Shown one piece after another: positions 1 to 64,000 of a DNA stretch of 64,000 bases. Below the pieces are notes generated by a model. It did not search any database. It was not told the origin of the DNA and was given only the letters and a program-made list of their open reading frames with translations. The stretch is from the UHGV virus genome UHGV-1376088; one strand, given 5' to 3'. The DNA is from a virus. A program made the translations under genes and the position numbers. The number at the start of each line of letters is the position of its first letter. Position 1 is the stretch's first letter.

Positions 1-1064
1 TATCTTAAGAGATTTGCCATTGCCATCAATTCAGACAGATTACTTAAATATTGCGTAATAGTCAAGCCGGAACGCGCCGGTTCACAACTGTAATGATTAA
101 GAAGACCAGTTAATTCTGATATTGCATTATTTAGAGACTCTACACTTCTATTTATTGTTTCTTGTAGAGGGCCCATAATTTCCTCTACGTATTTGCGAGT
201 GTTGAGCTCTGCAGATTCGGCATATTTATTTACTCTTGATGTGTATTGTTTTCTAATCTCTTGGGTCTTTTTCTTGAGATTAGTGTCGTATTGGCCATCT
301 AAGAACTTATTGCTAACACCGAGTTGTTTTAAATCTTCTGCACTAGTGTTGCGAATATTTTCTGGTGTTGGCAACTGATCAATAATAGAGTCTATTGAAT
401 CAAGTATGCACAATACGGGAGTAAGCGCGAATCTTGCTAATATAGAAATATTTTTTACTAGGGCCTCTATGATTGCGCCTAGGATTGCATTAATAAATAC
501 GGCAACCGTTAGTCTTGGCAATTGTATATTCTGAGTTGTTTTCACAATTGCTGCAAGAATTAATGCTATCAATTTCAATAAATCTGGTAAACATAGGTAT
601 GATAAAAAGAATGCATACTGACAAACCGATGCCTTATTAAATTTACCTATGTTCTTAAACTGATCCAGAGATGTTGTGATATCTTTTAATAAGTTTCCGA
701 ATATACCACTAAAGTCAAATTTCGGCTTTTCAATTTTACAAGCAAAACAATCGTTACTTGCTTTTCTTATTGCACTCTTTATTGCGGCTAGATATTTAGG
801 GCTAATAGCACCGTTAGGACTAACGACATCGTCAAATTTATCACCATTGCCGTCATTGTCAATATTCCCAGCATTTAATGCACTCTCTATATAATCTACC
901 AATCTGTTGTATTGGTCGTCAAACTGTATATATAATCCGACAGGAACCTGTATTAAGCAGCCGTTTTCCTGAAGTGCCTTTGAGAAATGATCAACAATAA
1001 GTTGAGCGTAAGCAACCGCATATGTTGTGCTCGCTGTTGGGTTAACTTTTCTGCTTAATTCCAT
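1..1064 (-). CDS. hypothetical protein (C-terminal part; ORF open at window edge)
   Basis: Minus-strand ATG at 1062-1064 with an AGGAT RBS upstream; the reading frame runs off the left edge of the window. Confidence 0.35.
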   Translation of the reverse strand, partial: MELSRKVNPTASTTYAVAYAQLIVDHFSKALQENGCLIQVPVGLYIQFDDQYNRLVDYIESALNAGNIDNDGNGDKFDDVVSPNGAISPKYLAAIKSAIRKASNDCFACKIEKPKFDFSGIFGNLLKDITTSLDQFKNIGKFNKASVCQYAFFLSYLCLPDLLKLIALILAAIVKTTQNIQLPRLTVAVFINAILGAIIEALVKNISILARFALTPVLCILDSIDSIIDQLPTPENIRNTSAEDLKQLGVSNKFLDGQYDTNLKKKTQEIRKQYTSRVNKYAESAELNTRKYVEEIMGPLQETINRSVESLNNAISELTGLLNHYSCEPARSGLTITQYLSNLSELMAMANLLR

Positions 1065-1071
1065 CTATATC

Positions 1072-1644
1072 CTATACTGGTTCTGGTAATAAATATGGAG
1101 GGACGTTTGGTACGTATGCCTTTTCTAAAGGCGTAGATCTACGCTGATGGACATTAGAATCTCCTATAACGCCTGAACCTGATATAACTTTATTATCAAG
1201 GTTTGTTGTGGCGCCAGATGTATTCTGATATGCTTTAGGGATTTGTCCATCCCTCCATTTTAATTCTTTTGTTGGTTTAATTGATTCAAATTCTTGATTA
1301 ACGCCAGTGGTCGTTAATGTCCCCGTATCAGTAGGAGTTGGGACATTTGGCCCGCTAGGTCCCCATGCTGTAGGATGAACATGTGGTAATATCAAATGAG
1401 TATGCGGAGGGACCTGATGGGTATGTGCAGGAATCTTATGAGTATGAACATTTAAGTCTTTTTCAAATTGCTTCATTCTGTTCTCAACAGACTTTGCCCA
1501 GTTGATAACATCATCGACAAATGTCTTTATATCCTGGTTATTTGTAAAGTCAGATGAAGCATACTGAAAGATTCTCATGTATAACTCTGCACGCTGCTGG
1601 TCAACGATTGTATTTTGACTTTGTGATCCCCATAACTCAATCAT
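1072..1644 (-). CDS. hypothetical virion protein with His-x-His repeats (HTHKIPAHTHQVPPHTHLILPHVHP); possible fibre/receptor-binding tip
   Basis: 190-aa ORF in the minus-strand late operon. HxH repeats of this kind are known from T4-type fibre tips. Confidence 0.5.
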   Translation of the reverse strand: MIELWGSQSQNTIVDQQRAELYMRIFQYASSDFTNNQDIKTFVDDVINWAKSVENRMKQFEKDLNVHTHKIPAHTHQVPPHTHLILPHVHPTAWGPSGPNVPTPTDTGTLTTTGVNQEFESIKPTKELKWRDGQIPKAYQNTSGATTNLDNKVISGSGVIGDSNVHQRRSTPLEKAYVPNVPPYLLPEPV

Positions 1645-1907
1645 TTAATTAACTCCGCAGCCTTAGCCTTACCGGCTCTCCTAACTATATCGACACACTG
1701 TGCAACCATTTCAAATGTGATTGATGCTTTACCGTCCTTGATTGCATCTTCGCCATAAAGATTCCGTATAGCTGTCATAACATCAGGATCGCGATCATTG
1801 GTCGCTGTAACTTTTACGTCCTTTAGTTTTCCTAGCAATTCAGACTTAGCAACAACAAGTTCTTCCAGTATTGAACTTACTTCTTTTACGGTAAAACTAG
1901 AACTCAT
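1641..1907 (-). CDS. hypothetical protein
   Basis: 88-aa ORF whose stop overlaps the next gene start, consistent with an operon. Confidence 0.5.
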   Translation of the reverse strand: MSSSFTVKEVSSILEELVVAKSELLGKLKDVKVTATNDRDPDVMTAIRNLYGEDAIKDGKASITFEMVAQCVDIVRRAGKAKAAELIK

Positions 1908-2316
1908 ATGTCAGCTCCAATGGTGCATTCAATAGGGCATTGATTGGCCCTTTTGTCTTAATGTAGACATGAAACGGAATAAGTGAATATGGTTGTAATC
2001 CTTCAGAAATTTCGAGATTATTAAACGCGTCTATCTCAGAGAAGGAAGAAATTCCTGGGGCAGAGACCCCAGGTAAAATTTTAATGTCAAATAAGGATTC
2101 TAGCTCCTCACTTTTGACAATTTTAATATTGACCTTTTTGATAGAACCGTTCTTAATCACTAGCATTAGCTTGTGGATTACAGGGGATGTAGGATTTGTC
2201 CCCATCATATATCCAGAACCAATTTCTTTGATAACCTCTTCTATCGGGTCATAGTAGCATATACCGGCATCCGACAAAACGGTGCTATCAGTAATTCTGA
2301 TTAGATTGTAATCCAT
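1897..2316 (-). CDS. hypothetical protein
   Basis: 139-aa ORF tightly packed downstream of terminase. Confidence 0.5.
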   Translation of the reverse strand: MDYNLIRITDSTVLSDAGICYYDPIEEVIKEIGSGYMMGTNPTSPVIHKLMLVIKNGSIKKVNIKIVKSEELESLFDIKILPGVSAPGISSFSEIDAFNNLEISEGLQPYSLIPFHVYIKTKGPINALLNAPLELTYEF

Positions 2317-2333
2317 AATTAGATTGATTCCTC

Positions 2334-4292
2334 TTATCTAGATCTTGACCTCATTGTAGTTCTATACCTATTCATAAATGTAGAGGCTGTCTCTCTGGAC
2401 AGTATTCCTCTATTGCCCATAGGTCCACCAGACATAGATGAGCGTCTACTTATTCCTGGTGCAACACGAACTGTACGATGATATTTTTCTTCGTTTGCAT
2501 ATGAGCGTTTTTCTATTTCATTCGAACCATTATACGCCTCGGAACCACGCTTTTCAAGTGGCAATATTGTAATATTAGAATAACGTCTAGTGTCTAGAAT
2601 CGAATTCTCGTTTAGTTGTAATCCCGCCAATGCAATCATAAACGCATCTAAATCATGGTCGCCTATTTCGCTATTTTTAGCCTCATAGACTTCTCTGCCA
2701 TTAGCTGCTCTGGATTTTACAATATAGTTTTTCATCTGCTCTACAATAGGTGCAGATATTGGGTCCTTGAATGCAAGTAGCCCTGTTTCCAATGCGCGTT
2801 TTGTTGTTTCGACTATAAAATTCTTGAAGTATTTTTTACGAATCTCACCAGTCATTACGTCCCGAAGTTCTAATGTTGATGAGAAGTTTACTGGTACTAC
2901 ATCTCTAAGCCTTAAGTCAGGATGATCTGCAGGAACCTTTCCGAACAGATTTACTGCAATAAGTTTTAGCTGTTGAACGTTAGCCTCGCCAAATCCCTCA
3001 TCGACATAAATATAGTCTGGCGTATATAAGCGGTTTAGTTCGACAATTTTGTCTATCGCCGCTACCTGTGTCCACCCTTCTCGTCTTACATTTGATAGGT
3101 TTGCTATGATAATTTTGCGCTCAATCTTATCGTATGCAATAACACAAATACGTGTACCTACTTTGTCGGCATTCCAGTCGCATCCAAGTGAGACTATGTA
3201 TCTATTCCTATTCGTAATGACATTGTGCAGAGATTCTGATGTTCCTATTAATGTACTCCTATTTACAAGGTCGGTATCAAAAACAGAGTTATCAGACAAA
3301 CCGAATTCTGCCATAATTTCTTGAATATATGCCATCATAGACAGTGAGTTTCTAAACTCTCTATCCATGTCGTCATTATAATGAGGAATACAGAATGATG
3401 GGAAATGGAACTCCTTATAGTCTTTTGAGTTTGCAAATTTATATAGCAATCCCTCGCCCATCGGTGTTGATGTACAGATAATTTCTGTATTGGGCTTATC
3501 CATAAGAATGGCCGTAATAGAGTCGAATGCTTCTTGTGTTAAGAAGTCGGCCTCGTCAATAATGATAAGGTGGGCACCTTGTCCACGTACAGCGTTCGCG
3601 TTATCGTTACCGGCTGTAAATGCTTTGAATGTTGATCCATTCTTCATCTGTATCTCTTGATACGGAGATGTAACAGATCTCTCCACCAAATCATCCCATG
3701 TACCTATTGTGGCACTTAATGATCGTAGAATCTTTTTAACTACACTTGTAAGTTCCTTTGCTTGTGAAAGAAACGGTGTAACCACTAGAATTTGGTAATT
3801 ACTATTCTGTACAAGTCTGTTTGCGATATCAATACCAAGGCCGTATGATTTACCGGATCGGCGTCCGCATCGGATTGCTTTTTTAGAGGCCGAGCACTGA
3901 ATTTGCATAGATTGATACCAGCGATTAACATATAAACGCTTTGTAGGGTCCGGCTGATTGACATCAATGTTCTTTTCGGCCCAGTATACTGGATTCATAG
4001 CTTGTTTAATTTCTTCAAGCTCGTCGCTGTTCATATTGGCCACTATATTCTGGTCAAGAACACTGATATCTTTGGGGCCCGAACATTTTATCGTTATTTC
4101 ACCGTACTTTTTAATTTGCTCTCTTTGGCAATTTCTGCACATATTGTTAATATCTGTGTCATAATTCTTATGCTTTAGATATTCTCTCCATGGCATCTCA
4201 TATAGCTGTATAAGTGACGACGTAGGCTTTTTATCCTCGATATCATCTATATCGCTTCTGATATGGTCGGTATTTTTATCTAAATCTTCCAT
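2334..4292 (-). CDS. terL: terminase large subunit (T4 gp17-like)
   Basis: Walker A CGRRSGKS and Walker B LIIIDEADF in the N-terminal ATPase. The C-terminal half has RNase H-like nuclease acidic motifs (VDEGFGE, GDHDLDAF). Confidence 0.9.
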   Translation of the reverse strand: MEDLDKNTDHIRSDIDDIEDKKPTSSLIQLYEMPWREYLKHKNYDTDINNMCRNCQREQIKKYGEITIKCSGPKDISVLDQNIVANMNSDELEEIKQAMNPVYWAEKNIDVNQPDPTKRLYVNRWYQSMQIQCSASKKAIRCGRRSGKSYGLGIDIANRLVQNSNYQILVVTPFLSQAKELTSVVKKILRSLSATIGTWDDLVERSVTSPYQEIQMKNGSTFKAFTAGNDNANAVRGQGAHLIIIDEADFLTQEAFDSITAILMDKPNTEIICTSTPMGEGLLYKFANSKDYKEFHFPSFCIPHYNDDMDREFRNSLSMMAYIQEIMAEFGLSDNSVFDTDLVNRSTLIGTSESLHNVITNRNRYIVSLGCDWNADKVGTRICVIAYDKIERKIIIANLSNVRREGWTQVAAIDKIVELNRLYTPDYIYVDEGFGEANVQQLKLIAVNLFGKVPADHPDLRLRDVVPVNFSSTLELRDVMTGEIRKKYFKNFIVETTKRALETGLLAFKDPISAPIVEQMKNYIVKSRAANGREVYEAKNSEIGDHDLDAFMIALAGLQLNENSILDTRRYSNITILPLEKRGSEAYNGSNEIEKRSYANEEKYHRTVRVAPGISRRSSMSGGPMGNRGILSRETASTFMNRYRTTMRSRSR

Positions 4293-5413
4293 TAGAAAAT
4301 GCCCTTCAAAATTGCTGCTTCATTTCCGAGAATGTAGCCCTTATCATTCAGTGATGATTTTGATAGTTTAGCAAATGCTCTCTGTCTACTGGTTGCAAGT
4401 TGTGCAGTGTTAACCGAAGTATTGCCAGTAGTTGGCGAGAATAGAGAATTCCTTATTTGCAGGATTCTATTATCCCTGTCTGCCATGCTTTTTGCTAAGC
4501 CGACTACCGCGTCAGTAGCGAGCATTAGGCCTCCACCGACAACAAGTCCACCCATGGTACCTGTTGCTAGTTTTGCGGCACCCCTAATTCTTCCTGCTGC
4601 ACCAAGTGCTTCTCCTGCTGTTCCTCGTCCAATCTTGCCTATAATTGGAGCGCCTTTTAGAAGAGATGTTCCTGCGTGTGTCAATTCTTTGCCAACACGG
4701 AATCCATATGTTCCCAATGCAAGGGATGCGGCCATACCTGCTACAGATGTTGCGGCGTTGTCTGTAATTGTGGATTCTTTATTCCCGAAAATATAGTCAG
4801 ATGCCTCTGATAATGCAAACATGCCGCCTATTGTAGGGGCAAGTCCTGCAAATAACTTATCTGAGGCTTTTGTTGCTGAAGATGCGATAATTGATTTCTG
4901 ATGCTTTGTCATTAAGCCGACAGAGTTCATTAAGTCATCTCGTAATCCATATCCAGTTATGAATTTTCTAGCTCTACCAAGATGGTCCATCGCCCCTGCT
5001 GTTGCAAATGATTCATAGCTGTTAAATGCGTATATATTATTTATCCCGCCGCCCCTTATAGGCTGTGTGGAATTGTATTTACTGGACCCTGGAGCTGCAC
5101 CAAAGATACGCTCTGCTGCTGTTCTATTTCTAGAGTTGGTTATAGCTTCTGCTTTTAGCGCAGTATTTATAGATCCCTTAGAAAGTGGGTCTGTTCCATC
5201 CAGCATCTTTTTGACATCCATATAGCCCTCGTTTGCATTTTTATAATGCAAATTCGTAGACCATTTTATAGGATGATTATGCCCGAGACTATTCTCGAAT
5301 AAGCGTTTAGATGTCCTAATAGTATTTTTCTCTCTAGTTTTACTATTGCTAAAAAGGCCATCTTTTGATTCTAATCGTATTTGGTCCCAAAGCTGAGCCT
5401 TATCAATACTCAT
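4292..5413 (-). CDS. Gly/Ala-rich hypothetical protein (glycine-zipper-like)
   Basis: 373 aa with repeated GxxxG/AxxxG stretches. Two similar proteins lie at 12.8-13.9 kb. Confidence 0.55.
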   Translation of the reverse strand: MSIDKAQLWDQIRLESKDGLFSNSKTREKNTIRTSKRLFENSLGHNHPIKWSTNLHYKNANEGYMDVKKMLDGTDPLSKGSINTALKAEAITNSRNRTAAERIFGAAPGSSKYNSTQPIRGGGINNIYAFNSYESFATAGAMDHLGRARKFITGYGLRDDLMNSVGLMTKHQKSIIASSATKASDKLFAGLAPTIGGMFALSEASDYIFGNKESTITDNAATSVAGMAASLALGTYGFRVGKELTHAGTSLLKGAPIIGKIGRGTAGEALGAAGRIRGAAKLATGTMGGLVVGGGLMLATDAVVGLAKSMADRDNRILQIRNSLFSPTTGNTSVNTAQLATSRQRAFAKLSKSSLNDKGYILGNEAAILKGIF

Positions 5414-7091
5414 GCGCTCTCCTTGACTCCCTATATTGAGCCTCCATATATCCAGCTGGAATTGCCATAGAATAATCTAATGCGTCGAACTTATTGAATG
5501 TGGGGTCATTGTACTGTTTGAAATCTAATGCTTCTTGTCTAGATTTCAGTTTCTTAACCCTCATATCATCATCAAATGAGTCTCCCATCATGTATAGCAA
5601 TCCGCCGGCGGCGGCTAGTCCAACTGCGGGTATACCAACCCTATGATTTTCTGGAAGGATCGATTTTAATATTTCGTTACTATTTCTAACTTTTTTATAT
5701 GTATCTCGTGCAAATCCAGAGAGCGTTTGTTCTGTTCCTGAAGAAACATTGTATCTGCGTATCTTTAATAGCTCTTCATCTGTTAGCTTCTGCCCGTTAA
5801 GCACTTTATCTAGAATCTCAGTGTTCTCTGAATTCAATAAGCCTATTTTAAAAGTAGTATCTGGATTTCTAAGTAAGTCTTGTGCAACCTCTGGATTTCC
5901 CTGGGCCATCTTGACGATTCTTTCAAGCTCTGCATAAGACTGAGTGTTACCATATCTTTCTTTAGACATTGCTAAGAAATTAGCCAATCCTCTCTCATTG
6001 GAGATATCTCTTGTAAACCTTGGAACATCTATATGTCCTGTTTCTCCAGTTATAGAGTTTATAAATGGCACTTGGGCAGTATCGACTCTTTGCTTAGAAT
6101 CCCACGCTCCAAATTCTTTAAACTTCTCTATATTCGAAGTTATTGATTTTGCTGCCTGCATCTCTCTTAGTAGACCTGATGCAGTCTTCATCTTATTAAA
6201 GATACCGGTGCTCTCTTCGGAGATATTTCCGGAAATCAATTCCTCACGCAGAGCTGTGATTTTGTCAAAAAGCCTTATTTGTTGTCTTGCATCGGACAAT
6301 GCGCCGTGGGTTTCTTTTTCGCCTAAGAATAGTTTTGCAAGGAAGTCTACATTATGGCCCATATCCTTGTATATTTCTGGTATATGTCCCTGTGCAGCAG
6401 CCTTAACAAATGTTGCTTTAGTGAAATCCATAAGATCTGCAGCATAGAACATTGGCAATCCGCCTTTAACCGCTCTCTCTGCGTCATATTTCATCACAGA
6501 GGCGTCTACTTTCTTGTAGGCATCAATTACCTTGTCCATGGCTGAATCTAAATCTGAGAGCGTTTTAGCGTCCTTTGCGGCGGCCCTAGCTTTTACAACT
6601 TCAGACGGTGAATACAATTTGGTTTGACCATCTGGTGACCGTTCATACATCTGGCTCATAAGCCTTGATGATGATGACCCATCTAGGCTTGCATAAAATG
6701 CTCGTTCAAACCCTAAGTTCTGAACAAGGACCATTCCTGAATTTCCGAATGTCAGACTATTGTCCAGATGCTTAAGTATTGCCCTGTCTGAAGCTTCAAA
6801 TAGTAGCTCTGCTGATGACGGTTTCTTTTTACCGGAGATATATGTTTGCCACTCTTGGTTTTGTGCATAGAACCCTCTTTTATTTAGGGCTATTTTCTCA
6901 GCCTCTAATTGTTCTCTTGAGGGATTAAATATAGCTTCTGATCCATCGCTTCTTGTTGCCAAACCAACGGACCATATCCTTGCTTTGTGTCTAGCCTTAA
7001 CAACGCCATCTCTAACATCCTTAATTCTTTCCTCTGGATTTGTAGAAGTTGTTTCGAAGTCAAGGGAGATGACATTGCTAAACGGTTTCAT
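5403..7091 (-). CDS. DEDDh (DnaQ-like) 3'-5' exonuclease-domain protein with C-terminal extension and TM segment
   Basis: Exo I motif SLDFETTS, an Exo II-like NLGFERAFY and Exo III motif HGALSDARQ. A hydrophobic segment IPAVGLAAAGGLLYMMG lies near the C-terminus. Confidence 0.6.
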   Translation of the reverse strand: MKPFSNVISLDFETTSTNPEERIKDVRDGVVKARHKARIWSVGLATRSDGSEAIFNPSREQLEAEKIALNKRGFYAQNQEWQTYISGKKKPSSAELLFEASDRAILKHLDNSLTFGNSGMVLVQNLGFERAFYASLDGSSSSRLMSQMYERSPDGQTKLYSPSEVVKARAAAKDAKTLSDLDSAMDKVIDAYKKVDASVMKYDAERAVKGGLPMFYAADLMDFTKATFVKAAAQGHIPEIYKDMGHNVDFLAKLFLGEKETHGALSDARQQIRLFDKITALREELISGNISEESTGIFNKMKTASGLLREMQAAKSITSNIEKFKEFGAWDSKQRVDTAQVPFINSITGETGHIDVPRFTRDISNERGLANFLAMSKERYGNTQSYAELERIVKMAQGNPEVAQDLLRNPDTTFKIGLLNSENTEILDKVLNGQKLTDEELLKIRRYNVSSGTEQTLSGFARDTYKKVRNSNEILKSILPENHRVGIPAVGLAAAGGLLYMMGDSFDDDMRVKKLKSRQEALDFKQYNDPTFNKFDALDYSMAIPAGYMEAQYRESRRAHEY

Positions 7092-7603
7092 CCTATTTCC
7101 TTAAGTAATTTGCGGTAATCGCCATCTTTTTCGAATATCTCTTTTTCTGTGATAAATCTATATTTTGCATTGATCTTATTTTCTTTTAAAAATACAACTG
7201 CGGCTCTAGCTTTTAGTTGTACATTTATTGCCTTTTTGGCAGACGAAGGTTTTATTTCGCATAGTTCTAATCTTCCATCTGAGTATAAGACCAATGCGTC
7301 GGGGATGTAATTCCTTCTTAGCCCGGAATTGTCTGTATATGGTATCTTCATTGGCTCTACGATGTATTTTATAACACTGCTATCAGTGTCCATTCCTTTG
7401 TAGAATGCATACTCGTATAGGCTTCTATATTCGATATCCTTGCCAGCCTTAGTGGAGAAATACTTCCCTGAGCGATATCGCTTACCCTTATTGAAGTAAG
7501 CGCCATTATTTTTTATATGCTCTTCTTTTGTATGTCTGGACTTTTGTATACGTGGAGATTTATTGCGCTTAGGCTTACCACGAATCCTTTTTGAAGCTGT
7601 CAT
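7088..7603 (-). CDS. PD-(D/E)xK nuclease-like protein (possible homing/restriction-type endonuclease)
   Basis: Motif IPDALVLYSDGRLELCEIKP matches the PD..(E)xK signature. The N-terminus is basic. Confidence 0.5.
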   Translation of the reverse strand: MTASKRIRGKPKRNKSPRIQKSRHTKEEHIKNNGAYFNKGKRYRSGKYFSTKAGKDIEYRSLYEYAFYKGMDTDSSVIKYIVEPMKIPYTDNSGLRRNYIPDALVLYSDGRLELCEIKPSSAKKAINVQLKARAAVVFLKENKINAKYRFITEKEIFEKDGDYRKLLKEIG

Positions 7604-8928
7604 TTATTTGAACCATCTATTACGGACTGGTCGATAGATTTATCGACATATTTGCCACGTGTTGCGGCAGTTAACATATCAAGCTTATCTTTAAGTGACT
7701 GGCTACCGCTTCCCATACTTGCACCAGATGCTTGTACAGCGATCTTGGCTCGCTCTTTTCTTGTTGCCATCAGAGATTCTAATAATTTACTTCTTCTGTT
7801 TTTCAGTTTCTCTTTGATATTGAGATATCTTGATATGTCGTCTCTGGCGATCATATTGCCACCAGCATCGAATCCCATTAAATCTTCTTGGCTGAAATCT
7901 TGATGTGTTAATGATAGGATCTGAGTAACCCTTCTTTCATACAAGTCTATTTCAGCGAGTTCTGCAACCATTTGCATTTCTGTTGGGCTATCTGGCTGAA
8001 CGTTGAACTCTTCGAAGTATCTTTCTGTTTGGCTACGCAGATAGTCTTGCTCATAAATACATGGGGCACCTACTGGTGCCTTATTCATCTTGTAAAGCTG
8101 ACAGTTGTGGACCAATAGTCCTTCGGCAAAGAAATTGGAGTTTTTAAATACCTGGATGTCGTATACTGGGAGGACACCAACAACATCTATTGATTCAATT
8201 TTAGTAATTAAACAGTCCCCATATGAGTTGTCTTCTTCACTAAATAGGTCTTCGTATACTAGTTTACTTCCGATTGTAAGACCGTCATCAATAGATAGGA
8301 ATTTAAATTTAGAACCTCTTCCTTTTATAGCAAAGAACTGATGGTCTGACGTTGCCTTAATGCAATGGCCGTCTATGGTTCTAATTTCGTAAACTGTCTT
8401 CTCGCCGACATAGGCTGTGGCATATACCATGTCATGCTCAATACGTTTCGTCTTCGTATTGAATGATATGATTTTATCTCCGCTTTTAATTCGGTCTATT
8501 CTTACTTGTTTTCCATCGTGCATGGAGACCATGGAGTCTCCAGTTAGGCATGTCTCTTTTACCTTACAGTTTGAACCCCTACAAATCATTGGGGAGTATG
8601 TTGATATACCACCATCGGTTGATCGTCTCAAACTAGTGCTGAATGCTAACGCTTCATCTTCTGTTAGTACAATGTTTTCATACAGCTTGTCGTCTAATGA
8701 TAACGCATCTAGGTATCTAGCTCTCGTGATCTTATTATCAACAACTTTGATTCCTCTTGATGAAAACAAAATTGGAATAGATTTTGATTTAGTTTCTTGT
8801 ATCATTGAAACTGTTTTTTCAACTTCTGTTTTTGTCTTGGTTTTCTCTTTTTCTCTCATTTCATGAGCAGAGATTATACCTGCAGACAAATCGAACATTT
8901 CTTGTATTTCTTTATTTGGAATAGCCAT
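7600..8928 (-). CDS. hypothetical packaging-region protein interrupted by a Hint-domain mini-intein
   Basis: Intein block A CLTGDSMV follows an extein Thr. Terminal VHN is followed by Cys. The exteins form a Cys-rich knuckle CRGSNCKVKET/CQLYKMNKAPVGAPC. Confidence 0.7.
   Translation of the reverse strand: MAIPNKEIQEMFDLSAGIISAHEMREKEKTKTKTEVEKTVSMIQETKSKSIPILFSSRGIKVVDNKITRARYLDALSLDDKLYENIVLTEDEALAFSTSLRRSTDGGISTYSPMICRGSNCKVKETCLTGDSMVSMHDGKQVRIDRIKSGDKIISFNTKTKRIEHDMVYATAYVGEKTVYEIRTIDGHCIKATSDHQFFAIKGRGSKFKFLSIDDGLTIGSKLVYEDLFSEEDNSYGDCLITKIESIDVVGVLPVYDIQVFKNSNFFAEGLLVHNCQLYKMNKAPVGAPCIYEQDYLRSQTERYFEEFNVQPDSPTEMQMVAELAEIDLYERRVTQILSLTHQDFSQEDLMGFDAGGNMIARDDISRYLNIKEKLKNRRSKLLESLMATRKERAKIAVQASGASMGSGSQSLKDKLDMLTAATRGKYVDKSIDQSVIDGSNK
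8104..8550 (-). mobile_element. mini-intein (about 149 aa, no endonuclease domain) inside CDS 7600-8928
   Basis: Residues 127-275 run from Cys1 (CLTGDS) to the C-terminal HN, with +1 Cys. The size fits a Hint-only intein. Confidence 0.65.
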
Positions 8929-10164
8929 TAACTAATTATCCTGAGTCAAATTATTATTATTATATTCTTACCATGCTATACTTAAATAAACAGAACGGAA
9001 ATATATGCAGGTAGTAGTCTCGTATAATCTAGGTAGAATTCAAATTTCTATTTTACTATCGAATAATTTAGTATAGGCTAAATCATGGTCATAGGCAATA
9101 ACCGGATATATGACCCTAGAAGCTAACTCTGGTAGTGTAACCACGATTTAGCAGAACATCTCTAAAAAGCTTCCATAGTATACTTCCAATACAGGAAGCA
9201 GTAAATATTATTTGCTTAAGTAAGTTTCTTTTGCAAATAAAACAGGAGGTAGCACCAAGCTACCTCCAAGTATTATCTAATTAATTGTAGACTACAACAA
9301 GCTTAAGTAAGTATCCTAAGCTTATGTTCGTTTCCTCTATTGGTAACTTAGGGCTGCGGTAGCAGCCTATGTATTATCTACATTACTTATGATTATATTT
9401 TCTTGTATTGAAGGGCCGGGGCCGCGTGACAGCGGCCATCTATTATAGACTGAATTTATTTTATTTTAGATAAATAATAGATACAGTTAGGCCTAACCAA
9501 AACAAGCGGCTTGATAAATATAACCCGATCTAGCCATGTTGTATAACGTAGATGTCTTACTGATATAACTCTAATTGTAAGAGAGCTATATCCTAGGCTT
9601 TTTCTTTACCCATCTTGACCCTCCATGGAAACCACGGACCGTTAATACTTCCATTTGTAGTCATGCTATTTAGCATCATCTTGTAGCTCAATATGCTATC
9701 TCTACAAGACCAGAGATGTTTCATCTTCCCATGTGGCCGATTAGTATCGGTTACAATCCACTGCATAACAGGAAATTTATTTATACTCGCCACCTCTCGT
9801 ATTGCTTTGATATTTCAGGGAGTTTACGCTACTTCAACAACGAGTTTTCGATCGACTCCTTCGGTTAGGCTTGCCCACATCTAGGAGTTTCATTACTGCT
9901 TCGTCCGACCTCGCCTCTCGAGGTTATTTAGATTTTCATCTAAGACTAGTTCACAGTAAGATGATGTCTCTTGAAGGCCGGATGCCGTAGATTATCCCGA
10001 CTCAGCTTGTCCAGTCATCAACATCATGACCGTTATTATACGGATTTTTGACACAAATGTCAAGAACTATTTTAAAAATTTACATTCAAAAATTAGTATG
10101 GTGTACATATATTTTATATTTTTATAAGTGCTTGATTACAAACAGAATAAAGATTGTAAAAAAC

Positions 10165-10193
10165 TTGACTTTTATACCGTTTTAGCGTATAAT
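10165..10193 (+). promoter_or_regulatory. sigma70-type promoter (TTGACT-17-TATAAT)
   Basis: Perfect -35/-10 hexamers with a 17-bp spacer, about 80 bp upstream of the 10273 ORF. Confidence 0.5.
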
Positions 10194-10272
10194 ACAATCT
10201 CTATGTGTGAGGGGACACACTTAAAATATTTCTAATAAAAATAACAATAAAAGAATATAGGATTACAACAAT

Positions 10273-11124
10273 ATGAGCAAAAGCGAATTTCTTCAAGACC
10301 AATTTTTCCAATCTCAACCTGAGCGTATAACTTATTACAACCTTGGTTCAACATGTGCTATGTGCCTTACTCCACGTGTGGCTTATAATGACGCCACCGG
10401 CGTTCGTGATGTATGGGCATCAAACGAAACCGTAAGCAACGAAGTTGGCCGTATCTTTTACGAACAGAAAATGCGCAACCCTCTGTTCTCATGCAACGAG
10501 GTTAATATTTACCCATTGATCTACATGGTAAATAGAGAAGAGAGAACCTCAATGCGCGGCATTGAAGAATTAGAGAACAAATACTTCCTAAGCGCCGCTA
10601 TTATTGAATACCCAGTATATCGATACACATACAAGCAGCCTTATGATGAGCTTAAAGATAAACCGATCCCAGAGCTTCGTAAATTGGCAACCGGCGAATA
10701 CAGAACTAATTATACTGCCGTTATAGAACAAAGCCTAGATGGGTATATTGTTCCACCGAAAGAACTAGTAGCAATGCTGATCAATACAGCTATTAACTAC
10801 AATAGAGGCATTAAGTGGGTTCCACACAAAGACATTAGAATCAACTTGTGTATGCCTAAATCTCTAATTGCTGAGATAGAAGACCATCTGAAGGATGGCG
10901 AAGTTAATCCTTACGGAACACCTACCGGCGTAATGGAATTTCTTGCAGCAGAGTTCGGCGAAGATTCTATCAAAGACCTAGAAAACAAGTTCTCTAAATC
11001 GAATCTGGTAATCAAAGAGATTGATGATTCAACCGATTCAAGAATGGTTAAAAATCTCCCATTGGTTTATAGAGAAGTGATGGATTCCTTCTCAACATCA
11101 TTTAGATCAAATCCAATTAGTTAA
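10273..11124 (+). CDS. hypothetical protein
   Basis: 283-aa ORF with a strong RBS. It is followed by a bidirectional terminator. Confidence 0.6.
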   Translation: MSKSEFLQDQFFQSQPERITYYNLGSTCAMCLTPRVAYNDATGVRDVWASNETVSNEVGRIFYEQKMRNPLFSCNEVNIYPLIYMVNREERTSMRGIEELENKYFLSAAIIEYPVYRYTYKQPYDELKDKPIPELRKLATGEYRTNYTAVIEQSLDGYIVPPKELVAMLINTAINYNRGIKWVPHKDIRINLCMPKSLIAEIEDHLKDGEVNPYGTPTGVMEFLAAEFGEDSIKDLENKFSKSNLVIKEIDDSTDSRMVKNLPLVYREVMDSFSTSFRSNPIS

Positions 11125-11129
11125 AATAA

Positions 11130-11165
11130 AAGCTCCAGGTTTTATACCCTGGAGCTTGTTTTTAT
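11130..11165. terminator. bidirectional rho-independent terminator
   Basis: 10-bp stem AAGCTCCAGG/CCTGGAGCTT flanked by an A-run and a T-run, between convergent genes. Confidence 0.6.
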
Positions 11166-11659
11166 ACAATGATAAATTTTAAAGGGTTATTTAGCGACGG
11201 GTTTGAGTTAAACAGTTTTTGCTCAGCAACACGGCGCCTTGTAAGTCCCGGCATTTCTGAAAGGGCACCTTTTACCCTGCCCTTATTCCAGCGGATAAAC
11301 TCTTTTGATGCACCATCAAAATCGCCAGCATTTAATTTCTTAAGCAATGTAGAGCTTGCGAACGCATTAGTTCCAACATTAAAGATAAAGACACCAAGCG
11401 CATCAAATTGGTGCTGGTTTAACGGAACTCTTACATTCTTTAGGATTGCATTCTTGGCGATTTGCAAGTCCTTCATTAACAACTCTTTTGCGAATTCGTA
11501 GGTAATCTTCTCCGGGAAGATCTCGCCCGGCTTAACCATATGACCAATGCCGATAGTGATTTTGCCTACGCCGTCATCATACTTGTGCAACACTGCGCCC
11601 TCAAAATGCTCTGTGAGCTTAATGCAGTTGTCACTAAAATTCTTAACTAGTTCACCCAC
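11162..11659 (-). CDS. endolysin, T4-type lysozyme (GH24)
   Basis: Motif EGAVLHKYDDGVGKITIGIGH matches the catalytic Glu region and the TIGxGH signature. Confidence 0.85.
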   Translation of the reverse strand: MGELVKNFSDNCIKLTEHFEGAVLHKYDDGVGKITIGIGHMVKPGEIFPEKITYEFAKELLMKDLQIAKNAILKNVRVPLNQHQFDALGVFIFNVGTNAFASSTLLKKLNAGDFDGASKEFIRWNKGRVKGALSEMPGLTRRRVAEQKLFNSNPSLNNPLKFIIV

Positions 11660-12135
11660 GCTATTTTTACCTCCATATCATTAGTTTCCTCTAAATATTT
11701 CATTAGCAGGGTGTATGCTTTATACCCTTCTATTGGCTCGTAAAAACCCTGAGTATTATATCTAGTATCAGCGCCAATTAGAATATACCTCCCATATATA
11801 CTATAGATATCATTGTCAATAATGTGACAAAAGGCATGGCCACATCTATCTGTTGCCGCACTTTTCTGCCTTAATTGCACACCATTGCTAGGATTAACTA
11901 GGAACGGCAATTTAATCTTATGTACCGGAGATTCTTCGATAGCAAGTTGATAACTTCCATCCTTAATACAGCTAAGACCAACAATACCATTAGGCTCATC
12001 AGGATTATAATCCCATGGCGACTCTAATGTATAGATATATGCCTCTTTACCGTCCTTAAATCTTAGGCGGATTCGGCCGTGAACACCAAATTGTCGTCTA
12101 ATCGCTGAGTTCTGTTTTAATCGCTCTAACAGCAT
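11647..12135 (-). CDS. hypothetical protein in the lysis cassette
   Basis: 162-aa ORF overlapping the lysozyme start. It contains CGHAFCH. Confidence 0.5.
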   Translation of the reverse strand: MLLERLKQNSAIRRQFGVHGRIRLRFKDGKEAYIYTLESPWDYNPDEPNGIVGLSCIKDGSYQLAIEESPVHKIKLPFLVNPSNGVQLRQKSAATDRCGHAFCHIIDNDIYSIYGRYILIGADTRYNTQGFYEPIEGYKAYTLLMKYLEETNDMEVKIAWVN

Positions 12136-12176
12136 ATCAATCTAAATTCCTCTATATTAAATAAATGTGTTATAAA

Positions 12177-12494
12177 TCAACCTTTTGGCTCTTCATTCAA
12201 TTCTTTTACATACTCTTCGTATTCGTTCTGCTCGTCTTCAGGTTCATCATCATTATGCTTTGCAACAGATTGTTCTTTGGCAGCCTCTGCTATAAGTTTA
12301 CCTTTAGCGACTGTGTATCTAGTTGCAATATTTGAAGTTAAATAAACAGCAATTATTGAAATAGTTATAGTTTCAAAAGAGTCTGAGTTCAGCCTCCCTA
12401 TAGAGAGAAGCCAAGCACAGACTCCAAAAATTGTAAGTGAAAAGAATAATTTTCTAGATATAAAAGCAATAAGGTTTCCTTTTACAGTTCCCAT
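12177..12494 (-). CDS. holin-like small membrane protein
   Basis: Two predicted TM helices and a highly acidic C-terminus, adjacent to the lysozyme. Confidence 0.45.
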   Translation of the reverse strand: MGTVKGNLIAFISRKLFFSLTIFGVCAWLLSIGRLNSDSFETITISIIAVYLTSNIATRYTVAKGKLIAEAAKEQSVAKHNDDEPEDEQNEYEEYVKELNEEPKG

Positions 12495-12510
12495 ATAATT
12501 CCTTTATATC

Positions 12511-12849
12511 TTAGTTACCTCTTTCGCTCCTACGGTGCTCACCTTCCAGATTGGATAATCTATCTTCGTGACGACGAATATCCTCCTTATTCCGGTCAAT
12601 CATGCCATTAATAAGTTGGACCTGAGACTGAAGCTCATTCTTAGTAACTAAATCTGATTTAATCTGTTCAATGTTGGCCGCCATAGCAGCTTGTTGGGAC
12701 TCCATCCTTGCCATTGTTGTCGCTCCGATCCATGAACCGTAAACAATAGAACATAGTGCGGAGAACACTCCGATAATCCCAAAGCTTTTTGGTATTTTTA
12801 TACCAAGAATGGTGCTTTCATCTTGTTCAGACATATTTATTTTCCCCAA
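12511..12849 (-). CDS. membrane-anchored coiled-coil protein (i-spanin/antiholin-like)
   Basis: One N-terminal TM segment followed by a periplasmic coiled coil. Confidence 0.4.
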   Translation of the reverse strand: MGKINMSEQDESTILGIKIPKSFGIIGVFSALCSIVYGSWIGATTMARMESQQAAMAANIEQIKSDLVTKNELQSQVQLINGMIDRNKEDIRRHEDRLSNLEGEHRRSERGN

Positions 12850-13451
12850 GTTTGATTTTTGAATATTCCATCTTTCCCTGGGCTCGTGCCATAGGTGTTA
12901 GTAAGTTTGTCACCAACAACTCTGGCATTGTAGCCGGTATATGTATTACGACTACCGGCACCAGACATATTAGCAGCTTTAGCTGAATTAGCTGCTCTAT
13001 TAACAGGGCTCCTAGATGCATTATTAAACTTACCAATAGAAGAGCCCATTTCTCCGAACAGTGCCTGAGAAAAAGTTGATGTCTCCATAGCTGCAGCAGG
13101 ATTCTTAGCCCGGTTGTTAAACTGACTAATGGACTTGATAATTCGTCCATCCCTACCAGCCTTTGATAAGAGAGATGCACCACGTGCACCACCAATGAGT
13201 GCACCAGCCATCATACCGCTTGAAGCACCACTAAAAGGATCGCCTCCAGTGGCTGTATTGTATGCATACCCGACAGCACCGAAAGCAGCACCAGTTGCCA
13301 AGGATCTAGATGCCAGCTTTCCTCTAACATCAGAGGCAAGTGTGAACCCGGCATTTGTCATTGCTCTCTTGTTTCTAAGAGAGTTATCCGCAGCCTTCAT
13401 GGCTGAGCGATACGCAGCCCTTTCCCGATTGAATGTGTTAAACAATCCCAT
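12837..13451 (-). CDS. Gly/Ala-rich hypothetical protein
   Basis: 204 aa; paralog-like to 13451-13957 and 4292-5413. Confidence 0.55.
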   Translation of the reverse strand: MGLFNTFNRERAAYRSAMKAADNSLRNKRAMTNAGFTLASDVRGKLASRSLATGAAFGAVGYAYNTATGGDPFSGASSGMMAGALIGGARGASLLSKAGRDGRIIKSISQFNNRAKNPAAAMETSTFSQALFGEMGSSIGKFNNASRSPVNRAANSAKAANMSGAGSRNTYTGYNARVVGDKLTNTYGTSPGKDGIFKNQTWGK

Positions 13452-13957
13452 TATTTAGCCCCATCAAACCAAGCTTCCCAATCTTTCTTTCCTGTCAGAG
13501 AAACGTTCTGTAAGCCACGATTCTCCTTGACAGAATGAACAAGGTCGCTAGTGTTATAGTTCATATCCCCGAACTGATAGGTCTTTTTCGCCAATGCAGA
13601 GGACTCCCAGTCATGTGGTGACATGGCTGATGCCTTTGTCCGGCGAATCATATCCTCAGCAGCATGGTCTGCTCCTGAGAATTTGTTGTTAAGGCTTCTT
13701 AGAACATTTCTAAGACCCTTCCCATGAGCACCTGAAGCAGCGTAAGCCAATCCGGCACCAACAGCACCACCAAAAGTTGCACCGCCGACAGCACCACCAA
13801 ACATCGTGGTGTTATCAGAGACAGCACCTTTAGCAACACCGTATCCGCCGAAGGCCGCAGCGCCAGCAGTTGCAGCAGCGGTGAATTGTGCCTGTTTCTC
13901 CGAACGCATCAGAAACTCAGACATCCCACCGTAAATCGATTGTCGCAAATTTGCCAT
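13451..13957 (-). CDS. Gly/Ala-rich hypothetical protein
   Basis: 168 aa; first gene of the minus-strand operon. Confidence 0.55.
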   Translation of the reverse strand: MANLRQSIYGGMSEFLMRSEKQAQFTAAATAGAAAFGGYGVAKGAVSDNTTMFGGAVGGATFGGAVGAGLAYAASGAHGKGLRNVLRSLNNKFSGADHAAEDMIRRTKASAMSPHDWESSALAKKTYQFGDMNYNTSDLVHSVKENRGLQNVSLTGKKDWEAWFDGAK

Positions 13958-14523
13958 AACAAATCACTTTCTAAAAAGCTTTTTAAAAATCTGAATCAAT
14001 AGACACAAGAGAGGGAGCGACCCTCCCTGTAGAAACAATTAGAACAGAAACAATAGAAAAAGTCAACTAACTATCCTTTGAAAATAGACAAATTTTAAAA
14101 CGGCCGGCCCGACAAAACACAAAACACCACACCCCATTAATTCATGCCCCCTGGGGCAAACCAAGGGGGATAGTTGACCCAAAACACAGAATGGCCCGGC
14201 GCGGCGGACCCATCATTTTGCCGAAGGCAAAGACTGATTGGGGGTTGGTTGAATGGGAAGTGAGAATGGATGACTGAAGTAGACGTGAAACTTGAGGTGT
14301 GTGGATGTGTGAGTGAGGATGTGTGTGATAATGCGTGTGGATCAAATAAAAATATGAAATGAATTGTTTTGAGTAATGGTTGATGTAATGCGTGTGGGTA
14401 CCTGGTGTCTATTAATGATATCCCTGTGGATGGGGGTATGTCCGGGATTTGCCCCCTGGGGTGGAATGGACTGCTCTCATCTACATCTTTTATTTTATTC
14501 TTTAGTCTAAGAAAGGACTTACC

Positions 14524-14691
14524 ATGAAAAACTTTATCATCGCTTCTGTTGCAGTATTCTTTTGCTTTTCTTTTTACTCTTTCATGTTCTCTGGAGCCAA
14601 AAACGCTGCTGAGAATGTAAAAGGAAGTATGAGTGTCACTTCTGTTGACAAAGCATGTAAGAGTAATAAAGGCCTGTGTAAGGAACTATAA
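14524..14691 (+). CDS. small secreted/membrane peptide (55 aa, signal-like N-terminus, 2 Cys)
   Basis: ATG preceded by AAAGGA. Hydrophobic N-terminus, with CKSNKGLC near the C-terminus. Below the ORF-track cutoff. Confidence 0.4.
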   Translation: MKNFIIASVAVFFCFSFYSFMFSGAKNAAENVKGSMSVTSVDKACKSNKGLCKEL

Positions 14692-14837
14692 GGTCTATAT
14701 TTAAGGGTGTGTGGGATATTAGTCCTGCACATCCTTTTATCTTATCTATAATGGCATTCAATACAGAGTGTTATTATAAATGAGATAATTCTGTCTCATT
14801 ATTTTGTTTATTATTTACCAAAGAAAGGTATCATACT

Positions 14838-15008
14838 ATGAAAATCCGTCATATCATCGCCATCGTTGCTTCTGTTATCGCTATTAACGCTGCTTTTGGT
14901 GGCATTAGTAACGCTCTTAAACGCAGTGATTACAATCATTGCCGTGTAACTACTCACATGACAGTACAAGAATGCGAGAACGCTACTGGATATGAAGTAA
15001 CCAAATAA
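14838..15008 (+). CDS. small secreted peptide (56 aa, signal-like N-terminus, 2 Cys)
   Basis: RBS AAAGGTA. It shares an MK..IIA.VA N-terminus with the 14524 peptide and has a C-x10-C C-terminus. Confidence 0.4.
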   Translation: MKIRHIIAIVASVIAINAAFGGISNALKRSDYNHCRVTTHMTVQECENATGYEVTK

Positions 15009-15136
15009 TCTCTTAGTCCTGAGTACGACAATAAACTGCTCACTGTCCAGAGATGTGTGTCTCTGCTGATGATGGGTAAAAATACCCGAAACAGTTTATT
15101 TTTTATTTTTAAAAACTTTTCAAAAAGGAAATTATT

Positions 15137-18100
15137 ATGTCAACTATCACTTTCAAAACCTTCACTTCTACTGTCAACGAAAAAGCTGCTGCTTCTTACG
15201 AAGCTGCTAAAGCTAATTTTGAGCACACCGCCAATATTAAGGCTGGCGTTCATAAAGTGCCAGGTGTTGAGGTTGTTGCTTTATCTAGTAGCAAAGCGGC
15301 CGCAATGAAGCCAGAAGTAGTGGCTATCGTTAAAGATGGGGCCGCTGTAGCAGTCAAAGAAGTGGGCTCTCGTTTAGAAGCCTTGGCATGGGCTAATGCA
15401 GAAGTAGAGGCTATTGTTTTGAATGAAGTAAAGGAGACTGAAATGTCTTATAGTTTTGAAGTAGAAGGTGTACCTACAATGGTACAACGTGTAGAGACCG
15501 TTAAAGCCGGTAAAACTCCTACCAAAGAGGAGCTGAATAATCTCAAAGATTGGGCTCGTACTATTTGTAAGATCAAGGCTGGTGAGGCCTTGCCTATTGT
15601 AGGCAAAGTGGAGATCAATATTAGACGTCCAAGCAAAGGTAGTGTAAGGGTAGTTGCACAACGTGGGACTTTGGCTACATCTTTGGTAAATTCCCCGCTT
15701 GGCCGCGAAACTATCGCCCGCCACGCATTTGTCTCTTACAAAGATGGCATCGTATCTGTCACTGAAAGTATTGAGACCCTTATTGACTGGATGGCCGGTA
15801 TTAACACCGAAGGCGTCAAATTGGTTGATGCTCTCAAACGTAAGAGCGGCGGTGTCGTTGTTGTTAAATCTGAAAAACCTGCTCCTAAGGGCGTTAAGGT
15901 TCAACAAGGTGATCTCCTGAATATCTCACCTGACACATCTTGGAAGCTCGGCATGCCGGTTAGTGATGCCATGTTTATTAGCCGCAAGGCGCCAAACTCT
16001 ATGGTTGCTGTTAACCATCCTCAATTAGCTGGTAAATATATCAGCGTATATGACGTGAAGAAAGCCATTGCACGTGGCATTCTGAATCCAGACTTGGACA
16101 CTAAAGTCTCCATTGGGGTTCGTAAGGTGGCAGTTCTTTTATCCGTTACTAATGAGGCTGGCGACAAAGTTAAATCTCTGGCTGATGTTAAAGATCATCC
16201 TCTGGCCATGAACTTTGCTGGCGGTGCTTGTTATGGCCGCAAGTCTTTGATTCAACAGTACGGTAAAATGCGTGTTGTTAGCTTTCATCATCTGAAAGGT
16301 GTAGTTACCAACGTTAGAGAGATCGATGCATTGGTCGACTACCTTGATGTAGACATCATCTCTCCTATGCTGAAATCCAAAGCTGTCGGTGTTACACATG
16401 CGATCATGGGTGGTGATCTAGCTGACTTTATGTTGCGTCTGCTGGAGGATGAAAGTTTCCGTGCATCTGCCAATGCGGCTATTGCGATGAATAGCAAATC
16501 TGTCAATGTTGACGGTTTGGTTTATGAGTTCGCAATTATTGAGGAAGAGATTTACGTCTCTGACTTCTACACACTGCAGGGTCATCGTCGAGTCGGTTCT
16601 GAAATCACCGTTAATGATAAAATCAACGGTGTTGAGGTAGAAGCACCTGAGCAAACTCTGATGAATGAGCTCTTATCTGAGCTCAAAGGTGGTAATACTA
16701 CCTACTCTCCAGTGGTTCGTATTCTGGAAATGAAACGAGCCGGCTTAGTTGAAGCAGTGTCCCACTCTGCTGAGGGCGGCGTATTGTTGGCGGATCAGAT
16801 GATTCGTCAATACGGTGAATCTCTGTTCAAGTCTTTCATTTCCGGCCGTACCGGTAAACGTACTGCCAAAGCAGTTGCAGCTGCCAAGAACGTGGATTGG
16901 TCTTGTACCGCCAACGAGTTCTTAGCTATGACTCGTACTTGGTACTCTGATAAGTTTGCTGTGATGTTTGCTGGTAATGGTTCATTATCAGTTGAACAAG
17001 TGAAATATACCGCTCTTGTTGGTGACGAAACTTCTCAGTACATCATGAAGCAATTCCTGGTTAACCTGTTTAACGGTTATGGCAAATTCCCTGGATTATT
17101 GAATATGCCTCGTGGTTTTGAAATCAAAGCTGGTGATCACAGCTTCGTGTTCCCGGGCTCTAGCTTCTGGGATAAACCTGAGACTATTACTGGTGATCAC
17201 GTATCTGGTCTTCAGTTCACTGGTGGAGACTTCTTCAAGTCTCTGGCCTCTATTATCCTGATGGCAAAAACTCGTGGCACTAAGACCTGGGAAGCCGCTG
17301 GTGTTATCAAAACGCACGCCAAGCATTTACTGGCTATTGAAGAAACCTTTGGTTCTCACAAGGGCTTAAAATTCAGCTTGCCTAAAGGTCGTAGCTTGCC
17401 AGTATCTTACCACTTTGAAAATGGGCTCAAAGTTATCACTGCGGATCGTAGCTATAAGGAGGCTGCAAAACGTGGTGAAGTGGGCGCTATTAAGTTCCCT
17501 ATCTTGATGGAAAACAATTTCCGTCTGTATGAGACCGAGGTTAAAACTCTGATGAGCTTTGACTCTGATGCCGAGCTTGAGCTGAACCGCTTTATCTGCG
17601 AATCAGTAGTATTCGTAGATGCATTGTCTCATATGAGCAACCGTGATGATGCGGATGGTGACCGCTTGACATTGTTCTGGGCTAAAGGTTATGAAGGCCA
17701 AGAGCAATGGAGCGAGGATAAACTGTTGGCATGTAACTCTGCCAAACAACAGCTCTCTTATGTGGAAGACGAACTGGGTTCTCTTAACACCAAAGAGATC
17801 AATGAGCGCTCTGTTCAAGTTTGGGGCAAAGAAGATGTTCAGCCTGCTGTCGAAGAAATCGTAGCTGCTAAGACTGGTGTGGGTAGCGAGACTAATAATC
17901 TTATTACATTGACCCATTTAATCCGTAACAAACTGGGCTATTCTAATATGGCCAACTTGGCTATTGATGCTATGGGTATCTTGCTGCAGAAGGAAGTTGT
18001 GGAAAATATGAAGCATAGCAACGGCAACGTTCGCTTCTGCGAATATTTAAACCTGCGCAACAAGGAGACTGATCTAGACTGCATGTCTGAGGCATTCGAG

Positions 18101-18547
18101 AAGGCTTTCGAATTGATGTTCATCGAAGATTACGTAATGGCGTTTGAAATTGCCAAAGTCTTTGTTGAGCTGTTCGAAGAAGACAAACGTTCTCGTGGTC
18201 AGCAAGGCTACCGTTGGAATAAAACCAACGCAGTTCGTATGGCACACACTGCGACTTGGAAAAATGTACACTTCGATGTGTACACTAAGGATGTGTCTGA
18301 GATTTATAACACATCATTCTTCTTTGGCCTGGACGATGTAAAATCCGTCAACAATTTGCTTGACATGAATGGCAAATCACCATTCAGTTTTATCCTGAAG
18401 GCTTTGAGCCGCGAAGTCTTGGCACAGAAACTCGTTATCGCCGAGACCAAAGCCGCTGAAGCTGAAGCGTTGGCCAATGGTGAGACTGTTGAAGCTGAGT
18501 CTTATCATGAGGTTGTAGATATGGACGAAGCTATTGATATGCTGTAA
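15137..18547 (+). CDS. giant protein P1 (1136 aa) with SHMSNRDDADGD motif; paralog of 32742-36185
   Basis: Single uninterrupted ORF with strongly optimised codons. The DxDGD and VGSETNN motifs are shared with P2. Confidence 0.85.
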   Translation: MSTITFKTFTSTVNEKAAASYEAAKANFEHTANIKAGVHKVPGVEVVALSSSKAAAMKPEVVAIVKDGAAVAVKEVGSRLEALAWANAEVEAIVLNEVKETEMSYSFEVEGVPTMVQRVETVKAGKTPTKEELNNLKDWARTICKIKAGEALPIVGKVEINIRRPSKGSVRVVAQRGTLATSLVNSPLGRETIARHAFVSYKDGIVSVTESIETLIDWMAGINTEGVKLVDALKRKSGGVVVVKSEKPAPKGVKVQQGDLLNISPDTSWKLGMPVSDAMFISRKAPNSMVAVNHPQLAGKYISVYDVKKAIARGILNPDLDTKVSIGVRKVAVLLSVTNEAGDKVKSLADVKDHPLAMNFAGGACYGRKSLIQQYGKMRVVSFHHLKGVVTNVREIDALVDYLDVDIISPMLKSKAVGVTHAIMGGDLADFMLRLLEDESFRASANAAIAMNSKSVNVDGLVYEFAIIEEEIYVSDFYTLQGHRRVGSEITVNDKINGVEVEAPEQTLMNELLSELKGGNTTYSPVVRILEMKRAGLVEAVSHSAEGGVLLADQMIRQYGESLFKSFISGRTGKRTAKAVAAAKNVDWSCTANEFLAMTRTWYSDKFAVMFAGNGSLSVEQVKYTALVGDETSQYIMKQFLVNLFNGYGKFPGLLNMPRGFEIKAGDHSFVFPGSSFWDKPETITGDHVSGLQFTGGDFFKSLASIILMAKTRGTKTWEAAGVIKTHAKHLLAIEETFGSHKGLKFSLPKGRSLPVSYHFENGLKVITADRSYKEAAKRGEVGAIKFPILMENNFRLYETEVKTLMSFDSDAELELNRFICESVVFVDALSHMSNRDDADGDRLTLFWAKGYEGQEQWSEDKLLACNSAKQQLSYVEDELGSLNTKEINERSVQVWGKEDVQPAVEEIVAAKTGVGSETNNLITLTHLIRNKLGYSNMANLAIDAMGILLQKEVVENMKHSNGNVRFCEYLNLRNKETDLDCMSEAFEKAFELMFIEDYVMAFEIAKVFVELFEEDKRSRGQQGYRWNKTNAVRMAHTATWKNVHFDVYTKDVSEIYNTSFFFGLDDVKSVNNLLDMNGKSPFSFILKALSREVLAQKLVIAETKAAEAEALANGETVEAESYHEVVDMDEAIDML

Positions 18548-18640
18548 GACTCCGTACCCAATAAGAATTGGGCAAATGTTACTGCTCGCTGGATACGGCT
18601 CCGTAGCGATATGGGGCTGTATTCACGTGGAGCGGTTCTG

Positions 18641-18658
18641 GTGTCGGTTTCCCTGTGG
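18641..18658 (+). promoter_or_regulatory. GTGTCGGT-N5-TGTGG box
   Basis: Copy 1 of the conserved motif, about 45 bp upstream of the 18705 start. Confidence 0.5.
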
Positions 18659-18704
18659 AGACAGGGTTTCCTGTCGTTTTCAATTTCTTTTCGGAGGCTC
18701 CGTT

Positions 18705-19001
18705 ATGCGAGAGTTCGCAATTGCCCCAAATTCGCCATTTGCACAGTTGTGTGCAGGTGACATGTATGACGCCGTAGTTCGCGACGTCAAGTTTGCAATG
18801 CCGGTTGGTGTTGAGACCAAAGAGTCTGACATTCCCGGCGGTTTTCGTACCGTTGAGACGGAAGATGGCAATGCTGTTTTCTGTTCAGCGGTACGTTTGT
18901 CTGATAAACCCGCTCCTGGGTTTGTCTCAGTTGCATTATGGTATGCTGAGTATTCTCGGCTGTACCATATGGCTCGTGTCAGTGAGGATCATCCTTTCTG
19001 A
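18705..19001 (+). CDS. small early protein
   Basis: Internal ATG with a GGAGG RBS in ORF 18534; optimised codons. Confidence 0.5.
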   Translation: MREFAIAPNSPFAQLCAGDMYDAVVRDVKFAMPVGVETKESDIPGGFRTVETEDGNAVFCSAVRLSDKPAPGFVSVALWYAEYSRLYHMARVSEDHPF

Positions 19002-19029
19002 TACAATACAGGGATCCGGCACATCTATT

Positions 19030-19047
19030 GTGTCGGTTCTTTTACGA
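19030..19047 (+). promoter_or_regulatory. GTGTCGGT-N5-TACGA box
   Basis: Copy 2. It is the 3' arm of the hairpin GATCCGGCACA/TGTGTCGGTTC. Confidence 0.55.
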
Positions 19048-19072
19048 TAATAATTTTTCAATGGAGGTTGTT

Positions 19073-19249
19073 ATGAAATACAAAGATTTTTTGATCCGAT
19101 ACACCCTGGAAGATGGTTCTCGCAAGGACCGCCTCGTATCTTATATCGTTCCTAAGGATCTGGACGACGTATATGAGTATGCCGAAAATGTGGCGTGCAT
19201 GGAAGATTTCGAGGTTGTTGATATTGAAGTTAAGGGATTGGAAGACTGA
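19073..19249 (+). CDS. small early protein (MKY...)
   Basis: GGAGG RBS; 58 aa. Confidence 0.5.
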   Translation: MKYKDFLIRYTLEDGSRKDRLVSYIVPKDLDDVYEYAENVACMEDFEVVDIEVKGLED

Positions 19250-19452
19250 TGGTGTCATTTGAATTCAAATTGGCCTACGGCTCTATTGACGAGCTTAGGG
19301 CCGATTTGGGAAATAATAAAGAGATTTCCATATGGAAGCACTTCTTGGATGTAATTGTAAGTCATTCAGAAGATGATGATATGGTTATCTTTGAGATTCA
19401 GGACGATAATTCTTTGAAATTTGCTAGATACGAAGAGTTTTCGTTTATCTGA
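19249..19452 (+). CDS. small early protein
   Basis: ATGA overlap with the upstream gene; 67 aa, acidic. Confidence 0.5.
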   Translation: MVSFEFKLAYGSIDELRADLGNNKEISIWKHFLDVIVSHSEDDDMVIFEIQDDNSLKFARYEEFSFI

Positions 19453-19479
19453 ACAATGCAAGGACCGGCCCAGATTTTG

Positions 19480-19497
19480 GTGTCGGTTCTTTTATGG
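19480..19497 (+). promoter_or_regulatory. GTGTCGGT-N5-TATGG box
   Basis: Copy 3, preceded by the complementary sequence GGACCGGC. Confidence 0.55.
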
Positions 19498-19549
19498 AAG
19501 AGAAGAGTTGTTCTTCTCAATTATAATTTTAATAGCTATGGAGGCTAAA

Positions 19550-19897
19550 ATGAAATACGTTCCAACTAAAAACTTGTCGCAAGTATGGTATAACCTTGCC
19601 GAGCGCAAAGAATTTGAAGCGGCTGCTGAAGAGGCAGCAAAAGAAGAGTTCTTAAAAGAACTGAAAGATGAAGACTATCGATCAGTTGACGACTATAAGT
19701 CCTATCTTGCAGCAGAGTTTAGTGATGGTGACATCGCCCACGATATGTACGAATTGCAAGATGAACGCGATGATGAACAAGTCTTAGCTGGGCATCCGGA
19801 CATTACACCGGAGCAAAGCTTTAATCGTCTTGTAGAGAGCTATGTCAAAGATCTGTATGTACAGGCCCATTGGCAAGTCTTAGAGTCTCTTAAATAA
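19550..19897 (+). CDS. small early protein (MKY...)
   Basis: GGAGG RBS 6 nt upstream; 115 aa, acidic. Confidence 0.5.
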   Translation: MKYVPTKNLSQVWYNLAERKEFEAAAEEAAKEEFLKELKDEDYRSVDDYKSYLAAEFSDGDIAHDMYELQDERDDEQVLAGHPDITPEQSFNRLVESYVKDLYVQAHWQVLESLK

Positions 19898-20202
19898 CCT
19901 ACCAGCCGGCATCTGTAAAAGGATGTCGGTTATTTTATGACATATATGATTTCCCTGTAAGTTTTGCCGATACCTTGAATCTTGTTGCTCTTGGTATCGG
20001 TTTCTTTTTGGAAACATTTGAATCCTTTTACCTCCATAAACCTTTGGGCCACACTTGCTTTTTTATAGCGCAGTGTTGGCCCCCTTTTTTCCTCCCGCTG
20101 GACAGGTAGCAGGACATCAACGTGTTGCAACCACGCATATAAACCCGCTAAGACACCCACAGACTCCGTATTGAATATAGGCCACATAACATCAACGGTT
20201 TT

Positions 20203-20220
20203 GTGTCGGTGCTTTTATGA
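20203..20220 (+). promoter_or_regulatory. GTGTCGGT-N5-TATGA box
   Basis: Copy 4. Confidence 0.5.
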
Positions 20221-20243
20221 TATAAATATTTGTGGAGTTTACC

Positions 20244-20561
20244 ATGAAGTATACCGTAAAGTTATTTGATAGCCATGGCAAAGAGACTGAATATGAGGTC
20301 TCTAGTCTTGACATCGAAACCATTAAGAAAGAGATTGGTTTCGGTGAAGAAGAAGTTGCTATGGCTAAAACTTATATAGATGGGAAGATTGTTTCTACTT
20401 TCCATCTTGGTCAGGATTGGCAATATTATGTAACATATGAATTTATTGATGGGTTGACAGACTCTGATGTAATCTATGTTGTAGAGGGCCAAAATCCTGT
20501 GGCAATCGCAAAACGTGATATGCCGTTCTTAGCCCACGATGTAGACGTTGAAATTCTGTAA
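20244..20561 (+). CDS. small early protein (MKY...)
   Basis: TGGAG RBS; 105 aa. Confidence 0.55.
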   Translation: MKYTVKLFDSHGKETEYEVSSLDIETIKKEIGFGEEEVAMAKTYIDGKIVSTFHLGQDWQYYVTYEFIDGLTDSDVIYVVEGQNPVAIAKRDMPFLAHDVDVEIL

Positions 20562-20581
20562 CCTATGGGGCCGATGTGTTT

Positions 20582-20600
20582 GTGTCGGTCTTTTTACGAG
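20582..20600 (+). promoter_or_regulatory. GTGTCGGT-N6-TACGA box
   Basis: Copy 5. The upstream sequence GGCCGAT pairs with GTCGGTC. Confidence 0.5.
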
Positions 20601-20640
20601 GGACATGTTGTCCGAATCTAACCACAATGGAGTGTAAATC

Positions 20641-21000
20641 ATGAAAATCAAGATCGAATTTGCTAAAAAAGAAGTTAAAGCTTTGCAATCTGCGGCTCAG
20701 TCTTTCCGCGACCGTGAAGACGAGTTCAATGCAATGGTAGGTTTGCAAAATAGCCAGCCGGCAACCATCAACAAGAACACCGTTTACTGGGAGAAATCTC
20801 AGAACGAAGACGGCAATGTTGAAGTGTCCTTAGAAATCAACAAAGACTGGGCCGTTAAGGTTATCGATATTTGGACAGAAAACTTCAATGCCGTAATGAA
20901 CTTTGTGTTCGCGGTTACCCCAGCAATTGCATTGTTTGCAGGCCGCATGAAGAAATCTAGCTCTAAACTCAACTCTGTTGTAAAAGAGCTGGTTGAGTAA
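20641..21000 (+). CDS. small early protein
   Basis: 119 aa; GGAG RBS. Confidence 0.55.
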   Translation: MKIKIEFAKKEVKALQSAAQSFRDREDEFNAMVGLQNSQPATINKNTVYWEKSQNEDGNVEVSLEINKDWAVKVIDIWTENFNAVMNFVFAVTPAIALFAGRMKKSSSKLNSVVKELVE

Positions 21001-21027
21001 CGCCATAATGGCCGGCACCCCTTAAAG

Positions 21028-21045
21028 GTGTCGGTTATTTTACGA
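21028..21045 (+). promoter_or_regulatory. GTGTCGGT-N5-TACGA box
   Basis: Copy 6; hairpin GGCCGGCACC/GGTGTCGG. Confidence 0.55.
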
Positions 21046-21077
21046 CAATATTTTAACAGCCTTTTATGGAGATAATC

Positions 21078-21374
21078 ATGGCTAAAAAGAACCCTTCTAT
21101 TAACCGCTTTTTGAAACAAATCAGACACTGGGCATACGGCAAGACCGTAGTGTTGAAATCCAGCGTTGGCAAGTTAGAAGCTGAATGGGTTGATATGTAT
21201 GAACATTCGTCCGACAAGAAAATGGACGAAAGTTTAAGCTCTCTGAGCTTCACTAAAATCTATGTTTGTGACACTTCTTTGCCTATGGGGCAGAATGTTA
21301 CAATCTATGAGCTTGAAGATGGAAAATATGTCCACAAGGGTACTACTTATGACCCTTACTTTGAGCTCGTTTAA
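21078..21374 (+). CDS. small early protein
   Basis: 98 aa; TGGAG RBS. Confidence 0.55.
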   Translation: MAKKNPSINRFLKQIRHWAYGKTVVLKSSVGKLEAEWVDMYEHSSDKKMDESLSSLSFTKIYVCDTSLPMGQNVTIYELEDGKYVHKGTTYDPYFELV

Positions 21375-21403
21375 ATAAAAGTTACCGGCACCGATTAGTT
21401 TTG

Positions 21404-21421
21404 GTGTCGGTTCTTTTGTGG
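21404..21421 (+). promoter_or_regulatory. GTGTCGGT-N5-TGTGG box
   Basis: Copy 7; hairpin ACCGGCACC/GGTGTCGGT. Confidence 0.55.
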
Positions 21422-21450
21422 AAAGGCATGTTGCCTTGTTGGAGTCCAAA

Positions 21451-22443
21451 ATGGAAATCAAATCCCAAAAGCAGGCAAAGAAAGTCCTGCTTCAATTGCA
21501 AGGGGAGCTTCATAAGTTGGAGCTCCAATATCAGAAACTCAATGGCATTCATAAAAACGCCGTTGAAAAGAAAATTACAGAGACCGCCGCGCTTTGGATG
21601 TCGGTCTTGGGTGAAGCCACACATAAAGGCTTCGTGGAAAATAATGGTGTTACGGTCACCATCTCTGGAACCGAGCTCAAAAATCCAGAGAAAATTGGAC
21701 CAGTTACATTGTCTGTGTTTAAACGCGCAGAAGAGCTGTCCAAAACCGAACCGGGGCCTGAAATCGAAATCAAGCCCGAACCCCAATCTGAAACTTTAGC
21801 TAAAGGAAATATCATCATGACTCAAAATACTCAAACTATCGCTCAAATTATTGCCGGTGCAGAAGCAAAATTCGCAAATATCGACAAGTTCAATGTTGCC
21901 GTGGAGGACATTAAGTCCGAAATGTTGGCATTTGAGGGTGACGAAGTGACCCCAGAACTGTTGAAGAATGTGGGAGAATACCTCACCGCGCTGGTTAAAT
22001 ATAACCGAACCACTGACGCAACAGGTGTCTCCACACTGACCGCCGAAAAAGCAGCGTTGAATGAAGCTGCTAACCAGTTCTATGAGGGACTGGGTGAAGT
22101 AGACGAAGAAACGTCTGCGAAATTCAGCAAGTTGCTGTCCGATATCGTCAAAAATACTGACGAAGAAGACAAAGAGGGTTGGACCCATAAGATTTGGGTT
22201 GGTTGCAAAACTGGCGGCTCGTTCGTATTGGACTTGGCCAAAGGTTTGGTTATGTACATCTATGGCGGTGTAATCAAAATCCTTGGTACAGTTCGTGATA
22301 TTGCCGGCTATACCTTAGGTAAAATGCTGTCTATCTTGGACGCAGCAACTACTAAAGACTTTGGACGCAAGTCTAAAGAGGGTGTTATTATGCGTGCAAT
22401 GAAAGAACACGTAGAGGAAGCCAATGCAGCAGCGGCAGCCTGA
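21451..22443 (+). CDS. hypothetical early protein (330 aa; possible internal start at 21817)
   Basis: GGAG RBS at 21441. Codon bias strengthens after 21817, where a second RBS and ATG occur in frame. Confidence 0.55.
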   Translation: MEIKSQKQAKKVLLQLQGELHKLELQYQKLNGIHKNAVEKKITETAALWMSVLGEATHKGFVENNGVTVTISGTELKNPEKIGPVTLSVFKRAEELSKTEPGPEIEIKPEPQSETLAKGNIIMTQNTQTIAQIIAGAEAKFANIDKFNVAVEDIKSEMLAFEGDEVTPELLKNVGEYLTALVKYNRTTDATGVSTLTAEKAALNEAANQFYEGLGEVDEETSAKFSKLLSDIVKNTDEEDKEGWTHKIWVGCKTGGSFVLDLAKGLVMYIYGGVIKILGTVRDIAGYTLGKMLSILDAATTKDFGRKSKEGVIMRAMKEHVEEANAAAAA

Positions 22444-22723
22444 TAAAATCTACTGTGACGCTCGGTTCGTGGGCGGTAATCGATGGGCTATTGGTTACTG
22501 CTCACTAAATATGGGTGTCAATGGATATAAAATAATTAAGGCTTCTGACAATAATGTAGCCGAACTGGAAGCAATTCGCTTTGCTAAGCAATCTAATCCA
22601 GGTTCTATTATATTGTCTGATAGTCTTAATAGTGTAACTGCGCTTAATGACCCTAGTGTAGCTTACATTGAACGTTCACTTAACTTTGCAGACTCATATT
22701 TGCGAAATGTCCGAGTGAAATAA
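22424..22723 (+). CDS. truncated RNase H-like domain protein (N-terminal half only)
   Basis: The motifs CDARF (Asp), NNVAELEAIRFA (Glu) and ILSDSLNSV (Asp) match the first three RNase HI blocks. The C-terminal His/Asp block is absent. Confidence 0.45.
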   Translation: MQQRQPDKIYCDARFVGGNRWAIGYCSLNMGVNGYKIIKASDNNVAELEAIRFAKQSNPGSIILSDSLNSVTALNDPSVAYIERSLNFADSYLRNVRVK

Positions 22724-22749
22724 CGGACACCGGCGCGGCAGAAATTGTC

Positions 22750-22767
22750 GTGTCGGTGTTTTTATGA
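22750..22767 (+). promoter_or_regulatory. GTGTCGGT-N5-TATGA box
   Basis: Copy 8. It is the 3' arm of a 13-bp stem (CACCGGCGCGGCA/TGTCGTGTCGGTG, with G-U pairs). Confidence 0.55.
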
Positions 22768-22861
22768 GGGATAGAGCCAACCTCAATAAAAAACAGCTCT
22801 ACGGTCTGAATCTTGACCAAAAGAATCTCAATTTTCAATCAACCTTAAAAGGAAAAATATC

Positions 22862-24241
22862 ATGACTATGAATCAAATCGAAACTGGCAACCTGAACACC
22901 GGCCGTAGCAAATTCCACAGCGTTTCTGGCCAAGTTGCAACTCCAATGGCATCAAGCCGCCGCACCTTTTACGTCTTGGACGCTCGTCCAGATGAAGCAG
23001 AAGCATTGGGCTATCGTGTATTCGTGTACAAACTGATGCATATGATTGCAAATGCCCCTATGTCTCGCGGTAATGGCCGTGCTTGCTGGGTAGCTACCAA
23101 TGCCGACGATGGTGTGCAATACACTGAAGGTATGACTACGAACCAAATCGTAGCAGCCGTCCGTAATGCAAATGCCAATGCAATGGAATTCTTGGACGCT
23201 GGTTTCAACGGTCTGAGCATCCAAAACGGCAAATTGGCACACTTCCCGGTACCAGTAGGTCCAGCATTTGGTCCAGAATGGTATGAGAAAGCAAACGGTT
23301 TGGCACTGAAAGCTCTGAGTCTGTCTAAAGGCTACGAAGCTTTGTTGTCTGGCTCTGCGTTCATCAGCCACGACAAGAACATTGTTACCGCCAACGAAAA
23401 AGACGGCGAGCGTGTTCAGTTCACCGAACAACAGCTGGCCGAAATGATGGCCAAGATTGTAGGTGCATACAAAGCCGAAATCAAACGCCTCGTTGACGCA
23501 GGTGCAATCGCCACTTCGACTGCTATCTATGTTGGTGCAAACGGCCTGAGCCCTTGTATTGTCCCAATTGCAGCAGCCAGCTACAAAGTAAATAGCAACG
23601 GCAAGCAAATTGACGTCCGTACTACACCTCGTGCATACGGCCGTGTCTCTCCAAACTTCTGTCTGACTATTACTGGTCAAGCCGAAATCACCACTTTGGA
23701 GCAAGACGAATTGCATGAAGGCTATTTGGCTGGTGTCCAAGTGACTGAGGGTAACAATCCTACCCAATACTGCCGCAAGTTCGTGAACTTCAAGGACAGC
23801 CGTGGCAACGATATTACTGTACGTGCAGTAATGTACAGCAACGGTAATAACGGCCGTGGACAAACCCGCGCCGAAGCCTTTGAAAATGTCAGCACCAACG
23901 CCGATGAAATCATGTTCACCGAGAACAATGTGTTAGGCTTTGAAAGCCGCACTCCTCGTGAAGACGATGAAACCGGTCAACCATGGGTAGTTACAGCACG
24001 TGTAACCATGGACGGTTATATTGTTAGCCGTAACGAAGCAGGTAGCACTGCTGTTGTTGCAGACATTGACGTTGACGCACTCGATGTAGACGGTCTGGAC
24101 TTGGGCGACGTGGACATCTTCGCAGATACTGCTAAAGTAGAAGCTGAGAAACCTGCTGCAGCCAAAGAAACCAAACGCACTCGTCGTGGTCAAGCTCAAC
24201 AAGCTCCGGCTAACGAAGAGAGCGACGATACTCCGTTCTAA
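22862..24241 (+). CDS. abundant early protein with SSB-like acidic C-terminal tip (...ESDDTPF)
   Basis: 459 aa with highly optimised codons. The C-terminal DD-T-PF resembles the SSB partner-binding tip. Candidate ssDNA-binding or replication-factory protein. Confidence 0.75.
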   Translation: MTMNQIETGNLNTGRSKFHSVSGQVATPMASSRRTFYVLDARPDEAEALGYRVFVYKLMHMIANAPMSRGNGRACWVATNADDGVQYTEGMTTNQIVAAVRNANANAMEFLDAGFNGLSIQNGKLAHFPVPVGPAFGPEWYEKANGLALKALSLSKGYEALLSGSAFISHDKNIVTANEKDGERVQFTEQQLAEMMAKIVGAYKAEIKRLVDAGAIATSTAIYVGANGLSPCIVPIAAASYKVNSNGKQIDVRTTPRAYGRVSPNFCLTITGQAEITTLEQDELHEGYLAGVQVTEGNNPTQYCRKFVNFKDSRGNDITVRAVMYSNGNNGRGQTRAEAFENVSTNADEIMFTENNVLGFESRTPREDDETGQPWVVTARVTMDGYIVSRNEAGSTAVVADIDVDALDVDGLDLGDVDIFADTAKVEAEKPAAAKETKRTRRGQAQQAPANEESDDTPF

Positions 24242-24355
24242 TAGAGCCAGATACGGGCGAGCGTAAGCGAGCCCCTATTTGAAGTCCACTTGAATGCTGG
24301 TGTGCATGTATTTGTGCACCAGTATTTTTTGTCTTTTATGACTGGTTGACGTGTT

Positions 24356-24375
24356 GTGTCGGTCCCTTTTTATAG
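24356..24375 (+). promoter_or_regulatory. GTGTCGGT-N7-TATAG box
   Basis: Copy 9, in the ORF-free region. Confidence 0.4.
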
Positions 24376-24491
24376 GGATTTAGCTTTCAAATGATTGACT
24401 GGTTGACTGTGTTTTTGATGTGTATACGGACATACAATATAGACGGGCGCGGCTATCTTTGTGCTGGATAACAGCCCAAACAGCTATAATA

Positions 24492-24509
24492 GTGTCGGTT
24501 ATACTACGG
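24492..24509 (+). promoter_or_regulatory. GTGTCGGT-N5-TACGG box
   Basis: Copy 10, in the ORF-free region. Confidence 0.4.
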
Positions 24510-25011
24510 TACGTGTAATATATTAATGAACAGCTTAAAACGTTTTATATGGCTAAGGGAGCAACCTTATCTAAGTTGTTGATTTATATAGATACAGGAT
24601 ATTCGTTCAAAAGTAAACAATAGGCTAAAATTAAGCCTAAAATAGAGGTATCTAGCGCCGCAGAAAGGCTAATATAGGCAAGAATCATAGCAATAGAGCT
24701 TATATAATAGATAGTATAAGCTAAAATAGGTCTATAATGGACATATAGGCATATAATAGAGGCATGTAATATATTAATAATAGGCCCAGATGTGCTTTAT
24801 ATTCCTTGGGAGCATTTTATACTAAGTCCTTGATTTATATAGAGGCAAGATATTTGTTCAGGAATGAACAATAGGCTAAAATATGGTCCGATTTAAGCAA
24901 AAATATACAATATAACCGTAAAAATAGGTCATTTTGCATGAAAAGTGGCTTCAAATGAGAATAATTCCTAAAGTATCATTTTCTCCTATAGCGGATACCG
25001 ACCTCTGAAAA

Positions 25012-25029
25012 GTGTCGGTTATTTTACGG
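25012..25029 (+). promoter_or_regulatory. GTGTCGGT-N5-TACGG box
   Basis: Copy 11. Confidence 0.4.
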
Positions 25030-25969
25030 TGAATATAGTCTAAGCAGTCAATATAGACAGTAATAGACGGTCAATATAGACAGGACGGGCGCGTCCTTGT
25101 ATTGATTAAAAGCATAAATAACACCAATAAAACCACCAATACAAACATCACAAGCACAAACAATAATACTACTACAATAGGTAATACAATACATACTATA
25201 TACAAGTATAGCAGGTATAATAAGCACAAATCCAATGCAACTATATAGGCTAAGGTGTATCTATATGTGCATAAGATACGGGCTGTAGTCCAGGTACCGC
25301 AGACTATATTAAGTGCATTCATCTATTATTGTCTCTATTGGTCAAATCTTAGAGACAAGGGTTTGATGGACTGGACTTCCAGGTAATTTAGCCTATATTG
25401 TTGTAATACGGTCCGTATTTTAGGTAATGCAGTCTATATTAAAATGTCTAGACCTGTAAACAAGTGTCCAGACGTATATTTGGTTTATATAAGTGCAAAC
25501 CTATAAATAGGTGTCTAAGTTCTTATTAATAGTTATATCTGTATTAGAGTCTATATTGGTACTTATGTATTTGTGTGCATAAGTTCTTATATGTTCTTTA
25601 TGCTTCTATTGGTATATTTGTTTTTTATTGTATTGGATTCTATTCTATTTTTATTTTATATGGGAGTGTATTTGTATTTATGGTTGAGTCTATTTTGTTT
25701 TGGTTTGTTGTTTATTTTTTAGTTGTTATATTCTTTATGTTTGTATTTGCTTTTAAGGATTGTTCTGATGAATGAATATGGTTGGGTTGTTGCTTTTGTT
25801 GTTTGTATTTTGTTTATTATTGCTTTTATGGATGTTTGATTTTTGCATCTATCTTTGTTTTTGAAGTTTTTTATTTTGGTTATTTTGGCCAATAAAAGAA
25901 TAATGGGCCCGGCGGGCCTTGTTTTATGTTGCACTAACCGTTTTTAAGCCCCTATGAAAAATCGATTTA

Positions 25970-25987
25970 GTGTCGGTTTTTCTATGG
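25970..25987 (+). promoter_or_regulatory. GTGTCGGT-N5-TATGG box
   Basis: Copy 12, about 25 bp upstream of the 26011 gene. Confidence 0.5.
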
Positions 25988-26010
25988 TAAATATTATATA
26001 GGGAGTTATC

Positions 26011-26352
26011 ATGATTTCTATGATATTGTTTGGCTCTGCTATTACTTCTTTAGCTATATTGTCTATTCTTGCTAAGAGTAATGTAGACCTTTTATATAAG
26101 GTTTTGGGTTATGAAGCCTATGTAGATCTTTGTTTTTCCTTGATTATTGGTTTTGCTTGTGGTATTAGTGGTACTATGTCCGGCTTTGTTATCGGCGCGG
26201 CGACCGGTCTTATCTTTGGTACTTGCCTGTTCCTTCTGAAGAAGATGATCGGCTATAAAAAGTATGAAAATAAGACTTGGGTTTACTATCCTGCTAAGTG
26301 GCCTATTGGTGATTTATTCAAAAATATGTATTCTAAGTATGAATACATCTAA
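26011..26352 (+). CDS. membrane protein
   Basis: 113 aa with 3 predicted TM helices. Confidence 0.5.
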   Translation: MISMILFGSAITSLAILSILAKSNVDLLYKVLGYEAYVDLCFSLIIGFACGISGTMSGFVIGAATGLIFGTCLFLLKKMIGYKKYENKTWVYYPAKWPIGDLFKNMYSKYEYI

Positions 26353-26468
26353 ATGGCTATTTATTAAAGCCTTATTACGCAGGCATTATTATTTATGTCA
26401 TTTTTGCTATTACGATTCTTGTTTGAATAGCTAAAATTGATCATTATAGTTATTTTGGAGTTACATTT

Positions 26469-26744
26469 ATGGGCTTTTTAAAATCTCGTTTTAATCTTAT
26501 TGCGGCGCGTCTGTTCTACAATAAACAGGGGCGTCTTTCAATATTTAAGGTTTGTGCTGTATTAGGCATCTCTGCTGTCTGCTTTGTGTATAATGCAACA
26601 TTTGCATCCCTTGTAACAGGATTAGTGGTATTGATCGGATGTGTCTGGGTTATTACTCCTGTAGTAACATCTCTGTTTCCTAGTTTTGGAGACGAAGAGT
26701 GTGAAGTAATTGAATCCGAAACTGTTGATCCTTACACCAACTAG
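26469..26744 (+). CDS. membrane protein
   Basis: 91 aa with 2 TM helices. Confidence 0.5.
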   Translation: MGFLKSRFNLIAARLFYNKQGRLSIFKVCAVLGISAVCFVYNATFASLVTGLVVLIGCVWVITPVVTSLFPSFGDEECEVIESETVDPYTN

Positions 26745-26755
26745 GGAGGTTCCAA

Positions 26756-27238
26756 ATGGTTCCTTTGAATCTGTTTTCTACCTTGTTTAATCCCTCTTTA
26801 GAGTCCCTTGATTGGGACTCTGATTTAGGGAAAGAATGTATTTCTGCTGCTGAAGACTTTATTGATCAATTAGCTAATGCGGATTCTATTCGATCTCTTC
26901 GTGGCGATCCTATTTTTGATTCTATGATGGAATATGCTTCTAAGAATTATGACGCAAAAACCCTTTATGGTAATCTTAATTGGTTCTTAACGGATCTTGA
27001 GCAGAACCTCGCAATTCCATTGCACATTGACAGAATAAGTGATAATAAGGGTGATCCATACATCCGATATACATTTATGTCTGTCAAAATGCCGTATGTT
27101 ATTTCCTGGGTGCGTAATTTTCATGATCGACTGTATGTTAGTATTCATACCCCTAAGTTTATTAGTGGTGTAGAGATGAACATTTGTCGCAATGGTGAAA
27201 TCATAAAGGAAGAGCCATATGCTGGGATTCTTGTTTGA
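26756..27238 (+). CDS. hypothetical protein
   Basis: 160 aa; GGAGG RBS. Confidence 0.5.
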   Translation: MVPLNLFSTLFNPSLESLDWDSDLGKECISAAEDFIDQLANADSIRSLRGDPIFDSMMEYASKNYDAKTLYGNLNWFLTDLEQNLAIPLHIDRISDNKGDPYIRYTFMSVKMPYVISWVRNFHDRLYVSIHTPKFISGVEMNICRNGEIIKEEPYAGILV

Positions 27239-27248
27239 CCTTGTAAAA

Positions 27249-27395
27249 ATGGCAGCGTTCTTGCCTGTATTATTAGTTGGCGCGGTATGCTTCATGTTTT
27301 ATTTGGTAGCTGTTTGCATCTTTACGTTACCTGTTATTGCGGCATATTTAGTGCAAAGGTTATTTGCCGGCTGTATTAATGCTTTAAAGGCTTAG
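27249..27395 (+). CDS. small membrane peptide (48 aa)
   Basis: Hydrophobic ORF below the ORF-track cutoff. Confidence 0.25.
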   Translation: MAAFLPVLLVGAVCFMFYLVAVCIFTLPVIAAYLVQRLFAGCINALKA

Positions 27396-27406
27396 AAAGG
27401 CTTATC

Positions 27407-27685
27407 ATGTTCGTATTCGGAAGCGTATGGGACTACTTCGTTTATAACGCCATCACAAATCATTCTACAGGAATCTTATATATTATCTTCCTTGCAGTAT
27501 ATATAGGATTTATCCTTGCAAATTTAAATAAATACGTCTTTAAAATCAAGTATCTGCGTAAATTGGAAAGAAGCGGGCCGTTTCATGTTTTGCTGTTCTT
27601 CATTTCTGTTTTATTAGCTCACTTTGCAACTATTTACACAGGAAAGACCGTAGTTTATTTAATAGAAAAATTCCAGCTTTACTGA
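27407..27685 (+). CDS. membrane protein
   Basis: 92 aa. Confidence 0.45.
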   Translation: MFVFGSVWDYFVYNAITNHSTGILYIIFLAVYIGFILANLNKYVFKIKYLRKLERSGPFHVLLFFISVLLAHFATIYTGKTVVYLIEKFQLY

Positions 27686-27718
27686 AAGCTTTGCATTTTG
27701 GAAAACCGATATTATAAA

Positions 27719-27737
27719 GTGTCGGTTTTCTTTTGGA
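27719..27737 (+). promoter_or_regulatory. GTGTCGGT box variant
   Basis: Copy 13. The upstream sequence AAACCGAT pairs with GTCGGTTT. Confidence 0.45.
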
Positions 27738-27764
27738 TGTTTTAATGTTTATGAAAGGTAAACA

Positions 27765-28202
27765 GTGGATACTAAGATTTTTGATTATGGCGAGTATTAT
27801 TATATCGTAAAGTATAAGCTCCAAACTGGAGAGATTCGCTATGCTATGTTTAAAGAAGATGCGCCAGAAGAATATTGCCTCGAATTAATTACAGATATCA
27901 GCGGACCTATTGAATCTTTTGAATTTATTTATGTTGAAGATACCCTCAAAGATCTTCCCCCTGATAATTATGAAGACGGTTGTGATATTGCGGATATCTT
28001 TGTTGTCGAAGCAATTAATAATGGCATCAAAGAGGGTGCCATAGTGAGTTTCGGCGAATATGAAGGCTCTCGTAAATTCTATAAAGTGTATCTGAAAGGC
28101 GAATTGCCAGATACGGACGAGAAGTTAACGGTCGTTAACCTTGAAGAGTGGCATAAAGCGCATCTCGAATGGCTTGACAGCTTTAATCCTACGTATCGAT
28201 AA
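27765..28202 (+). CDS. hypothetical acidic protein
   Basis: 145 aa. Confidence 0.55.
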   Translation: MDTKIFDYGEYYYIVKYKLQTGEIRYAMFKEDAPEEYCLELITDISGPIESFEFIYVEDTLKDLPPDNYEDGCDIADIFVVEAINNGIKEGAIVSFGEYEGSRKFYKVYLKGELPDTDEKLTVVNLEEWHKAHLEWLDSFNPTYR

Positions 28203-28431
28203 ATATATCTGACGCCCTTTAGATAGGGTGTCTGTATATTAATGGAGCAATAAGAGCTCCTTCCTAGTATGATTCGACGCTAGACGTTGAATGGAGCCAA
28301 TGATTTAGTCACAAAGGCTAGTAGCTGAAATGCTATTTCTGACTTGGGATGACGACCCGCCCCTGTGAATGTGTCTGACTCTTGCCTGCGGAGTATAAAC
28401 GCAGGCATCCTATTTTATCACGAGGTTCAAT

Positions 28432-28686
28432 ATGACCAGTATCGATATTGTTTTTATATATATTATAATCTTAATTGCAGTTTATATTTTTGGAGCTACA
28501 TTTATTGTACGTTCATACCCTTCAAATTCTATGAATTTAGAAGAAGAACATCGCATTAAGATTTTAGACTCTCAATTAGATATGCTATTAATTGTGGCTT
28601 CGGCCTGGCCTGTAGCATTGGTAATTGTCCCTATTTATTTTATTATTAAAGGCTTAAAATCTGTAATTTACAGACTAATACGCTAA
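28432..28686 (+). CDS. membrane protein
   Basis: 84 aa with 2 TM helices. Confidence 0.45.
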   Translation: MTSIDIVFIYIIILIAVYIFGATFIVRSYPSNSMNLEEEHRIKILDSQLDMLLIVASAWPVALVIVPIYFIIKGLKSVIYRLIR

Positions 28687-28714
28687 TTGTTGATCAAAAG
28701 AAAGGTACTTTATA

Positions 28715-29158
28715 GTGAAACCGTTTAATCATGAAGAGGCCTTAAAGGGCAAATTGTGCAAGACCGCCGGCGGAGATTTGGCAATTGTATACGGAGATAC
28801 ATTAAACTCTCCGTATCTCAAAAATAAACCATATAGAGTTTTAATTGGAGTTGTTATTAACCGTACTGGCCATATTATTACAACCTCATGGAAATTAGAT
28901 GGTTCGTTTGGTATGGACCCATCAAATAATGATATTTTGGGAATCCTTGAAGATCATGAAGTAAGGGCGATTGAAAACTTGCAATTGTTAGAAAATGCAA
29001 TGCGGGACAATAAATATGTCCAATGGTATGAATCCGGCATTAATGGTCCAATTGCGGTAGAAAAGAAACTTGAAAATGGCAATTTCATTTTGGGTTTTGG
29101 CAAATGGAAATATGAAACCAATGGCGGAGGTTTGATAAATCTTCATATTGTAAAATAA
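28715..29158 (+). CDS. hypothetical protein (GTG start)
   Basis: 147 aa; AAAGGTA RBS. Confidence 0.5.
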   Translation: MKPFNHEEALKGKLCKTAGGDLAIVYGDTLNSPYLKNKPYRVLIGVVINRTGHIITTSWKLDGSFGMDPSNNDILGILEDHEVRAIENLQLLENAMRDNKYVQWYESGINGPIAVEKKLENGNFILGFGKWKYETNGGGLINLHIVK

Positions 29159-29168
29159 ACAAAAGATA

Positions 29169-29190
29169 AGTGTCGGCAAATTGTCGGTAA
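29169..29190 (+). promoter_or_regulatory. degenerate duplicated box (GTGTCGGC..TTGTCGGT)
   Basis: Copy 14, upstream of the NADAR gene. Confidence 0.35.
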
Positions 29191-29210
29191 AATAGACATT
29201 GGAGTAAGTT

Positions 29211-29714
29211 ATGCAATTAAAAAACAATATGCGTTATACTGATAATATGGTAACGTTCTTTACCGGCGGTGCACCGTTTAGCAATTTTTACTTTAGCCCA
29301 CTTGTGTATAAAGGCTACAATGTAAAGACTGCTGAGCAGGCATTTATGATTGAAAAAGCTATTACATTTGGTGATGAAAGCAAAATTCTGCCTATTGTTC
29401 AGGCTAGATCAGCGGCAGAAGCCAAAAAAGTGGGCCGGGCGGTACGAAATTTCGATCCTAAAGTGTGGGACGAAAAACGTTATGGAGTTATGGTTGATAT
29501 TCTGAAAATCAAATTCCAAAATCCTACATTGAAAGAAATTCTTTTGAGAACCGATAATCTTGAACTGGTTGAAGGCTCTCCATATGATGCAATTTGGGGC
29601 GTCAAATTGGACTGGTTGAGTGATGAAATTCTTGACCGTAACAATTGGCGCGGCCGCAATCTTCTTGGTAAGGCACTCATGGAAGTAAGAGAGTATTACC
29701 GTAATCAAATCTAA
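29211..29714 (+). CDS. NADAR/YbiA-family N-glycosidase (ADP-ribose-processing; candidate anti-DarT)
   Basis: FFTGGAPFSNFYFSP, AEQAFMIEKA, a GR segment and a C-terminal WG..LDW...NWRGRNLLGKALMEVRE all align with the E. coli YbiA/NADAR blocks. Confidence 0.75.
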   Translation: MQLKNNMRYTDNMVTFFTGGAPFSNFYFSPLVYKGYNVKTAEQAFMIEKAITFGDESKILPIVQARSAAEAKKVGRAVRNFDPKVWDEKRYGVMVDILKIKFQNPTLKEILLRTDNLELVEGSPYDAIWGVKLDWLSDEILDRNNWRGRNLLGKALMEVREYYRNQI

Positions 29715-29726
29715 ATGGAGTAAATT

Positions 29727-30074
29727 ATGCAAATTAATAAAAAAGTATCTTTCGTATTAGCTACACTGTTAGCCGTATCTGCTCTTTCAGCCTGTGATAA
29801 GGTTGACGAATCATCTCGGGTATATCTGAATACCGATCATTGGATTCAGGTTGGCACTGGTAAAAGCGGCACAACTTACCAGGAATGTGTAAACGACCTC
29901 GTGCCGGGCAAAGAGCCTAAAGTTTTGTGTCGCCCAATCACAAAAAGCACATTCGAAGATATGAATTTTCAACATATCAATAAAGCAATTGAAGCCTCAA
30001 ATTCAAAGGGATCTAAAATCCCTAAAGCAGTAACTGCGTTGGAACAGTTGCCGGACTATAAGGCTTCAGAGTGA
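29727..30074 (+). CDS. lipoprotein (lipobox LSAC)
   Basis: Signal peptide plus Cys lipobox. Candidate superinfection-exclusion or surface protein. Confidence 0.6.
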   Translation: MQINKKVSFVLATLLAVSALSACDKVDESSRVYLNTDHWIQVGTGKSGTTYQECVNDLVPGKEPKVLCRPITKSTFEDMNFQHINKAIEASNSKGSKIPKAVTALEQLPDYKASE

Positions 30075-30469
30075 TGAAATCGGCAAATCAGAAATTCAAT
30101 GAGAAGTTCCTTAAACATATTCATTCGTTTGAAGAGCTTCTCAGAGATATGAAATTCAATAAAAACAGGATGTTAAATCGACGCGCAGCCGGCATTAAGG
30201 AAGAAATCAAAGTTAAAGACTTGATTCGTCCAAGCATTGTCTGTGGCCATAAAGGTGATATTGAAGAAAATACAAGAATCAATGAGAAGATTCTGCTTAA
30301 CTATTATCATCAAGCACATGAGCATCGTATTCCTTTGTATGGCGAAACTCAGATTATTACTAGAATTTATTCTGATTGTTATATCACAAAACGACTCATC
30401 GGCCGAGTTAAATATTATGCCCGGATCATGAAAGAAATATCTGCGATTATTGACATTGCAGATGATTAA
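30071..30469 (+). CDS. hypothetical protein
   Basis: 132 aa, stop-start overlap. Confidence 0.5.
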   Translation: MMKSANQKFNEKFLKHIHSFEELLRDMKFNKNRMLNRRAAGIKEEIKVKDLIRPSIVCGHKGDIEENTRINEKILLNYYHQAHEHRIPLYGETQIITRIYSDCYITKRLIGRVKYYARIMKEISAIIDIADD

Positions 30470-30492
30470 CATCTAAAATAACGGAGGCAATC

Positions 30493-30597
30493 ATGCTAGT
30501 ATTATTTGCATTAACAGTACGGAAATTATTGGCATTTTTGTCTTCCGTTAAACAGAAAAGTAAAAATAAGTTGGTGAAGATTCAAAACCACCTTTAA
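30493..30597 (+). CDS. small membrane peptide (34 aa)
   Basis: Strong ACGGAGG RBS. Confidence 0.3.
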   Translation: MLVLFALTVRKLLAFLSSVKQKSKNKLVKIQNHL

Positions 30598-30613
30598 GGG
30601 AAAGCAACTCATT

Positions 30614-30802
30614 ATGTCTAATAAATTAAAAGAAATTGGTCTTCTTGAGCAATTTCTTTCTGAAGGTGTCTATTATAGTGCAGATGAACTTATCACTGTT
30701 ATAAATGGCATCAAGAGCGAGTTTAACAATGTAACCATAACTCTTGAACCGCATTCCGGCGGGAGTTATATGGTTGTTTACGGAGAGCACAAAGATGAAT
30801 AA
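30614..30802 (+). CDS. hypothetical protein
   Basis: 62 aa. Confidence 0.4.
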   Translation: MSNKLKEIGLLEQFLSEGVYYSADELITVINGIKSEFNNVTITLEPHSGGSYMVVYGEHKDE

Positions 30803-31250
30803 GCAAATCCTTATTGCGGCTCTTTTGTTGGCTGCAAGTTTTAACGTTGAAGCTGCTAAAAAAGAACGCTCTTCTTTGTCTGAAGTAAAAGCATTGGCAA
30901 CCGCTATCCATCATGAAGCCCGTGGCGAGTCATTGGCCGGTAAAAAAGCTGTTGCTAATGTAATCATGAATCGTGTTAAACACAAAGATTTTCCGAATAC
31001 TGTAAACGGTGTAATTGCTCAGCGTGGCCAATTCCAGTGGTATCGTAATAAGAAGTTACGAGCTAAAACTGGCTACGATAAAGAAACTGAAAAAATTGCA
31101 CAGGCCGTTTATTTGGCCCATAAGACGAAACATCATGTTGACAATACCCGGGGAGCTATTTTCTTTTCCTCCAATGGGAAACGACCGGCTCCGCGTGCAA
31201 TTAAGCCATATCGTATTGGCCGACATGTATTTTATAAACTGAAAAGTTAA
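30798..31250 (+). CDS. secreted SleB/CwlJ-family cell-wall hydrolase (Hydrolase_2)
   Basis: Signal peptide followed by AIHHEARGE, VANVIMNRV, FPNTVNGV, GQFQW and RIGRHVFY blocks. Confidence 0.7.
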   Translation, partial: NKQILIAALLLAASFNVEAAKKERSSLSEVKALATAIHHEARGESLAGKKAVANVIMNRVKHKDFPNTVNGVIAQRGQFQWYRNKKLRAKTGYDKETEKIAQAVYLAHKTKHHVDNTRGAIFFSSNGKRPAPRAIKPYRIGRHVFYKLKS

Positions 31251-31319
31251 ATCAAAATAAGGTGTCATTGATATAAAAGTAATGACATTAACCAAGATAT
31301 TTTTAAAGGATAAAAAATT

Positions 31320-31703
31320 ATGCGTTCACCTAACGTACTCTATAAGGCCTATTCAAAGTTGGGTTTGGCTGTTGCACAAGAATTAACATTCTCTGCGCCG
31401 ACTGATAAAGAATTCCGAGAATTCGTTGAATCTCAATTGGCAGAAGTTGACCGTATGGTCTTGACCCGTGAAGATATTCGCTCAATTGCGGATATGAGTG
31501 ATGAAGATCTGAAAGATTTGGGTTGTAATATTCTTCTGACTAAAGAAGGTAAACGCATTGCAGAATTGCCATCACATATTCGCCGCTTGGCTGAACCCGA
31601 TACAATTTATGATATCGGTACAATCGAAATCGAAGATGAAGATTTCGGTAAACGTGAATTCAAAATCACTGGTGTATTTCTGAATGGCGAAAATGCCTTT
31701 TGA
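31320..31703 (+). CDS. hypothetical acidic protein
   Basis: 127 aa. Confidence 0.5.
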   Translation: MRSPNVLYKAYSKLGLAVAQELTFSAPTDKEFREFVESQLAEVDRMVLTREDIRSIADMSDEDLKDLGCNILLTKEGKRIAELPSHIRRLAEPDTIYDIGTIEIEDEDFGKREFKITGVFLNGENAF

Positions 31704-31719
31704 TTAATAAAACAAGTTT

Positions 31720-32190
31720 GTGTGGCAAATGTGTTCTGGACGGTTTATCCGGCAGGGCGGCATTTGGCGCATTAATCGTAAGTCGTTAAATAACAGTGGC
31801 CCTGTTCGTATTGACTACACGATATGCCCATAGTGGCAGGCGATAAATCAGACTATTTTTGTATACTGTCGGATATATCAGTATCGCCTTTAGCCTTTCT
31901 CTCCCGTGAACCGAGCGCAATACGCCTTTCCATACAGTTCCTTACGCGTTCACCTGGCGCTCGGAGCGGGCCCCATTCATAAGTGTATGAAATTAGTGCA
32001 CATGGTTTCAGGATCATCCATAACTCCGAAAAATCCTGACATGATACCTTTCTTGACAGCTTGTAGTCGACGGTCTACATTCGCAGGGACGACGGAAAGA
32101 CGGCACCCTAAACTCCAATCGTGGTTAGTGATAAGGAAGAGGCCTCGGCATCGAAAGGTGTCGAAGCTAATTTCTTTATTCGAAGTTATT
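31720..32190. other. GC-rich (about 50%) ORF-poor island with extensive internal complementarity; candidate structured ncRNA
   Basis: CCGAGCGC pairs with GCGCTCGG and GTGAAC with GTTCAC. GC is well above the flanking sequence. The only ORF here is Arg-rich and judged spurious. Confidence 0.35.
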
Positions 32191-32209
32191 TTATAGAGAG
32201 GTTTATATA

Positions 32210-32401
32210 ATGGTTATTTGTATTTGTAATAATATTAATGATAAAACTATTACTGATTTAGCTGCTAATGGTGCATGCGTTGAAACTATTAAAAATGAAA
32301 CTGGTGCTACCACTTGTTGTGGCTGCTGTCACGAAATGCTTTGTTCCTTGGTCTCAAAGTACAAGGAATCAACGGAGGGAAAGTCGTATGCGATCAAATA
32401 G
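32210..32401 (+). CDS. BFD-like [2Fe-2S]-binding domain protein
   Basis: ICICNNINDKTI...TGATTCCGCC matches the Bfd C-x-C...C-x2-C pattern. Confidence 0.55.
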   Translation: MVICICNNINDKTITDLAANGACVETIKNETGATTCCGCCHEMLCSLVSKYKESTEGKSYAIK

Positions 32402-32527
32402 AGGAAGATATCCCTATAGCTATGCAAGAATAAAGTTTCTTACAGACCGCTTAAAATTGGTTATGAAAGCCATTCAAAAGCGTGTTGATAAAATGAAAAA
32501 AGAATAACCTGGCCGGCGCTCGAAAGA

Positions 32528-32545
32528 GTGTCGGTCTTTTCGTGG
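32528..32545 (+). promoter_or_regulatory. GTGTCGGT-N5-CGTGG box
   Basis: Copy 15. Confidence 0.45.
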
Positions 32546-32572
32546 TAAATTTTGAGATTTTGGAGTATTAAG

Positions 32573-32665
32573 ATGTTTAAAGAGACGCCTAGGTTTGTAT
32601 TAGAGGCTTTTATGATTGCCATTATCGGCGCAATTGTGCTTTGTGCTATTGCTGGCCTTCAATAA
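32573..32665 (+). CDS. small membrane peptide (30 aa)
   Basis: GGAG RBS; hydrophobic. Confidence 0.3.
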   Translation: MFKETPRFVLEAFMIAIIGAIVLCAIAGLQ

Positions 32666-32691
32666 GAATAGAATGACCGACATTAGAAACT

Positions 32692-32709
32692 GTGTCGGTT
32701 GATTTATGG
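32692..32709 (+). promoter_or_regulatory. GTGTCGGT-N5-TATGG box
   Basis: Copy 16. A perfect 7-bp stem ACCGACA/TGTCGGT lies directly upstream of P2. Confidence 0.55.
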
Positions 32710-32741
32710 ATGTAGCAACCAACCCTAGAAAGGTATAAAAA

Positions 32742-35700
32742 ATGCATTTAAGAATTTCAAATGGACAAATTCCTGTAATCAATAAAAATTATACACCATC
32801 AGAAGTCTATGCAATCTTTCGAGAGCATTTGACAACAGAGGGACGTATTGAATTTGAATTGAAGCCAGATACTTTTGGATTCAAAGTGATCAACGTTATT
32901 AATGATAAGACTGTTGAAACGGAATTTATTATTCCTGAATCGTTCTTTAATCCTAAGAATCATTGGCCTCATTTTGCTTTCTGTTCGCGTCATATCAATA
33001 AACGGGCGTCAATCGAAGTAATTAACCATTTTGAAATGCTGTTCTTCTTCTTGGCTGAACGATTTGAAGATGCCTTGAAGAACAATGAAATCTTTACGAC
33101 TTATATCCGCCGGGACATTAAGCTGATTACAAACTTTGTTGAGTATGTCAGCCCCAATGCTTTTAATGCAAATTTGAAGTCTTCTAACCTTTTGGTTTTA
33201 TGGGCTCCTTATAGCACCAATACCGGCACTTCTTTGGTTTATAAGAATCGCAATCTTCCTATTGGCGATTTGGTACACCAGCGTGTAATTACAAGCCCTG
33301 ATAAAGAAGCTATTACTGCTATGGCGAATTGCTTCAACTTAATGCCTGGTTCAGAAACTATGTTGTCTGAAAGCAATAAAATTGTTGTTTCAGATGGTAA
33401 TGCAGAAATTTCTTGTGCTGGCTTTGGGTTTGAATATGATAACGATGACCGTATCGTTGGCTTCTCGTCTATCTTTCCTCGGGCTTCTGCTTTGCCTGCC
33501 CGTTTGAAAACCCATGTAAATGGTAACCATTTTGGTGTATTACAACCCGCCAAACCTTTGTTTATTGAAGATGCGGCTATCAATCCAGATGGCTCTTTTG
33601 TCTTTGATGAAAATGGCGACCATGTTCCTTTGGACAATGGCGGCTTAGACGCTATTGTTGTTTATCAGGATATCGATTTTGAAAGCTATCATCAAGTCGG
33701 CGGCGACTTAGAAGTAAACCGTCGAATTGGTAATCAAATCGTATTTATGAATCGCCATAAGGAAACGGAATTTGACGAAATCCTTGTCGAAGAGGGCGAA
33801 ACATACAACGCAAGAAATGGATGTGTAATCCTGGGCATGTTTGACCGTCGACCGATTTCGGTAGACAATGTTGTCAAAATTGAAGTAACCAAAGTTTCTC
33901 AGAACGGTTATAACAATTCTGCCCGTATTGATTTCGTAGCATACTATAAAGTAGGTAATTCTCGAATCACTTCTCATACCGGCTTAAAAGGCGTCACCAA
34001 AACCATGATGACTTGTGGTAATATCTACTCCGATGATTTCGAAATGGAAGTCGATATTCTTACAGGTGTCAATAGTATTAAGGCCAAAGAGAATACTGTA
34101 CGTCTTATGCAAGCAGCTTTTGCATTAAAGTATGGTTATTATACTCCTACGTCTGGTGATAAGCTTCTTTCGTCTATGGACGAGGAAGAAATTAATGCCG
34201 CCGCCCGATCTATTCCAGAAGTAACATTCAAAATGGTTCGTGAGGGCAAGGAAGTCGAGTTCAAAACCCGACTGTATGGTGTGATTCAAATCAACTATAC
34301 CGAAATCGGTAGTCACTTTACAGTTGTAAGAAATCAAAAATTGAGCTTCAATGCTTTGCGTTATATCTCTCAGACTAAAGATTCTGGATTGGCGCAATAT
34401 ATATTGGACAATTGTATTGACCCAGATGAAAAATCAGCTGTAATTGAGCTGATGAAGTGTCTTAATGATAAGACGCGCCGTTTTGTGTCTGCTGAGCATA
34501 AACCTGTTTATACATTAAGCGGTTTAAAGAATCATTTCACTGAAAAGGATTTGATTCTTGAACATAGTTCTATCTTCCCATTGTACTCTAAGCTTCTTGA
34601 TGAAGACTTTAATAAAGGCTTCTATATCAATCTTAGTGAACAGCGTCAGAATACATTAGTACGTATTCCAGATGCTAAAACTTTGGGTATGTTCTGCAGT
34701 AAGCAAACCAATGGCGAATATGTCTATCCTGGCATTCTTATTGAGGTTTCTAAAATCATTCAGAATGCTTTGCTTGGTAAGGCTTATTACTATCGGATTA
34801 TTCCGAGTCGTAATGAGAGCAACCAAAACCGTGTAAGCACTTATGGCAATTATATGGCATCCTTGAAGTCTATGTTGTATTCTTCAGAGATTTCAGGACA
34901 GACACTGATTCAGACTATGATTACACCACGATTGCGCGGCGTAAATATGAAACAAATGCACGACGTATACGTCCCAGATGGCGTTGTCGTTGTATTGAAC
35001 AATCGTATTTATACCGACTTGCATGAATATGTCTATCCAACCAAAAACTTGCCGGTTGAACAAGGCATTATTCAAGCCTTTAAAGACCTGTATGCGTTCA
35101 CATTACGTTCACCGTTTTTGTGGAAAACGCAACTGTTGATTAAAGAATTGTGGGACGCAAACAAATTCGACACTTATCTTAAGCAAGAATATGGTTTTGC
35201 GCTGGAAGATTATCTGGACATCAAATCCAATTTACATTGTGCATTGATTGGCAAGGACGTAATCAAAGGCAGCCATTCCGATATTGACGGCGACTTGTTG
35301 CAGATTACCGTATTGCCAGAAGAAGCTCAGCAAATGATGAAGGAATTCAAACTTAGCAACATTACCGATAAGATGTACCAGTGGGATGAAGATTTCTTGC
35401 AGTCAGAATACGATAGCATTAAGAAATTGGATTGGACTAAGAAGTATAAGTTGCACTATACTCCTACCTACTGTAAGCGTCCCGGCGATGAAAGCTACAT
35501 CGATTTGATCACAAACTCTGCTAATGCCAAGAAGGCCGTTGGTCCAGGTACCAACAACAGCTGGCAATTTGGTATGCTGATTGAACTTTATTTGGCACTG
35601 CTGAATGAAGATTCTGATCTTACCTATCGCGCTATTTCCGGTAAAACAGGAAAAGAATTTGTTAAGATTCATCTTAATGAAAAGCTTGCCCAAGAGTGTG

Positions 35701-36185
35701 ACCATGTATATACCGAAACCAATGAACGGTATGTGATTAATGCCATCAAGCATATTAAGGGCGGTGCAACTCAACATCAGAAGTTTATGTTGGGTACTCT
35801 TGGTTCTGACCAAACAGTCCATAAAGAAGTAGTAGAAGCGATTGTGAATGAAATGGGATATAGCCGAGAAACAGCTATGACCATTATCAATATTGCTATT
35901 TGGGCTGATCAACACAATCTTATTAAGCTTACTGGAGATTTCCTTCGTATGCATAATAAAGGTCAAACTGTTGATAACAATGGCGAACCTATTGACTTGA
36001 AAGACCCTGAAATCTCTAAATGGTTTAACCTGATTGTAGAGAAAACATTTGTGGGCAAAATGATTAAGCCCGCATTTGATGTATACAATCAGTGTATTGG
36101 TCAACTTGATATCGAGCAAAAAGCATCAGATAGCCAAAACAATGCGGCAGAAGACAAAGAAGATATTGATATCGATTTCCTTTAA
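32742..36185 (+). CDS. giant protein P2 (1147 aa) with SHSDIDGD motif; paralog of 15137-18547
   Basis: Single ORF with AT-rich codons. It shares SH.S..DxDGD.L and VG.G.TNN with P1. Confidence 0.85.
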   Translation: MHLRISNGQIPVINKNYTPSEVYAIFREHLTTEGRIEFELKPDTFGFKVINVINDKTVETEFIIPESFFNPKNHWPHFAFCSRHINKRASIEVINHFEMLFFFLAERFEDALKNNEIFTTYIRRDIKLITNFVEYVSPNAFNANLKSSNLLVLWAPYSTNTGTSLVYKNRNLPIGDLVHQRVITSPDKEAITAMANCFNLMPGSETMLSESNKIVVSDGNAEISCAGFGFEYDNDDRIVGFSSIFPRASALPARLKTHVNGNHFGVLQPAKPLFIEDAAINPDGSFVFDENGDHVPLDNGGLDAIVVYQDIDFESYHQVGGDLEVNRRIGNQIVFMNRHKETEFDEILVEEGETYNARNGCVILGMFDRRPISVDNVVKIEVTKVSQNGYNNSARIDFVAYYKVGNSRITSHTGLKGVTKTMMTCGNIYSDDFEMEVDILTGVNSIKAKENTVRLMQAAFALKYGYYTPTSGDKLLSSMDEEEINAAARSIPEVTFKMVREGKEVEFKTRLYGVIQINYTEIGSHFTVVRNQKLSFNALRYISQTKDSGLAQYILDNCIDPDEKSAVIELMKCLNDKTRRFVSAEHKPVYTLSGLKNHFTEKDLILEHSSIFPLYSKLLDEDFNKGFYINLSEQRQNTLVRIPDAKTLGMFCSKQTNGEYVYPGILIEVSKIIQNALLGKAYYYRIIPSRNESNQNRVSTYGNYMASLKSMLYSSEISGQTLIQTMITPRLRGVNMKQMHDVYVPDGVVVVLNNRIYTDLHEYVYPTKNLPVEQGIIQAFKDLYAFTLRSPFLWKTQLLIKELWDANKFDTYLKQEYGFALEDYLDIKSNLHCALIGKDVIKGSHSDIDGDLLQITVLPEEAQQMMKEFKLSNITDKMYQWDEDFLQSEYDSIKKLDWTKKYKLHYTPTYCKRPGDESYIDLITNSANAKKAVGPGTNNSWQFGMLIELYLALLNEDSDLTYRAISGKTGKEFVKIHLNEKLAQECDHVYTETNERYVINAIKHIKGGATQHQKFMLGTLGSDQTVHKEVVEAIVNEMGYSRETAMTIINIAIWADQHNLIKLTGDFLRMHNKGQTVDNNGEPIDLKDPEISKWFNLIVEKTFVGKMIKPAFDVYNQCIGQLDIEQKASDSQNNAAEDKEDIDIDFL

Positions 36186-36267
36186 TGGGAAGTAAGAGGC
36201 GGGCGGGTATATCCTGCCCGCTTAATCTTATTTTAATACTATATTTATTTTTTAATGGAGTAAAATT

Positions 36268-38277
36268 ATGATTATTGAAACTGAAAATAAAACTGAAACA
36301 ACAGCTGAGAATAAATATAATATTGAAGTAACTTCCAAAACTTTTCGAAGCTTATTTGGTGATTTGTATGCAAAACCATTTGATTCTATGATCCGTGAAA
36401 TCGTAGCAAATGCGTGTGATGCCAATCGTCAATCTGGATATAATGGCCCTGTTGAAATTTCTGTTCATAAAGACGGTGTAGAGCACTATATCGAAATTAA
36501 AGACAATGGCGTCGGAATGACATACGACGACATGGTAAATATCTATACAACATTCTTCAAGTCAACAAAAAATAATAGCAACGATGGCATCGGCGGCTTT
36601 GGTATTGGTTCTAAAAGCCCATTAGCCTATGCTGACTACTTTATTGCTACATCAGTAAAAGACGGCAAAAAGAATGTCATTATGACTTCTAGAAATAATG
36701 ACATTCCTAGCTATCAGGTTATGCTAAAAAATGTAGACACCGATGATAGTAACGGTACTACAATCCGTATTCCAATTGAACAAAAGGATATAGAGAATTT
36801 AAAGACAGTTTATAGGGAGCAATTAATTGGTTTTTGGCCATTGCCCAAATTGACACTCCTGGATGGCGAAGAATTTTCAATTAAAGTTATTGAAGTTGTT
36901 GATGGCTTCAGGATAGCAGATATTAAAAGTCGCATTTATGCAAATTTTAGAATGTCAGTGGGCGGCCCCAATTATGTGATATCTCATTTAGATAGAATAT
37001 TTGAAATAGTATCCATTATGGATGTTCCGATCAAAGATGTTAATGTCTCTTTATCTAGAGAAACTATCACATATGATGATGCCCTGAAGCAGAAACTTTC
37101 TGAGATTTTTCAAGGTAAAGTAAATGAAATTTATTCTAAAGTCAAAGAAATGACAAAAGATGAGATTTTATCTACTCCTTGGGTATTTGAGCTGGTGAAT
37201 TACCCTAGTACAAAGTTGATTATAGAAACGATATTCGAAAAATTAAATTTTGGTTTTCTTAAAGATGCTAGATGGGCATTCCATAATCAGCGATACGGAG
37301 GAAAATATTGCAGCAGAATATGGAATGATTCTGCTAAATATATAATGGGACATTTAAATGAGATAATGAAAGAAAGCTCTTTAAATTTTGCTCCTACAAG
37401 TATGGTAAAAGATTCCGCAATTACAGTTTCAAAAGGCTGTATGCCTAATGGTGTTACACTATTTATTGATAAGCCTGAAAACGAATTAAAGGAATTTGCA
37501 GCGTCTCTTGGTAAAGAATGCAATTTTATAACTATGGATAGTACAAAAGTTCGTAGTTATTTGAATCGCAAAAACAGAGAAGCAATTCCTGTTAAAAGCG
37601 GCGATCCTATTAAATTCTCATCAGAAATTTTCTATTCTTCAAACAATTCCAATAAAACTATTTACGAATTGGATGAGATTAGCGAGAATGATATTTTTAT
37701 TGTTGGCGATCCAGGAACAAAGGAAGCCCACTACAGAGGAAAAATGGAAAATTTTAAAAAGGTTTTTCCGAATAAAAATATCTATATTGGCCGAGGAACA
37801 CCTAAAGGCTTTTCTGCTGCACAGATTTGTAACCTGAAAAATGTATTTACCTTTTCTGGATCAGATTTGTACGAAATAAATCATCGAAAGCTCATAGAAA
37901 TTATGAGTGACGATGAAAAAGAAGTAGCTATTGCTGCTGCTAAGTTTCGTATACGGAAACGTAAGGCTGGCCATATAATTCACGCTTCCTCTGAAATTGG
38001 CTCAGAGTCAATTTGTCCGGATAGATATATATATACTTCATCATCCCTTCTAAAAGAGCGAATGAAAGAGGTTGTATTTTCTGTAGTTGAAAGTGGTGAT
38101 GAAATTGACCTGATTGAGGATAGACATCCTTTAATTGTAATTGGAATGGCTCTTATCAAGAAGGAAGTTGAAAAGATTCTTGATGAAATGTATCCGATGT
38201 GGAATAATCCAGAATTGGTTTTTGTCAAATATATAGAAAGTAGAGACAATGAACTACAACGTAACAGTCAATCCTGA
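36268..38277 (+). CDS. GHKL-family ATPase (Hsp90/MORC-like Bergerat fold)
   Basis: N-box EIVANACDA, G1 IKDNGVGM and G2 GIGGFGIGSKS. Confidence 0.75.
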   Translation: MIIETENKTETTAENKYNIEVTSKTFRSLFGDLYAKPFDSMIREIVANACDANRQSGYNGPVEISVHKDGVEHYIEIKDNGVGMTYDDMVNIYTTFFKSTKNNSNDGIGGFGIGSKSPLAYADYFIATSVKDGKKNVIMTSRNNDIPSYQVMLKNVDTDDSNGTTIRIPIEQKDIENLKTVYREQLIGFWPLPKLTLLDGEEFSIKVIEVVDGFRIADIKSRIYANFRMSVGGPNYVISHLDRIFEIVSIMDVPIKDVNVSLSRETITYDDALKQKLSEIFQGKVNEIYSKVKEMTKDEILSTPWVFELVNYPSTKLIIETIFEKLNFGFLKDARWAFHNQRYGGKYCSRIWNDSAKYIMGHLNEIMKESSLNFAPTSMVKDSAITVSKGCMPNGVTLFIDKPENELKEFAASLGKECNFITMDSTKVRSYLNRKNREAIPVKSGDPIKFSSEIFYSSNNSNKTIYELDEISENDIFIVGDPGTKEAHYRGKMENFKKVFPNKNIYIGRGTPKGFSAAQICNLKNVFTFSGSDLYEINHRKLIEIMSDDEKEVAIAAAKFRIRKRKAGHIIHASSEIGSESICPDRYIYTSSSLLKERMKEVVFSVVESGDEIDLIEDRHPLIVIGMALIKKEVEKILDEMYPMWNNPELVFVKYIESRDNELQRNSQS

Positions 38278-46948: not shown

Positions 46949-48217
46949 ATGGAAAATATTTATCAAGTGGCAAATGGTGTCGTTAAGTTCGACAAGGATA
47001 TTGACCCTAATCTTTACAAAAAGAATTTGCCTGCCGGCTTTTATACAACGGCCTCATCCAGAGAGAGTGTATTCTTGAAGCAAACCGAACCTTTGACAAT
47101 TCCATCTAAGGTTTATGGCGATTCGACTGATCGTATGAATCGAATTGTTAAGTCTTTTGAAGCTTCCAATAAGAATCTTGGCGTGCTGCTTTATGGTGAA
47201 TCCGGTTCCGGTAAATCTCTATTGGCTAAACAAGTTTGCATTAAACTTTCAGAAGAATATCCGATTATTATTGTGTTGCCAGAGCATATCGATATCATTG
47301 AAAAATTCATTGAAAATATTGATGACCGATGTGTATTTTTCATTGATGAATTTGAAAAGATGTTTGAAAAGCCATCATATCAAAGCGGACTGTTGAGCGT
47401 TATTGATGGAACAAGTTCTAAAAAGAATTTATTCTTGTTCACAGCTAATGAAAAAGGCATGATTAATAAGTTCTTCTTTAATCGCCCGGGACGTATTCGT
47501 TATGCTTACGAATATGATACCTTGCCGGATTCTGTTGTTTTAGAAGTTCTGGAAGATATTCTGGATAATAAAGGTAAGGTAAAAGAAATTGCATCTATTA
47601 TCTCCTATCTGAAGGAACCATCATTCGATGTTGTTTGCAGTATTGCGCAAGAAGCAAATTTATATCCAGATTTTACTATTCAGCAGTTGATGGATGGATA
47701 TAACTCAGAGATCTACTCTGAAAGCTTAATGCATTCCGACTGTACATTATTTATAAATGGGCAAGATTTTTATTCGGCATTCAAAGAATTGTTCTCAAAA
47801 TACGGTTTAAATCTTCAAGATTGCAATCCGTCCTATATTGCCAGTGAATCTGCAATTGAATTGAAAGAACAATCTTTAAATCCGTACGAGCCAAAAACAT
47901 CACTGAATGTAATAGACTATTCTATGCGGGCATTTTGTGATGGTGCCAAACGGAGTTACATTATATGTATATACCTCGATATTTCGAAAATGGAATTAGA
48001 GGTTAAGGATAGAACCTCTATTATTAGCAATGTTCGAATTTCTGAAGAGGAAATCGGTAGCACTGCAGAAATGATCCTGCACTTAATGCAAACTCTGAAT
48101 AAAGAGGTTCCGGATTCTGTAAAAGAAGAAGTGTATAATATTCTCAGTTCAAATGATGTGAAATTGGTAAGTAAGCCTGCACAAAAGCTGAAGATTAATA
48201 CATTTGGCCGTTTTTAG
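46949..48217 (+). CDS. AAA+ ATPase
   Basis: Walker A GESGSGKS and Walker B VFFIDEFEK. Confidence 0.6.
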   Translation: MENIYQVANGVVKFDKDIDPNLYKKNLPAGFYTTASSRESVFLKQTEPLTIPSKVYGDSTDRMNRIVKSFEASNKNLGVLLYGESGSGKSLLAKQVCIKLSEEYPIIIVLPEHIDIIEKFIENIDDRCVFFIDEFEKMFEKPSYQSGLLSVIDGTSSKKNLFLFTANEKGMINKFFFNRPGRIRYAYEYDTLPDSVVLEVLEDILDNKGKVKEIASIISYLKEPSFDVVCSIAQEANLYPDFTIQQLMDGYNSEIYSESLMHSDCTLFINGQDFYSAFKELFSKYGLNLQDCNPSYIASESAIELKEQSLNPYEPKTSLNVIDYSMRAFCDGAKRSYIICIYLDISKMELEVKDRTSIISNVRISEEEIGSTAEMILHLMQTLNKEVPDSVKEEVYNILSSNDVKLVSKPAQKLKINTFGRF

Positions 48218-48273
48218 TTGAAATAATGAGCCCCGGGTTTATATCTCGGGGCTTATAATATTGGAGGTAAAAA

Positions 48274-48582
48274 GTGAAAACAAGTGCATCTGGCGATAAA
48301 GATATTTTTCTTCTGGTCTTTTTCGCAGGCATTCTCTCTGCCTTTTTGCTTATTTGGCTTATCTCTACTTTAGATTCAAATGAACGCAAAAAGGATGAAG
48401 CTACAACAAACCAAACTATTGAAATAACGCAGTTGACAGATAAAGTTCAAAGATTTTCTGTTAATGGCTATAATATTAAAACCACGACTGTGTGTTTTGA
48501 GGGCAATCAAATGCTATTCGTCTTTTATCGGGGCGAACCTCAAATTGTAAATCTGAATAAAAATTGTGGAGAAATAAAATGA
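48274..48582 (+). CDS. membrane-anchored protein
   Basis: 102 aa with an N-terminal TM segment. Confidence 0.4.
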   Translation: MKTSASGDKDIFLLVFFAGILSAFLLIWLISTLDSNERKKDEATTNQTIEITQLTDKVQRFSVNGYNIKTTTVCFEGNQMLFVFYRGEPQIVNLNKNCGEIK

Positions 48583-48782
48583 CACGTGAAGAATTTGAAA
48601 AGAAAATTGACGAGCTTGCCAAAACTGAAGAGCATGGCGAGTTTGCAAAAACAACCGGTCAAATCTATGGCTTGCTTTGTGATTACGTTTTATCTACATT
48701 CGAGGATGTAGAAGAAGGTTGGGATAAGATTGTAGCCTCTATGGTTAAAAAAGACGATCAGGTTAAGAAGGAAGAATCATGA
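48579..48782 (+). CDS. hypothetical acidic protein
   Basis: ATGA overlap; GGAG RBS. Confidence 0.5.
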   Translation: MTREEFEKKIDELAKTEEHGEFAKTTGQIYGLLCDYVLSTFEDVEEGWDKIVASMVKKDDQVKKEES

Positions 48783-49009
48783 ATAACAATCAGGACACCA
48801 GCCTTTATTCTTATCAAATGCTACTCTTAGCGGTGGAAAAGGTAGCCGGACATAAAGCTTTAGAGGAAATTGTAGATGTTATAAGGAAATATGATTCTGT
48901 TTCTTATTTGCATTTCTTACAGTCTCAAACAAAGGCAAAGAACGAAACCAGGCTCCCATATTGGGAAGTTGTAAATAATAATGGTGTGTATAACTTAACC
49001 AAATTGTAA
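48779..49009 (+). CDS. hypothetical protein
   Basis: 76 aa. Confidence 0.5.
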   Translation: MNNNQDTSLYSYQMLLLAVEKVAGHKALEEIVDVIRKYDSVSYLHFLQSQTKAKNETRLPYWEVVNNNGVYNLTKL

Positions 49010-49028
49010 GAAATAAAAGGAGTTCATT

Positions 49029-49487
49029 ATGACTAAGCCAATTTACGTTTATACCGATGGTGCATGTAGTGGTAATCCAGGCCCGGGCGGCTGGGGCGTA
49101 TTGATGCAATACGAAGGCAAAGAAAAAGAATTGTATGGTAGTGAGAAAAATACTACCAATAACAGAATGGAACTCATGGCCGCAATTCAGGGTTTAAATG
49201 CGATTAAACCTAAACAGTCTGGCCTATGGGATGTGGTTCTTTGCACTGATTCAAAATATGTCCGCAATGGTATTTGTGAATGGATTAGTCGATGGAAAGA
49301 AAACGGCTGGAAAACAAGTACAAACAAGCCGGTTAAGAATGCCGATTTATGGATGGAATTACATGAAGCTGTCAAAAAACATGATGTTCGTTTCATCTGG
49401 GTTCTTGGTCATAATGGACATATTGAAAATGAACGTGCAGACAGATTGGCCTGCCGCGGAAGAGATGAAGCAAAAGTCTCTGATTAA
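49029..49487 (+). CDS. rnhA: ribonuclease HI
   Basis: [22 protein letters not shown] and [14 protein letters not shown] blocks. Confidence 0.9.
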
Positions 49488-49515
49488 TCAAACAATAAAA
49501 TGCAAAGGTTATAAA

Positions 49516-49704
49516 ATGGAACTAAAAGAAAATGGAGTTTACCGCCACTATAAAGGCGGAGAATACAAATTAATAACTATTGGTGAACTTGAACACGACT
49601 TATCTCAAGTCGTTGTCTATAAAAGCATCACTAATGATAGAGTTTTTGTAAGACCTTTAGAGGAATTTGAAGATAAATTCGAATTCCTATATATGGGAGG
49701 GTAG
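49516..49704 (+). CDS. DUF1653-like small protein (YRHYKGGEY)
   Basis: 62 aa; AAAGG RBS. The stop overlaps the tRNA-Met 5' end. Confidence 0.5.
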   Translation: MELKENGVYRHYKGGEYKLITIGELEHDLSQVVVYKSITNDRVFVRPLEEFEDKFEFLYMGG

Positions 49705-49772
49705 CTCAGTGGTCCGAGAGCGGGCGACTCATAATCGCTTGGTCACGGGTTCGAATCCCGTCCTTCCCACCA
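49695..49772 (+). tRNA. tRNA-Met(CAT) (elongator or Ile2-type), CCA encoded
   Basis: Acceptor GGGAGGG/CCTTCCC, D-arm GCTCAGTGGTCCGAGAGC, anticodon loop CTCATAA and T-loop TTCGAAT. Confidence 0.85.
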
Positions 49773-49791
49773 TCTATATCTAGGAAAGCAA

Positions 49792-49965
49792 ATGTTGAAC
49801 GATAGCGATTACATGGACAACAATGGCGGCTATTACGAACTTGTTTGCATTGCCAAAATGGAATCTGATTCATCTTTAATGGCAGTCTATATCAATAAGC
49901 AGACGTATGAATATTGCGTTTGCCCTGCTTCTGAATTTGAAGAGAAGTTTAAACCCGTCCCATGA
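49792..49965 (+). CDS. small protein, paralog-like to 49516 (EFEEKF C-terminus)
   Basis: 57 aa; AGGAAAG RBS. Confidence 0.4.
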   Translation: MLNDSDYMDNNGGYYELVCIAKMESDSSLMAVYINKQTYEYCVCPASEFEEKFKPVP

Positions 49966-50159
49966 AAATCTGGAAAATCAAAAAGATACAAATCAAAGAA
50001 ATCCTTGAAACAAAAGGATATTTCTTTTGTAATAAATATAAGCATTCACATGACAAAGCAAGAAGAATTATGCGCGAGCTGTGCAAAGAGGGTTTAGCAG
50101 AAAAGTGTGCTAGCCCTGCTGGACAAGTGGATGCTGTTTGTATTAGGGCCATAAAATGA
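49962..50159 (+). CDS. small basic protein
   Basis: 65 aa; ATGA overlap. Confidence 0.4.
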   Translation: MKIWKIKKIQIKEILETKGYFFCNKYKHSHDKARRIMRELCKEGLAEKCASPAGQVDAVCIRAIK

Positions 50160-50269
50160 GCACAACGACTATTTTACTACTTGTTCTTGCCAGTATCGTT
50201 GGCGGAATTATTATCGGGTTTATTGTTTTTGCTTTGTATTTTGCAAAAGGTTTCAAAATTAATTTCTAA
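50156..50269 (+). CDS. small membrane peptide (37 aa)
   Basis: ATGA overlap; one TM helix. Confidence 0.3.
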   Translation: MSTTTILLLVLASIVGGIIIGFIVFALYFAKGFKINF

Positions 50270-50304
50270 ACCTTATCTTAGAATTTTTGTCTAAAGGAAA
50301 CAAA

Positions 50305-51882
50305 ATGGCATCACCATTATTTAAAACTTCTCGTATCAATGTCTCTACGGGAGCATCTGTATCTGTACAGTCCAATAAGGTTAATACAACAAATGAATCC
50401 GGCGGCACTGCTTATGCTATGACACATCAGCATGCCCTTGCGCAATATGCTGTAACCGGTATGCTTGACGGCTATCTTCATGTTGATGGTCGAACTCAGC
50501 TGTCTCGTATTATTGAGCTGGCTGAAAAATGTAACAATAAGTATGTTGCGCAAGTTGCAATTTATGCCCACGAAAAAGGCTTCATGAAAGATACTTCTGC
50601 TTTGTTGCTGGGATATCTGATGAAAAAAGACCGCGATTTGTTTAACGCAATTTTTAAACGTATCATTACAAATGGCCGAATGTTAAGAACTTTCGTTCAA
50701 ATCATTCGTTCCGGTACTTTTGGCAATCGCAGTTTTGGTACAAATGCCAAACGCCAAATCCAAGATTGGCTAAATTCCGCAACAGACAAAACAATTATTA
50801 ATGCCTCCATTGGTAATGATCCGTCTCTGAAAGACATTATCAAAATGGTTCATCCAAAAGCACCAAATGAAAATCGTAACCAACTTTATCGTTGGGTTTG
50901 CGATATGGATTACCAGGAAGATAAACTTCCTGAACAGCTTCAACTGTATTTAAAATTGAAGCGTAATCCAGAAAAAGCAGAAGAACTGCCGGATTTGCCG
51001 TTCCAAATGTATACCTCTATGGGTTTAACAACAGAAGGTTGGAAACATATTGCTAATAATGCGACATGGAATCAGACCCGTATGAACTTGGCAACATTTG
51101 AGCGACATGGTGTATTTGGTGATAAAAGTTTTGCCGACAGAATTGCTGAGAAGCTTACATCTGAGCGTGATATCATTCGAAGTAAAGCTATGCCATTTGC
51201 CATTTTCTCTGCCTTTAAAAAGGCGGGCGATATTAGCTATAATATCCGCAAGGCTTTGAATAAAGCTGCAGAAATTTCTCTGCAAAATGTTCCGAAATTG
51301 GAAGGTAAAACAGTTGTTGCTGTTGACCGTTCTGGATCTATGTCCAGTCTGATTAATAGTCGCTCAACTGTTCGTGTAATGGATGTTGCAGCTGTTCTTG
51401 TTGCTGCTTTGAAAAACAAAAATCCAGATTTGGAAATTGTTTTATTCAATGACACAGCGTCCATTTATAAGCCAAAAGGCAAAACTCTTTTTGGTATCAG
51501 CGAAGAGCTTTCTCGTATGGCAAGCGGCGGAACAGATTGTGGTGCCGCAATGAAGTTTATCAAAAACCGGTACACAGATAAAGGCATGCCCGATAATATC
51601 ATCATGATTTCAGACAATGAATCATGGTTAGGTATGAGCAAGAATTTCTGGACATCCACAGGAACAGTTGAACAACTGAAATTAATTCGTCGTTCAAATC
51701 CTAATACCCGAATGATCAATATTGACGTAACTCCAGGTTCAAGTTCACAAACAGTTCCTGAAGAATACGTACTAAATATCGGCGGCTTTAATGACGCAGT
51801 ATTCCAAATCGCATCATTGTTCTTTAATTCTAAAGGCAATAAAGACTTTTGGATTTCTGAAATTAATAAAGTAGAAATTTAA
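50305..51882 (+). CDS. rsr: Ro60 ortholog (TROVE domain plus vWA; Rsr-like RNA-binding protein)
   Basis: N-terminal SGGTAYAM and TFVQIIRSGTFGNRSFGTNAKRQIQDWL resemble the human Ro60 segments EGGTYYIK and TFIQFKK...WGRALRKAIADWY. The C-terminal vWA MIDAS is VVAVDRSGSMSS plus GGTDCG. Confidence 0.8.
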   Translation: MASPLFKTSRINVSTGASVSVQSNKVNTTNESGGTAYAMTHQHALAQYAVTGMLDGYLHVDGRTQLSRIIELAEKCNNKYVAQVAIYAHEKGFMKDTSALLLGYLMKKDRDLFNAIFKRIITNGRMLRTFVQIIRSGTFGNRSFGTNAKRQIQDWLNSATDKTIINASIGNDPSLKDIIKMVHPKAPNENRNQLYRWVCDMDYQEDKLPEQLQLYLKLKRNPEKAEELPDLPFQMYTSMGLTTEGWKHIANNATWNQTRMNLATFERHGVFGDKSFADRIAEKLTSERDIIRSKAMPFAIFSAFKKAGDISYNIRKALNKAAEISLQNVPKLEGKTVVAVDRSGSMSSLINSRSTVRVMDVAAVLVAALKNKNPDLEIVLFNDTASIYKPKGKTLFGISEELSRMASGGTDCGAAMKFIKNRYTDKGMPDNIIMISDNESWLGMSKNFWTSTGTVEQLKLIRRSNPNTRMINIDVTPGSSSQTVPEEYVLNIGGFNDAVFQIASLFFNSKGNKDFWISEINKVEI

Positions 51883-52006
51883 TTTTAGATTTACAAAACA
51901 AAAATGTGTGGTTTAATCACTTCTACTGAGTAAGTAGAGTAATAGGTATCTCATTTCTTGTTTTCGGGGTACCTATTGCTATGTTTACTTTAGAGTCTAA
52001 GTGTAG

Positions 52007-52073
52007 CGCAGTCCGGTAGCGCATCTGCTTTGGGAGCAGAGGGTTGCAGGTTCGAATCCTGCCTCTTAGACCA
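52007..52073 (+). tRNA. tRNA-Pro(TGG), CCA encoded
   Basis: Anticodon loop TTTGGGA and T-arm GCAGGTTCGAATCCTGC; one acceptor mismatch. Confidence 0.8.
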
Positions 52074-52086
52074 CATTACAATTTTC

Positions 52087-52210
52087 GGGTGGTTAGTTTA
52101 ATGGGAAAACATTAAGTAATCTTTCTACTATTGTCTGAAAAGAATGCTTGAGAGATTTACATTTCACGGCTAATGAAAAGATACAGGTTCGAGTCCTGTA
52201 CCACCCTCCA
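52087..52210 (+). ncRNA. tRNA-mimic ncRNA with an inserted module of about 48 nt (Y-RNA-like candidate or intron-containing tRNA)
   Basis: Perfect 7-bp acceptor GGGTGGT/ACCACCC, D-arm GTTTAATGGGAAAAC and T-arm ACAGGTTCGAGTCCTGT plus CCA. About 55 nt, instead of 17, lies between the D- and T-arms. Confidence 0.4.
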
Positions 52211-52215
52211 TATAT

Positions 52216-52357
52216 GGGCTGTTGGCGAAATTGGTAGACGCAAGGGTCATTTATAACCTATCAAACTTGTCCGATAGGAATGCCGATAGGTTTACATTTT
52301 TAAATTGAAAACTTAAGGACAACCCTCGATTTGCAGGTTCGACTCCTGCACAGCCCG
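52216..52357 (+). ncRNA. tRNA-mimic ncRNA with an inserted module of about 57 nt (Y-RNA-like candidate or intron-containing tRNA)
   Basis: Acceptor GGGCTGT/ACAGCCC, class-II D-arm GCGAAATTGGTAGACGC and T-arm GCAGGTTCGACTCCTGC. Candidate anticodon-stem halves AGGGT and ACCCT lie about 75 nt apart. Confidence 0.4.
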
Positions 52358-52367
52358 CCCTTTTAAT

Positions 52368-52619
52368 GCGAAGATAGTTTAATTGGTAAAACGCCACGCA
52401 AATCTTAGAATAATAACCATTATGTAGAGCCAAGTGGCTCGAAGAGCATACTCTATATTAAGATAGGGCTGGGTGCAATCCCGGGTATAGGCTAACGATC
52501 TATACTGAATGTAAATATTTTATGTCGAAAGACAGATAGCTCAATCCTTTAAGGAATGGTCTAAGATGGATAATTTCCGCGGTAAAGTGGTCATGCGGTG
52601 TCGATAGCTGCTCTTCGCT
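52368..52619 (+). ncRNA. possible third tRNA-mimic locus with a central insertion of about 195 nt
   Basis: 5' GCGAAGA plus D-arm-like TAGTTTAATTGGTAAAAC. The 3' partner is TCTTCGC, preceded by the T-arm-like GCGGTGTCGATAGCTGC. It abuts the previous locus. Confidence 0.2.
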
Positions 52620-52655
52620 CCCTATTTAATTAACTGAATATCCAAAGGATTTAAG

Positions 52656-53183
52656 ATGCAGACGATTGCAATAAACCTAATAGGTGCACCCGGAACGGGC
52701 AAAAGCACAATAGCATCTGAGCTCTTTGCCAAGATGAAGTGGCTTGGATATGATGTTGAGTTGGTTTCCGAATACGCAAAAGAATTGGTTTGGGAACAAA
52801 GAAACGAAACTTTCAAGAATGAACTGTATCTATTTGCAAAACAGCATCATAGAATGTTTAGATTAAATGGTAAGGTGAAGTATATTATTACAGACCGCCC
52901 ATTAATTTTGTCTATTTTTTATAATCAAAAATATGGAAATGGCAGCAAAACATTCCGGCAGCTTGTATTGGAAGAAACAAATAAGTTTCAAAATATCAAT
53001 GTATTTCTGAATAGAACCAAACCATATGTTCAAAATGGCAGAAATCAAAGTGAAGAAGAATCCAATGAATTTGCAAAAGAAATATTCGAATCTCTTGAAA
53101 AATATTGCAATGGATATCTAATTCTAGACGCTGTTGAAAACCAGGCGTCTGAACATATATTGAATTTTGCAAAACAAGAATAA
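52656..53183 (+). CDS. P-loop kinase, AAA_28/NadR ribosylnicotinamide-kinase-like
   Basis: GAPGTGKST P-loop followed by ELVSEYAKELV. The IITDRPL and C-terminal blocks are co-linear with the NadR RNK domain. Confidence 0.55.
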   Translation: MQTIAINLIGAPGTGKSTIASELFAKMKWLGYDVELVSEYAKELVWEQRNETFKNELYLFAKQHHRMFRLNGKVKYIITDRPLILSIFYNQKYGNGSKTFRQLVLEETNKFQNINVFLNRTKPYVQNGRNQSEEESNEFAKEIFESLEKYCNGYLILDAVENQASEHILNFAKQE

Positions 53184-53196
53184 GAATAGGTACAAC

Positions 53197-53397
53197 ATGA
53201 AAGAGTACACATTCTCATACAGGTTTGATAATAAAGCTTGGTCTTTCAGTATTTATGCAAACAGCGAAGAAGAAGCCAAGAGAAAGTTCTGGGCTTTAAA
53301 AGAAAATGGCAAATATTGCGGCGAGATTGTATGCAAAGTGAATGCTACAAAGCCGTACAGTTTTATTAAATCCATTTTGTCGAAGTTTAAGACATAA
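53197..53397 (+). CDS. hypothetical small protein
   Basis: 66 aa from an internal ATG of ORF 53167. Confidence 0.35.
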   Translation: MKEYTFSYRFDNKAWSFSIYANSEEEAKRKFWALKENGKYCGEIVCKVNATKPYSFIKSILSKFKT

Positions 53398-53413
53398 GTT
53401 TAAGTTTAAATGC

Positions 53414-53506
53414 GCTCCCGTACCATAAAAGGATAATGGAACTGACTTCTAATCAGTAAGCCAAACGAAGGCGAGTATGCGGGTTCGAGTCCTGCCGGGA
53501 GTGCCA
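53414..53506 (+). tRNA. tRNA with anticodon TCT (Arg-type) and an unusually long (about 21-nt) variable region
   Basis: Acceptor GCTCCCG/CGGGAGT, anticodon arm ACTGA-CTTCTAA-TCAGT, T-arm GCGGGTTCGAGTCCTGC and CCA. Length 93 nt. Confidence 0.6.
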
Positions 53507-53529
53507 AAATGCCACAATCTATATATTAT

Positions 53530-53626
53530 TATGGATTTCATTAAAAATAATGTTACTATTGATGAAGTAACTGGATGTTGGAATTGGAATAAATCTGTAA
53601 CAAGTGCAGGTTATGGTCAATCTTAG
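53530..53626 (+). pseudogene. decayed HNH homing-endonuclease N-terminal fragment
   Basis: MDFIKNNVTIDEVTGCWELE* in one frame. After a frameshift the reading continues as NKSVTSAGYGQS*, matching the GCW/GYGQ hallmarks of the HNH N-terminal region. No HNH catalytic core follows. Confidence 0.4.
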
Positions 53627-53870
53627 CCCTACCGGGCATGCCAAATATAAAGGATTCAATATGGTATATTTAAATCTATTTGTGAAATATGTGAATCCAC
53701 GTGTTAGTGGAAGTACGGTTATTCAGGTCAAAGAAGACCATTTGAATTCTGAATTTGACTATATAGTTGAAGATGCTCTTTATGAAAAATTGAAAGAGTC
53801 TCTTCAAATGCCAGAAAGAGTTATAATTGAGAATATTGTAATTCTTGGGCGTTGTGAAAAAGACGATTAA
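53604..53870 (+). CDS. hypothetical protein (start uncertain)
   Basis: 88-aa ORF overlapping the HNH remnant. Confidence 0.3.
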   Translation: MQVMVNLSPTGHAKYKGFNMVYLNLFVKYVNPRVSGSTVIQVKEDHLNSEFDYIVEDALYEKLKESLQMPERVIIENIVILGRCEKDD

Positions 53871-54075
53871 GACATAAACTGCCTGGCATGATGCAGTTTT
53901 AACTATCTAATCTGCCATTATTATTCTCAGTCTGGCATTCGCCAAAATGTTGCCGCATTTTGAGAATGATAAAATCATAGATGGTTATTTTCTGGTCCTA
54001 GCAGTCAATTTAGTTGACCCAGTACACTGTAAGCTGGAACTAAAGATAACGATTTAAACCCTGTTCTCCCTAAGC

Positions 54076-54146
54076 AATAATGTAGTTCAGTGGTAGAGCG
54101 TCTGCAATTTGGCAGAATGGCGGTGGTTCGATTCCACCCTTTATTG
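54076..54146 (+). tRNA. tRNA-like gene with a 6-nt anticodon loop (AATTTG) and an acceptor mismatch; possible pseudo-tRNA
   Basis: D-arm GTTCAGTGGTAGAGC and T-arm GGTGGTTCGATTCCACC are canonical. The anticodon stem TCTGC/GCAGA closes a 6-nt loop. Confidence 0.4.
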
Positions 54147-54631
54147 ACGAGAACAGGTACTCAATTTAATAATGAATCTTTATTCAGATTCATTTAGTCT
54201 GACAATGGTGTGATGAAATCTTAAGGGCTGTTCTTTGGATATTCTTAGTCTAATATTGAAATGTGCATTTCTTTATTGGGCTCTGTTTTATTTGAAGATA
54301 AAGCTTAAAAGGTTGCGATAGCAATAAAAACAATAAGGTGTTGCACAGCGCCTGTTTGGAGTATATTGTGAATGCTTGCACGTGTGCCGCGGAGGTACAA
54401 GGTTCCCGGAGTGGGATAAGTCAGACTAAATGTATTTGAAGCTAATTAAAGCTTAAAGATTTAAGCCCTGCTGATTTCTTATATAATATTGTTTATTATG
54501 ATTATTCTTATATTAGATAAATACTATTTTATCTTTTTCATTTTTCAGCAGGCATATTTAAGCCCTATTAGTTTATTCCGCAATATAGCTAAAATATTGT
54601 TCTAAAAATTAATAGGCAAAATAAAGATTAT

Positions 54632-54706
54632 AGCGAATTGGTGTAATTGGTAACACACAGGGCTCATAACCCTGAGTTATAGGTTCGAGTCCTATGTTCG
54701 CTTCCA
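54632..54706 (+). tRNA. tRNA-Met(CAT) second copy (initiator/elongator/Ile2 not resolved), CCA encoded
   Basis: Acceptor AGCGAAT/GTTCGCT, anticodon arm CAGGG-CTCATAA-CCCTG and T-arm ATAGGTTCGAGTCCTAT. Confidence 0.85.
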
Positions 54707-55491
54707 GATCCTTTCCTAGTGAGGATAACCACTGGTGACTTTTATGGATTTTGAACAGTGAAAATTCTTTGCCCCTTATGCAATAGTTAAGGCGTTTTCC
54801 GTGATGCGAGAAGTTCACGGCGCAATCCACAACGCGATAATCGTGGCGCTGCCCTTCGAAGCGATACGTTAGGGGTCTTCCTTTAGGCTTAATAAAAGGT
54901 AGTTTTTAGAGATTTATATTAAAAGCTCTATAGTTCTGTAGAATACAGAGCAATGGGTTCGTTGCCTGTTCCCATTGCTATGTGTTTTGACTTCCCGGCG
55001 GCCACTGGTTAATGGTCTGACTTAGATTGGTTCAAAGAAATCAATCCCCAAGGTGAGGGTATCGCACCTGTTGTAGGTTGTTCATAAAACCTTCGGTCTT
55101 TTGTGCTCTTTATTCCTTAATACAGGAGCATCGATTGGGTAATGAGACATAAGGTCCCAGTGGGTTTTAGCTTTTTTAACCACGCGAGTGATGTCGCAAA
55201 AGCAAAATGCATTTATGTATTGTTTACAGTATATAAAGTGATAGGTTTCTGCAGGACCTATTGCTGTATGTATTAATATCCCGCGAACCTTCGGTAAATG
55301 GTTCACCTTGCCAAAAGGAAAATTGGAAGTCTGGCATTGCTATGGAAGAATGCTGGTTCGTTGGTCCATCCTTAAAACCGATAAGCTTTTTGTGCATTTA
55401 CGGCTTTGACGATAAATGCCCCGAACTATTAATGTGAATGTATAGCCAGAGTGAATCCTTCTGGGGAGTGATGTCCGAAAAGGATTACAAT

Positions 55492-55578
55492 GCGAATGTG
55501 GCGAAATTTGGTATACGCGCTTGTCTTAGAAGCAGGTGTCCTAGTGGCGTGTGGGTTCGATCCCCTCCATTCGCACCA
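55492..55578 (+). tRNA. tRNA-Leu(TAG), class II, CCA encoded
   Basis: Acceptor GCGAATG/CATTCGC, D-arm GCGAAATTTGGTATACGC and anticodon loop CTTAGAA. The stem uses G-U pairs and the T-stem has one mismatch. Confidence 0.6.
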
Positions 55579-55584
55579 ATTCAT

Positions 55585-55660
55585 GCTGGAATAGCTCAAT
55601 TGGTAGAGCAACCATTTTGTAAGCGGTAGGTTGTTAGTTCGATTCTAATTTCCAGCACCA
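55585..55660 (+). tRNA. tRNA-Thr(TGT), CCA encoded
   Basis: Acceptor GCTGGAA/TTCCAGC, D-arm TAGCTCAATTGGTAGAGC and anticodon loop TTTGTAA. Confidence 0.75.
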
Positions 55661-55663
55661 AAT

Positions 55664-55754
55664 GGAGGGACGGCAACGACGGTGGTGTTGCGGCAGACTG
55701 TAAATCTGTTCCGAAAGGTAAACATTGTAGGTTCGACTCCTATTCCCTCCACCA
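55664..55754 (+). tRNA. tRNA-Tyr(GTA), class II, CCA encoded
   Basis: Acceptor GGAGGGA/TCCCTCC, anticodon arm GCAGA-CTGTAAA-TCTGT and variable hairpin CCGAAAGG. Confidence 0.8.
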
Positions 55755-55758
55755 AATA

Positions 55759-55847
55759 CCGCGAGTGGCGTAACAAGGCAACCGCATCAGACTTAAAATC
55801 TGAGGATCGTAATGATCGTGTGGGTTCGACTCCCACCTCGCGGACCA
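55759..55847 (+). tRNA. tRNA-Leu(TAA), class II, CCA encoded
   Basis: Acceptor CCGCGAG/CTCGCGG, anticodon arm TCAGA-CTTAAAA-TCTGA and variable hairpin GATCGTAATGATC. Confidence 0.85.
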
Positions 55848-55893
55848 ATACTGTATTGATAAATTCAATGCTATATAAAAATAGGTTTGATTT

Positions 55894-56217
55894 ATGAAAA
55901 CAGTTAAATTATCAGATTGCTCAAAGTTCCCCAAAGCTAAAGAAGATGGGGAACTTTTTGCCAGAACAAAACTTTTCCATGAGCTTTATAAAACCGAACA
56001 TACCTTAAGAATCGATTTTGATGGTACTTATGGAATTGCTCATTCGTTTTTAGAAGGACTCTTCGGTTTTCTTATTGATTCTGGATGTTTAACAATGAAA
56101 GAGATATTCAATAGGCTAACTATTAAAGCGGATGAATATCCCTATATAATTGAGGGAATATTCTGTATATTGGTGGAATACGATGAAAGAAACTTTGATA
56201 ATAGCCCCTGTAGTTGA
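55894..56217 (+). CDS. hypothetical protein
   Basis: 107 aa. Confidence 0.5.
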   Translation: MKTVKLSDCSKFPKAKEDGELFARTKLFHELYKTEHTLRIDFDGTYGIAHSFLEGLFGFLIDSGCLTMKEIFNRLTIKADEYPYIIEGIFCILVEYDERNFDNSPCS

Positions 56218-56350
56218 AGTTAAAAAGATCCCTTCGTTTGCCGAGTTTATAGAAATGAGAACGCGGCAACTTCTAAGAGAATTAGACAAGCATTCAAAAA
56301 ATCTAGAAAAAGAGACTAATAAGCTTGTAGATATTATCTCTAATAGTTAA
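56183..56350 (+). CDS. hypothetical small protein (overlapping frame)
   Basis: 55 aa from an internal ATG of ORF 56150. Confidence 0.3.
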   Translation: MKETLIIAPVVEVKKIPSFAEFIEMRTRQLLRELDKHSKNLEKETNKLVDIISNS

Positions 56351-56377
56351 AATTTTAAAACAATAAAGTGTAGATGT

Positions 56378-56452
56378 TGGCATGTAGCTCAGCGGCAGAG
56401 CAGACGGCTGTTAACCGTCCGGTCGTAGGTTCGATCCCTACCGTGCCAGCCA
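56378..56452 (+). tRNA. tRNA-Asn(GTT), CCA encoded
   Basis: Acceptor TGGCATG/CGTGCCA, anticodon arm GACGG-CTGTTAA-CCGTC and T-arm GTAGGTTCGATCCCTAC. Confidence 0.85.
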
Positions 56453-56646
56453 AAAGATTATGGGCAGGTAGTTTAAGAGGAAAAAACCACGTGGGTGTAT
56501 ACCTTCGACGTTATTGGAATCGAGGCCAATTCTGTCCACTAATTTCCCATTTCCCATATATTTCAATCATCAATCCTTTCCACAGTACAGGGTTAAAATA
56601 TTTTGACTAATAGCGCCAACTAGCGGTCAAAGCTAATGGGAATTTC

Positions 56647-56733
56647 ACAACCATGACGGAATTGGTAGACGTATCGGTACTTAATGTGCCGAAGCCGGAG
56701 AGTGGCGTGCAGGTTCAAATCCTGCTGGTTGTG
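56647..56733 (+). tRNA. class-II tRNA-like (anticodon TAA) with a non-canonical anticodon arm (6-bp stem, or 9-nt loop); no CCA
   Basis: Acceptor ACAACCA/TGGTTGT, D-arm ACGGAATTGGTAGACGT and T-arm GCAGGTTCAAATCCTGC. An extra nucleotide lies between the D and anticodon stems. Confidence 0.5.
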
Positions 56734-56754
56734 ATACATAACAGAGGTGTAAAC

Positions 56755-56955
56755 ATGTCCAAGAAAAGATGTTTTGTTCTTTACGAACGAGAAGGCAAAA
56801 GAAATTCGGCCTTTATTGAAATTGATGATGTCTATATTACTGGTACTTTATTTAGATCTTTGAAATCTCATGTTTCTGATAAGATAGCTGACCTATATAC
56901 GGATAGGTATGGCTATGTATTAATTTTGGATTTCAAAGTTATTGCCTCTGTTTAG
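56755..56955 (+). CDS. hypothetical small protein
   Basis: 66 aa; AGAGGTG RBS. The listed upstream ORF start overlaps a tRNA. Confidence 0.4.
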   Translation: MSKKRCFVLYEREGKRNSAFIEIDDVYITGTLFRSLKSHVSDKIADLYTDRYGYVLILDFKVIASV

Positions 56956-56972
56956 TTTAAACGAATTTTAAT

Positions 56973-57046
56973 GCGGGCATGGTATAGAGGTTGTGCCTTA
57001 GCCTTCCAAGCTAATGAGAGGGATTCGAGTTCCCTTGCCCGCTCCA
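56973..57046 (+). tRNA. tRNA-Gly(TCC), CCA encoded
   Basis: Acceptor GCGGGCA/TGCCCGC, anticodon arm TTAGC-CTTCCAA-GCTAA and T-arm AGGGATTCGAGTTCCCT. Confidence 0.8.
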
Positions 57047-57231
57047 ACAATTTAAGACAGGCGCTTGCAAGTTTGAGGGAAGTCATATTAGGCCCCGTGT
57101 CCATACAGCCTCCACGCACTCTGCCTGTCTAACCCTTATGTCCTGAATGCCTGCTACGACTACATCTGACTTTTTATCGGACATTAAGTGTCGAGCTATT
57201 TTTGTCAGGACTCTCTATAAAAGGTAACAGA

Positions 57232-57669
57232 ATGTCTGACTGGGAATATCAATCTTTTATTGCAGAAGACGATTTACTTCCTACCTTCTGTTATAGAATT
57301 AAGCATAGTGGTAATACTATTTCTATTCAATTTGGGCCTGTAAAACAATACAACGGTCTGCCGGTTTATTCTGTATGTCTATCAATTTATCGAAAACGTA
57401 AGCGTATTGATATTGATTTTAGCGCTCGATCTGTAACAGGAACTATTGGGACTACAGGATTACTGTTAGCAAAGCAAAGCTTCGACTTGTTTATCAAAGA
57501 ATTCTTTGATGAAGTGGATACGGATGGTGTTATCTTATCAGTACAAGGTGCTGATGTCAGACGATATAAAGTTTATAAGCGTACCCTTGAAAGAATGGGG
57601 TATACTGAAGGTAAGCTTTTGGGCTCTTTATGTATGAGTAAAGTTTACTATCGAGAAAGTCTTAAATGA
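57232..57669 (+). CDS. hypothetical protein
   Basis: 146 aa; AAAGGTAACAG RBS. Confidence 0.5.
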   Translation: MSDWEYQSFIAEDDLLPTFCYRIKHSGNTISIQFGPVKQYNGLPVYSVCLSIYRKRKRIDIDFSARSVTGTIGTTGLLLAKQSFDLFIKEFFDEVDTDGVILSVQGADVRRYKVYKRTLERMGYTEGKLLGSLCMSKVYYRESLK

Positions 57670-57689
57670 CTAAAATTTATATATTTTTC

Positions 57690-57780
57690 ACCACCTTAGC
57701 TTAATGGTAAAGCAGCGAGCTTATACCTCGTAACGACAGATAATCGGCTGATCTGGGTTCGAGTCCCGGAGGTGGTACCA
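57690..57780 (+). tRNA. tRNA with anticodon TAT (Ile AUA-reading type) and a long (about 21-nt) variable region, CCA encoded
   Basis: Acceptor ACCACCT/AGGTGGT, anticodon arm GCGAG-CTTATAC-CTCGT and T-arm CTGGGTTCGAGTCCCGG. Confidence 0.6.
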
Positions 57781-57806
57781 TTAGAAAGTGTCGAGAGAGT
57801 TAAAAT

Positions 57807-57894
57807 GGAGAAGTGGCAGAGTGGACTATTGCACCTGACTTGAAATCAGCCGATCGGAAACGGTCCGTGGGTTCGAATCCCATCTTCTCCTCCA
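57807..57894 (+). tRNA. tRNA-Ser(TGA), class II, CCA encoded
   Basis: Acceptor GGAGAAG/CTTCTCC, anticodon loop CTTGAAA and variable hairpin CCGATCGGAAACGG. Confidence 0.8.
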
Positions 57895-58103
57895 ATTAGG
57901 TGGCTAGCATTAATTTATCTTTTAACATCTTATGATTGTTGAAGAAATAACACTTTATCGCACCTGCTAGCTGCCTATCCCCTATTGTAAGATTGCCTCA
58001 TAGAGTAGATTTTGTCTACACTATGGGGCTTTTGTTTTCGCTTTCTAAATAGAGCTGCGAACTATAGAACTTTAAATGGTTAATAAAATAAACGGAATAT
58101 TTA

Positions 58104-58328
58104 ATGAAAATTAAAATTTATGGCAAACCGTCTTGTCCTTATTGTGAAAAAGCCAAATCTTTAGCCTCCTCTTTTGGTGAATATGAATACGTTGATATTA
58201 TTGCTGAAGGTATTAATAAAGAGAAATTGTCAGAGATTTGTGGCAAAGAGGTAAATCGAGTGCCTCAAATTTTTGTAAATGATATCTTGGTTGGTGGCTA
58301 TACAGAGTTTGCAGCCAAATATCAATAA
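58104..58328 (+). CDS. glutaredoxin (NrdH/GrxA-like)
   Basis: CPYC active site within a 74-aa thioredoxin-fold protein. Confidence 0.8.
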   Translation: MKIKIYGKPSCPYCEKAKSLASSFGEYEYVDIIAEGINKEKLSEICGKEVNRVPQIFVNDILVGGYTEFAAKYQ

Positions 58329-58358
58329 ATCATATAGATTAATTACGGAGCATTTTAA

Positions 58359-58511
58359 ATGAGCAAGCCTTGGATTAAAGATTGGATTTTAAGTAAGCAA
58401 GCTAAAAATCTTGGCACAGTATATAATAAGCCTACAGAAAGTAGTAAACGAATTGCGGCGGCACGTATTAAGCGCAGCATTGAACTTAGATTCAAAGAGG
58501 AGGAAATCTAA
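58359..58511 (+). CDS. small basic protein (50 aa)
   Basis: ACGGAG RBS; its stop overlaps the DHFR start. Confidence 0.35.
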   Translation: MSKPWIKDWILSKQAKNLGTVYNKPTESSKRIAAARIKRSIELRFKEEEI

Positions 58512-59020
58512 TGTTTGCAGGAATGCATCTAAATATGATTGTCGCAATTGACAAAAAGACCGGCGGTATTGGATACAAAGGTAAATTACCTTGGCGCTGT
58601 CCTGACGATATGAGATTCTTCAGAGAGATGACTCTCGATAATATTTGTTTTTGTGGTTATAAAACATATAGAGCCATGCCGCCTTTAAATAGAAGAACTG
58701 TTGTTCCGGTAAGTAGAGATGGTAGAGGAGTTTCTTTTACCATTGAAGATTTGGAATCTGATTTGGGATTTGCGAATGCATTTAATAATGGCAGATCAAT
58801 GGGCGAACTATTCCTTATTGGCGGCGCGGAACTCTATTTAAAATTCCTAAAAGATGGCAAAGTGGATACAATCTACTTGTCAGAAATAGAATTCAAAAAT
58901 AAAGAATATGAGTATGATACATATCTCAAATATCCTTTTGATGAATTCGAAAAAGAAGAAATTCGTTCTATTTCAACGGACGATTATGAACTGAAGATTT
59001 ACAAATTAACCCTTAAATAA
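58511..59020 (+). CDS. folA: dihydrofolate reductase
   Basis: MIVAIDKKTGGIGYKGKLPW, CPDDMRFF and LIGGAELY blocks. Confidence 0.9.
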   Translation: MFAGMHLNMIVAIDKKTGGIGYKGKLPWRCPDDMRFFREMTLDNICFCGYKTYRAMPPLNRRTVVPVSRDGRGVSFTIEDLESDLGFANAFNNGRSMGELFLIGGAELYLKFLKDGKVDTIYLSEIEFKNKEYEYDTYLKYPFDEFEKEEIRSISTDDYELKIYKLTLK

Positions 59021-59030
59021 GGAGCCTGTT

Positions 59031-59639
59031 ATGTTGGCAAAACTTAAAGCTATTTTGATGTCATTTTTCCGCACTCAAACAAATGAAATGATCTTCAATG
59101 ATCCTGATCGTGCAAAAGAATATATCAACCAAAAGATTTCTGACGTAAGCAAAGCTATCAATCAGGCTTGTGTGAACCGGGCTTCTGTTCAGCAGTCTAT
59201 TGAAGACCTCGGAAAAGAAATCGAAAATGAAGAGCCGAAAATTCAAAAAGAAGAAGAAGCTCTTCGTTCCAAAGCTGCTTCAGGAGACTTGAATAAAGAT
59301 GCCGCTTATCGTGTCTTTATGCGGAAACAAATTCTTGAAGAAAAGAAAAACTTGCTTTCAACTTACGTTGAGCAAGAATTGGACTTCGAACGACTTTGTT
59401 TCGATCTGAATTTGCAACGTGAAAAATTGCAAATGAAGAAAGGTGAAGTTGCATTGAATGTCTCTTTGGGCAAAACCTTTACTGTTGATATCGAAGCTGA
59501 TGAATTCCTTCGTGAAATTAAAATCAATACAAAAGGTAAGGCTGAAGCGGCTAAAATTATTTCCGGCAACAAGTCTGGCATCTCCGATGCTAAATTCGAT
59601 GATTTCTTTAAATCATTGAGCCCAGAAAATAAAGAATAA
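59031..59639 (+). CDS. PspA/IM30-family coiled-coil protein
   Basis: N-terminus FFRTQTNEMIFNDPDRAKEYINQKISD follows the PspA pattern F.R......N...DP....I.Q. The rest is an extended coiled coil. Confidence 0.55.
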   Translation: MLAKLKAILMSFFRTQTNEMIFNDPDRAKEYINQKISDVSKAINQACVNRASVQQSIEDLGKEIENEEPKIQKEEEALRSKAASGDLNKDAAYRVFMRKQILEEKKNLLSTYVEQELDFERLCFDLNLQREKLQMKKGEVALNVSLGKTFTVDIEADEFLREIKINTKGKAEAAKIISGNKSGISDAKFDDFFKSLSPENKE

Positions 59640-59689
59640 CTGGTATAGGCCCTAGAGTTAATCTAGGGCTATTGTCTTATGGAGTATAT

Positions 59690-59890
59690 ATGAACTTTAC
59701 TACATTTTATTATTTGGCAATTTTGATTGCTATTGCTGCTAAGTTGTTTGGATATCTGGCTGCTTCTTGGTTATGGATTATCGGGTTTGCCGTCCTGCCA
59801 TTTTTCGTTGGGCTATTCTTAGTCTTTGTTGGAATTATTATGGCTGCTGTTTTTAATGTGAATTTATCCAATAACCGTTATCGCAGATAA
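59690..59890 (+). CDS. small membrane protein
   Basis: 66 aa with 2 TM helices. Confidence 0.4.
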   Translation: MNFTTFYYLAILIAIAAKLFGYLAASWLWIIGFAVLPFFVGLFLVFVGIIMAAVFNVNLSNNRYRR

Positions 59891-59906
59891 TAGCAAGGAG
59901 AGCGGC

Positions 59907-60563
59907 ATGACTACATTCTTTATATATGAATTTAATAATAAATTTGAAATGTATCAAATGGGTCTTTCTAAATGGATTGATATTGTGAAGACCTCAACTA
60001 AGTACAAGTTCGTTTATTTGCTAGGTGCCGCTCTTTTGTGTTTGGCTATCTTTGCGCCTTGTTATATAGATATTGTCCCGGAATACGTTAAAGGCATAAT
60101 TATACTTATTGAGCTTTTAGGTGCAATATTTGTTATTCCAACAATTTTGTCTGATGACAATATTATTGTGGATAATAGAGATTCAGAACCTCAAAGAATA
60201 ATAGAGTCTAAAACCCTTTATTTCTTAAAATATTGTGGACGTGTTACTGATGCTATGTCCTTGTTCGATATTTATTATGTTCAATGGGAAGATGGCGCCG
60301 GTATTATTATTGACACCAGCTATTATCTTATTAATGATTATAAGACCCTTAAGCCCATGAACATTGCCAAAGAGAAGAGAGATGTAACACTAGTCGTAAG
60401 CGGCAATAAAGTCAGAGAAGAATATCCATTTAATATTGTGAATTCAGAACGAATTGTAGAAATCGTAAACGACTTAGGCATCATAGATAAAATATTTGCA
60501 AGCTCTATAACAAAAGAAAAGATTGGTAGAAAATTACTTGAAAATATCATGAAGGGATATTGA
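59907..60563 (+). CDS. membrane-anchored hypothetical protein
   Basis: 218 aa. Confidence 0.5.
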   Translation: MTTFFIYEFNNKFEMYQMGLSKWIDIVKTSTKYKFVYLLGAALLCLAIFAPCYIDIVPEYVKGIIILIELLGAIFVIPTILSDDNIIVDNRDSEPQRIIESKTLYFLKYCGRVTDAMSLFDIYYVQWEDGAGIIIDTSYYLINDYKTLKPMNIAKEKRDVTLVVSGNKVREEYPFNIVNSERIVEIVNDLGIIDKIFASSITKEKIGRKLLENIMKGY

Positions 60564-60564
60564 T

Positions 60565-61464
60565 ATGGACTTTATGAAGCTGCATAAATATAATCCTAAG
60601 AAAGACTATTCGAGATGGTATTTACAGGAAAAAGTTGATGGAGTGTTCGCAGCCATTGATGTTAATACTGGTATTGCTTATAGTCGAACTGGCAAACCTT
60701 TATTTATTCCTGAGGGCACAACATTAAGGTGCACCATGGATTATATTCGTATGTATTACTCAGTAAACAAGCAGCCGGCGAATACTTTTATTATTGCTGA
60801 AATTTTTTCTTTTGGTTTAACACTTGAACAGATGTCAGGATTGTTAAATCCGAATCGCAAAGAACCATGGGATAAAACTATCCTGACAGATTGGTCCGTT
60901 TATGCACATGACTTTGTAACACTGGTTGATGGTGTTGATAATACACCTTATAGTGAACGCTACAACAAGATTATTCGTATGCCTCAGAATTGTGTGGACT
61001 TGCGCCGTGTGTATAACATTGTATTGGAAAATGCTAAAGAGGCAGCTGCTGCAAAAATCGAAGAAGAATTTAACGATCTTATGTTGTTAAATTGTGAAGG
61101 CATTGTACTTAAAGATCCAAATGGCATCTATCGTATGGGTAAACGCGTCAATACGCAGGTTAAACGTGTTCGTGAGCATCTTGAAGATGTAAGAATCGAA
61201 CAGGTTAAATACGGTACTGGTAAACGTAATGGACAAATAGGCTCAATGTACTGTAGGTCTATTGATAATCCTGAAATAGCTTTTTGGGCAGACTTCGGAT
61301 TAAATTGGGATGACGCCAAAAGAATCGAATTGACCTCTAAATTCGAATTAGACAATAAGTCTCTTATTGGTACAATATGGACGGTTAAGGGATTGCAACA
61401 AAGTAGCACTGGTAAATCTATACGTTTGCCAAAATTAATGTATATGCGATTTGACAAGGAGTAG
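60565..61464 (+). CDS. ATP-dependent DNA ligase (T7-like, minimal)
   Basis: Motif I EKVDG and motif IV CEGIVLKDPNGIYRMGKR, followed by QVKRV as motif V. Confidence 0.8.
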   Translation: MDFMKLHKYNPKKDYSRWYLQEKVDGVFAAIDVNTGIAYSRTGKPLFIPEGTTLRCTMDYIRMYYSVNKQPANTFIIAEIFSFGLTLEQMSGLLNPNRKEPWDKTILTDWSVYAHDFVTLVDGVDNTPYSERYNKIIRMPQNCVDLRRVYNIVLENAKEAAAAKIEEEFNDLMLLNCEGIVLKDPNGIYRMGKRVNTQVKRVREHLEDVRIEQVKYGTGKRNGQIGSMYCRSIDNPEIAFWADFGLNWDDAKRIELTSKFELDNKSLIGTIWTVKGLQQSSTGKSIRLPKLMYMRFDKE

Positions 61465-61467
61465 ATT

Positions 61468-62088
61468 ATGGCGAATTTGTTTGTAGATGCTAGTGGTAAA
61501 AAGCCGAAGTGCTACTGGGAAGGTTATTCCTGTCCAAAAGGTAAATGGTACAGCATTAAAACCGGCCCTGAACCCTTTTTTATATTCTTATTATTGTTTA
61601 AGCTTATAATTGGACTTTTGATATGGGCGCTTTTAGACGTAAGCTTATATATAATTGGCACTATTGTAATTATTGGTATGGCTGTCTCTTGTTTTACGTA
61701 TCACCATAGGGAAAGTTATACAATTTTACAAAAGTCCAAAAGCCTTGATGATATCCTGATTGATGATTCTCCAATTTATATTACTGTTTCTAAGAGCCTA
61801 AGGGCTATTTGTTTTATTATACCAGAAAAGAAATATATGTTTTTCAGGACTATTGGATATGGCGATGACAGGATTAATGTCACCTCTTCTATGTGGTATG
61901 TATATAAAAATAAAGAACCATATGAGATCCGTAGTAGGTATTTTGAAGATCCTATTAAAGATCTAAAATCAAAATTGAACTATAATTGCAATTTGCATTC
62001 TGTTATTAATTTGAATAGTTCTCAATTAAGTAGAGATAAAGTTTTGAAATGTTTGCAAGATCTCTCTTTTTTTATTTTTAATAAATAG
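61468..62088 (+). CDS. membrane protein
   Basis: 206 aa. Confidence 0.5.
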   Translation: MANLFVDASGKKPKCYWEGYSCPKGKWYSIKTGPEPFFIFLLLFKLIIGLLIWALLDVSLYIIGTIVIIGMAVSCFTYHHRESYTILQKSKSLDDILIDDSPIYITVSKSLRAICFIIPEKKYMFFRTIGYGDDRINVTSSMWYVYKNKEPYEIRSRYFEDPIKDLKSKLNYNCNLHSVINLNSSQLSRDKVLKCLQDLSFFIFNK

Positions 62089-62096
62089 GAGCTAAT

Positions 62097-62687
62097 ATGG
62101 CTTATACTGACTTTTTCCATATTAAGAAAGATAAAGATGGTGTTGAGCTTCGTTTTCTTAAGACGTGTATAGATACCGTTGATTGCGTTATAAACAATAA
62201 AACTGCTTCAAGGGGCGATGAACCTGGTCACTATTATGATGATAGACATGATGAAGCTCCTACAATAGATAAGCATTTTAATATAGAGGATGGCGACGTT
62301 GTATATGTCTCTAAAGAGTATAGAAGAGATAAGTATCTGTCTGATCAAAAGCTGCTGGATAATGTATCGATCTTAATTATTATCGTTTATAAGCCTGGCA
62401 AAAGCGCGGAAGTGATTTACTCTTGCAACTATTCACATTCCTTTATATTTAAAAAGGTTGTGCCTGAAAAGTTTTGCCTTTATAAAAACAGAGAAATGAT
62501 TCCATTGGATGAGTCTATGTTTAAAGCCGATATTCCTCATATTGAAAATGCTAAACTGTATATGGACCTCTTGTATGGCCGTGTTTATAGTGAAGGAATT
62601 TCCAGATATATGTGTGAATCGGTTTTAGAAAGAGCTGAAAAAATATATGATAAGCTTTTTCTGGAAATAAACGATAGCTGCATTTAA
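62097..62687 (+). CDS. hypothetical protein
   Basis: 196 aa. Confidence 0.5.
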   Translation: MAYTDFFHIKKDKDGVELRFLKTCIDTVDCVINNKTASRGDEPGHYYDDRHDEAPTIDKHFNIEDGDVVYVSKEYRRDKYLSDQKLLDNVSILIIIVYKPGKSAEVIYSCNYSHSFIFKKVVPEKFCLYKNREMIPLDESMFKADIPHIENAKLYMDLLYGRVYSEGISRYMCESVLERAEKIYDKLFLEINDSCI

Positions 62688-62715
62688 ATTGTTGTTATAA
62701 TAAAAAGGAAAAGGA

Positions 62716-62937
62716 ATGACTCCAACGATTGTACTCCTGCTCAGTATTCCGATCTTTATATTGGCCTGCTTTATTATCCGTGTCAAAGATATTGATTTGC
62801 CAGGCCATGATAGAATAGATAATCTTCTCATTTTAATATTCCTATATGGAGTGTGTTTGATTTGGCCAATAAGTCTACCAGTAGTTATTATTGGATTAGT
62901 TGGCTTAGTAATTACAGGGAAGCATAAAGATTTATGA
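62716..62937 (+). CDS. small membrane protein
   Basis: 73 aa. Confidence 0.4.
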   Translation: MTPTIVLLLSIPIFILACFIIRVKDIDLPGHDRIDNLLILIFLYGVCLIWPISLPVVIIGLVGLVITGKHKDL

Positions 62938-63098
62938 ATATCTATCGCGTATTAGCATTTCTTGCATATATCCTTGGAATTGGTTTTACTGGAATCTGGG
63001 TATTTAATCATGCTCCATATCCATTTTTAGGGATTCTAATTGCATTTGCAATTCCTGTACTTGTCATTAAATTTATTAAGGATATACCCAATGATTAA
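62934..63098 (+). CDS. small membrane peptide (54 aa)
   Basis: ATGA overlap; 2 TM helices. Confidence 0.3.
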   Translation: MNIYRVLAFLAYILGIGFTGIWVFNHAPYPFLGILIAFAIPVLVIKFIKDIPND

Positions 63099-63876
63099 AA
63101 AGCTTTTTATTGCATTGTTTGCTTTGGTATCAATCGCAGCATGCTCTCGAGTTGAACCAAATCAGGCAGGCGTCTTGATGGAAAATTATGGACGCAATGG
63201 TAAATCAGACTTCACCATTGTTAGTGGCGTAATTTGGACGATTGCTCCCGGCACTGAATTGTATCAAGTTCCATTGTGGGAACAGCGTGGCAAGTTTGAA
63301 GAGGCCGTAACGCTGAAGGCATCAGACAATACGGATTTTGCCGCGACTCCTGTGTATACTTTCCGTGTTATGAAAGACCGCGCAGTCGATGTTGTGTTTG
63401 ACAACAAACAGCTTGGCTATGGTTCTGAATTTATCCAGTCTTTACAGGACAATATTCTTGAGCCTAAAATCCTCGACCTCATGAAAGAGGAAAGCCGCAA
63501 ATATACGACTGAAGAGCTAATGGCAAAAGGCGGAAGCTTGGCATTTGAACAAAAGGTCCAAGATGTTGTTAAATCAGAATTCAAAAATCGTGGTTTAGAA
63601 TTAATGACTTTTAGTTCACAATTGACATTCTCTAAATCTGTCACTGGGCGTATTGATAAACGAAATGAAGTTAATCAAAATATCGCTGTAATTGATCAAC
63701 AGATTGAAGAGCAGAAGAAACGTTTGGAACTGGCACGTCTTGAAGCCGAAACTAATAAGCTGAAATCAGAAGGTATTACTGAGAAACTTCTGCAACAACA
63801 GTTTATTGAAAAATGGGATGGTAAAACGCCTTTATACGGCACAACACCTGTTACATTATTTAAACAAACAAATTGA
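63091..63876 (+). CDS. lipoprotein with SPFH/band-7-like domain and C-terminal coiled coil
   Basis: Lipobox IAAC after a signal peptide. An SPFH-like core is followed by an EEQKKRLELARLEAE coiled coil. Confidence 0.55.
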   Translation: MIKKLFIALFALVSIAACSRVEPNQAGVLMENYGRNGKSDFTIVSGVIWTIAPGTELYQVPLWEQRGKFEEAVTLKASDNTDFAATPVYTFRVMKDRAVDVVFDNKQLGYGSEFIQSLQDNILEPKILDLMKEESRKYTTEELMAKGGSLAFEQKVQDVVKSEFKNRGLELMTFSSQLTFSKSVTGRIDKRNEVNQNIAVIDQQIEEQKKRLELARLEAETNKLKSEGITEKLLQQQFIEKWDGKTPLYGTTPVTLFKQTN

Positions 63877-63947
63877 TGATAATAAGACCGTCACGTTATA
63901 TACGTGGCGGTTATTTTCTTATATAAATTAGAATATCGGAGACATGT

Positions 63948-64000
63948 ATGAAATATGAAATTCATATAACAGTAGACTTGCCGTCTAAAGAAAAAATTAA
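63948..64000 (+). CDS. hypothetical protein (5' end only)
   Basis: GGAG RBS then ATG; truncated by the window edge. Confidence 0.3.
   Translation, partial: MKYEIHITVDLPSKEKI

Follow-up and report, generated by a model that had tools for sequence, protein, structure and literature searches.

Results

Organization and Conservation of the 24242–26010 Region

The region under study is an ORF-poor gap of 1769 nt (positions 24242–26010) in the genome of a large phage (about 185 kb), of which one 64-kb stretch, here called the window, was analyzed. The gap extends from the stop codon of an ORF coding for a 459-aa protein (22862–24241) to the ATG of an ORF coding for a 113-aa membrane protein (26011–26352), it sits in a plus-strand gene block between the two giant (about 1140-aa) genes of the phage, and it is the largest ORF-poor gap of the window without an annotated RNA gene. 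It had been described from the sequence as 1.7 kb free of ORFs: the gap is real and ORF-poor, but two micro-ORFs (A and B; Table 1) lie within it. PHROGs and Pfam searches were uninformative both for the flanking ORFs and for the long in-gap ORFs at 25071–25322 (minus strand) and 25575–25775 (plus strand). Neither megablast of the region nor tblastn of the 459-aa protein produced a match among isolated phages, and the clade is represented in metagenomes only.

The gap was found in all 13 distinct relatives, with lengths of 1219–2775 nt; among strains with flanking genes 96–99% identical it measured 1769, 1666, and 1367 nt. Contig ends fell within it in 8 of 25 related contigs. The order of its modules (A/C-rich tract, T-rich tract, GC hairpin, box, and membrane-protein gene) was the same in every lineage and also in a distant relative with a polymerase only 46% identical. 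The 38-nt block at 24953–24990, an IHF-type core, and a hairpin with TGTATTGATT were about 89% identical, in surroundings that had diverged beyond alignment. Another intergenic region composed of A/C-rich, GC-cluster, and G/T-rich parts was seen at 13–14 kb of the window.

Table 1. Features identified in the region (positions are those of the window).
Feature	Position	Strand	Description
Hairpin GGGCGAGC-GTAA-GCGAGCCCC	24255–24275	+	Right after the stop codon of the 459-aa gene; near-invariant in 10 of 10 aligned sequences
Strong intrinsic terminator	24292–24337	+	15-pair stem followed by TTTTGTCTTTT; terminator scan; predicted to end the 459-aa gene transcript
GTGTCGGT box 1	24356–24375	+	Variant with tail CCCTTTTTATAGG; just past the strong terminator
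GTGTCGGT box 2 (GTGTCGGTTATACTACGG)	24492–24511	+	Upstream hairpin arm absent
Tandem 251-bp duplication	24514–25015 (24514–24764, 24765–25015)	+	Repeat families D1 and D20, spacing 251; nhmmer copies
IHF-consensus site, copy a (CTAAGTTGTTGATTTATATAGA)	24571–24592	+	Core of a conserved element of about 115 nt (24535–24650)
IHF-consensus site, copy b (CTAAGTCCTTGATTTATATAGA)	24822–24843	+	Core of element 24786–24900
GTGTCGGT box 3	24995–25031 (box at 25012)	+	With upstream complementary arm (ATACCGAC...GTCGGTTAT) and T-rich tail
Two quasi-palindromic GTCAATATAGACAG repeats	25047–25083	+	Spacing 23 bp; family D19
A/C-rich tract	25048–25260	-	Open frame of hydrophobic-type codons (...IGGFIGVIYAFNQYKDAPV...); codon periodicity
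GC-clamped stem-loop of 16 bp	25069–25107	+	Second repeat pairs with conserved TTGTATTGATT; GGACG/CGTCC tip
Central repeat- and palindrome-rich region	25261–25559		Families D4, D6, and I18
Shine-Dalgarno GGGAG of micro-ORF A	25662–25666	+	Kept in aligned relatives; GGGGG in L007
Micro-ORF A (MVESILFWFVVYFLVVIFFMFVFAFKDCSDE)	25680–25775	+	31 aa; one transmembrane segment, acidic tail
Micro-ORF B (MNEYGWVVAFVVCILFIIAFMDV)	25768–25839	+	23 aa; one transmembrane segment; start overlaps the stop of A (ATGAATGA)
Strong intrinsic terminator	25905–25929 (GGGCCCGGCGGGCC at 25905–25919)	+	GGGCCCGGCGGGCC followed by TTGTTTTATGT; terminator scan
GTGTCGGT box 4	25970–25989	+	41 nt upstream of the ATG of the 113-aa gene (26011)

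Terminators and GTGTCGGT Boxes

A terminator scan detected eight terminator-like hairpins in the region versus 1.0 expected; the GC-rich palindromes pointed out earlier, GGACGGGCGCGTCC (25082–25097) and GGGCCCGGCGGGCC, are present and score as such hairpins. The conserved hairpin and the strong intrinsic terminator behind the 459-aa gene would close the transcript of that gene. The stem of the latter is preserved in L001 and L018 via changes on both arms, and that of the terminator at 25905 is likewise retained through two-arm changes (CCGGCGG to CCGCCGG) in L013 and L024.

The four GTGTCGGT boxes listed in the original prediction were recovered at 24356, 24492, 25012, and 25970, but they are not specific to the region: the window contains 15 boxes of this kind followed by a T-tract (0.5 expected), four of them in the gap. 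All 15 lie on the plus strand, within 18641–32692 and between the two giant genes, at 35–70 nt upstream of start codons. From 176 distinct copies in relatives the consensus tGTGTCGGTTnTTTTATGG was derived, outside which conservation was nil. The box hairpin was present in 114 of these copies, and the other 62 kept the box without it. Since G-T wobbles are abundant in this hairpin (at position 2, for example, 67 wobble versus 35 Watson-Crick pairs), it would be able to work only in plus-strand RNA. Boxes 1 and 4 directly follow strong terminators, and box 1, in that position, would be redundant if the box were only a terminator.

The protein encoded at 32742–36185, one of the giant genes, was modeled with AlphaFold (pLDDT 83.6, pTM 0.79), and the best fold matches of the model were RNA polymerase beta/Rpb2, QDE-1, RDR2, and the polymerase of the crAss-like phage phi14:2 (probability 1.0, E = 2e-6). 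A fold search was required, as a sequence search of the two giant proteins against solved structures returned nothing. The product of this gene thus models as a single-chain two-barrel RNA polymerase. A sigma-70 promoter scan revealed no enrichment (10 sites versus 10.7 expected), and GTAATGCAG, considered as a genome-wide promoter motif, was discarded because it was unenriched as well (14 copies versus 14.9 expected).

A motif on the coding strand recurs close upstream of many genes in a phage predicted to encode its own RNA polymerase, and each GTGTCGGT box probably combines a phage promoter with an RNA terminator hairpin. The 18-nt box GTGTCGGT-TnTTTTAYGG would most likely be the promoter for the phage-encoded two-barrel RNA polymerase, and the complementary upstream arm carried by about two thirds of the copies would form, with the U-tract, an RNA hairpin terminating the preceding unit. 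In this way the boxes would split the gap into short plus-strand transcription units.

A Duplicated Noncoding Module With IHF-Type Sites

The duplication at 24514–25015 is A-rich and lacks the 3-nt periodicity of coding sequences. Its 251-bp module is present in one or two copies in relatives (one in L013), and no coding signal was found in the unit 24492–25012 that contains it, a module retained in every lineage. The invariant core across 13 aligned copies of its element of about 115 nt is the IHF-consensus site; the consensus fold of those 13 copies reached only -1.8 kcal/mol, and no conserved RNA fold was found for the element. Exact matches to the IHF consensus WATCAANNNNTTR (PMC1874591) are AATCAACAACTTA (24572–24584, minus strand) and AATCAAGGACTTA (24823–24835, minus strand), each preceded by TCTATATA, so that both combine a consensus match with a flanking A/T-rich element.

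Every lineage has one or two copies of the IHF-consensus site, on the plus strand throughout. The 22-mer matched 66 viral contigs or stretches, versus 0 for a scrambled control; its instances were intergenic in 74 of 77 cases and showed no orientation bias with respect to the flanking genes. In bacterial genomes at least 120 matches were found, nearly all in Pseudomonadota and some beside tRNA 3′ ends. No conserved neighbor gene of the 22-mer was found in other phages, the largest cluster comprising five loci, and the literature on the motif sequence yielded nothing relevant. The 22-mer is stricter than the IHF consensus, with G and T held at the first two N positions in 82–86% of instances, and therefore a different factor could be the binder. 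These are putative IHF binding sites, and the noncoding unit 24492–25012 consists of a duplicated 251-bp module centered on a consensus site for this host DNA-bending protein.

The GC-Clamped Hairpin and the Central Repeats

The unit starting at 25012 would begin with two quasi-palindromic GTCAATATAGAC operator-like sites beside the GC-clamped hairpin. The two GTCAATATAGACAG copies reported before are located at 25047 and 25070. RNAalifold analysis of seven relatives gave 16 pairs and none broken for the stem-loop; five sequences changed on one side all retain pairing by wobble, on the plus strand only, and the fold has a z-score of -3.8. The extended stem is limited to W-type lineages, and TGTATTGATT occurs in every lineage examined.

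The central region contains 22-nt repeats TYYAGGTAATKYAGNCTATATT at 25289, 25378, and 25419, together with CTGGACTTCCAG and GTCTAGAC, and the CTATATT-type motifs were found as predicted, at about 25304, 25393, 25433, and 25550. Parts of it are missing in L012 and L013. The central repeats would separate the A/C-rich tract from the two micro-ORFs, possibly as a divergent promoter/operator region. A search for repeats throughout the window showed that ATATAG[AGT]C is concentrated in the region (6.2 versus 0.16 copies per kb outside), which holds 11 of its 21 copies. Within the region the copies are on the plus strand up to 25243 and on the minus strand from 25309. The motif AATATAGAC occurs seven times (0.8 expected), five of them in the region.

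The T-Rich Tract Carries Two Micro-ORFs With a Coding Signature

The depletion of C on the plus strand at 25560–25900 was confirmed (C = 5.6%, T = 58%), with local skews of +0.48 to +0.70 for GC and -0.5 to -0.6 for AT. Micro-ORFs A and B, each with one predicted transmembrane segment, form the conserved core of this T-rich, C-poor tract, with the strong terminator placed after them. Each has its own Shine-Dalgarno sequence, that of B being AAGGA at 25755–25759, and a 6-nt deletion in L012 and L013 places that of A 7 nt from its ATG. The start, length, and DCSDE tail of micro-ORF A are conserved in lineages with flanking genes about 83% identical to those of the window; the length of B is conserved too, with synonymous changes (GAA/GAG, TTG/TTA, and GTT/GTA). 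Stop codons switch between TGA and TAA among lineages. In an alignment of six lineages the Shine-Dalgarno sequences and ATG starts were retained and no indels occurred inside the ORFs, and the flanks showed indels of 1, 6, and 10 nt; substitutions were conservative, with 0–3 second-position changes per pair. An in-frame 75-nt deletion joins A to B in L002, the micro-ORF sequences differ in the L001 and L003 lineages, and L018 shows a frame difference. Gene callers annotated micro-ORF A in L312 and L313; it was not called in the assembly nearest to the window. Judged by Shine-Dalgarno sequences, start and stop codons, frame, and protein-preserving substitutions, all of which are found in both micro-ORFs, the T-rich part has a coding signature and carries two micro-ORFs that are predicted to be translationally coupled.

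These results bear on two earlier proposals. A leader or noncoding transcript had been suggested; this suits at least the unit 24492–25012, in which there is no coding signal, but not the T-rich part with its two micro-ORFs. The listed ORFs at 25071, 25575, and 25719 had been regarded as low-complexity artefacts, which holds for 25719 (minus strand) but not for 25575, the last 31 codons of which are micro-ORF A. A third micro-ORF at 24391–24471, with a kept start and a conservatively varying N-terminus, was also considered; it is not claimed here because neither its Shine-Dalgarno sequence nor its length is conserved.

A Codon-Like Minus-Strand Frame in the A/C-Rich Tract

The stretch 25100–25260, said to be nearly free of G and T, has 49% A, 19% C, 10% G, and 22% T, and only its core at 25105–25175 is G-poor (G 3%, T 15%). 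On the minus strand the tract displays a 3-nt periodicity (chi-square 28.9 versus 5.9 in shuffles) with T at 74% of third codon positions, and its three-position composition resembles that of the membrane-protein gene at 26011–26352. The phase of this frame relative to the AATCAATAC anchor is held in 10 of 12 lineages, and indels among close strains are of +3, -3, and -12 nt. The ORF at 25071 on the minus strand is in the wrong frame, but another frame of the same strand has a strongly codon-like periodicity. Neither a GGAG-type Shine-Dalgarno sequence nor a common start codon was found for it; it is shifted in L005 and L009, it extends through the GC hairpin, and no gene caller annotated 25048–25260.

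In reverse complement the A/C-rich tract reads as successive hydrophobic codons, and it would be either an antisense small membrane-protein gene or a relic of one. Membrane-protein codons of the phage are T-rich at positions 2 and 3, and their placement on opposite strands in the A/C-rich and T-rich tracts would generate the composition switch. The switch noted along the strand is therefore real as a change of composition, but it is best read as a codon-usage effect and not as a signature of replication or of a structural RNA.

Replication Origin as an Alternative

A replication origin had been among the functions proposed for the region. According to this explanation, which we consider unlikely though worth weighing, the whole region or its part 24400–25300 would be the phage origin, with a phage initiator bound to ATATAGNC / GTCAATATAGAC and the DNA bent by IHF. 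The unwinding element would be made up of the GC-clamped hairpin and the A-rich tract next to it, in which every third base is A, and initiation might be activated or primed by transcription that starts at the boxes. The region is indeed large, conserved, and noncoding in much of its length, the ATATAG[AGT]C repeat is enriched about 39-fold, every lineage has an IHF-consensus site, and two DnaA-box-like sites (TTATGCACA) are found at 25266 and 25574. In those 10 of 12 lineages the A tract with its 3-nt period stays in register with the conserved GC hairpin, a layout that recalls the arrangement of DnaA-box, GC-cluster, and DnaA-trio in bacterial origins. In addition, Vibrio phage 1.105.O has the same 22-mer amid CGTGTCATC iterons, next to a DUF3987 gene.

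No direct support for an origin was obtained, however. Cumulative GC skew, computed for the 64 kb of the window out of about 185 kb, rises monotonically through 24–26 kb with no inflection at the region; its minimum is at about 13–14 kb, where it coincides with a gene-strand switch. The ATATAG[AGT]C copies do not form an initiator-type array, as their spacing is irregular (17–235 nt) and their polarity mixed, and none is present in the lineage of L003, L004, and L005. DnaA-box-like sites show no enrichment over the window as a whole, and L007 and L024 do not conserve the two that fall in the region. Near-identical strains differ in how many copies of the IHF module they have, which is hard to reconcile with a precise origin geometry. 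No replication gene was recognized among the neighboring ORFs scanned. The GC content of much of the region is 23–33% (38% in the window), which would suit an A/T-rich unwinding element but is also accounted for by the coding-type composition of the low-GC tracts; the periodic tract copies all three codon-position compositions of a real membrane-protein gene, a likeness not required of an unwinding element.

In Vibrio phage 1.105.O (MG592477), an intergenic region of the iteron-type origin kind resembles the present one in its clustered short repeats, the IHF-type 22-mer, the A/T-rich sequence, and the large intergenic setting. There, regular 9-mers flank the site on both sides next to the replication-type DUF3987 gene, whereas here the spacing is irregular, one lineage has no repeats, and the scanned neighbors include no replication gene. 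A more specific and quite improbable version takes 24400–25300 as an IHF-assisted origin or nucleoprotein site, in which some 50 consecutive A-first triplets, in fixed register beside the conserved GC-clamped hairpin and short direct repeats, would be a greatly extended DnaA-trio-like track. If so, a filament-forming protein of the phage would load on the track as single-stranded DNA, and the likeness to hydrophobic codons would be incidental.

Gene Decay and Long Structured RNA as Alternatives

It is also rather improbable that the region consists mostly of small membrane-protein genes in decay and of promoter/terminator cassettes left by duplication, with function only in the two live micro-ORFs. 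Such decay would be in line with the many indels, with modules duplicated or lost among near-identical strains, with micro-ORFs that vary from lineage to lineage, and with a minus-strand frame that is coding-like yet has no start codon and is frameshifted in some lineages. It does not agree with a module order retained in every lineage, the distant relative included, nor with about 89% identity of the IHF-type core, the hairpin with TGTATTGATT, and the 24953–24990 block amid diverged sequence; the minus-strand frame, moreover, has kept its periodicity and its register in 10 of 12 lineages.

Least probable among these explanations, and one we hold to be very doubtful, is a single long plus-strand RNA (about 25020–25925) folded as a giant hairpin with an A/C-rich 5′ arm and a G/U-rich 3′ arm, which would be a structured noncoding RNA or would lock micro-ORF translation by cis-antisense pairing. 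The minimum free energy of 25000–25960 is -243.6 kcal/mol on the plus strand (z = -6.4) and -183.9 kcal/mol on the minus strand, the predicted long-range helices pair 25108–25251 collinearly with 25687–25827, the area of micro-ORFs A and B, and the A/C-rich part precedes the G/T-rich one in all lineages. Nevertheless, arms of the same lineage pair no better than arms of different lineages, by duplex energy or by alignment score. The complementarity is for this reason attributed to composition, and co-evolution of the A/C-rich and G/T-rich arms was rejected, lineage-specific pairing being absent. The predicted pairing leaves the Shine-Dalgarno sequences uncovered, and the GC-clamped hairpin may halt most transcripts before the A/C-rich arm. 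No Rfam family matched the region at gathering thresholds, and relaxing the cutoff to E = 5 added nothing beyond a chance miRNA match. Neither a covarying fold nor a known family was thus found, and only local hairpins are supported.

Two further ideas were set aside: a pac site is unlikely because the large-terminase gene is about 20 kb away, and an invertible segment between the inverted repeats 25049–25065 and 25542–25558 was rejected, since the orientation is identical in all 13 assemblies and an invertase gene was not seen.

Discussion

Taken together, the data lean, without being decisive, toward a conserved, length-hypervariable control and small-gene region with boxes, IHF-type sites, and micro-ORFs. 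The elements, their statistics and conservation, and the coding signature of the micro-ORFs are observations; promoter function of the boxes, IHF binding, translation of the minus-strand frame, and the roles of the peptides are what we infer from them. One observation counts against this control and small-gene reading: the noncoding 24492–25012 module is retained in every lineage, and the reading gives no reason for it. The region is an ordinary kind of object within an unusual phage, and current understanding is not overturned.

In T7-like, N4, phiKZ-like, and crAss-like phages, early small genes each have their own phage-specific promoter. The present region is like the early regions of phages with their own polymerase in having a short one-strand motif upstream of many small genes, in a block near the polymerase genes, and it is like N4 in that a hairpin accompanies the motif. 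The N4 hairpin, however, is a DNA hairpin of the template strand, while the box hairpin, with its many G-T wobbles, would serve only as a plus-strand RNA terminator and is absent from one third of the boxes. In contrast to T7-like phages, the polymerase here is predicted to be of the single-chain two-barrel type, and the box is a candidate promoter.

The IHF-type sites share the exact consensus and A/T-rich flank with IHF sites of phages, plasmids, and integrative elements (lambda attP H′ and cos; the pSC101 and R6K origins), and, as in those, the 22-mer is intergenic and without orientation preference. Like attachment sites, it is sometimes beside tRNA genes, and it occurs almost only in Pseudomonadota and their phages. 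It differs from the published IHF consensus in being far more specific, and binding is here a prediction. In the lambda H′ site the A/T-rich part is about one helical turn from WATCAA, whereas here it directly abuts WATCAA.

Small hydrophobic proteins of 20–50 aa include the type I toxins Ibs, TisB, Fst, and Hok and the regulatory proteins MgtS, AcrZ, and KdpF. The predicted products of micro-ORFs A and B are similar to them in having a single transmembrane segment, 23–31 aa, and short polar ends, and in being missed by ORF-length filters. Further points of likeness are a hydrophobic frame on the other strand and the possibility of antisense transcription. Unlike the named families, they have no sequence similarity to these in a PHROGs scan of the enclosing 66-aa ORF, and unlike toxin and regulatory micro-proteins they would come from two translationally coupled ORFs with ordinary Shine-Dalgarno sites.

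For this phage, GTGTCGGT-TnTTTTAYGG is a candidate promoter/terminator signal for an uncharacterized single-chain two-barrel RNA polymerase, and it could be tested in vitro. More widely, many unrelated phages and Pseudomonadota genomes reuse one highly specific IHF-type sequence of 22 nt, which may help to mark regulatory, origin, or attachment regions. Finally, extreme strand-composition patches in phage "noncoding" DNA can come from tiny hydrophobic genes below ORF-length filters.

Organization of the Gap and Its Versions in Relatives

The gap between the 459-aa ORF and the 113-aa membrane-protein ORF (24242-26010; 1769 nt) is the largest ORF-poor one in the window among those without an annotated RNA gene. 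The original prediction had described it as an ORF-free region with a strand-composition switch, short repeats and GC-rich palindromes, and this observation was essentially correct. All the motifs that it named were found in place, including two copies of GTCAATATAGACAG, four GTGTCGGT boxes and two GC palindromes, both scoring as terminator-like (eight such sites in the region versus 1.0 expected). The CTATATT family was also recovered, with an ATATAG[AGT]C density about 39-fold higher within the gap than elsewhere; this motif lies on the plus strand as far as 25243 and on the minus strand from 25309. The C-depleted stretch (25560-25900) contained 5.6% C and 58% T. The segment 25100-25260, said to be nearly G/T-free, was A-rich and G-poor but contained 22% T, and the description holds only for 25105-25175.

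A total of 25 related loci were collected from viral and metagenome collections, representing 13 distinct gap versions of 1219 to 2775 nt, each flanked by the 459-aa and 113-aa genes. Compositional blocks and landmarks followed one another in identical order in every lineage, and the layout was found again in a relative with a polymerase of only 46% identity. Three strains with flanking genes 96-99% identical had gaps of 1769, 1666, and 1367 nt, the differences being whole modules. Eight of the 25 contigs terminated within the gap, as expected since this stretch is repeat-rich and polymorphic. The 459-aa protein had close homologues only (at least 71% identity), and neither it nor the gap region had a match in isolated phages.

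Features of the window, with their coordinates
Feature	Coordinates	Strand	Remarks
T4-type large terminase	2334-4292	minus	41% identity to the terminase of Acinetobacter jumbo phage ME3
Intein (Hint) domain inside 442-aa ORF	7600-8928	minus	
HOLDH RNA, full-length	9663-10027	minus	Rfam RF02997, 377 bits
IHF-like site ATAAGTGCTTGATTA	10124-10138		between HOLDH RNA and next gene
Strand-switch intergenic region	13958-14523		
1136-aa protein	15137-18547	plus	
459-aa ORF	22862-24241		
GUAA hairpin	24255-24275		GNRA-type tetraloop, tandem G-A/A-G mismatches
GTGTCGGT boxes 1-4 of the gap	24356, 24492, 25012, 25970	plus	
Possible third micro-ORF	24391-24471	plus	MIDWLTVFLMCIRTYNIDGRGYLCAG; downstream of box 1
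22-mer, two copies	24571-24592, 24822-24843		
A/C-rich tract	25048-25260	minus (frame)	
Micro-ORF A	25680-25775	plus	31 codons
Micro-ORF B	25768-25839	plus	23 codons
113-aa membrane-protein ORF	26011-26352		
1147-aa protein	32742-36185	plus	predicted two-barrel RNA polymerase
YadA-like trimeric autotransporter adhesin, 597 aa	39083-40876	plus	
Methionyl-tRNA synthetase	45249-46913		
Ro60-like vWA-domain protein	50287-51882		
tRNA gene	54075-54148		odd anticodon loop

The Left Half Carries a Duplicated IHF-Type Site

The left half of the gap (24242-25110) opens with the conserved GUAA hairpin and a terminator of 15 pairs, which end the 459-aa gene; the stem of this terminator is preserved through two-arm changes in lineages L001 and L018. 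The hairpin, with its GUAA loop, is nearly invariant in all lineages, a conservation exceeding the need of a plain terminator. In the possible third micro-ORF, L007-type relatives show conservative variation in the ATG and the first 8 residues (MVELLILF...); neither its length nor a Shine-Dalgarno site was conserved in the relatives compared.

The unit from box 2 to box 3 contains a 251-bp tandem duplication, present in one or two copies in relatives. This duplication unit showed no codon periodicity and no Rfam match, and no shared RNA fold was found in 13 aligned copies (consensus energy -1.8 kcal/mol). The invariant core of the copies is CTAAGTnnTTGATTTATATAGA, which on the opposite strand reads TCTATATAAATCAAnnACTTAG; this matches the IHF consensus WATCAANNNNTTR (PMC1874591) exactly and has an A/T-rich flank. 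Downstream of box 3 there are two quasi-palindromic GTCAATATAGAC sites, the second forming with a conserved TTGTATTGATT a 16-bp GC-clamped stem, in which every one-sided change retains pairing via wobbles possible on the plus strand only.

The 22-mer bearing this core had 66 exact matches among viral contigs; these fall into 44 unrelated contexts whose GC content ranges from 26 to 67%, and a scrambled 22-mer gave no match there. In the form (C/G)TAAGT(C/T)ATTGATTTATATAGA (loci L026-L268) the 22-mer recurs without mismatch in bacterial genomes (below) and in at least 125 unrelated contexts among viruses. When its first two N positions were freed, they were still G in 82% and T in 86% of 125 viral contexts. 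It was intergenic in 74 of 77 testable instances, with no orientation bias, ORFs about 200 nt off on either side, and no common neighbouring gene. In Vibrio phage 1.105.O it lies between divergent genes, in an intergenic region packed with CGTGTCATC iterons and adjoining a DUF3987 gene, and in Escherichia phage BME3 in the noncoding start, amid Fur-box-like sequences. Bacterial genomes contained at least 120 matches, nearly all in Pseudomonadota and especially in Comamonadaceae, where the 22-mer is part of a larger recurring context with a second TTGATTTATAAGG. Some bacterial copies directly adjoin the 3' end of a tRNA, in the manner of attachment-site arms. The 22-mer is best read as a putative high-affinity binding site for IHF or something closely equivalent; because the published consensus is less specific than this motif, part of it is still unaccounted for.

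On Skew Grounds, the Strand Switch Is the Better Origin Candidate

The original prediction had considered a replication origin in the gap. An IHF-type site in every lineage, the clustering of short repeats and hairpins, the large conserved noncoding stretch and the analogy with the Vibrio phage (iterons, DUF3987 gene) speak for this function, but we consider it unlikely: the repeats are irregular and absent from one lineage, the IHF module varies in copy number, DnaA boxes are not enriched, no replication gene was recognised among the neighbouring ORFs scanned, and the low-GC tracts are accounted for by putative coding sequence. GC skew within the 64-kb window showed no inflection at the region. 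The cumulative minimum fell instead at about 13.9 kb, where gene strand changes from minus to plus. The intergenic region at this switch is likewise A/C-rich at first and G/T-rich at the end, with a GC cluster (GGCCCGGCGCGGCGGACCC) between the two, similar to the gap, and since it coincides with the skew minimum, it is on these grounds the better origin candidate. AATATAGAC is present also at 14693(-).

Micro-ORFs and a Coding-Like Antisense Tract

Alignment of six lineages indicated that the T-rich tract is probably coding. GGGAG precedes the ATG of micro-ORF A, whose stop overlaps the ATG of micro-ORF B, the latter with its own AAGGA. Neither frame contained any indel, while the flanks showed 1-, 6- and 10-nt indels. 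Synonymous changes were present, stops switched between TGA and TAA, amino-acid changes were conservative, and nucleotide changes at second codon positions were few; in L002, a 75-nt deletion joins both frames in phase. Two other assemblies have the 31-aa product annotated by independent gene callers (MVVSILFWFIVYFLLVMFFMFVFAIKDCSDE, MVYAILFWFVVYFLVVVFFMFIFAFKDCSDE), and at the same place the L001 and L003 lineages carry analogous micro-ORFs of different sequence, all of them having a Shine-Dalgarno site and an ATG. Each peptide consists of a single transmembrane segment flanked by short polar ends. Downstream lies a strong terminator, the stem of which is upheld through two-arm changes.

On the minus strand, the A/C-rich tract showed very strong 3-nt periodicity (chi-square 28.9 versus 5.9 in shuffles) and the per-position composition of the 113-aa membrane-protein gene, T making up 44% at the second position and 74% at the third. 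In 10 of 12 lineages the phase was fixed with respect to the conserved AATCAATAC, and indels among close strains were +3, -3 and -12. The tract thus resembles hydrophobic protein-coding sequence. Counting against a live gene, the frame passes through the GC-clamped hairpin and is shifted in L005 and L009; it has no Shine-Dalgarno site or common start codon, and no gene caller annotated it. We therefore read the tract as either a putative small membrane-protein gene in antisense or the relic of one. In both cases the two composition patches are mirror images arising from one codon usage on opposite strands: the patches of the original prediction are real, but what it took for a strand switch in ORF-free sequence is this coding-like tract facing two micro-genes. 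The plus strand folds with z = -6.4, predicted helices joining 25108-25251 and the micro-ORF region; arms paired no better within a lineage than between lineages, in energy or alignment score. The complementarity is therefore compositional and offers no support for a selected structure.

The GTGTCGGT Box as a Candidate Phage Promoter

The GTGTCGGT box occurs 15 times in the window versus 0.5 expected, always on the plus strand, from 18641 to 32692 and with a start codon 35-70 nt downstream of each copy. It is a genome-wide signal, not peculiar to the gap. The 176 distinct copies in relatives gave the consensus tGTGTCGGTTnTTTTATGG, with no conservation beyond it. Of these, 114 have an upstream arm that pairs with GTGTCGGT, and the frequency of G-T wobbles makes this hairpin possible only in plus-strand RNA; together with the following U-tract it would form an intrinsic terminator. 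The box is kept without the hairpin in the other 62, and boxes 1 and 4 sit just downstream of strong, unrelated terminators. A purely terminating role fails on the invariant 3' arm, the hairpin-less copies and these redundant positions. Since it accounts for all three, we prefer a candidate phage-specific promoter, the upstream half of which is often co-opted as the arm of a terminator.

Every box in the window is bracketed by two genes for proteins of about 1140 aa. The 1147-aa protein had no sequence match in Pfam, PHROG or PDB. Its structure model (pLDDT 83.6, pTM 0.79) best matched RNA polymerase beta/Rpb2, QDE-1, RDR2 and the polymerase gp66 of crAss-like phage phi14:2, with the top matching probability (1.0), and P74 gp62 was also among the matches; because of these it is predicted to be a single-chain two-barrel RNA polymerase. 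The 1136-aa protein shares with it DxDGD, AKxxVGxxTNN and KHxxG motifs; the profile match was weak.

Genomic Setting

The window is a portion of a large phage genome, and the YadA-like adhesin that it encodes points to a Gram-negative host. Methionyl-tRNA synthetase, the Ro60-type protein and 14 tRNA genes make up an RNA-biology cluster (45249-57894). In L309, from a related phage of 186 kb, a gene-free gap of 1.65 kb contains a tRNA-like 3' end (GGACGCGGGTTCGACTCCCGCCAGCTCCACCA) and a short frame reading ANDNVYMVRAAA, then a stop; together these (at about 7500-7800) look like a phage-encoded tmRNA.

The region combines elements of known kinds, namely candidate phage promoter/terminator boxes, putative host-factor sites, operator-like repeats and micro-ORFs, within a phage that is otherwise novel. 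The interest of the finding itself is moderate; more unusual are the items that adjoin it: the two-barrel polymerase genes, the candidate promoter that goes with them, and the 22-mer with its wide distribution.

Follow-up and report, generated by a model that had tools for sequence, protein, structure and literature searches.

Results

Two large genes enclose a region of hairpin cassettes

The window analysed here was a 64-kb stretch of a phage genome of ~185 kb, which is myovirus-like/jumbo-related. Two large open reading frames, P1 and P2, were confirmed with the coordinates, strand and lengths assigned to them in the earlier note (Table 1), and the peptides quoted from them were found verbatim: SHMSNRDDADGDRL at residues 831-844 and AAKTGVGSETNNLI at 910-923 of P1, SHSDIDGDLL at 844-853 and AKKAVGPGTNNSW at 929-941 of P2. 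P1 stands at the start of the plus-strand block, beside the packaging genes, and P2 ends a block of ~40 small early-type genes. A fusion to a tape-measure protein is present in neither of them.

The region between the two genes was dense in GTGTCGGT boxes, as had been described, with 15 copies, all on the plus strand, compared with 0.5 expected. The box noticed just upstream of P2 was the last copy, ending 43 nt before the ATG. This upstream cassette is common to P2 and the early-type block, and P1 is without one. Based on 72 unique copies, including those from phages whose P1 was merely 33-34% identical, the cassette consensus was ttTnGTGTCGGTyyTTTTaTGR, and the cassettes formed strong RNA hairpins. 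A search for another over-represented 10-mer that might mark a further class of promoters gave nothing comparable to GTGTCGGT. Between 13.5 and 33 kb, sigma-70-like promoters showed no enrichment (45 against 53 expected), and no sigma factor or other RNA polymerase (RNAP) gene was found among the scanned open reading frames of the window.

Table 1. Positions of P1, P2, their motifs and the intervening cassettes in the window
Feature	Position	Strand	Length	Description
P1	15137..18547	+	1136 aa	Paralog of P2; candidate single-chain RNA polymerase of the two-barrel type
P1 R379-VVSFHHL-K387-G388	16271..16300	+		Candidate β-type basic loop (DPBB-B)
P1 K786-F-P788	17492..17500	+		Putative counterpart of Rpb1 R446-x-P448
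P1 D838-A-D840-G841-D842	17648..17662	+		Candidate Mg2+-binding loop
P1 K912-TGVGSETNN-921	17870..17899	+		Conserved AK..G..TNN block
15 GTGTCGGT hairpin/T-run cassettes	18641..32699	+		Lie between the two genes; putative cognate regulatory signals
P2	32742..36185	+	1147 aa	Predicted single-chain two-barrel RNA polymerase; N half β-like, C half β'-like
P2 R408-ITSHTGL-K416-G417	33963..33992	+		Candidate β-type basic loop (DPBB-B)
P2 K447-A-K449-E-N451	34080..34094	+		Possible counterpart of β PSRMN (funnel arginine)
P2 R789-S-P791	35106..35114	+		Putative counterpart of Rpb1 R446-x-P448
P2 D847-I-D849-G850-D851	35280..35294	+		Candidate Mg2+-binding loop
P2 A929-KKAVGPGTNN-939	35526..35558	+		Start of long predicted helix 919-955, bridge-helix-like

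Candidate active-site motifs of P1 and P2

Family alignments of 19 sequences for P2 (down to 26% identity) and 9 members for P1 (down to 19% identity) were used to determine the conserved residues, and these matched the universal residue set of two-barrel RNAPs (PMC2919709). The invariant residues of the P2 family followed the universal active-site order, R408-x7-K416-G, R789-x-P791 and D847-x-D849-G-D851, and four motifs were arranged in P1 in the same order as in P2 (R379/K387, K786-x-P788, D838-x-D840-G-D842 and AK..G..TNN). Both proteins match the pattern [RK]xPx{20,100}DxDxD that served Chaban et al. as a filter (PMC10770324), with a basic residue and a proline lying 20-100 residues upstream of DxDxD: R789-S-P791 of P2, at least 90% conserved, was 55 aa upstream, and the invariant K786 and P788 of P1 were 49 aa upstream. 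Judged by sequence, both also carry the putative DxDxD loop of the β'-type barrel that is characteristic of the superfamily. The DxDGD of P2 was kept in every family member covering the site and aligned to β' NADFDGD (E 0.0011, restricted comparison), while that of P1 was invariant (9/9 members) and was the place where P1 aligned best, and nowhere else, with E. coli β', opposite NADFDGD.

The R/K-x-P motif had been missed in the earlier note, as had a β-like motif in the N-terminal half, RITSHTGLKGV (408-418) in P2 and RVVSFHHLKGV (379-389) in P1. R408, S411, G414, K416 and G417 were invariant among the 19 P2-family sequences, and the R408-K416 loop formed a β hairpin in the predicted model. 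It was in register with E. coli β K1065..K1073 in a domain-restricted hhalign comparison (E 0.057, not significant alone). In the P1 family R379, S382 and K387 were invariant; the P1 loop aligned with R408..K416 of P2 (profile comparison, E 2e-4), and K387 was placed opposite K1073 of E. coli β GRHGNKGV (domain-restricted hhalign, E 0.016, non-significant). The basic pairs of P1 and P2 are 8 residues apart, spaced like Rpb2 K979/K987 and E. coli K1065/K1073, with Arg at the first position where Lys is canonical. Since a full-length comparison of P2 with rpoB put the β loop on another segment, 201-217 (E 0.6), the assignment of the DPBB-B residues is not certain.

Two further sites of P2 may belong to the β-like half. 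K447 was invariant in the family, and K449 and N451 were at least 90% conserved (consensus K-[AG]-K-[EM]-N-T); the segment stood opposite β 1104-1108 (P-S-R-M-N) within a non-significant hhalign alignment, and is tentatively taken as a counterpart of the PSRMN funnel arginine (Rpb2 R1020). This arginine, Rpb1 G750/K752 of the funnel and a switch-2 lysine mark the DNA-dependent subset of Ruprich-Robert & Thuriaux (2010); no P2 residues were identified for the Rpb1-side funnel or for switch 2. The invariant E324 (GGDLE; family consensus GEIE) is a candidate counterpart of Rpb2 D837, an acidic residue of the β-type barrel that assists in MgB binding.

The shared motifs by which the two proteins had been linked were real as peptides, with some corrections. 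P2 reads SH-S-DxDGD and not SH-x-S, and the VG-x-G-TNN motif is present in P2 (VGPGTNN), while P1 reads VG-S-E-TNN. DxDGD and TNN lie 77 aa apart in P1 and 86 aa apart in P2 instead of ~95 aa. Within either family, DxDGD and AK..G were the only parts of the shared motifs to be invariant; SH was not conserved, and the TNN position varied (TNN, TNA, TFN, THN). K912 and G916 were invariant in the P1 family, and this block aligned with AKKAVGPGTNN of P2 by hhalign.

P1 and P2 are distant paralogs

No significant similarity between P1 and P2 was detected by BLASTP, and hhalign with shallow profiles gave an E value of 0.002. The hhalign comparison became significant only once distant P1 relatives, drawn from a search of 1.84-billion representatives, were added: P2 744-1019 was then paired with P1 760-975 over 223 columns with 95.4% probability and E 1.7e-8. 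The colinearity is thus beyond chance, the N-terminal barrel motif aligned too, and the suggestion that the two proteins are distant paralogs was upheld. In profile comparisons P1 and P2 were far closer to each other than to gp96/gp64 of Thermus phage P23-45 or to E. coli β', and their profiles independently picked β' NADFDGD and the β GNKGV loop in register.

The lack of BLASTP similarity, together with the lack of family-database matches, would fit two unrelated large proteins, such as structural or tail proteins, whose motifs agree by coincidence. The E value and length of the hhalign alignment show homology instead, and four colinear motifs with identical internal spacing, an RNAP fold obtained without templates and conserved synteny (see below) make coincidence extremely improbable.

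The predicted fold of P2 is that of a two-barrel RNA polymerase

P1 and P2 had no match in Pfam, PHROG(s) and NCBIfam scans; against PDB sequences phmmer returned only noise and the profile search gave 0 matches. Megablast against phages gave no match, and no further members were gained by searching with a profile of the P2-family alignment. In the full-length comparisons with β' the E values were 0.066 and 0.16, non-significant, so that neither the PDB profile search nor the β' comparisons gave a statistically significant sequence match to a known RNAP. The assignment to the superfamily therefore rests on predicted structure and motif logic.

The AF2 model of P2 had a pLDDT of 83.6 and a pTM of 0.79, and no templates were needed to recover the RNAP fold. 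When BFVD was searched by structure, viral RNAPs came next after the orthologs from Acinetobacter phage vB_AbaM_ME3. The model is predicted to contain one β/Rpb2-type double-psi β-barrel (DPBB) and one β'/Rpb1-type DPBB. The proposal of divergent two-barrel RNAP-like enzymes was thus supported by the predicted P2 fold and the motif set, and a confident match to an unrelated family, for example a structural or tail protein, was sought and none was found. The description as β'-like large subunits had to be revised, as each protein appears to be a whole β+β' fusion-like single chain. The two-DPBB core is common to PolD and RNAPs according to PMC10770324 (see also PMC7281927), and the same core would suit DNA polymerases of the two-barrel type, such as archaeal PolD DP2; we consider this very unlikely for P1 and P2.

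The TNN segment of P2 lay inside a 37-residue model helix, 919-955. Since the model shows a helix at this segment, its comparison with the β' STNNILSP loop was dropped, and it is more likely, on the predicted structure, to be part of a bridge-helix-like element. By hhalign, AK..G..TNN gave no alignment to the E. coli bridge helix ('ALKTA(D/N)SGY').

Synteny and introns among relatives

In 17/17 informative IMG/VR contigs, that is, related viral contigs whose geometry permits the check, members of the P1 and P2 families shared a strand and were separated by 12-20 kb. This synteny held down to 28% identity for P1 and 45% for P2. The lineage of ~170-190-kb phages is represented here by viral metagenome contigs alone. 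An ortholog of P2 was found in ME3 as gp152/gp154, annotated 'hypothetical' (tblastn E 7e-55, with 26% identity across 94% of the length; Foldseek E 2e-46). A group I intron carrying an endonuclease gene interrupts the P2-type gene of ME3 at the RSP motif.

Introns of the self-splicing type were found in several relatives, and their targets were the RSP and AVG|PGTNN codons. They lay precisely at the RSP motif in ME3, L041, L042 and L045, and between G934 and P935 (AVG|PGTNN) in L032, L033, L043, L044, L046 and L048. An intein as the cause of the interrupted homologs was rejected, since the exons are in different reading frames and the ME3 insert matches a group I intron model. Synteny and intron targeting, as sequence-based evidence, support essentiality and co-function of the pair.

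In ME3-like phages only the P2-type gene was detectable and no P1-type gene was found in ME3, so the two-enzyme scheme is not universal; P1 and two distant P1 relatives likewise had no tblastn match in 50,697 phage genomes. The absence of P1 from phages retaining P2, together with a poor predicted model in which the N-terminal 290 aa, variable among relatives, are unstructured, would suit a P1 that has become a diverged non-catalytic or accessory protein (for instance an ejection or virion scaffold protein, or one that acts with P2 in regulation), leaving only P2 as an active polymerase. We regard this as quite unlikely, because R379, K387, K786, P788, D838, D840, G841 and D842 were invariant to 19% identity, which is unexpected after loss of catalysis, and the poor model is accounted for by an alignment of just 9 sequences.

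Discussion

The universal active site of transcription can be studied in single-chain RNAPs as minimal models, and these enzymes are relevant to how that site evolved early on. To our knowledge, single-chain relatives of cellular RNAP are rare, and the few characterised families are YonO, crAss gp66, P23-45 gp64/gp96 and QDE-1. Our analysis indicates that P1 and P2 are most likely anciently duplicated single-chain two-barrel RNAPs, both barrels being carried by each chain, which transcribe phage genes independently of the host RNAP. In the proposed mechanism, the basic pair of the N-terminal β/Rpb2-like barrel (R408/K416 in P2, R379/K387 in P1) would keep the 3' end of the RNA and the phosphates of the NTP in place. 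The C-terminal β'/Rpb1-like barrel would contribute R/K-x-P and the DxDGD loop, the latter chelating the catalytic Mg2+, and would be followed by the long bridge-helix-like helix with AK..G..TNN. The most probable role of such enzymes would be DNA-dependent transcription of phage genes. The same two-barrel fold might instead serve QDE-1/RDR-like RNA-dependent RNA polymerases (making, for example, dsRNA or counter-defence RNAs) or replication primases rather than makers of mRNA, which we think unlikely.

P1 and P2 form an unannotated new family of a known kind, with no annotation in the databases and literature checked, and the closest precedent is Thermus phage P23-45. This phage has two paralogous single-subunit two-barrel RNAPs, gp96, virion-borne and fused to the tape measure, and gp64, non-virion (Chaban et al. 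2024, PMC10770324); the two-paralog architecture, called unusual in the earlier note, is therefore unusual but not unprecedented. In the part of the census of viruses with at least two RNAPs covered from the same paper, no DIDGD, DADGD or 'Bacteriophage sp.' entries appeared. Residues 1-1200 of gp96 aligned to the P2-family and P1-family alignments at the catalytic loop only (hhalign E 0.012 and 0.3), and gp64 gave no relevant hhalign alignment to either. The sizes also differ, gp64 having 616 aa and the RNAP part of gp96 ~1200 aa of a 5002-aa protein, compared with ~1140 aa for both P1 and P2. On these comparisons the likeness to P23-45 is one of architecture, not of family membership.

Other close systems are the single-subunit two-barrel RNAPs of the clade of YonO (B. 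subtilis SPbeta), gp66 of phi14:2, a crAss-like phage, and QDE-1. The multisubunit RNAPs of cells and the phiKZ/AR9 nvRNAP differ in that β and β' together exceed 2700 aa, and further subunits were not evident in the window. In P1 and P2 the first Lys of the basic pair is replaced by Arg, and no trigger-loop or bridge-helix sequence similarity was detected by hhalign. In a jumbo-phage survey, ME3 was placed in group 2.2, and two-barrel RNAPs were reported only from group 1 and from a pair of group 3 phages.

With two apparently complete single-chain RNAP genes, the phage probably uses enzymes of its own to transcribe part of the genome. If P23-45, phiKZ and N4 are taken as a guide, different temporal classes are probably served by the two enzymes. 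Of the two, P2 is more plausibly an early-expressed, non-virion enzyme, because it ends the early-type block and shares the upstream GTGTCGGT cassette with it. P1 is more plausibly one that is late-made and possibly virion-delivered, because it has no cassette, adjoins the packaging genes and has a variable, poorly ordered N terminus. We infer that the cassettes are cognate regulatory signals of P1/P2. A wider proposal is possible but doubtful: P1 and P2 may represent a new single-chain RNAP family, structurally nearer to multisubunit β/β' than to the YonO/QDE-1 clade and with Arg for the first catalytic Lys, which frees a non-phiKZ ~185-kb lineage largely from the host RNAP, one paralog being delivered with the DNA and reading the hairpin-plus-GTGTCGGTyyTTTTaTGR cassettes as promoters or terminator-promoters of an early array that ends in the second polymerase gene.

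If the assignment is true, a sequence-orphan family would be added to the single-chain enzymes, together with a second independent case of a duplicated single-chain enzyme in one phage, and a lineage of ~170-190-kb phages would do without the host enzyme in transcribing at least a part of the genome. A 'hypothetical' gene of ME3, a cultivable jumbo phage of Acinetobacter baumannii that provides an experimental system at once, would be re-annotated, and in the 18-nt hairpin cassette, which is tightly conserved, a candidate for the cognate promoter or terminator is at hand.

Predicted fold and active site of P2

The two ORFs P1 and P2 were found where the earlier note had placed them, and the peptides it quoted were verbatim in both proteins. 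The shared motifs on which it had based an RNAP-like reading are real, with an inexact spelling: P2 reads SH-S-DIDGD, not SH-x-S, and P1 reads VG-S-E-TNN, not VG-x-G-TNN. Of these shared motifs, DxDGD and AK..G alone were invariant in the P1 and P2 family alignments.

The P2 family alignment (19 sequences, identity down to 26%) revealed the invariant blocks G-x-x-R408-I-x-S411-x-x-G414-x-K416-G-V-T-K, K447-x-K449-x-N, R789-x-P791, S-D847-x-D849-G-D851-L and A-K-x-x-V/T-G934. The template-free AlphaFold2 model of P2 was confident (pLDDT 83.6, pTM 0.79). It was matched to beta/Rpb2-type chains (figures given: plastid beta 11.8, RPA135 11.4, Pol IV/V subunit 2 10.9, Xanthomonas beta 10.8), beta'/Rpb1-type chains (RPA1 11.2, M. 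tuberculosis beta' 11.0, RPB1 11.0) and phage enzymes (phiKZ nvRNAP 11.6, AR9 nvRNAP 10.9, P23-45 gp96 10.8, crAss gp66 10.3 over 562 residues, P74 gp62 9.6), with QDE-1 at 8.1; isolated DPBB domains ranked under these RNAP chains. When P2 was compared with predicted viral structures by Foldseek, two exon products of Acinetobacter phage vB_AbaM_ME3 were on top (E 2e-46 and 2e-9, both "uncharacterized"), followed by viral RNAPs. The matches to both chain types and to viral RNAPs indicated that P2, as modelled, is one chain with both a beta-like and a beta'-like module.

Eight universal invariant residues have been described, namely the three Asp of DxDGD, Rpb1 R446/P448, Rpb2 K979/K987 and Rpb2 D837 (Ruprich-Robert & Thuriaux, PMC2919709), and the screening pattern of Chaban et al. 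is [RK]xPx{20,100}DxDxD (PMC10770324). In P2, R789-S-P791 was followed after 55 residues by D847-I-D849-G-D851, and R408 and K416 were 8 apart, the same spacing as in GDKxxxRHGxKG. The DxDGD region of the P2 profile paired with SHSDIDGDLLQITVLP-EEAQ of E. coli beta' (E 0.066 full-length, 0.0011 domain-restricted). In a restricted comparison with E. coli beta, TSHTGLKGV...VDIL...KAKEN paired with AGRHGNKGV...VDIV...PSRMN (E 0.057), which put K416 on K1073 and therefore R408 on K1065. These E-values were weak singly and consistent in register. Because the full-length rpoB comparison picked another P2 segment, 201-217 (E 0.6), R408/K416 was considered only a probable beta-type basic pair. The invariant E324 is a possible MgB ligand.

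Kinship of P1 and P2

Built from close homologs of P1 (at least 71% identity), the profile was shallow, and in hhalign it reached only E 0.002 against the P2 family. After the alignment was deepened with five distant relatives (19-30% identity), the invariant residues R379, S382 and K387 (MRVVSFHHLKGV), K413, K786 and P788, D838, D840, G841 and D842, and K912 and G916 matched those of P2 in order and internal spacing. With these relatives added, hhalign bore out the proposed homology (probability 95.4%, E 1.7e-8, 223 columns, P2 744-1019 / P1 760-975), and the N-terminal barrel motif aligned in a separate comparison (E 2e-4). Taken alone, the P1 profile likewise picked out the catalytic loop of beta' and the GNKGV loop of beta. 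Since neither family showed comparable similarity to P23-45 gp96/gp64 or E. coli beta', P1 and P2 are, at the profile level, each other's closest detectable relatives, which is consistent with an ancient duplication.

Distribution of the family and interrupted P2 genes

Neither protein had a match in Pfam, PHROGs, NCBIfam or PDB sequences. Among 50,697 phage genomes, P2 matched only vB_AbaM_ME3 (26% identity, 94% coverage) and a PBAB25 fragment, and P1 had no match. The P2 family comprised 20 clusters in 5.8 billion proteins, none of which carries a name, and the P1 profile retrieved 9 proteins from 1.84 billion cluster representatives, 5 of them long, distant relatives. The contigs bearing relatives were ~170-188 kb. 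In all 17 IMG/VR contigs whose geometry permitted the check, P1-type and P2-type genes shared a strand, and the P2 type lay 12-20 kb downstream (P1 identity 28-88%, P2 identity 45-95%; one pair wraps around the contig ends). Only the P2 type was detected in ME3 and two ME3-like contigs (230-243 kb). At L002, the locus of a distant P2 homolog, the place of rIIA/rIIB downstream is taken by PhoH, Band_7 and NAD-salvage genes.

Interruptions of the P2 homologs recurred at two hot spots, one following residue ~793 within RSPFL (ME3, L041, L042, L045) and the other at the G934/P935 junction within AVG|PGTNN (L032, L033, L043, L044, L046, L048), with the flanking exons in different frames. The ME3 insert contained an annotated endonuclease gene and a match to the Rfam group I intron model RF00028 (51 bits), and L041 had a borderline group II D1-D4 match. 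Homing introns are typically found in essential genes, at the codons that are most strongly conserved. These interruptions explain the "truncated" 900-958-aa database entries. The intein and the TnsA-like ORF of the window add to the mobile elements lodged in core genes.

Coordinates of features in the window and of interruptions in P2-homolog loci
Feature	Position	Strand	Remark
TnsA-like endonuclease ORF	7088-7603	-	directly after the intein-bearing helicase-like ORF
Helicase-like protein	7600-8928	-	intein splicing/Hint domain
HOLDH RNA (RF02997)	9663-10027	-	Rfam match, 376.7 bits, full length
P1	15137-18547	+	1136 aa
GTGTCGGT boxes	18641-32699	+	15 copies
P2	32742-36185	+	1147 aa
rIIA-like (GHKL ATPase) and rIIB-like genes	36268-39016	+	immediately 3' of P2
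YadA-type trimeric autotransporter adhesin and BamE-like lipoprotein	39083-41385	+	adhesin with head, stalk, membrane anchor
Methionyl-tRNA synthetase	45249-46913		full-length, ahead of tRNA array
tRNA array	49695-57891	+	12 genes
Ro60-like vWA protein	50287-51882		within tRNA array; also matches PHROG "RNA-binding protein"
Interruption, L001 (ME3)	10449-11722		
Interruptions, L041/L042/L045	~4364-4779		L042: to 5568
Interruptions, L032/L033	4802-5102		
Interruptions, L043/L044	5207-5579		
Interruptions, L046/L048	5207-6591		

Repeated cassettes between P1 and P2

The claim that GTGTCGGT boxes crowd this region was correct, with 15 copies where 0.5 were expected, and the P2 start codon was 43 nt beyond the end of the last copy. 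The consensus of 72 unique copies was ttTnGTGTCGGTyyTTTTaTGR. A strong RNA hairpin (dG -15 to -25 kcal/mol, z -4 to -6) has the box as its 3' arm and is followed by yyTTTTaTGR. G.U pairs make the hairpin strand-specific. In the array of small genes, almost all intergenic gaps held a cassette. The cassettes were kept downstream of P1 in phages whose P1 is just 33-34% identical, and were also found at the loci L005-L023, L025 and L029-L037. Within 13.5-33 kb, hairpin-plus-T-run sites were enriched (44 vs 14 expected), and sigma-70-like promoters showed no enrichment (45 found, 53 expected). The TGR past the T-run was 94-97% conserved and the hairpin was absent from one copy, both of which exceed the needs of intrinsic termination; we therefore infer, short of proof, that a phage polymerase uses the cassettes as sequence-specific signals. 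Such signals could be promoters, terminators or combined terminator-promoter units.

Proposed roles and comparison with known enzymes

Single-chain two-barrel RNAPs are an enzyme kind already known from YonO, crAss gp66, QDE-1 and P23-45 gp64/gp96, and P23-45 is a precedent for the duplicated single-chain arrangement of P1 and P2. Two traits may mark the family as a variant: the first basic position is an Arg, and the modelled P2 structure is closer to multisubunit chains than to QDE-1. No description of the family was found in the literature. A jumbo-phage survey assigned ME3 to group 2.2 and two-barrel RNAPs only to group 1 and to a pair of phages from group 3, and the accessible part of a census of viruses with at least two RNAPs (PMC10770324) held no matching entries; the family was overlooked in earlier surveys. 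Judged by sequence, it is a new orphan, unmodelled by any library used here. Also new is where it occurs, namely among ME3-like jumbo phages and within a ~170-190-kb phage lineage, the latter represented here by viral metagenome contigs only.

For both proteins we infer activity, template, timing and virion association. P2, with a cassette upstream, would belong to the early class of cassette-bearing genes. P1, with its variable N-terminal region and no cassette, may be a late-made, possibly virion-delivered enzyme. Such a division would parallel P23-45, phiKZ and N4.

Gene neighbourhood

The minus-strand block carries the large terminase, a lysozyme, the intein-bearing helicase-like gene and the HOLDH RNA, which is located in the gap between the helicase-like ORF and a plus-strand ORF (10273-11124). 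The plus-strand block begins with P1, followed by ~14 kb of small genes interspersed with cassettes, P2, rIIA/rIIB, the YadA-like adhesin, the BamE-like protein, MetRS and an AAA ATPase, and farther along by the Ro60-like protein, 12 tRNAs, DHFR and DNA ligase. No sigma factor was seen within the 64-kb window. The tRNA, Ro60-like and MetRS region resembles a module for translation and RNA quality control, and the adhesin with the BamE-like lipoprotein points to a diderm (outer-membrane-bearing) host.

A GC island at 12001-24000 (42-47% vs 34-39% elsewhere in the window) takes in P1 together with the beginning of the array of small genes, and P2 has ~39% GC. A stretch of ~1.2 kb (13958-15136) without a convincing ORF separates P1 from the divergent minus-strand block. 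It holds several hairpin/T-run sites on both strands (e.g. 14703-14736, +) and might serve as an origin or as a divergent regulatory region.

What the first reader, a model, noticed from the sequence alone, without database searches (positions are those of the whole stretch)
50305..52619. Ro60 (TROVE+vWA) ortholog followed by three tandem tRNA-mimic RNAs inside a phage tRNA array
The 525-aa protein at 50305-51882 has a TROVE-like N-terminus, seen in its segments SGGTAYAM and TFVQIIRSGTFGNRSFGTNAKRQIQDWL. Its C-terminal vWA domain carries a MIDAS motif, DRSGSMSS with GGTD, which is the Ro60/Rsr architecture. Directly downstream, after a canonical tRNA-Pro, sit three abutting loci at 52087-52210, 52216-52357 and 52368-52619. 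Each has a perfect or near-perfect tRNA acceptor stem, a D-arm at the 5' end and a T-arm (and CCA in the first) at the 3' end. The anticodon-arm region is replaced by about 48, 57 and 195 extra nucleotides respectively. Bacterial Y RNAs are known to be encoded next to rsr and to contain tRNA-like modules. These loci could therefore be phage Y-RNA-like partners of the Ro protein. They could alternatively be intron-containing tRNAs. A NadR-like kinase lies just after them.
Basis: partly seen in the sequence, partly recalled or inferred. Interest (0 to 1): 0.85.

Follow-up and report, generated by a model that had tools for sequence, protein, structure and literature searches.

The report
Phage Ro60 with tRNA-shaped Y RNAs
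A ~185-kb phage encodes a Ro60 RNA-binding protein and, right beside it in its tRNA gene array, two RNAs built like tRNAs whose anticodon arm is replaced by the Ro60-binding stem of bacterial Y RNAs, a new circularly permuted form of a known RNA family.

Summary
50305-51882 encodes a full-length Ro60/Rsr ortholog. It is followed by tRNA-Pro and then three tRNA-like genes, each with a 7-bp acceptor stem, a D arm and a T arm but no anticodon loop.

Loci 1 (52087-52210) and 2 (52216-52357) are YrlA-type Y RNAs in tRNA gene order. Their inserts (52118-52161, 52255-52296) have the YrlA Ro60-binding module: an 8-bp helix, a ..UUG / AUGC internal loop, a short UCY/RGA helix and a trailing UACAU. The module is capped by a tetraloop instead of carrying the RNA ends.

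I built covariance models only from bacterial YrlAs that I had circularly permuted. The Ro-stem model's top two window hits are these inserts; the full-length model ranks locus 1 first (62 bits), above every tRNA, and aligns locus 2 end to end (40 bits, below four tRNAs). Covariation supports every helix counted. Seven related phages and one independent phage lineage carry the same design.

The intron reading is rejected for loci 1 and 2. Locus 3 (52368-52619) is a conserved structured tRNA-like RNA with a different, unidentified 195-nt insert. Ro60 binding, processing and function are inferred, not shown.

Verdict: a new variant of a known kind, of moderate to high interest.

The parts
50305..51882 (+). 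Ro60/Rsr ortholog (TROVE/HEAT-repeat region plus vWA domain with MIDAS motif), 525 aa
   Evidence: Pfam vWA_Ro60 6e-12. phmmer to phiLo Ro60 9KOP/9L5Y 8.7e-15 over residues 32-518. Profile hits to 2NVO, 9KOP, 9NEN and 1YVP at 1e-24 to 1e-27. 36-42% identity over residues 25-525 to Rsr in 80 bacterial genomes.
51997..52073 (+). Canonical tRNA-Pro(UGG), the gene just upstream of the Y RNAs
   Evidence: ARAGORN. Rfam tRNA 66.5 bits. The order Ro60, tRNA-Pro, tRNA-like RNAs is kept in L001-L006 and L008.
52087..52210 (+). Y RNA 1 (scaffold family A): a YrlA in tRNA order. Acceptor 52087-52093 / 52200-52206; D arm 52096-52110; T arm 52183-52199; discriminator T 52207; encoded CCA 52208-52210.
   Evidence: Rfam tRNA 46.8 bits with the anticodon arm skipped. 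Best hit in the window of R2, the full-length model built from permuted bacterial YrlAs: 62.4 bits, E = 1.4e-13, model positions 1-117. Acceptor and T-stem covariation.
52118..52161 (+). Ro60-binding module of Y RNA 1: H2a AAUCUUUC, loop UACUAUUG, P1 UCU-GAAA-AGA, loop AUGCUU, H2b GAGAGAUU, then UACA(U)
   Evidence: R1, the model built only from bacterial YrlA Ro stems: 22.8 bits, E = 1.2e-3, second-best hit in the 64-kb window searched on both strands with filters off. Covariation.
52216..52357 (+). Y RNA 2 (scaffold family B, class-II-like D arm): a YrlA in tRNA order. Acceptor 52216-52222 / 52350-52356; anticodon-stem-like helix 52243-52247 / 52322-52326; V hairpin 52300-52316; T arm 52333-52349; discriminator G 52357.
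   Evidence: R2 gives 40.4 bits end to end, with the module aligned and the V hairpin treated as an insertion. Constrained folds. Homologs in L001, L003-L006, L010 and L047.
52255..52296 (+). Ro60-binding module of Y RNA 2: H2a AACCUAUC, loop AAACUUG, P1 UCC-GAUA-GGA, loop AUGCC, H2b GAUAGGUU, then UACA(U)
   Evidence: R1 gives 25.5 bits, E = 2.4e-4, the best hit in the window. Collinear with canonical modules such as L149 GUUUCAUC-AAAAUCUUG-UCGC..GCGA-AUGCC-GAUGGAAC-UACAU.
52368..52619 (+). Third tRNA-like RNA, on the scaffold shared with family C. Acceptor 52368-52374 / 52612-52618, with a structured ~195-nt insert of unknown nature replacing the anticodon arm.
   Evidence: Acceptor pairs 7 of 7. 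RNAalifold on three homologs finds 6 pairs kept through changes on both sides. No Rfam hit. No R1 hit. R2 gives 6.9 bits. This insert type occurs only in the window and the contigs behind L004 and L002.
52656..53183 (+). P-loop kinase-like protein (AAA_28 / NadR-like), a syntenic neighbour and not demonstrably part of the system
   Evidence: Pfam AAA_28 2.7e-15. Present after the RNAs in L001-L003, L006 and L008; absent in L004 and L005.

Best explanation
**What it is.** Loci 1 and 2 are phage-encoded Y RNAs of the YrlA type, written in tRNA order. The RNA ends lie at a normal 7-bp acceptor stem, with CCA encoded in locus 1. D and T arms form a tRNA elbow. The anticodon stem-loop is replaced by the YrlA Ro60-binding module: an 8-bp helix, an asymmetric internal loop ..UUG / AUGC(N), a 3-4-bp helix UCY/RGA and the flanking UACAU kink motif. 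A tetraloop, usually GNRA, caps the module.

Canonical YrlA is the circular permutation of this design. There the ends lie in the Ro stem and the acceptor stem is closed by a loop.

**How it most likely works (inferred).**
1. The RNAs are transcribed with the tRNA array.
2. RNase P and the tRNA 3'-end pathway release them like tRNAs.
3. The adjacent Ro60 binds the capped module.
4. The tRNA-like body, now carrying a free 3' end, serves as the effector or stability domain of the Ro60 RNP. By analogy with known systems, that RNP may recruit a host exoribonuclease such as PNPase, or take part in RNA repair or anti-defence.

**Locus 3.** It uses the same kind of scaffold with a different structured cargo. 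Its role is unknown.

**Shown versus inferred.** Shown: homology, architecture and conservation. Inferred: binding, processing and biological role.
For: 1. **Ro60 identity.** Full-length similarity to solved Ro60/Rsr structures and 36-42% identity to bacterial Rsr.
2. **Canonical partners beside the relatives.** In the 38 bacterial rsr loci scanned, Rfam finds 22 YrlAs at or above the gathering score, in 17 of the loci.
3. **Collinear sequence.**
   - Canonical YrlA, cut and rejoined: GUUUCAYC-AnnnCUUG-UCGC..GCGA-AUGCC-GRUGGAAC-UACAU.
   - Window locus 2: AACCUAUC-AAACUUG-UCC-GAUA-GGA-AUGCC-GAUAGGUU-UACAU.
4. **Ro-stem model (R1).** Built only from 16 bacterial YrlA Ro stems, permuted and closed with GAAA.
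   - Its two best hits in the 64-kb window are exactly the two inserts: 25.5 and 22.8 bits. The next hit scores 13.5 bits.
   - In seven related loci its top 14 hits are all such inserts, the best at 42.6 bits, E = 6.5e-9.
   - 217 kb of other phage Ro60 loci gave only three hits, all in L259, a locus with Y RNAs of its own.
5. **Full-length model (R2).** Built from 14 bacterial YrlAs permuted into tRNA order.
   - It ranks locus 1 first in the window (62.4 bits, end to end).
   - Real tRNAs score at most 48.1 bits; in the alignments printed (the two best-scoring tRNAs) the 47-position module block is skipped.
   - It aligns locus 2 end to end.
   - Nine A- and C-type homologs (A, B and C are the three scaffold types of these RNAs) and the L249 RNA score 54.5-79.3 bits; tRNAs reach at most 54.5, one of them tying the weakest homolog. 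Four B-type homologs score 39-43 bits, among the tRNAs.
6. **Covariation.**
   - Module helices: 98% paired, 9 of 12 pairs changed on both sides, against at most 2 in the slid controls.
   - Acceptor and T stems: 100% paired, 10 of 12 pairs compensatory.
7. **Autonomous units.** Single isolated copies occur in L008, L006 and L249.
8. **Independent lineage.** L249 (Ro60 36% identical) carries one such RNA with the canonical YrlA D-arm sequence, flanked by two minimal Y RNAs.
9. **Published precedent.**
   - M. smegmatis YrlA is cut by RNase P in its acceptor loop and receives CCA (PMC4201824).
   - YrlA is described as resembling a circularly permuted tRNA with a conserved UA kink (bioRxiv 10.1101/312249).
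   - A phage Ro60 binds adjacent Y-like RNAs and host PNPase (PMC12135203).
   - For phage Bas63, the authors guessed that some tRNA genes next to its Ro60-like gp130 are Y RNAs (PMC11482910).
Against: - No expression, processing or binding data exist.
- The capped P1 helix is only 3-4 bp, against 6 bp or more in canonical YrlA.
- The C of the published GNCGAAN0-1G motif is a purine here (RGAAUG). That base pair is kept but flipped, so recognition by Ro60 may differ.
- The Rfam YrlA model does not reach threshold: 17.8 bits against 69.
- E-values from my models come from a shortened calibration and are rough.
- R1 also hits the junctions between tandem canonical YrlAs in bacteria. The permuted reading therefore rests on three other points: within-unit pairing, the tetraloop cap and the isolated single units.
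- Sequences of neighbouring units are similar enough to allow partial pairing between units (6-7 of 8 pairs in H2).
- Locus 3 does not fit the model.
Confidence: 0.75

Rival explanations
1. The loci are real tRNA genes interrupted by introns in the anticodon region. Splicing would give normal tRNAs.
For: ARAGORN in intron mode proposes tRNA-Leu(GAG) with a 30-nt intron and tRNA-Lys(UUU) with a 67-nt intron. Relatives of this phage do carry a tRNA-Met(CAU) split by a group I intron.
Against: - The ARAGORN calls need non-standard stems and an odd intron position (31/32).
- No 7-nt anticodon loop can be rebuilt in any of the 19 homologs.
- Inserts of 44-60 nt are far too short for group I introns, and no intron family matches.
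- Models of the YrlA Ro-binding stem recognise the insert.
- The insert sequence (UUGUC, GAAUGC, UACAU) is better conserved than an intron would need to be.
- Bacteria have no known machinery for splicing protein-dependent tRNA introns of this kind (general knowledge).
Confidence: 0.03
2. They descend from YrlA but no longer work with Ro60. They would be decaying relics, or tRNA-like decoys or scaffolds that act on tRNA-binding enzymes or host tRNA-targeting defences independently of Ro60.
For: - P1 is short and the CGAA cytosine is lost.
- The number and type of copies vary between close relatives, from 1 to 3, and one slot is swapped for the locus-3 type.
- They sit in a tRNA array next to a phage MetRS.
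Against: - The internal-loop nucleotides are strictly conserved: UUGUC, GAAUGC and UACA are invariant or nearly so across 19 copies, while the helices covary.
- These RNAs lie within about 0.1-1.5 kb downstream of Ro60 in all nine related contigs. In L249, an independent lineage, the RNA lies about 2.2 kb downstream.
Confidence: 0.12
3. The array is read in the canonical YrlA register. Each functional RNA would run from one module's loop to the next, with the acceptor stem formed between neighbouring units, as in bacterial tandem YrlA arrays.
For: Bacterial rsr loci carry tandem canonical YrlAs, and R1 hits their junctions. Neighbouring phage units are similar enough to give 5-6 of 7 acceptor pairs and 6-7 of 8 H2 pairs between units (read from the sequences).
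Against: - Within-unit pairing is perfect and covaries.
- P1 is closed by a 4-nt loop and is only 3-4 bp long, too short to hold free ends together.
- The first unit begins with acceptor plus D arm directly after tRNA-Pro, and the last unit ends with T arm plus acceptor.
- Single isolated units exist in L008, L006 and L249.
Confidence: 0.03
4. This rival concerns locus 3 only, so its confidence is separate from the figures for loci 1 and 2. Locus 3 would be a Y-type module that acquired a large structured insertion in its 5' internal loop, and it may or may not still bind Ro60.
For: - Its scaffold matches family C, which carries the Y module at the same position in L001, L005 and L006.
- The helix AUCUUAGA/UCUAAGAU occupies the H2 position and covaries.
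- The window and L002 copies keep UCC-loop-GGA-AUGG directly 5' of the 3' strand of that helix (read).
Against: - L004 lacks the UCC..GGA-AUGG element.
- There is no UACAU motif.
- There is no R1 or R2 match.
- Only three sequences are known.
- The T loop is atypical.
Confidence: 0.3

Closest known systems
YrlA (Rfam RF02553), the tRNA-like Y RNA encoded next to rsr in many bacteria and some phages (Chen et al. 2014, PMC4201824)
   Same: - It is encoded beside a Ro60 ortholog, often in several copies.
- The Ro-binding module has the same helix, internal loop and helix, with AAUGC on one strand and CUUGUC on the other, plus the UACAU kink motif.
- The tRNA-like D arm, T arm and 7-bp acceptor-like stem are connected in the same order around the molecule.
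   Different: - The molecule is circularly permuted. Here the ends are at the acceptor stem (free 3' end, CCA encoded in several copies) and the Ro stem is a capped hairpin of 3-4 bp.
- In YrlA the ends are in a Ro stem of 6 bp or more and the acceptor stem is a closed hairpin.
- The motif reads RGAAUG instead of CGAAUG.
- The Rfam model scores only 17.8 bits against a cut-off of 69.
[quoted passage not shown]
   Same: [quoted passage not shown] The result is an open acceptor end carrying CCA on a Ro60-bound RNA.
   Different: That RNA becomes two pieces held together by base pairing, because its Ro stem is also open. The phage RNAs would be a single chain, with the open acceptor end encoded directly.
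Deinococcus radiodurans Yrn1 and the Yrn1-like RNA seen in locus L259
   Same: [quoted passage not shown]
   Different: In Yrn1 the Ro-binding stem itself occupies the acceptor position and an anticodon-like hairpin is present. Here the Ro module occupies the anticodon position and the acceptor stem is a true tRNA-like one.
Thermus phage phiLo Ro60 with Yrl1/Yrl2 (PMC12135203)
   Same: A phage Ro60, and the best solved-structure match to the single window protein. It binds Y-like RNAs encoded next to it and assembles with host PNPase.
   Different: As described in the paper, Yrl1 and Yrl2 are canonical stem-bulge-stem Y RNAs upstream of the gene, with ends in the Ro stem. The retrieved passages mention no tRNA-like domain.
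tmRNA and viral tRNA-like structures
   Same: They are tRNA mimics with a free CCA-bearing acceptor end and a T arm. In tmRNA a large functional domain sits where the anticodon arm would be. tmRNA genes also lie next to phage Ro60 in L132 and L253.
   Different: There is no G3-U70 pair, no tag reading frame and no pseudoknot ring. ARAGORN and the Rfam tmRNA model do not match. The inserted domain is a Ro60-binding stem.
tRNA genes with group I introns (for example the tRNA-Met(CAU) in L006 and L008)
   Same: The tRNA gene is interrupted in the anticodon region, and this occurs in the same phage group.
   Different: The intron in L006/L008 is about 240 nt, matches Rfam Intron_gpI (84-95 bits) and leaves an intact anticodon loop after removal. 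Loci 1-3 do none of these.

Membership tests
Ro60 / Rsr (TROVE protein) | TROVE (HEAT-repeat ring) region recognisable by sequence | tested here: met
   Pfam TROVE alone is below its cut-off (16.6 vs 23 bits). However, phmmer aligns residues 32-518 to phiLo Ro60 (8.7e-15). A four-sequence profile hits 2NVO, 9KOP, 9NEN and 1YVP at 1e-24 to 1e-27 over the full length. The protein is 36-42% identical to bacterial Rsr. Of four relatives scanned, three pass the Pfam TROVE cut-off (L169, L249 and phage Mx1); L204 scores 21.2 bits, just under it.
Ro60 / Rsr (TROVE protein) | C-terminal vWA domain with MIDAS motif (DxSxS...T...D) | tested here: met
   Pfam vWA_Ro60 6e-12, above its cut-off. D341, S343, S345 and D437, together with G408 and G409 of the GGTD motif, are invariant in the seven-sequence alignment; T410 is invariant in the four closest sequences.
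Ro60 / Rsr (TROVE protein) | Ring-shaped three-dimensional structure that binds Y RNA on its outer surface | not tested
   I ran no structure prediction. The inference rests on full-length sequence similarity to solved Ro60 rings.
YrlA-type Y RNA (RF02553) | Encoded next to a Ro60 ortholog | tested here: met
   The loci lie 205-740 nt downstream of the Ro60 stop codon. The linkage is conserved in the seven related IMG/VR loci and in L249.
YrlA-type Y RNA (RF02553) | Ro60-binding module: helix, asymmetric internal loop and helix, with the conserved 5'-strand motif GNCGAAN0-1G | tested here: inconclusive
   The architecture and most conserved bases are present (UUGUC, GAAUGC, UACAU). A model built only from bacterial modules finds both inserts as its top hits. 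The motif's C is a purine here, with the base pair flipped, and the helix beyond it is only 3-4 bp. Some canonical YrlAs also deviate from the motif (GUGAAUG, GCAAAUG).
YrlA-type Y RNA (RF02553) | tRNA-like domain with D arm, T arm, acceptor-like stem and conserved tertiary-contact bases | tested here: met
   Rfam tRNA scores 46.8 bits on locus 1. T8, A14 and the T-loop positions T-T-C-x-A are invariant across 19 copies, and the D-loop Gs are invariant or nearly so. Acceptor and T stems covary.
YrlA-type Y RNA (RF02553) | Topology: 5' and 3' ends in the Ro stem, acceptor stem closed by a loop | tested here: not met
   The ends are at the acceptor stem and the Ro stem is closed by a tetraloop. 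This is the defining difference. The RNAs are homologs in a permuted topology, not members of the family as modelled.
YrlA-type Y RNA (RF02553) | Rfam gathering score (69 bits) | tested here: not met
   The best hit is 17.8 bits. It spans the T arm of locus 2 and the D arm of locus 3, an artefact of adjacent genes. After permuting the family in silico, the full-length model gives 62.4 bits for locus 1 and 40.4 bits for locus 2.
YrlA-type Y RNA (RF02553) | Physical binding to Ro60 | not testable with these tools
   This needs EMSA or co-immunoprecipitation.
tRNA (RF00005) | Cloverleaf with a 5-bp anticodon stem and 7-nt anticodon loop | tested here: not met
   The Rfam alignment skips 63 nt in place of the anticodon arm. 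Default ARAGORN does not call any of the three loci. No anticodon loop is recoverable in the constrained folds.
Group I intron in tRNA | Match to the Intron_gpI model, with intact tRNA exons after removal | tested here: not met
   There is no Intron_gpI hit at E <= 10 in 51880-52660. The same model scores 84-95 bits on the genuine tRNA-Met intron in L006 and L008.
tmRNA | tRNA-Ala-like acceptor with G3-U70, tag reading frame, match to the tmRNA models | tested here: not met
   ARAGORN and Rfam give no tmRNA call in the window. Position 3 pairs as G-C in all three loci.

The most novel reading that the evidence does not exclude
The free, tRNA-like CCA end is functional. These Y RNAs would be matured, perhaps even aminoacylated or bound by EF-Tu, the CCA-adding enzyme or host tRNA-targeting defence nucleases. 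Ro60 would then be delivered to, or shield, the tRNA machinery: a Ro60-loaded tRNA decoy used by the phage against tRNA-directed or RNA-directed host defences. On this reading the tRNA-order form would also be the ancestral link between tRNAs and canonical YrlA, which would have arisen from it by tandem duplication and permutation.
Probability: 0.12. Interest if true: 0.85.

Novelty: new variant of a known kind. Interest (0 to 1): 0.62.

Why it matters
**Function of the tRNA-like domain.** Y RNAs and Ro60 are conserved from bacteria to humans, yet the role of the tRNA-like domain of bacterial Y RNAs is unknown. A natural version with a true acceptor end shows three things.
- The Ro-binding stem and the tRNA body are separable modules that tolerate circular permutation.
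- The link to tRNA-processing enzymes, seen so far only in M. smegmatis, becomes a testable general idea.
- There is a plausible evolutionary route between tRNA and YrlA. Tandem YrlA arrays in bacteria are exactly the intermediate that permutation by duplication requires.

**Genome annotation.** Standard tools miss these RNAs or mislabel them. The Rfam YrlA model fails, tRNA finders skip them or call them intron-containing tRNAs, and phage annotations list only 'tRNA' genes next to Ro60. The published guess that some tRNA genes beside the Ro60-like anti-defence protein gp130 of phage Bas63 are Y RNAs (PMC11482910) now has a concrete sequence and structure model to search with.

Tried and rejected
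1. **Rfam scans**. YrlA gave only sub-threshold hits spanning adjacent genes. This was uninformative because of the permutation, and nothing matched locus 3.
2. **ARAGORN intron mode**. It proposed Leu(GAG) and Lys(UUU) with introns. I rejected these as forced fits.
3. **blastn of 49600-53600 against GenBank phages**. Only generic tRNA matches came back, and no close isolate.
4. **A loose DNA pattern for the module in IMG/VR**. It returned mostly chance hits. It was useful only for recovering the contigs behind L010 and L047.
5. **Exact-motif scans for the locus-3 insert**. No new homologs appeared, and the 15-mer hits elsewhere fall in unrelated sequence.
6. **The seven-sequence Ro60 alignment** was too divergent for the genome scan, so I replaced it with a four-sequence alignment.
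7. **Group I intron, tmRNA and small self-cleaving ribozymes** as identities for the inserts. None had model support. The short inserts do not resemble hammerhead or pistol ribozymes by eye.
8. **R1 on Mx1, Coruscant, csAssE-Sib, Forza and L007** and on 26 other viral Ro60 loci. No permuted modules turned up there. L249 was found instead through a long tRNA hit.
9. **Supplements and reviews.** The supplementary alignments of Chen et al. 2014, and the reviews PMC10870794 and PMC6047535, were not available.
10. **Promoter and terminator scan**. Not informative.

Full report
**1. What is in the sequence**

The window is part of a phage genome of about 185 kb.
- It carries a T4-type terminase, an intein-containing ORF, a YadA-like adhesin, a methionyl-tRNA synthetase, an RNase H and 14 tRNA genes called by ARAGORN, all on the + strand.
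- The identical Ro60 protein occurs on at least 12 metagenome contigs, eight of them in the 50-200 kb size class; the three shown are 182-189 kb.
- The ORF 50305-51882 is followed by tRNA-Pro(UGG) at 51997-52073.
- Three further loci follow. Each has a perfect 7-bp acceptor stem, a D arm and a T arm, but a long insertion where the anticodon arm should be.
- Default ARAGORN calls none of the three. The Rfam tRNA model hits locus 1 at 46.8 bits only by skipping 63 nt.

**2. The protein is a Ro60/Rsr ortholog**

- Pfam finds the Ro60-specific vWA domain (6e-12) but only a sub-threshold TROVE match.
- phmmer against PDB sequences aligns residues 32-518 with the Ro60 of Thermus phage phiLo (8.7e-15).
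- A profile of the window protein and three relatives hits D. radiodurans Rsr (7.8e-27), phiLo Ro60, human Ro60 and Xenopus Ro60 (1.9e-24) over essentially their full length.
The best 80 are 36-42% identical over residues 25-525 and come from many phyla.
- The closest isolated phage is Myxococcus phage Mx1, at 35% identity.
- The MIDAS residues are conserved.

**3. Relatives and the conserved insert**

Seven IMG/VR contigs of 171-188 kb encode Ro60 at 58-95% identity with the same gene order: Ro60, tRNA-Pro, tRNA-like loci, usually the kinase-like gene, then tRNA-Arg.

Reading the downstream regions side by side showed that the inserts share one motif:

AAYCUnnn-(4-6 nt)UUG-UCY-(tetraloop)-RGA-AUGC(N)-nnnAGRUU-UACAUUU

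The motif sits on three different tRNA-like scaffolds, which I call A, B and C.
- Window locus 1 is type A.
- Window locus 2 is type B.
- Type C occupies the third slot in L001, L005 and L006.
- Each phage has one to three such genes.

**4. The insert is the YrlA Ro60-binding module, capped**

The Rfam YrlA consensus printed has 5' ..CGAAUGC.. and 3' ..CUUGUCG.., the two strands of the Ro60-binding stem. To compare properly I needed real YrlAs.
- In 38 of the 80 bacterial rsr loci, Rfam found 22 YrlAs at or above its gathering score, in 17 of the loci and often in tandem.
- Canonical YrlA reads: 5' nnGCGA-AUGCC-GGUGGAAC-UACAU ... T arm, acceptor hairpin, D arm ... GUUUCACC-AnUCCUUG-UCGCnn 3'.
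- Joining the 3' strand to the 5' strand gives GUUUCAYC-AnnnCUUG-UCGC-loop-GCGA-AUGCC-GRUGGAAC-UACAU.
- Window locus 2 reads AACCUAUC-AAACUUG-UCC-GAUA-GGA-AUGCC-GAUAGGUU-UACAU. It is collinear, with the same helix and loop lengths.

**5. Formal tests with models built only from bacterial sequences**

Model R1 (Ro stem only):
- I built it from 16 bacterial Ro stems, permuted and closed by GAAA.
- I searched the whole window on both strands with filters off. The two best hits are 52254-52297 (25.5 bits, E = 2.4e-4) and 52117-52162 (22.8 bits, E = 1.2e-3). The next hit scores 13.5 bits, E = 0.46.
- In seven related loci the top 14 hits are all inserts of the tRNA-like genes, up to 42.6 bits, E = 6.5e-9.
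- In 217 kb around 26 other viral Ro60 genes only one locus (L259) was hit, and it has Y RNAs of its own.

Model R2 (full length):
- I built it from 14 bacterial YrlAs cut in the acceptor loop and rejoined at the Ro stem, that is, converted to tRNA order.
- It ranks locus 1 first in the window: 62.4 bits, E = 1.4e-13, end to end with the module aligned.
- Genuine tRNAs score at most 48.1 bits; in the alignments printed (the two best-scoring tRNAs) the 47 module positions are skipped.
- Locus 2 aligns end to end at 40.4 bits. Its extra hairpin falls at the position of the YrlA 'V' stem-loop.
- A- and C-type homologs in relatives score 54.5-79.3 bits and B-type homologs 39-43 bits; tRNAs there reach 54.5.

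E-values from these models are rough, but the separation from background is clear.

**6. Covariation**

- On the R1-guided alignment of 15 distinct modules, 98.2% of cells pair. Nine of 12 pairs show changes on both sides, against at most 2 in the slid controls. No shuffle reached the observed values for paired cells, for both-sided changes or for the covariation score; 4 of 500 reached the count of further pair types.
- On 19 full-length copies the acceptor and T stems are 100% paired, with compensatory changes at 10 of 12 positions.
- The internal-loop bases (UUGUC, GAAUGC, UACA) are invariant or nearly so. That is the pattern expected of a protein-binding site flanked by structural helices.

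**7. Why the tRNA-order reading is right**

R1 also hits bacterial loci, but there it matches junctions between tandem canonical YrlAs, with 10-50-nt spacers and mismatched H2 helices. In the phage four things differ:
- The short P1 helix is closed by a 4-nt loop, usually GNRA.
- H2 pairs perfectly within each unit.
- The first unit starts with acceptor plus D arm directly after tRNA-Pro.
- Single isolated units exist in L008, L006 and L249.

L249 is an independent lineage, with Ro60 36% identical on a 70-kb viral contig. Its tRNA-order RNA (7179-7307; R2 63.1 bits) keeps the canonical YrlA D-arm sequence UAGCUCA..GGUAGAGC. Two minimal Y RNAs of ordinary topology flank it.

**8. Relation to what is known**

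- Chen et al. 2014 (PMC4201824) described YrlA next to Ro60 in more than 250 bacteria and phages. They defined the motif GNCGAAN0-1G and showed that M. smegmatis YrlA, which has a 7-bp acceptor stem, is cut by RNase P and receives CCA.
- Wang et al. 2018 (bioRxiv 10.1101/312249) solved the tRNA-like domain. [quoted passage not shown] That UA is the UA of UACAU, which is present here.
- The phage RNAs are thus the un-permuted counterpart: tRNA order, free acceptor end and a capped Ro stem.
- My literature searches found no description of this topology.
- The nearest statement is a guess in a 2024 preprint (PMC11482910): some tRNA genes downstream of the Ro60-like anti-defence protein gp130 of phage Bas63 may be Y RNAs.
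- The differences that keep me from filing these RNAs as plain members of RF02553 are the topology, the 3-4-bp P1 helix and RGAAUG in place of CGAAUG.

**9. Mechanism (inferred)**

- Because the units are spaced 5-13 nt from tRNA-Pro and from one another and have tRNA acceptor stems, they are probably released by RNase P and the tRNA 3'-processing pathway.
- CCA is encoded in locus 1 and in eight of the other 18 homologs aligned, and would have to be added to the rest.
- Ro60 would bind the capped module at the far end of the L-shaped RNA.
- By analogy with the bacterial Ro60-Y RNA-PNPase complex and with phiLo Ro60-Yrl-PNPase (PMC12135203), the RNP may redirect a host exoribonuclease, or act in RNA repair or anti-defence.
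- None of this is shown here.

Tandem YrlA arrays in bacteria, together with the partial complementarity between neighbouring phage units, fit an origin of one topology from the other by duplication and permutation. The direction is unknown.

**10. Locus 3 (52368-52619)**

- It shares its scaffold with family C but carries a different insert. The insert is about 195 nt here and in L004, and about 90 nt in L002.
- The three copies show six base pairs kept through changes on both sides, including in the T stem, so it is a functional structured RNA.
- It matches no Rfam family, not R1 and not R2 (6.9 bits).
- No further homologs were found.
- A helix at the H2 position and, in two of the three copies, a UCC-loop-GGA-AUGG element hint that it is a Y module with a large insertion in its 5' loop. 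This is speculative.

**11. Verdict**

- The intron alternative is rejected for loci 1 and 2.
- The real novelty is the permuted, tRNA-order topology of a YrlA-type Y RNA. It recurs in at least two phage lineages, and current tRNA and Y-RNA detection tools miss or misread it.

Noticed in passing
L008 5605-5908 and L006 5606-5910: Upstream of Ro60 in these two relatives, a tRNA-Met(CAU) gene is split in its anticodon loop by a group I intron of about 240 nt (Rfam Intron_gpI 95 and 83.6 bits). The window has an intron-less tRNA-Met at 49695-49772.
   Followed up: partly
window 45249-46913 (+): A phage-encoded methionyl-tRNA synthetase (Pfam tRNA-synt_1g, 3e-137) lies just upstream of the tRNA/Ro60 region.
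   Followed up: no
window 39083-40876 (+): An ORF has YadA-like head, stalk and membrane-anchor domains. This is a trimeric autotransporter adhesin inside a phage genome and hints at a Gram-negative host.
   Followed up: no
window 7600-8928 (-): An ORF contains an intein splicing domain (Pfam Intein_splicing, 5e-16).
   Followed up: no
window 54075-54148, 53414-53506, 57690-57780: The array holds some odd tRNAs. ARAGORN calls one with an undetermined two-base 'tt' anticodon. tRNA-Arg(UCU) is 93 nt and tRNA-Ile(UAU) is 91 nt, both with long extra arms that are unusual for those identities.
   Followed up: no
L169 2441-2970, L195 6365-6778, L148 4971-5255, L173 4705-4963, L163 4648-4870: Bacterial rsr loci usually carry two to four canonical YrlAs in head-to-tail tandem. 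The junction between units mimics the capped module found in the phage.
   Followed up: partly
L149, L168, L188, L164 (contigs assigned to Acidobacteriota and Polyangiaceae MAGs): Long tRNA arrays (4 to 18 genes in the 3 kb shown) lie directly upstream of rsr. These contigs may be phage or prophage DNA binned with bacterial genomes.
   Followed up: no
L259 5640-6400: A 269-kb viral contig has at least four Y-like RNAs downstream of Ro60. One (about 6080-6200) has its D arm, an anticodon-like hairpin and its T arm in tRNA order inside the Ro stem, an arrangement like that of D. radiodurans Yrn1.
   Followed up: no
L132 4456-4859 (Gordonia phage Forza) and L253 6515-6881: tmRNA genes lie within 0.4 kb (L132) and 1.3 kb (L253) of phage Ro60 genes. 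Forza also has a sub-threshold canonical YrlA (52 bits) inside its tRNA array at 5233-5332.
   Followed up: no
window 51936-51985: A long imperfect hairpin (AATAGGTATC...GGTACCTATT) lies between the Ro60 stop codon and tRNA-Pro. It may be a processing or termination signal.
   Followed up: no
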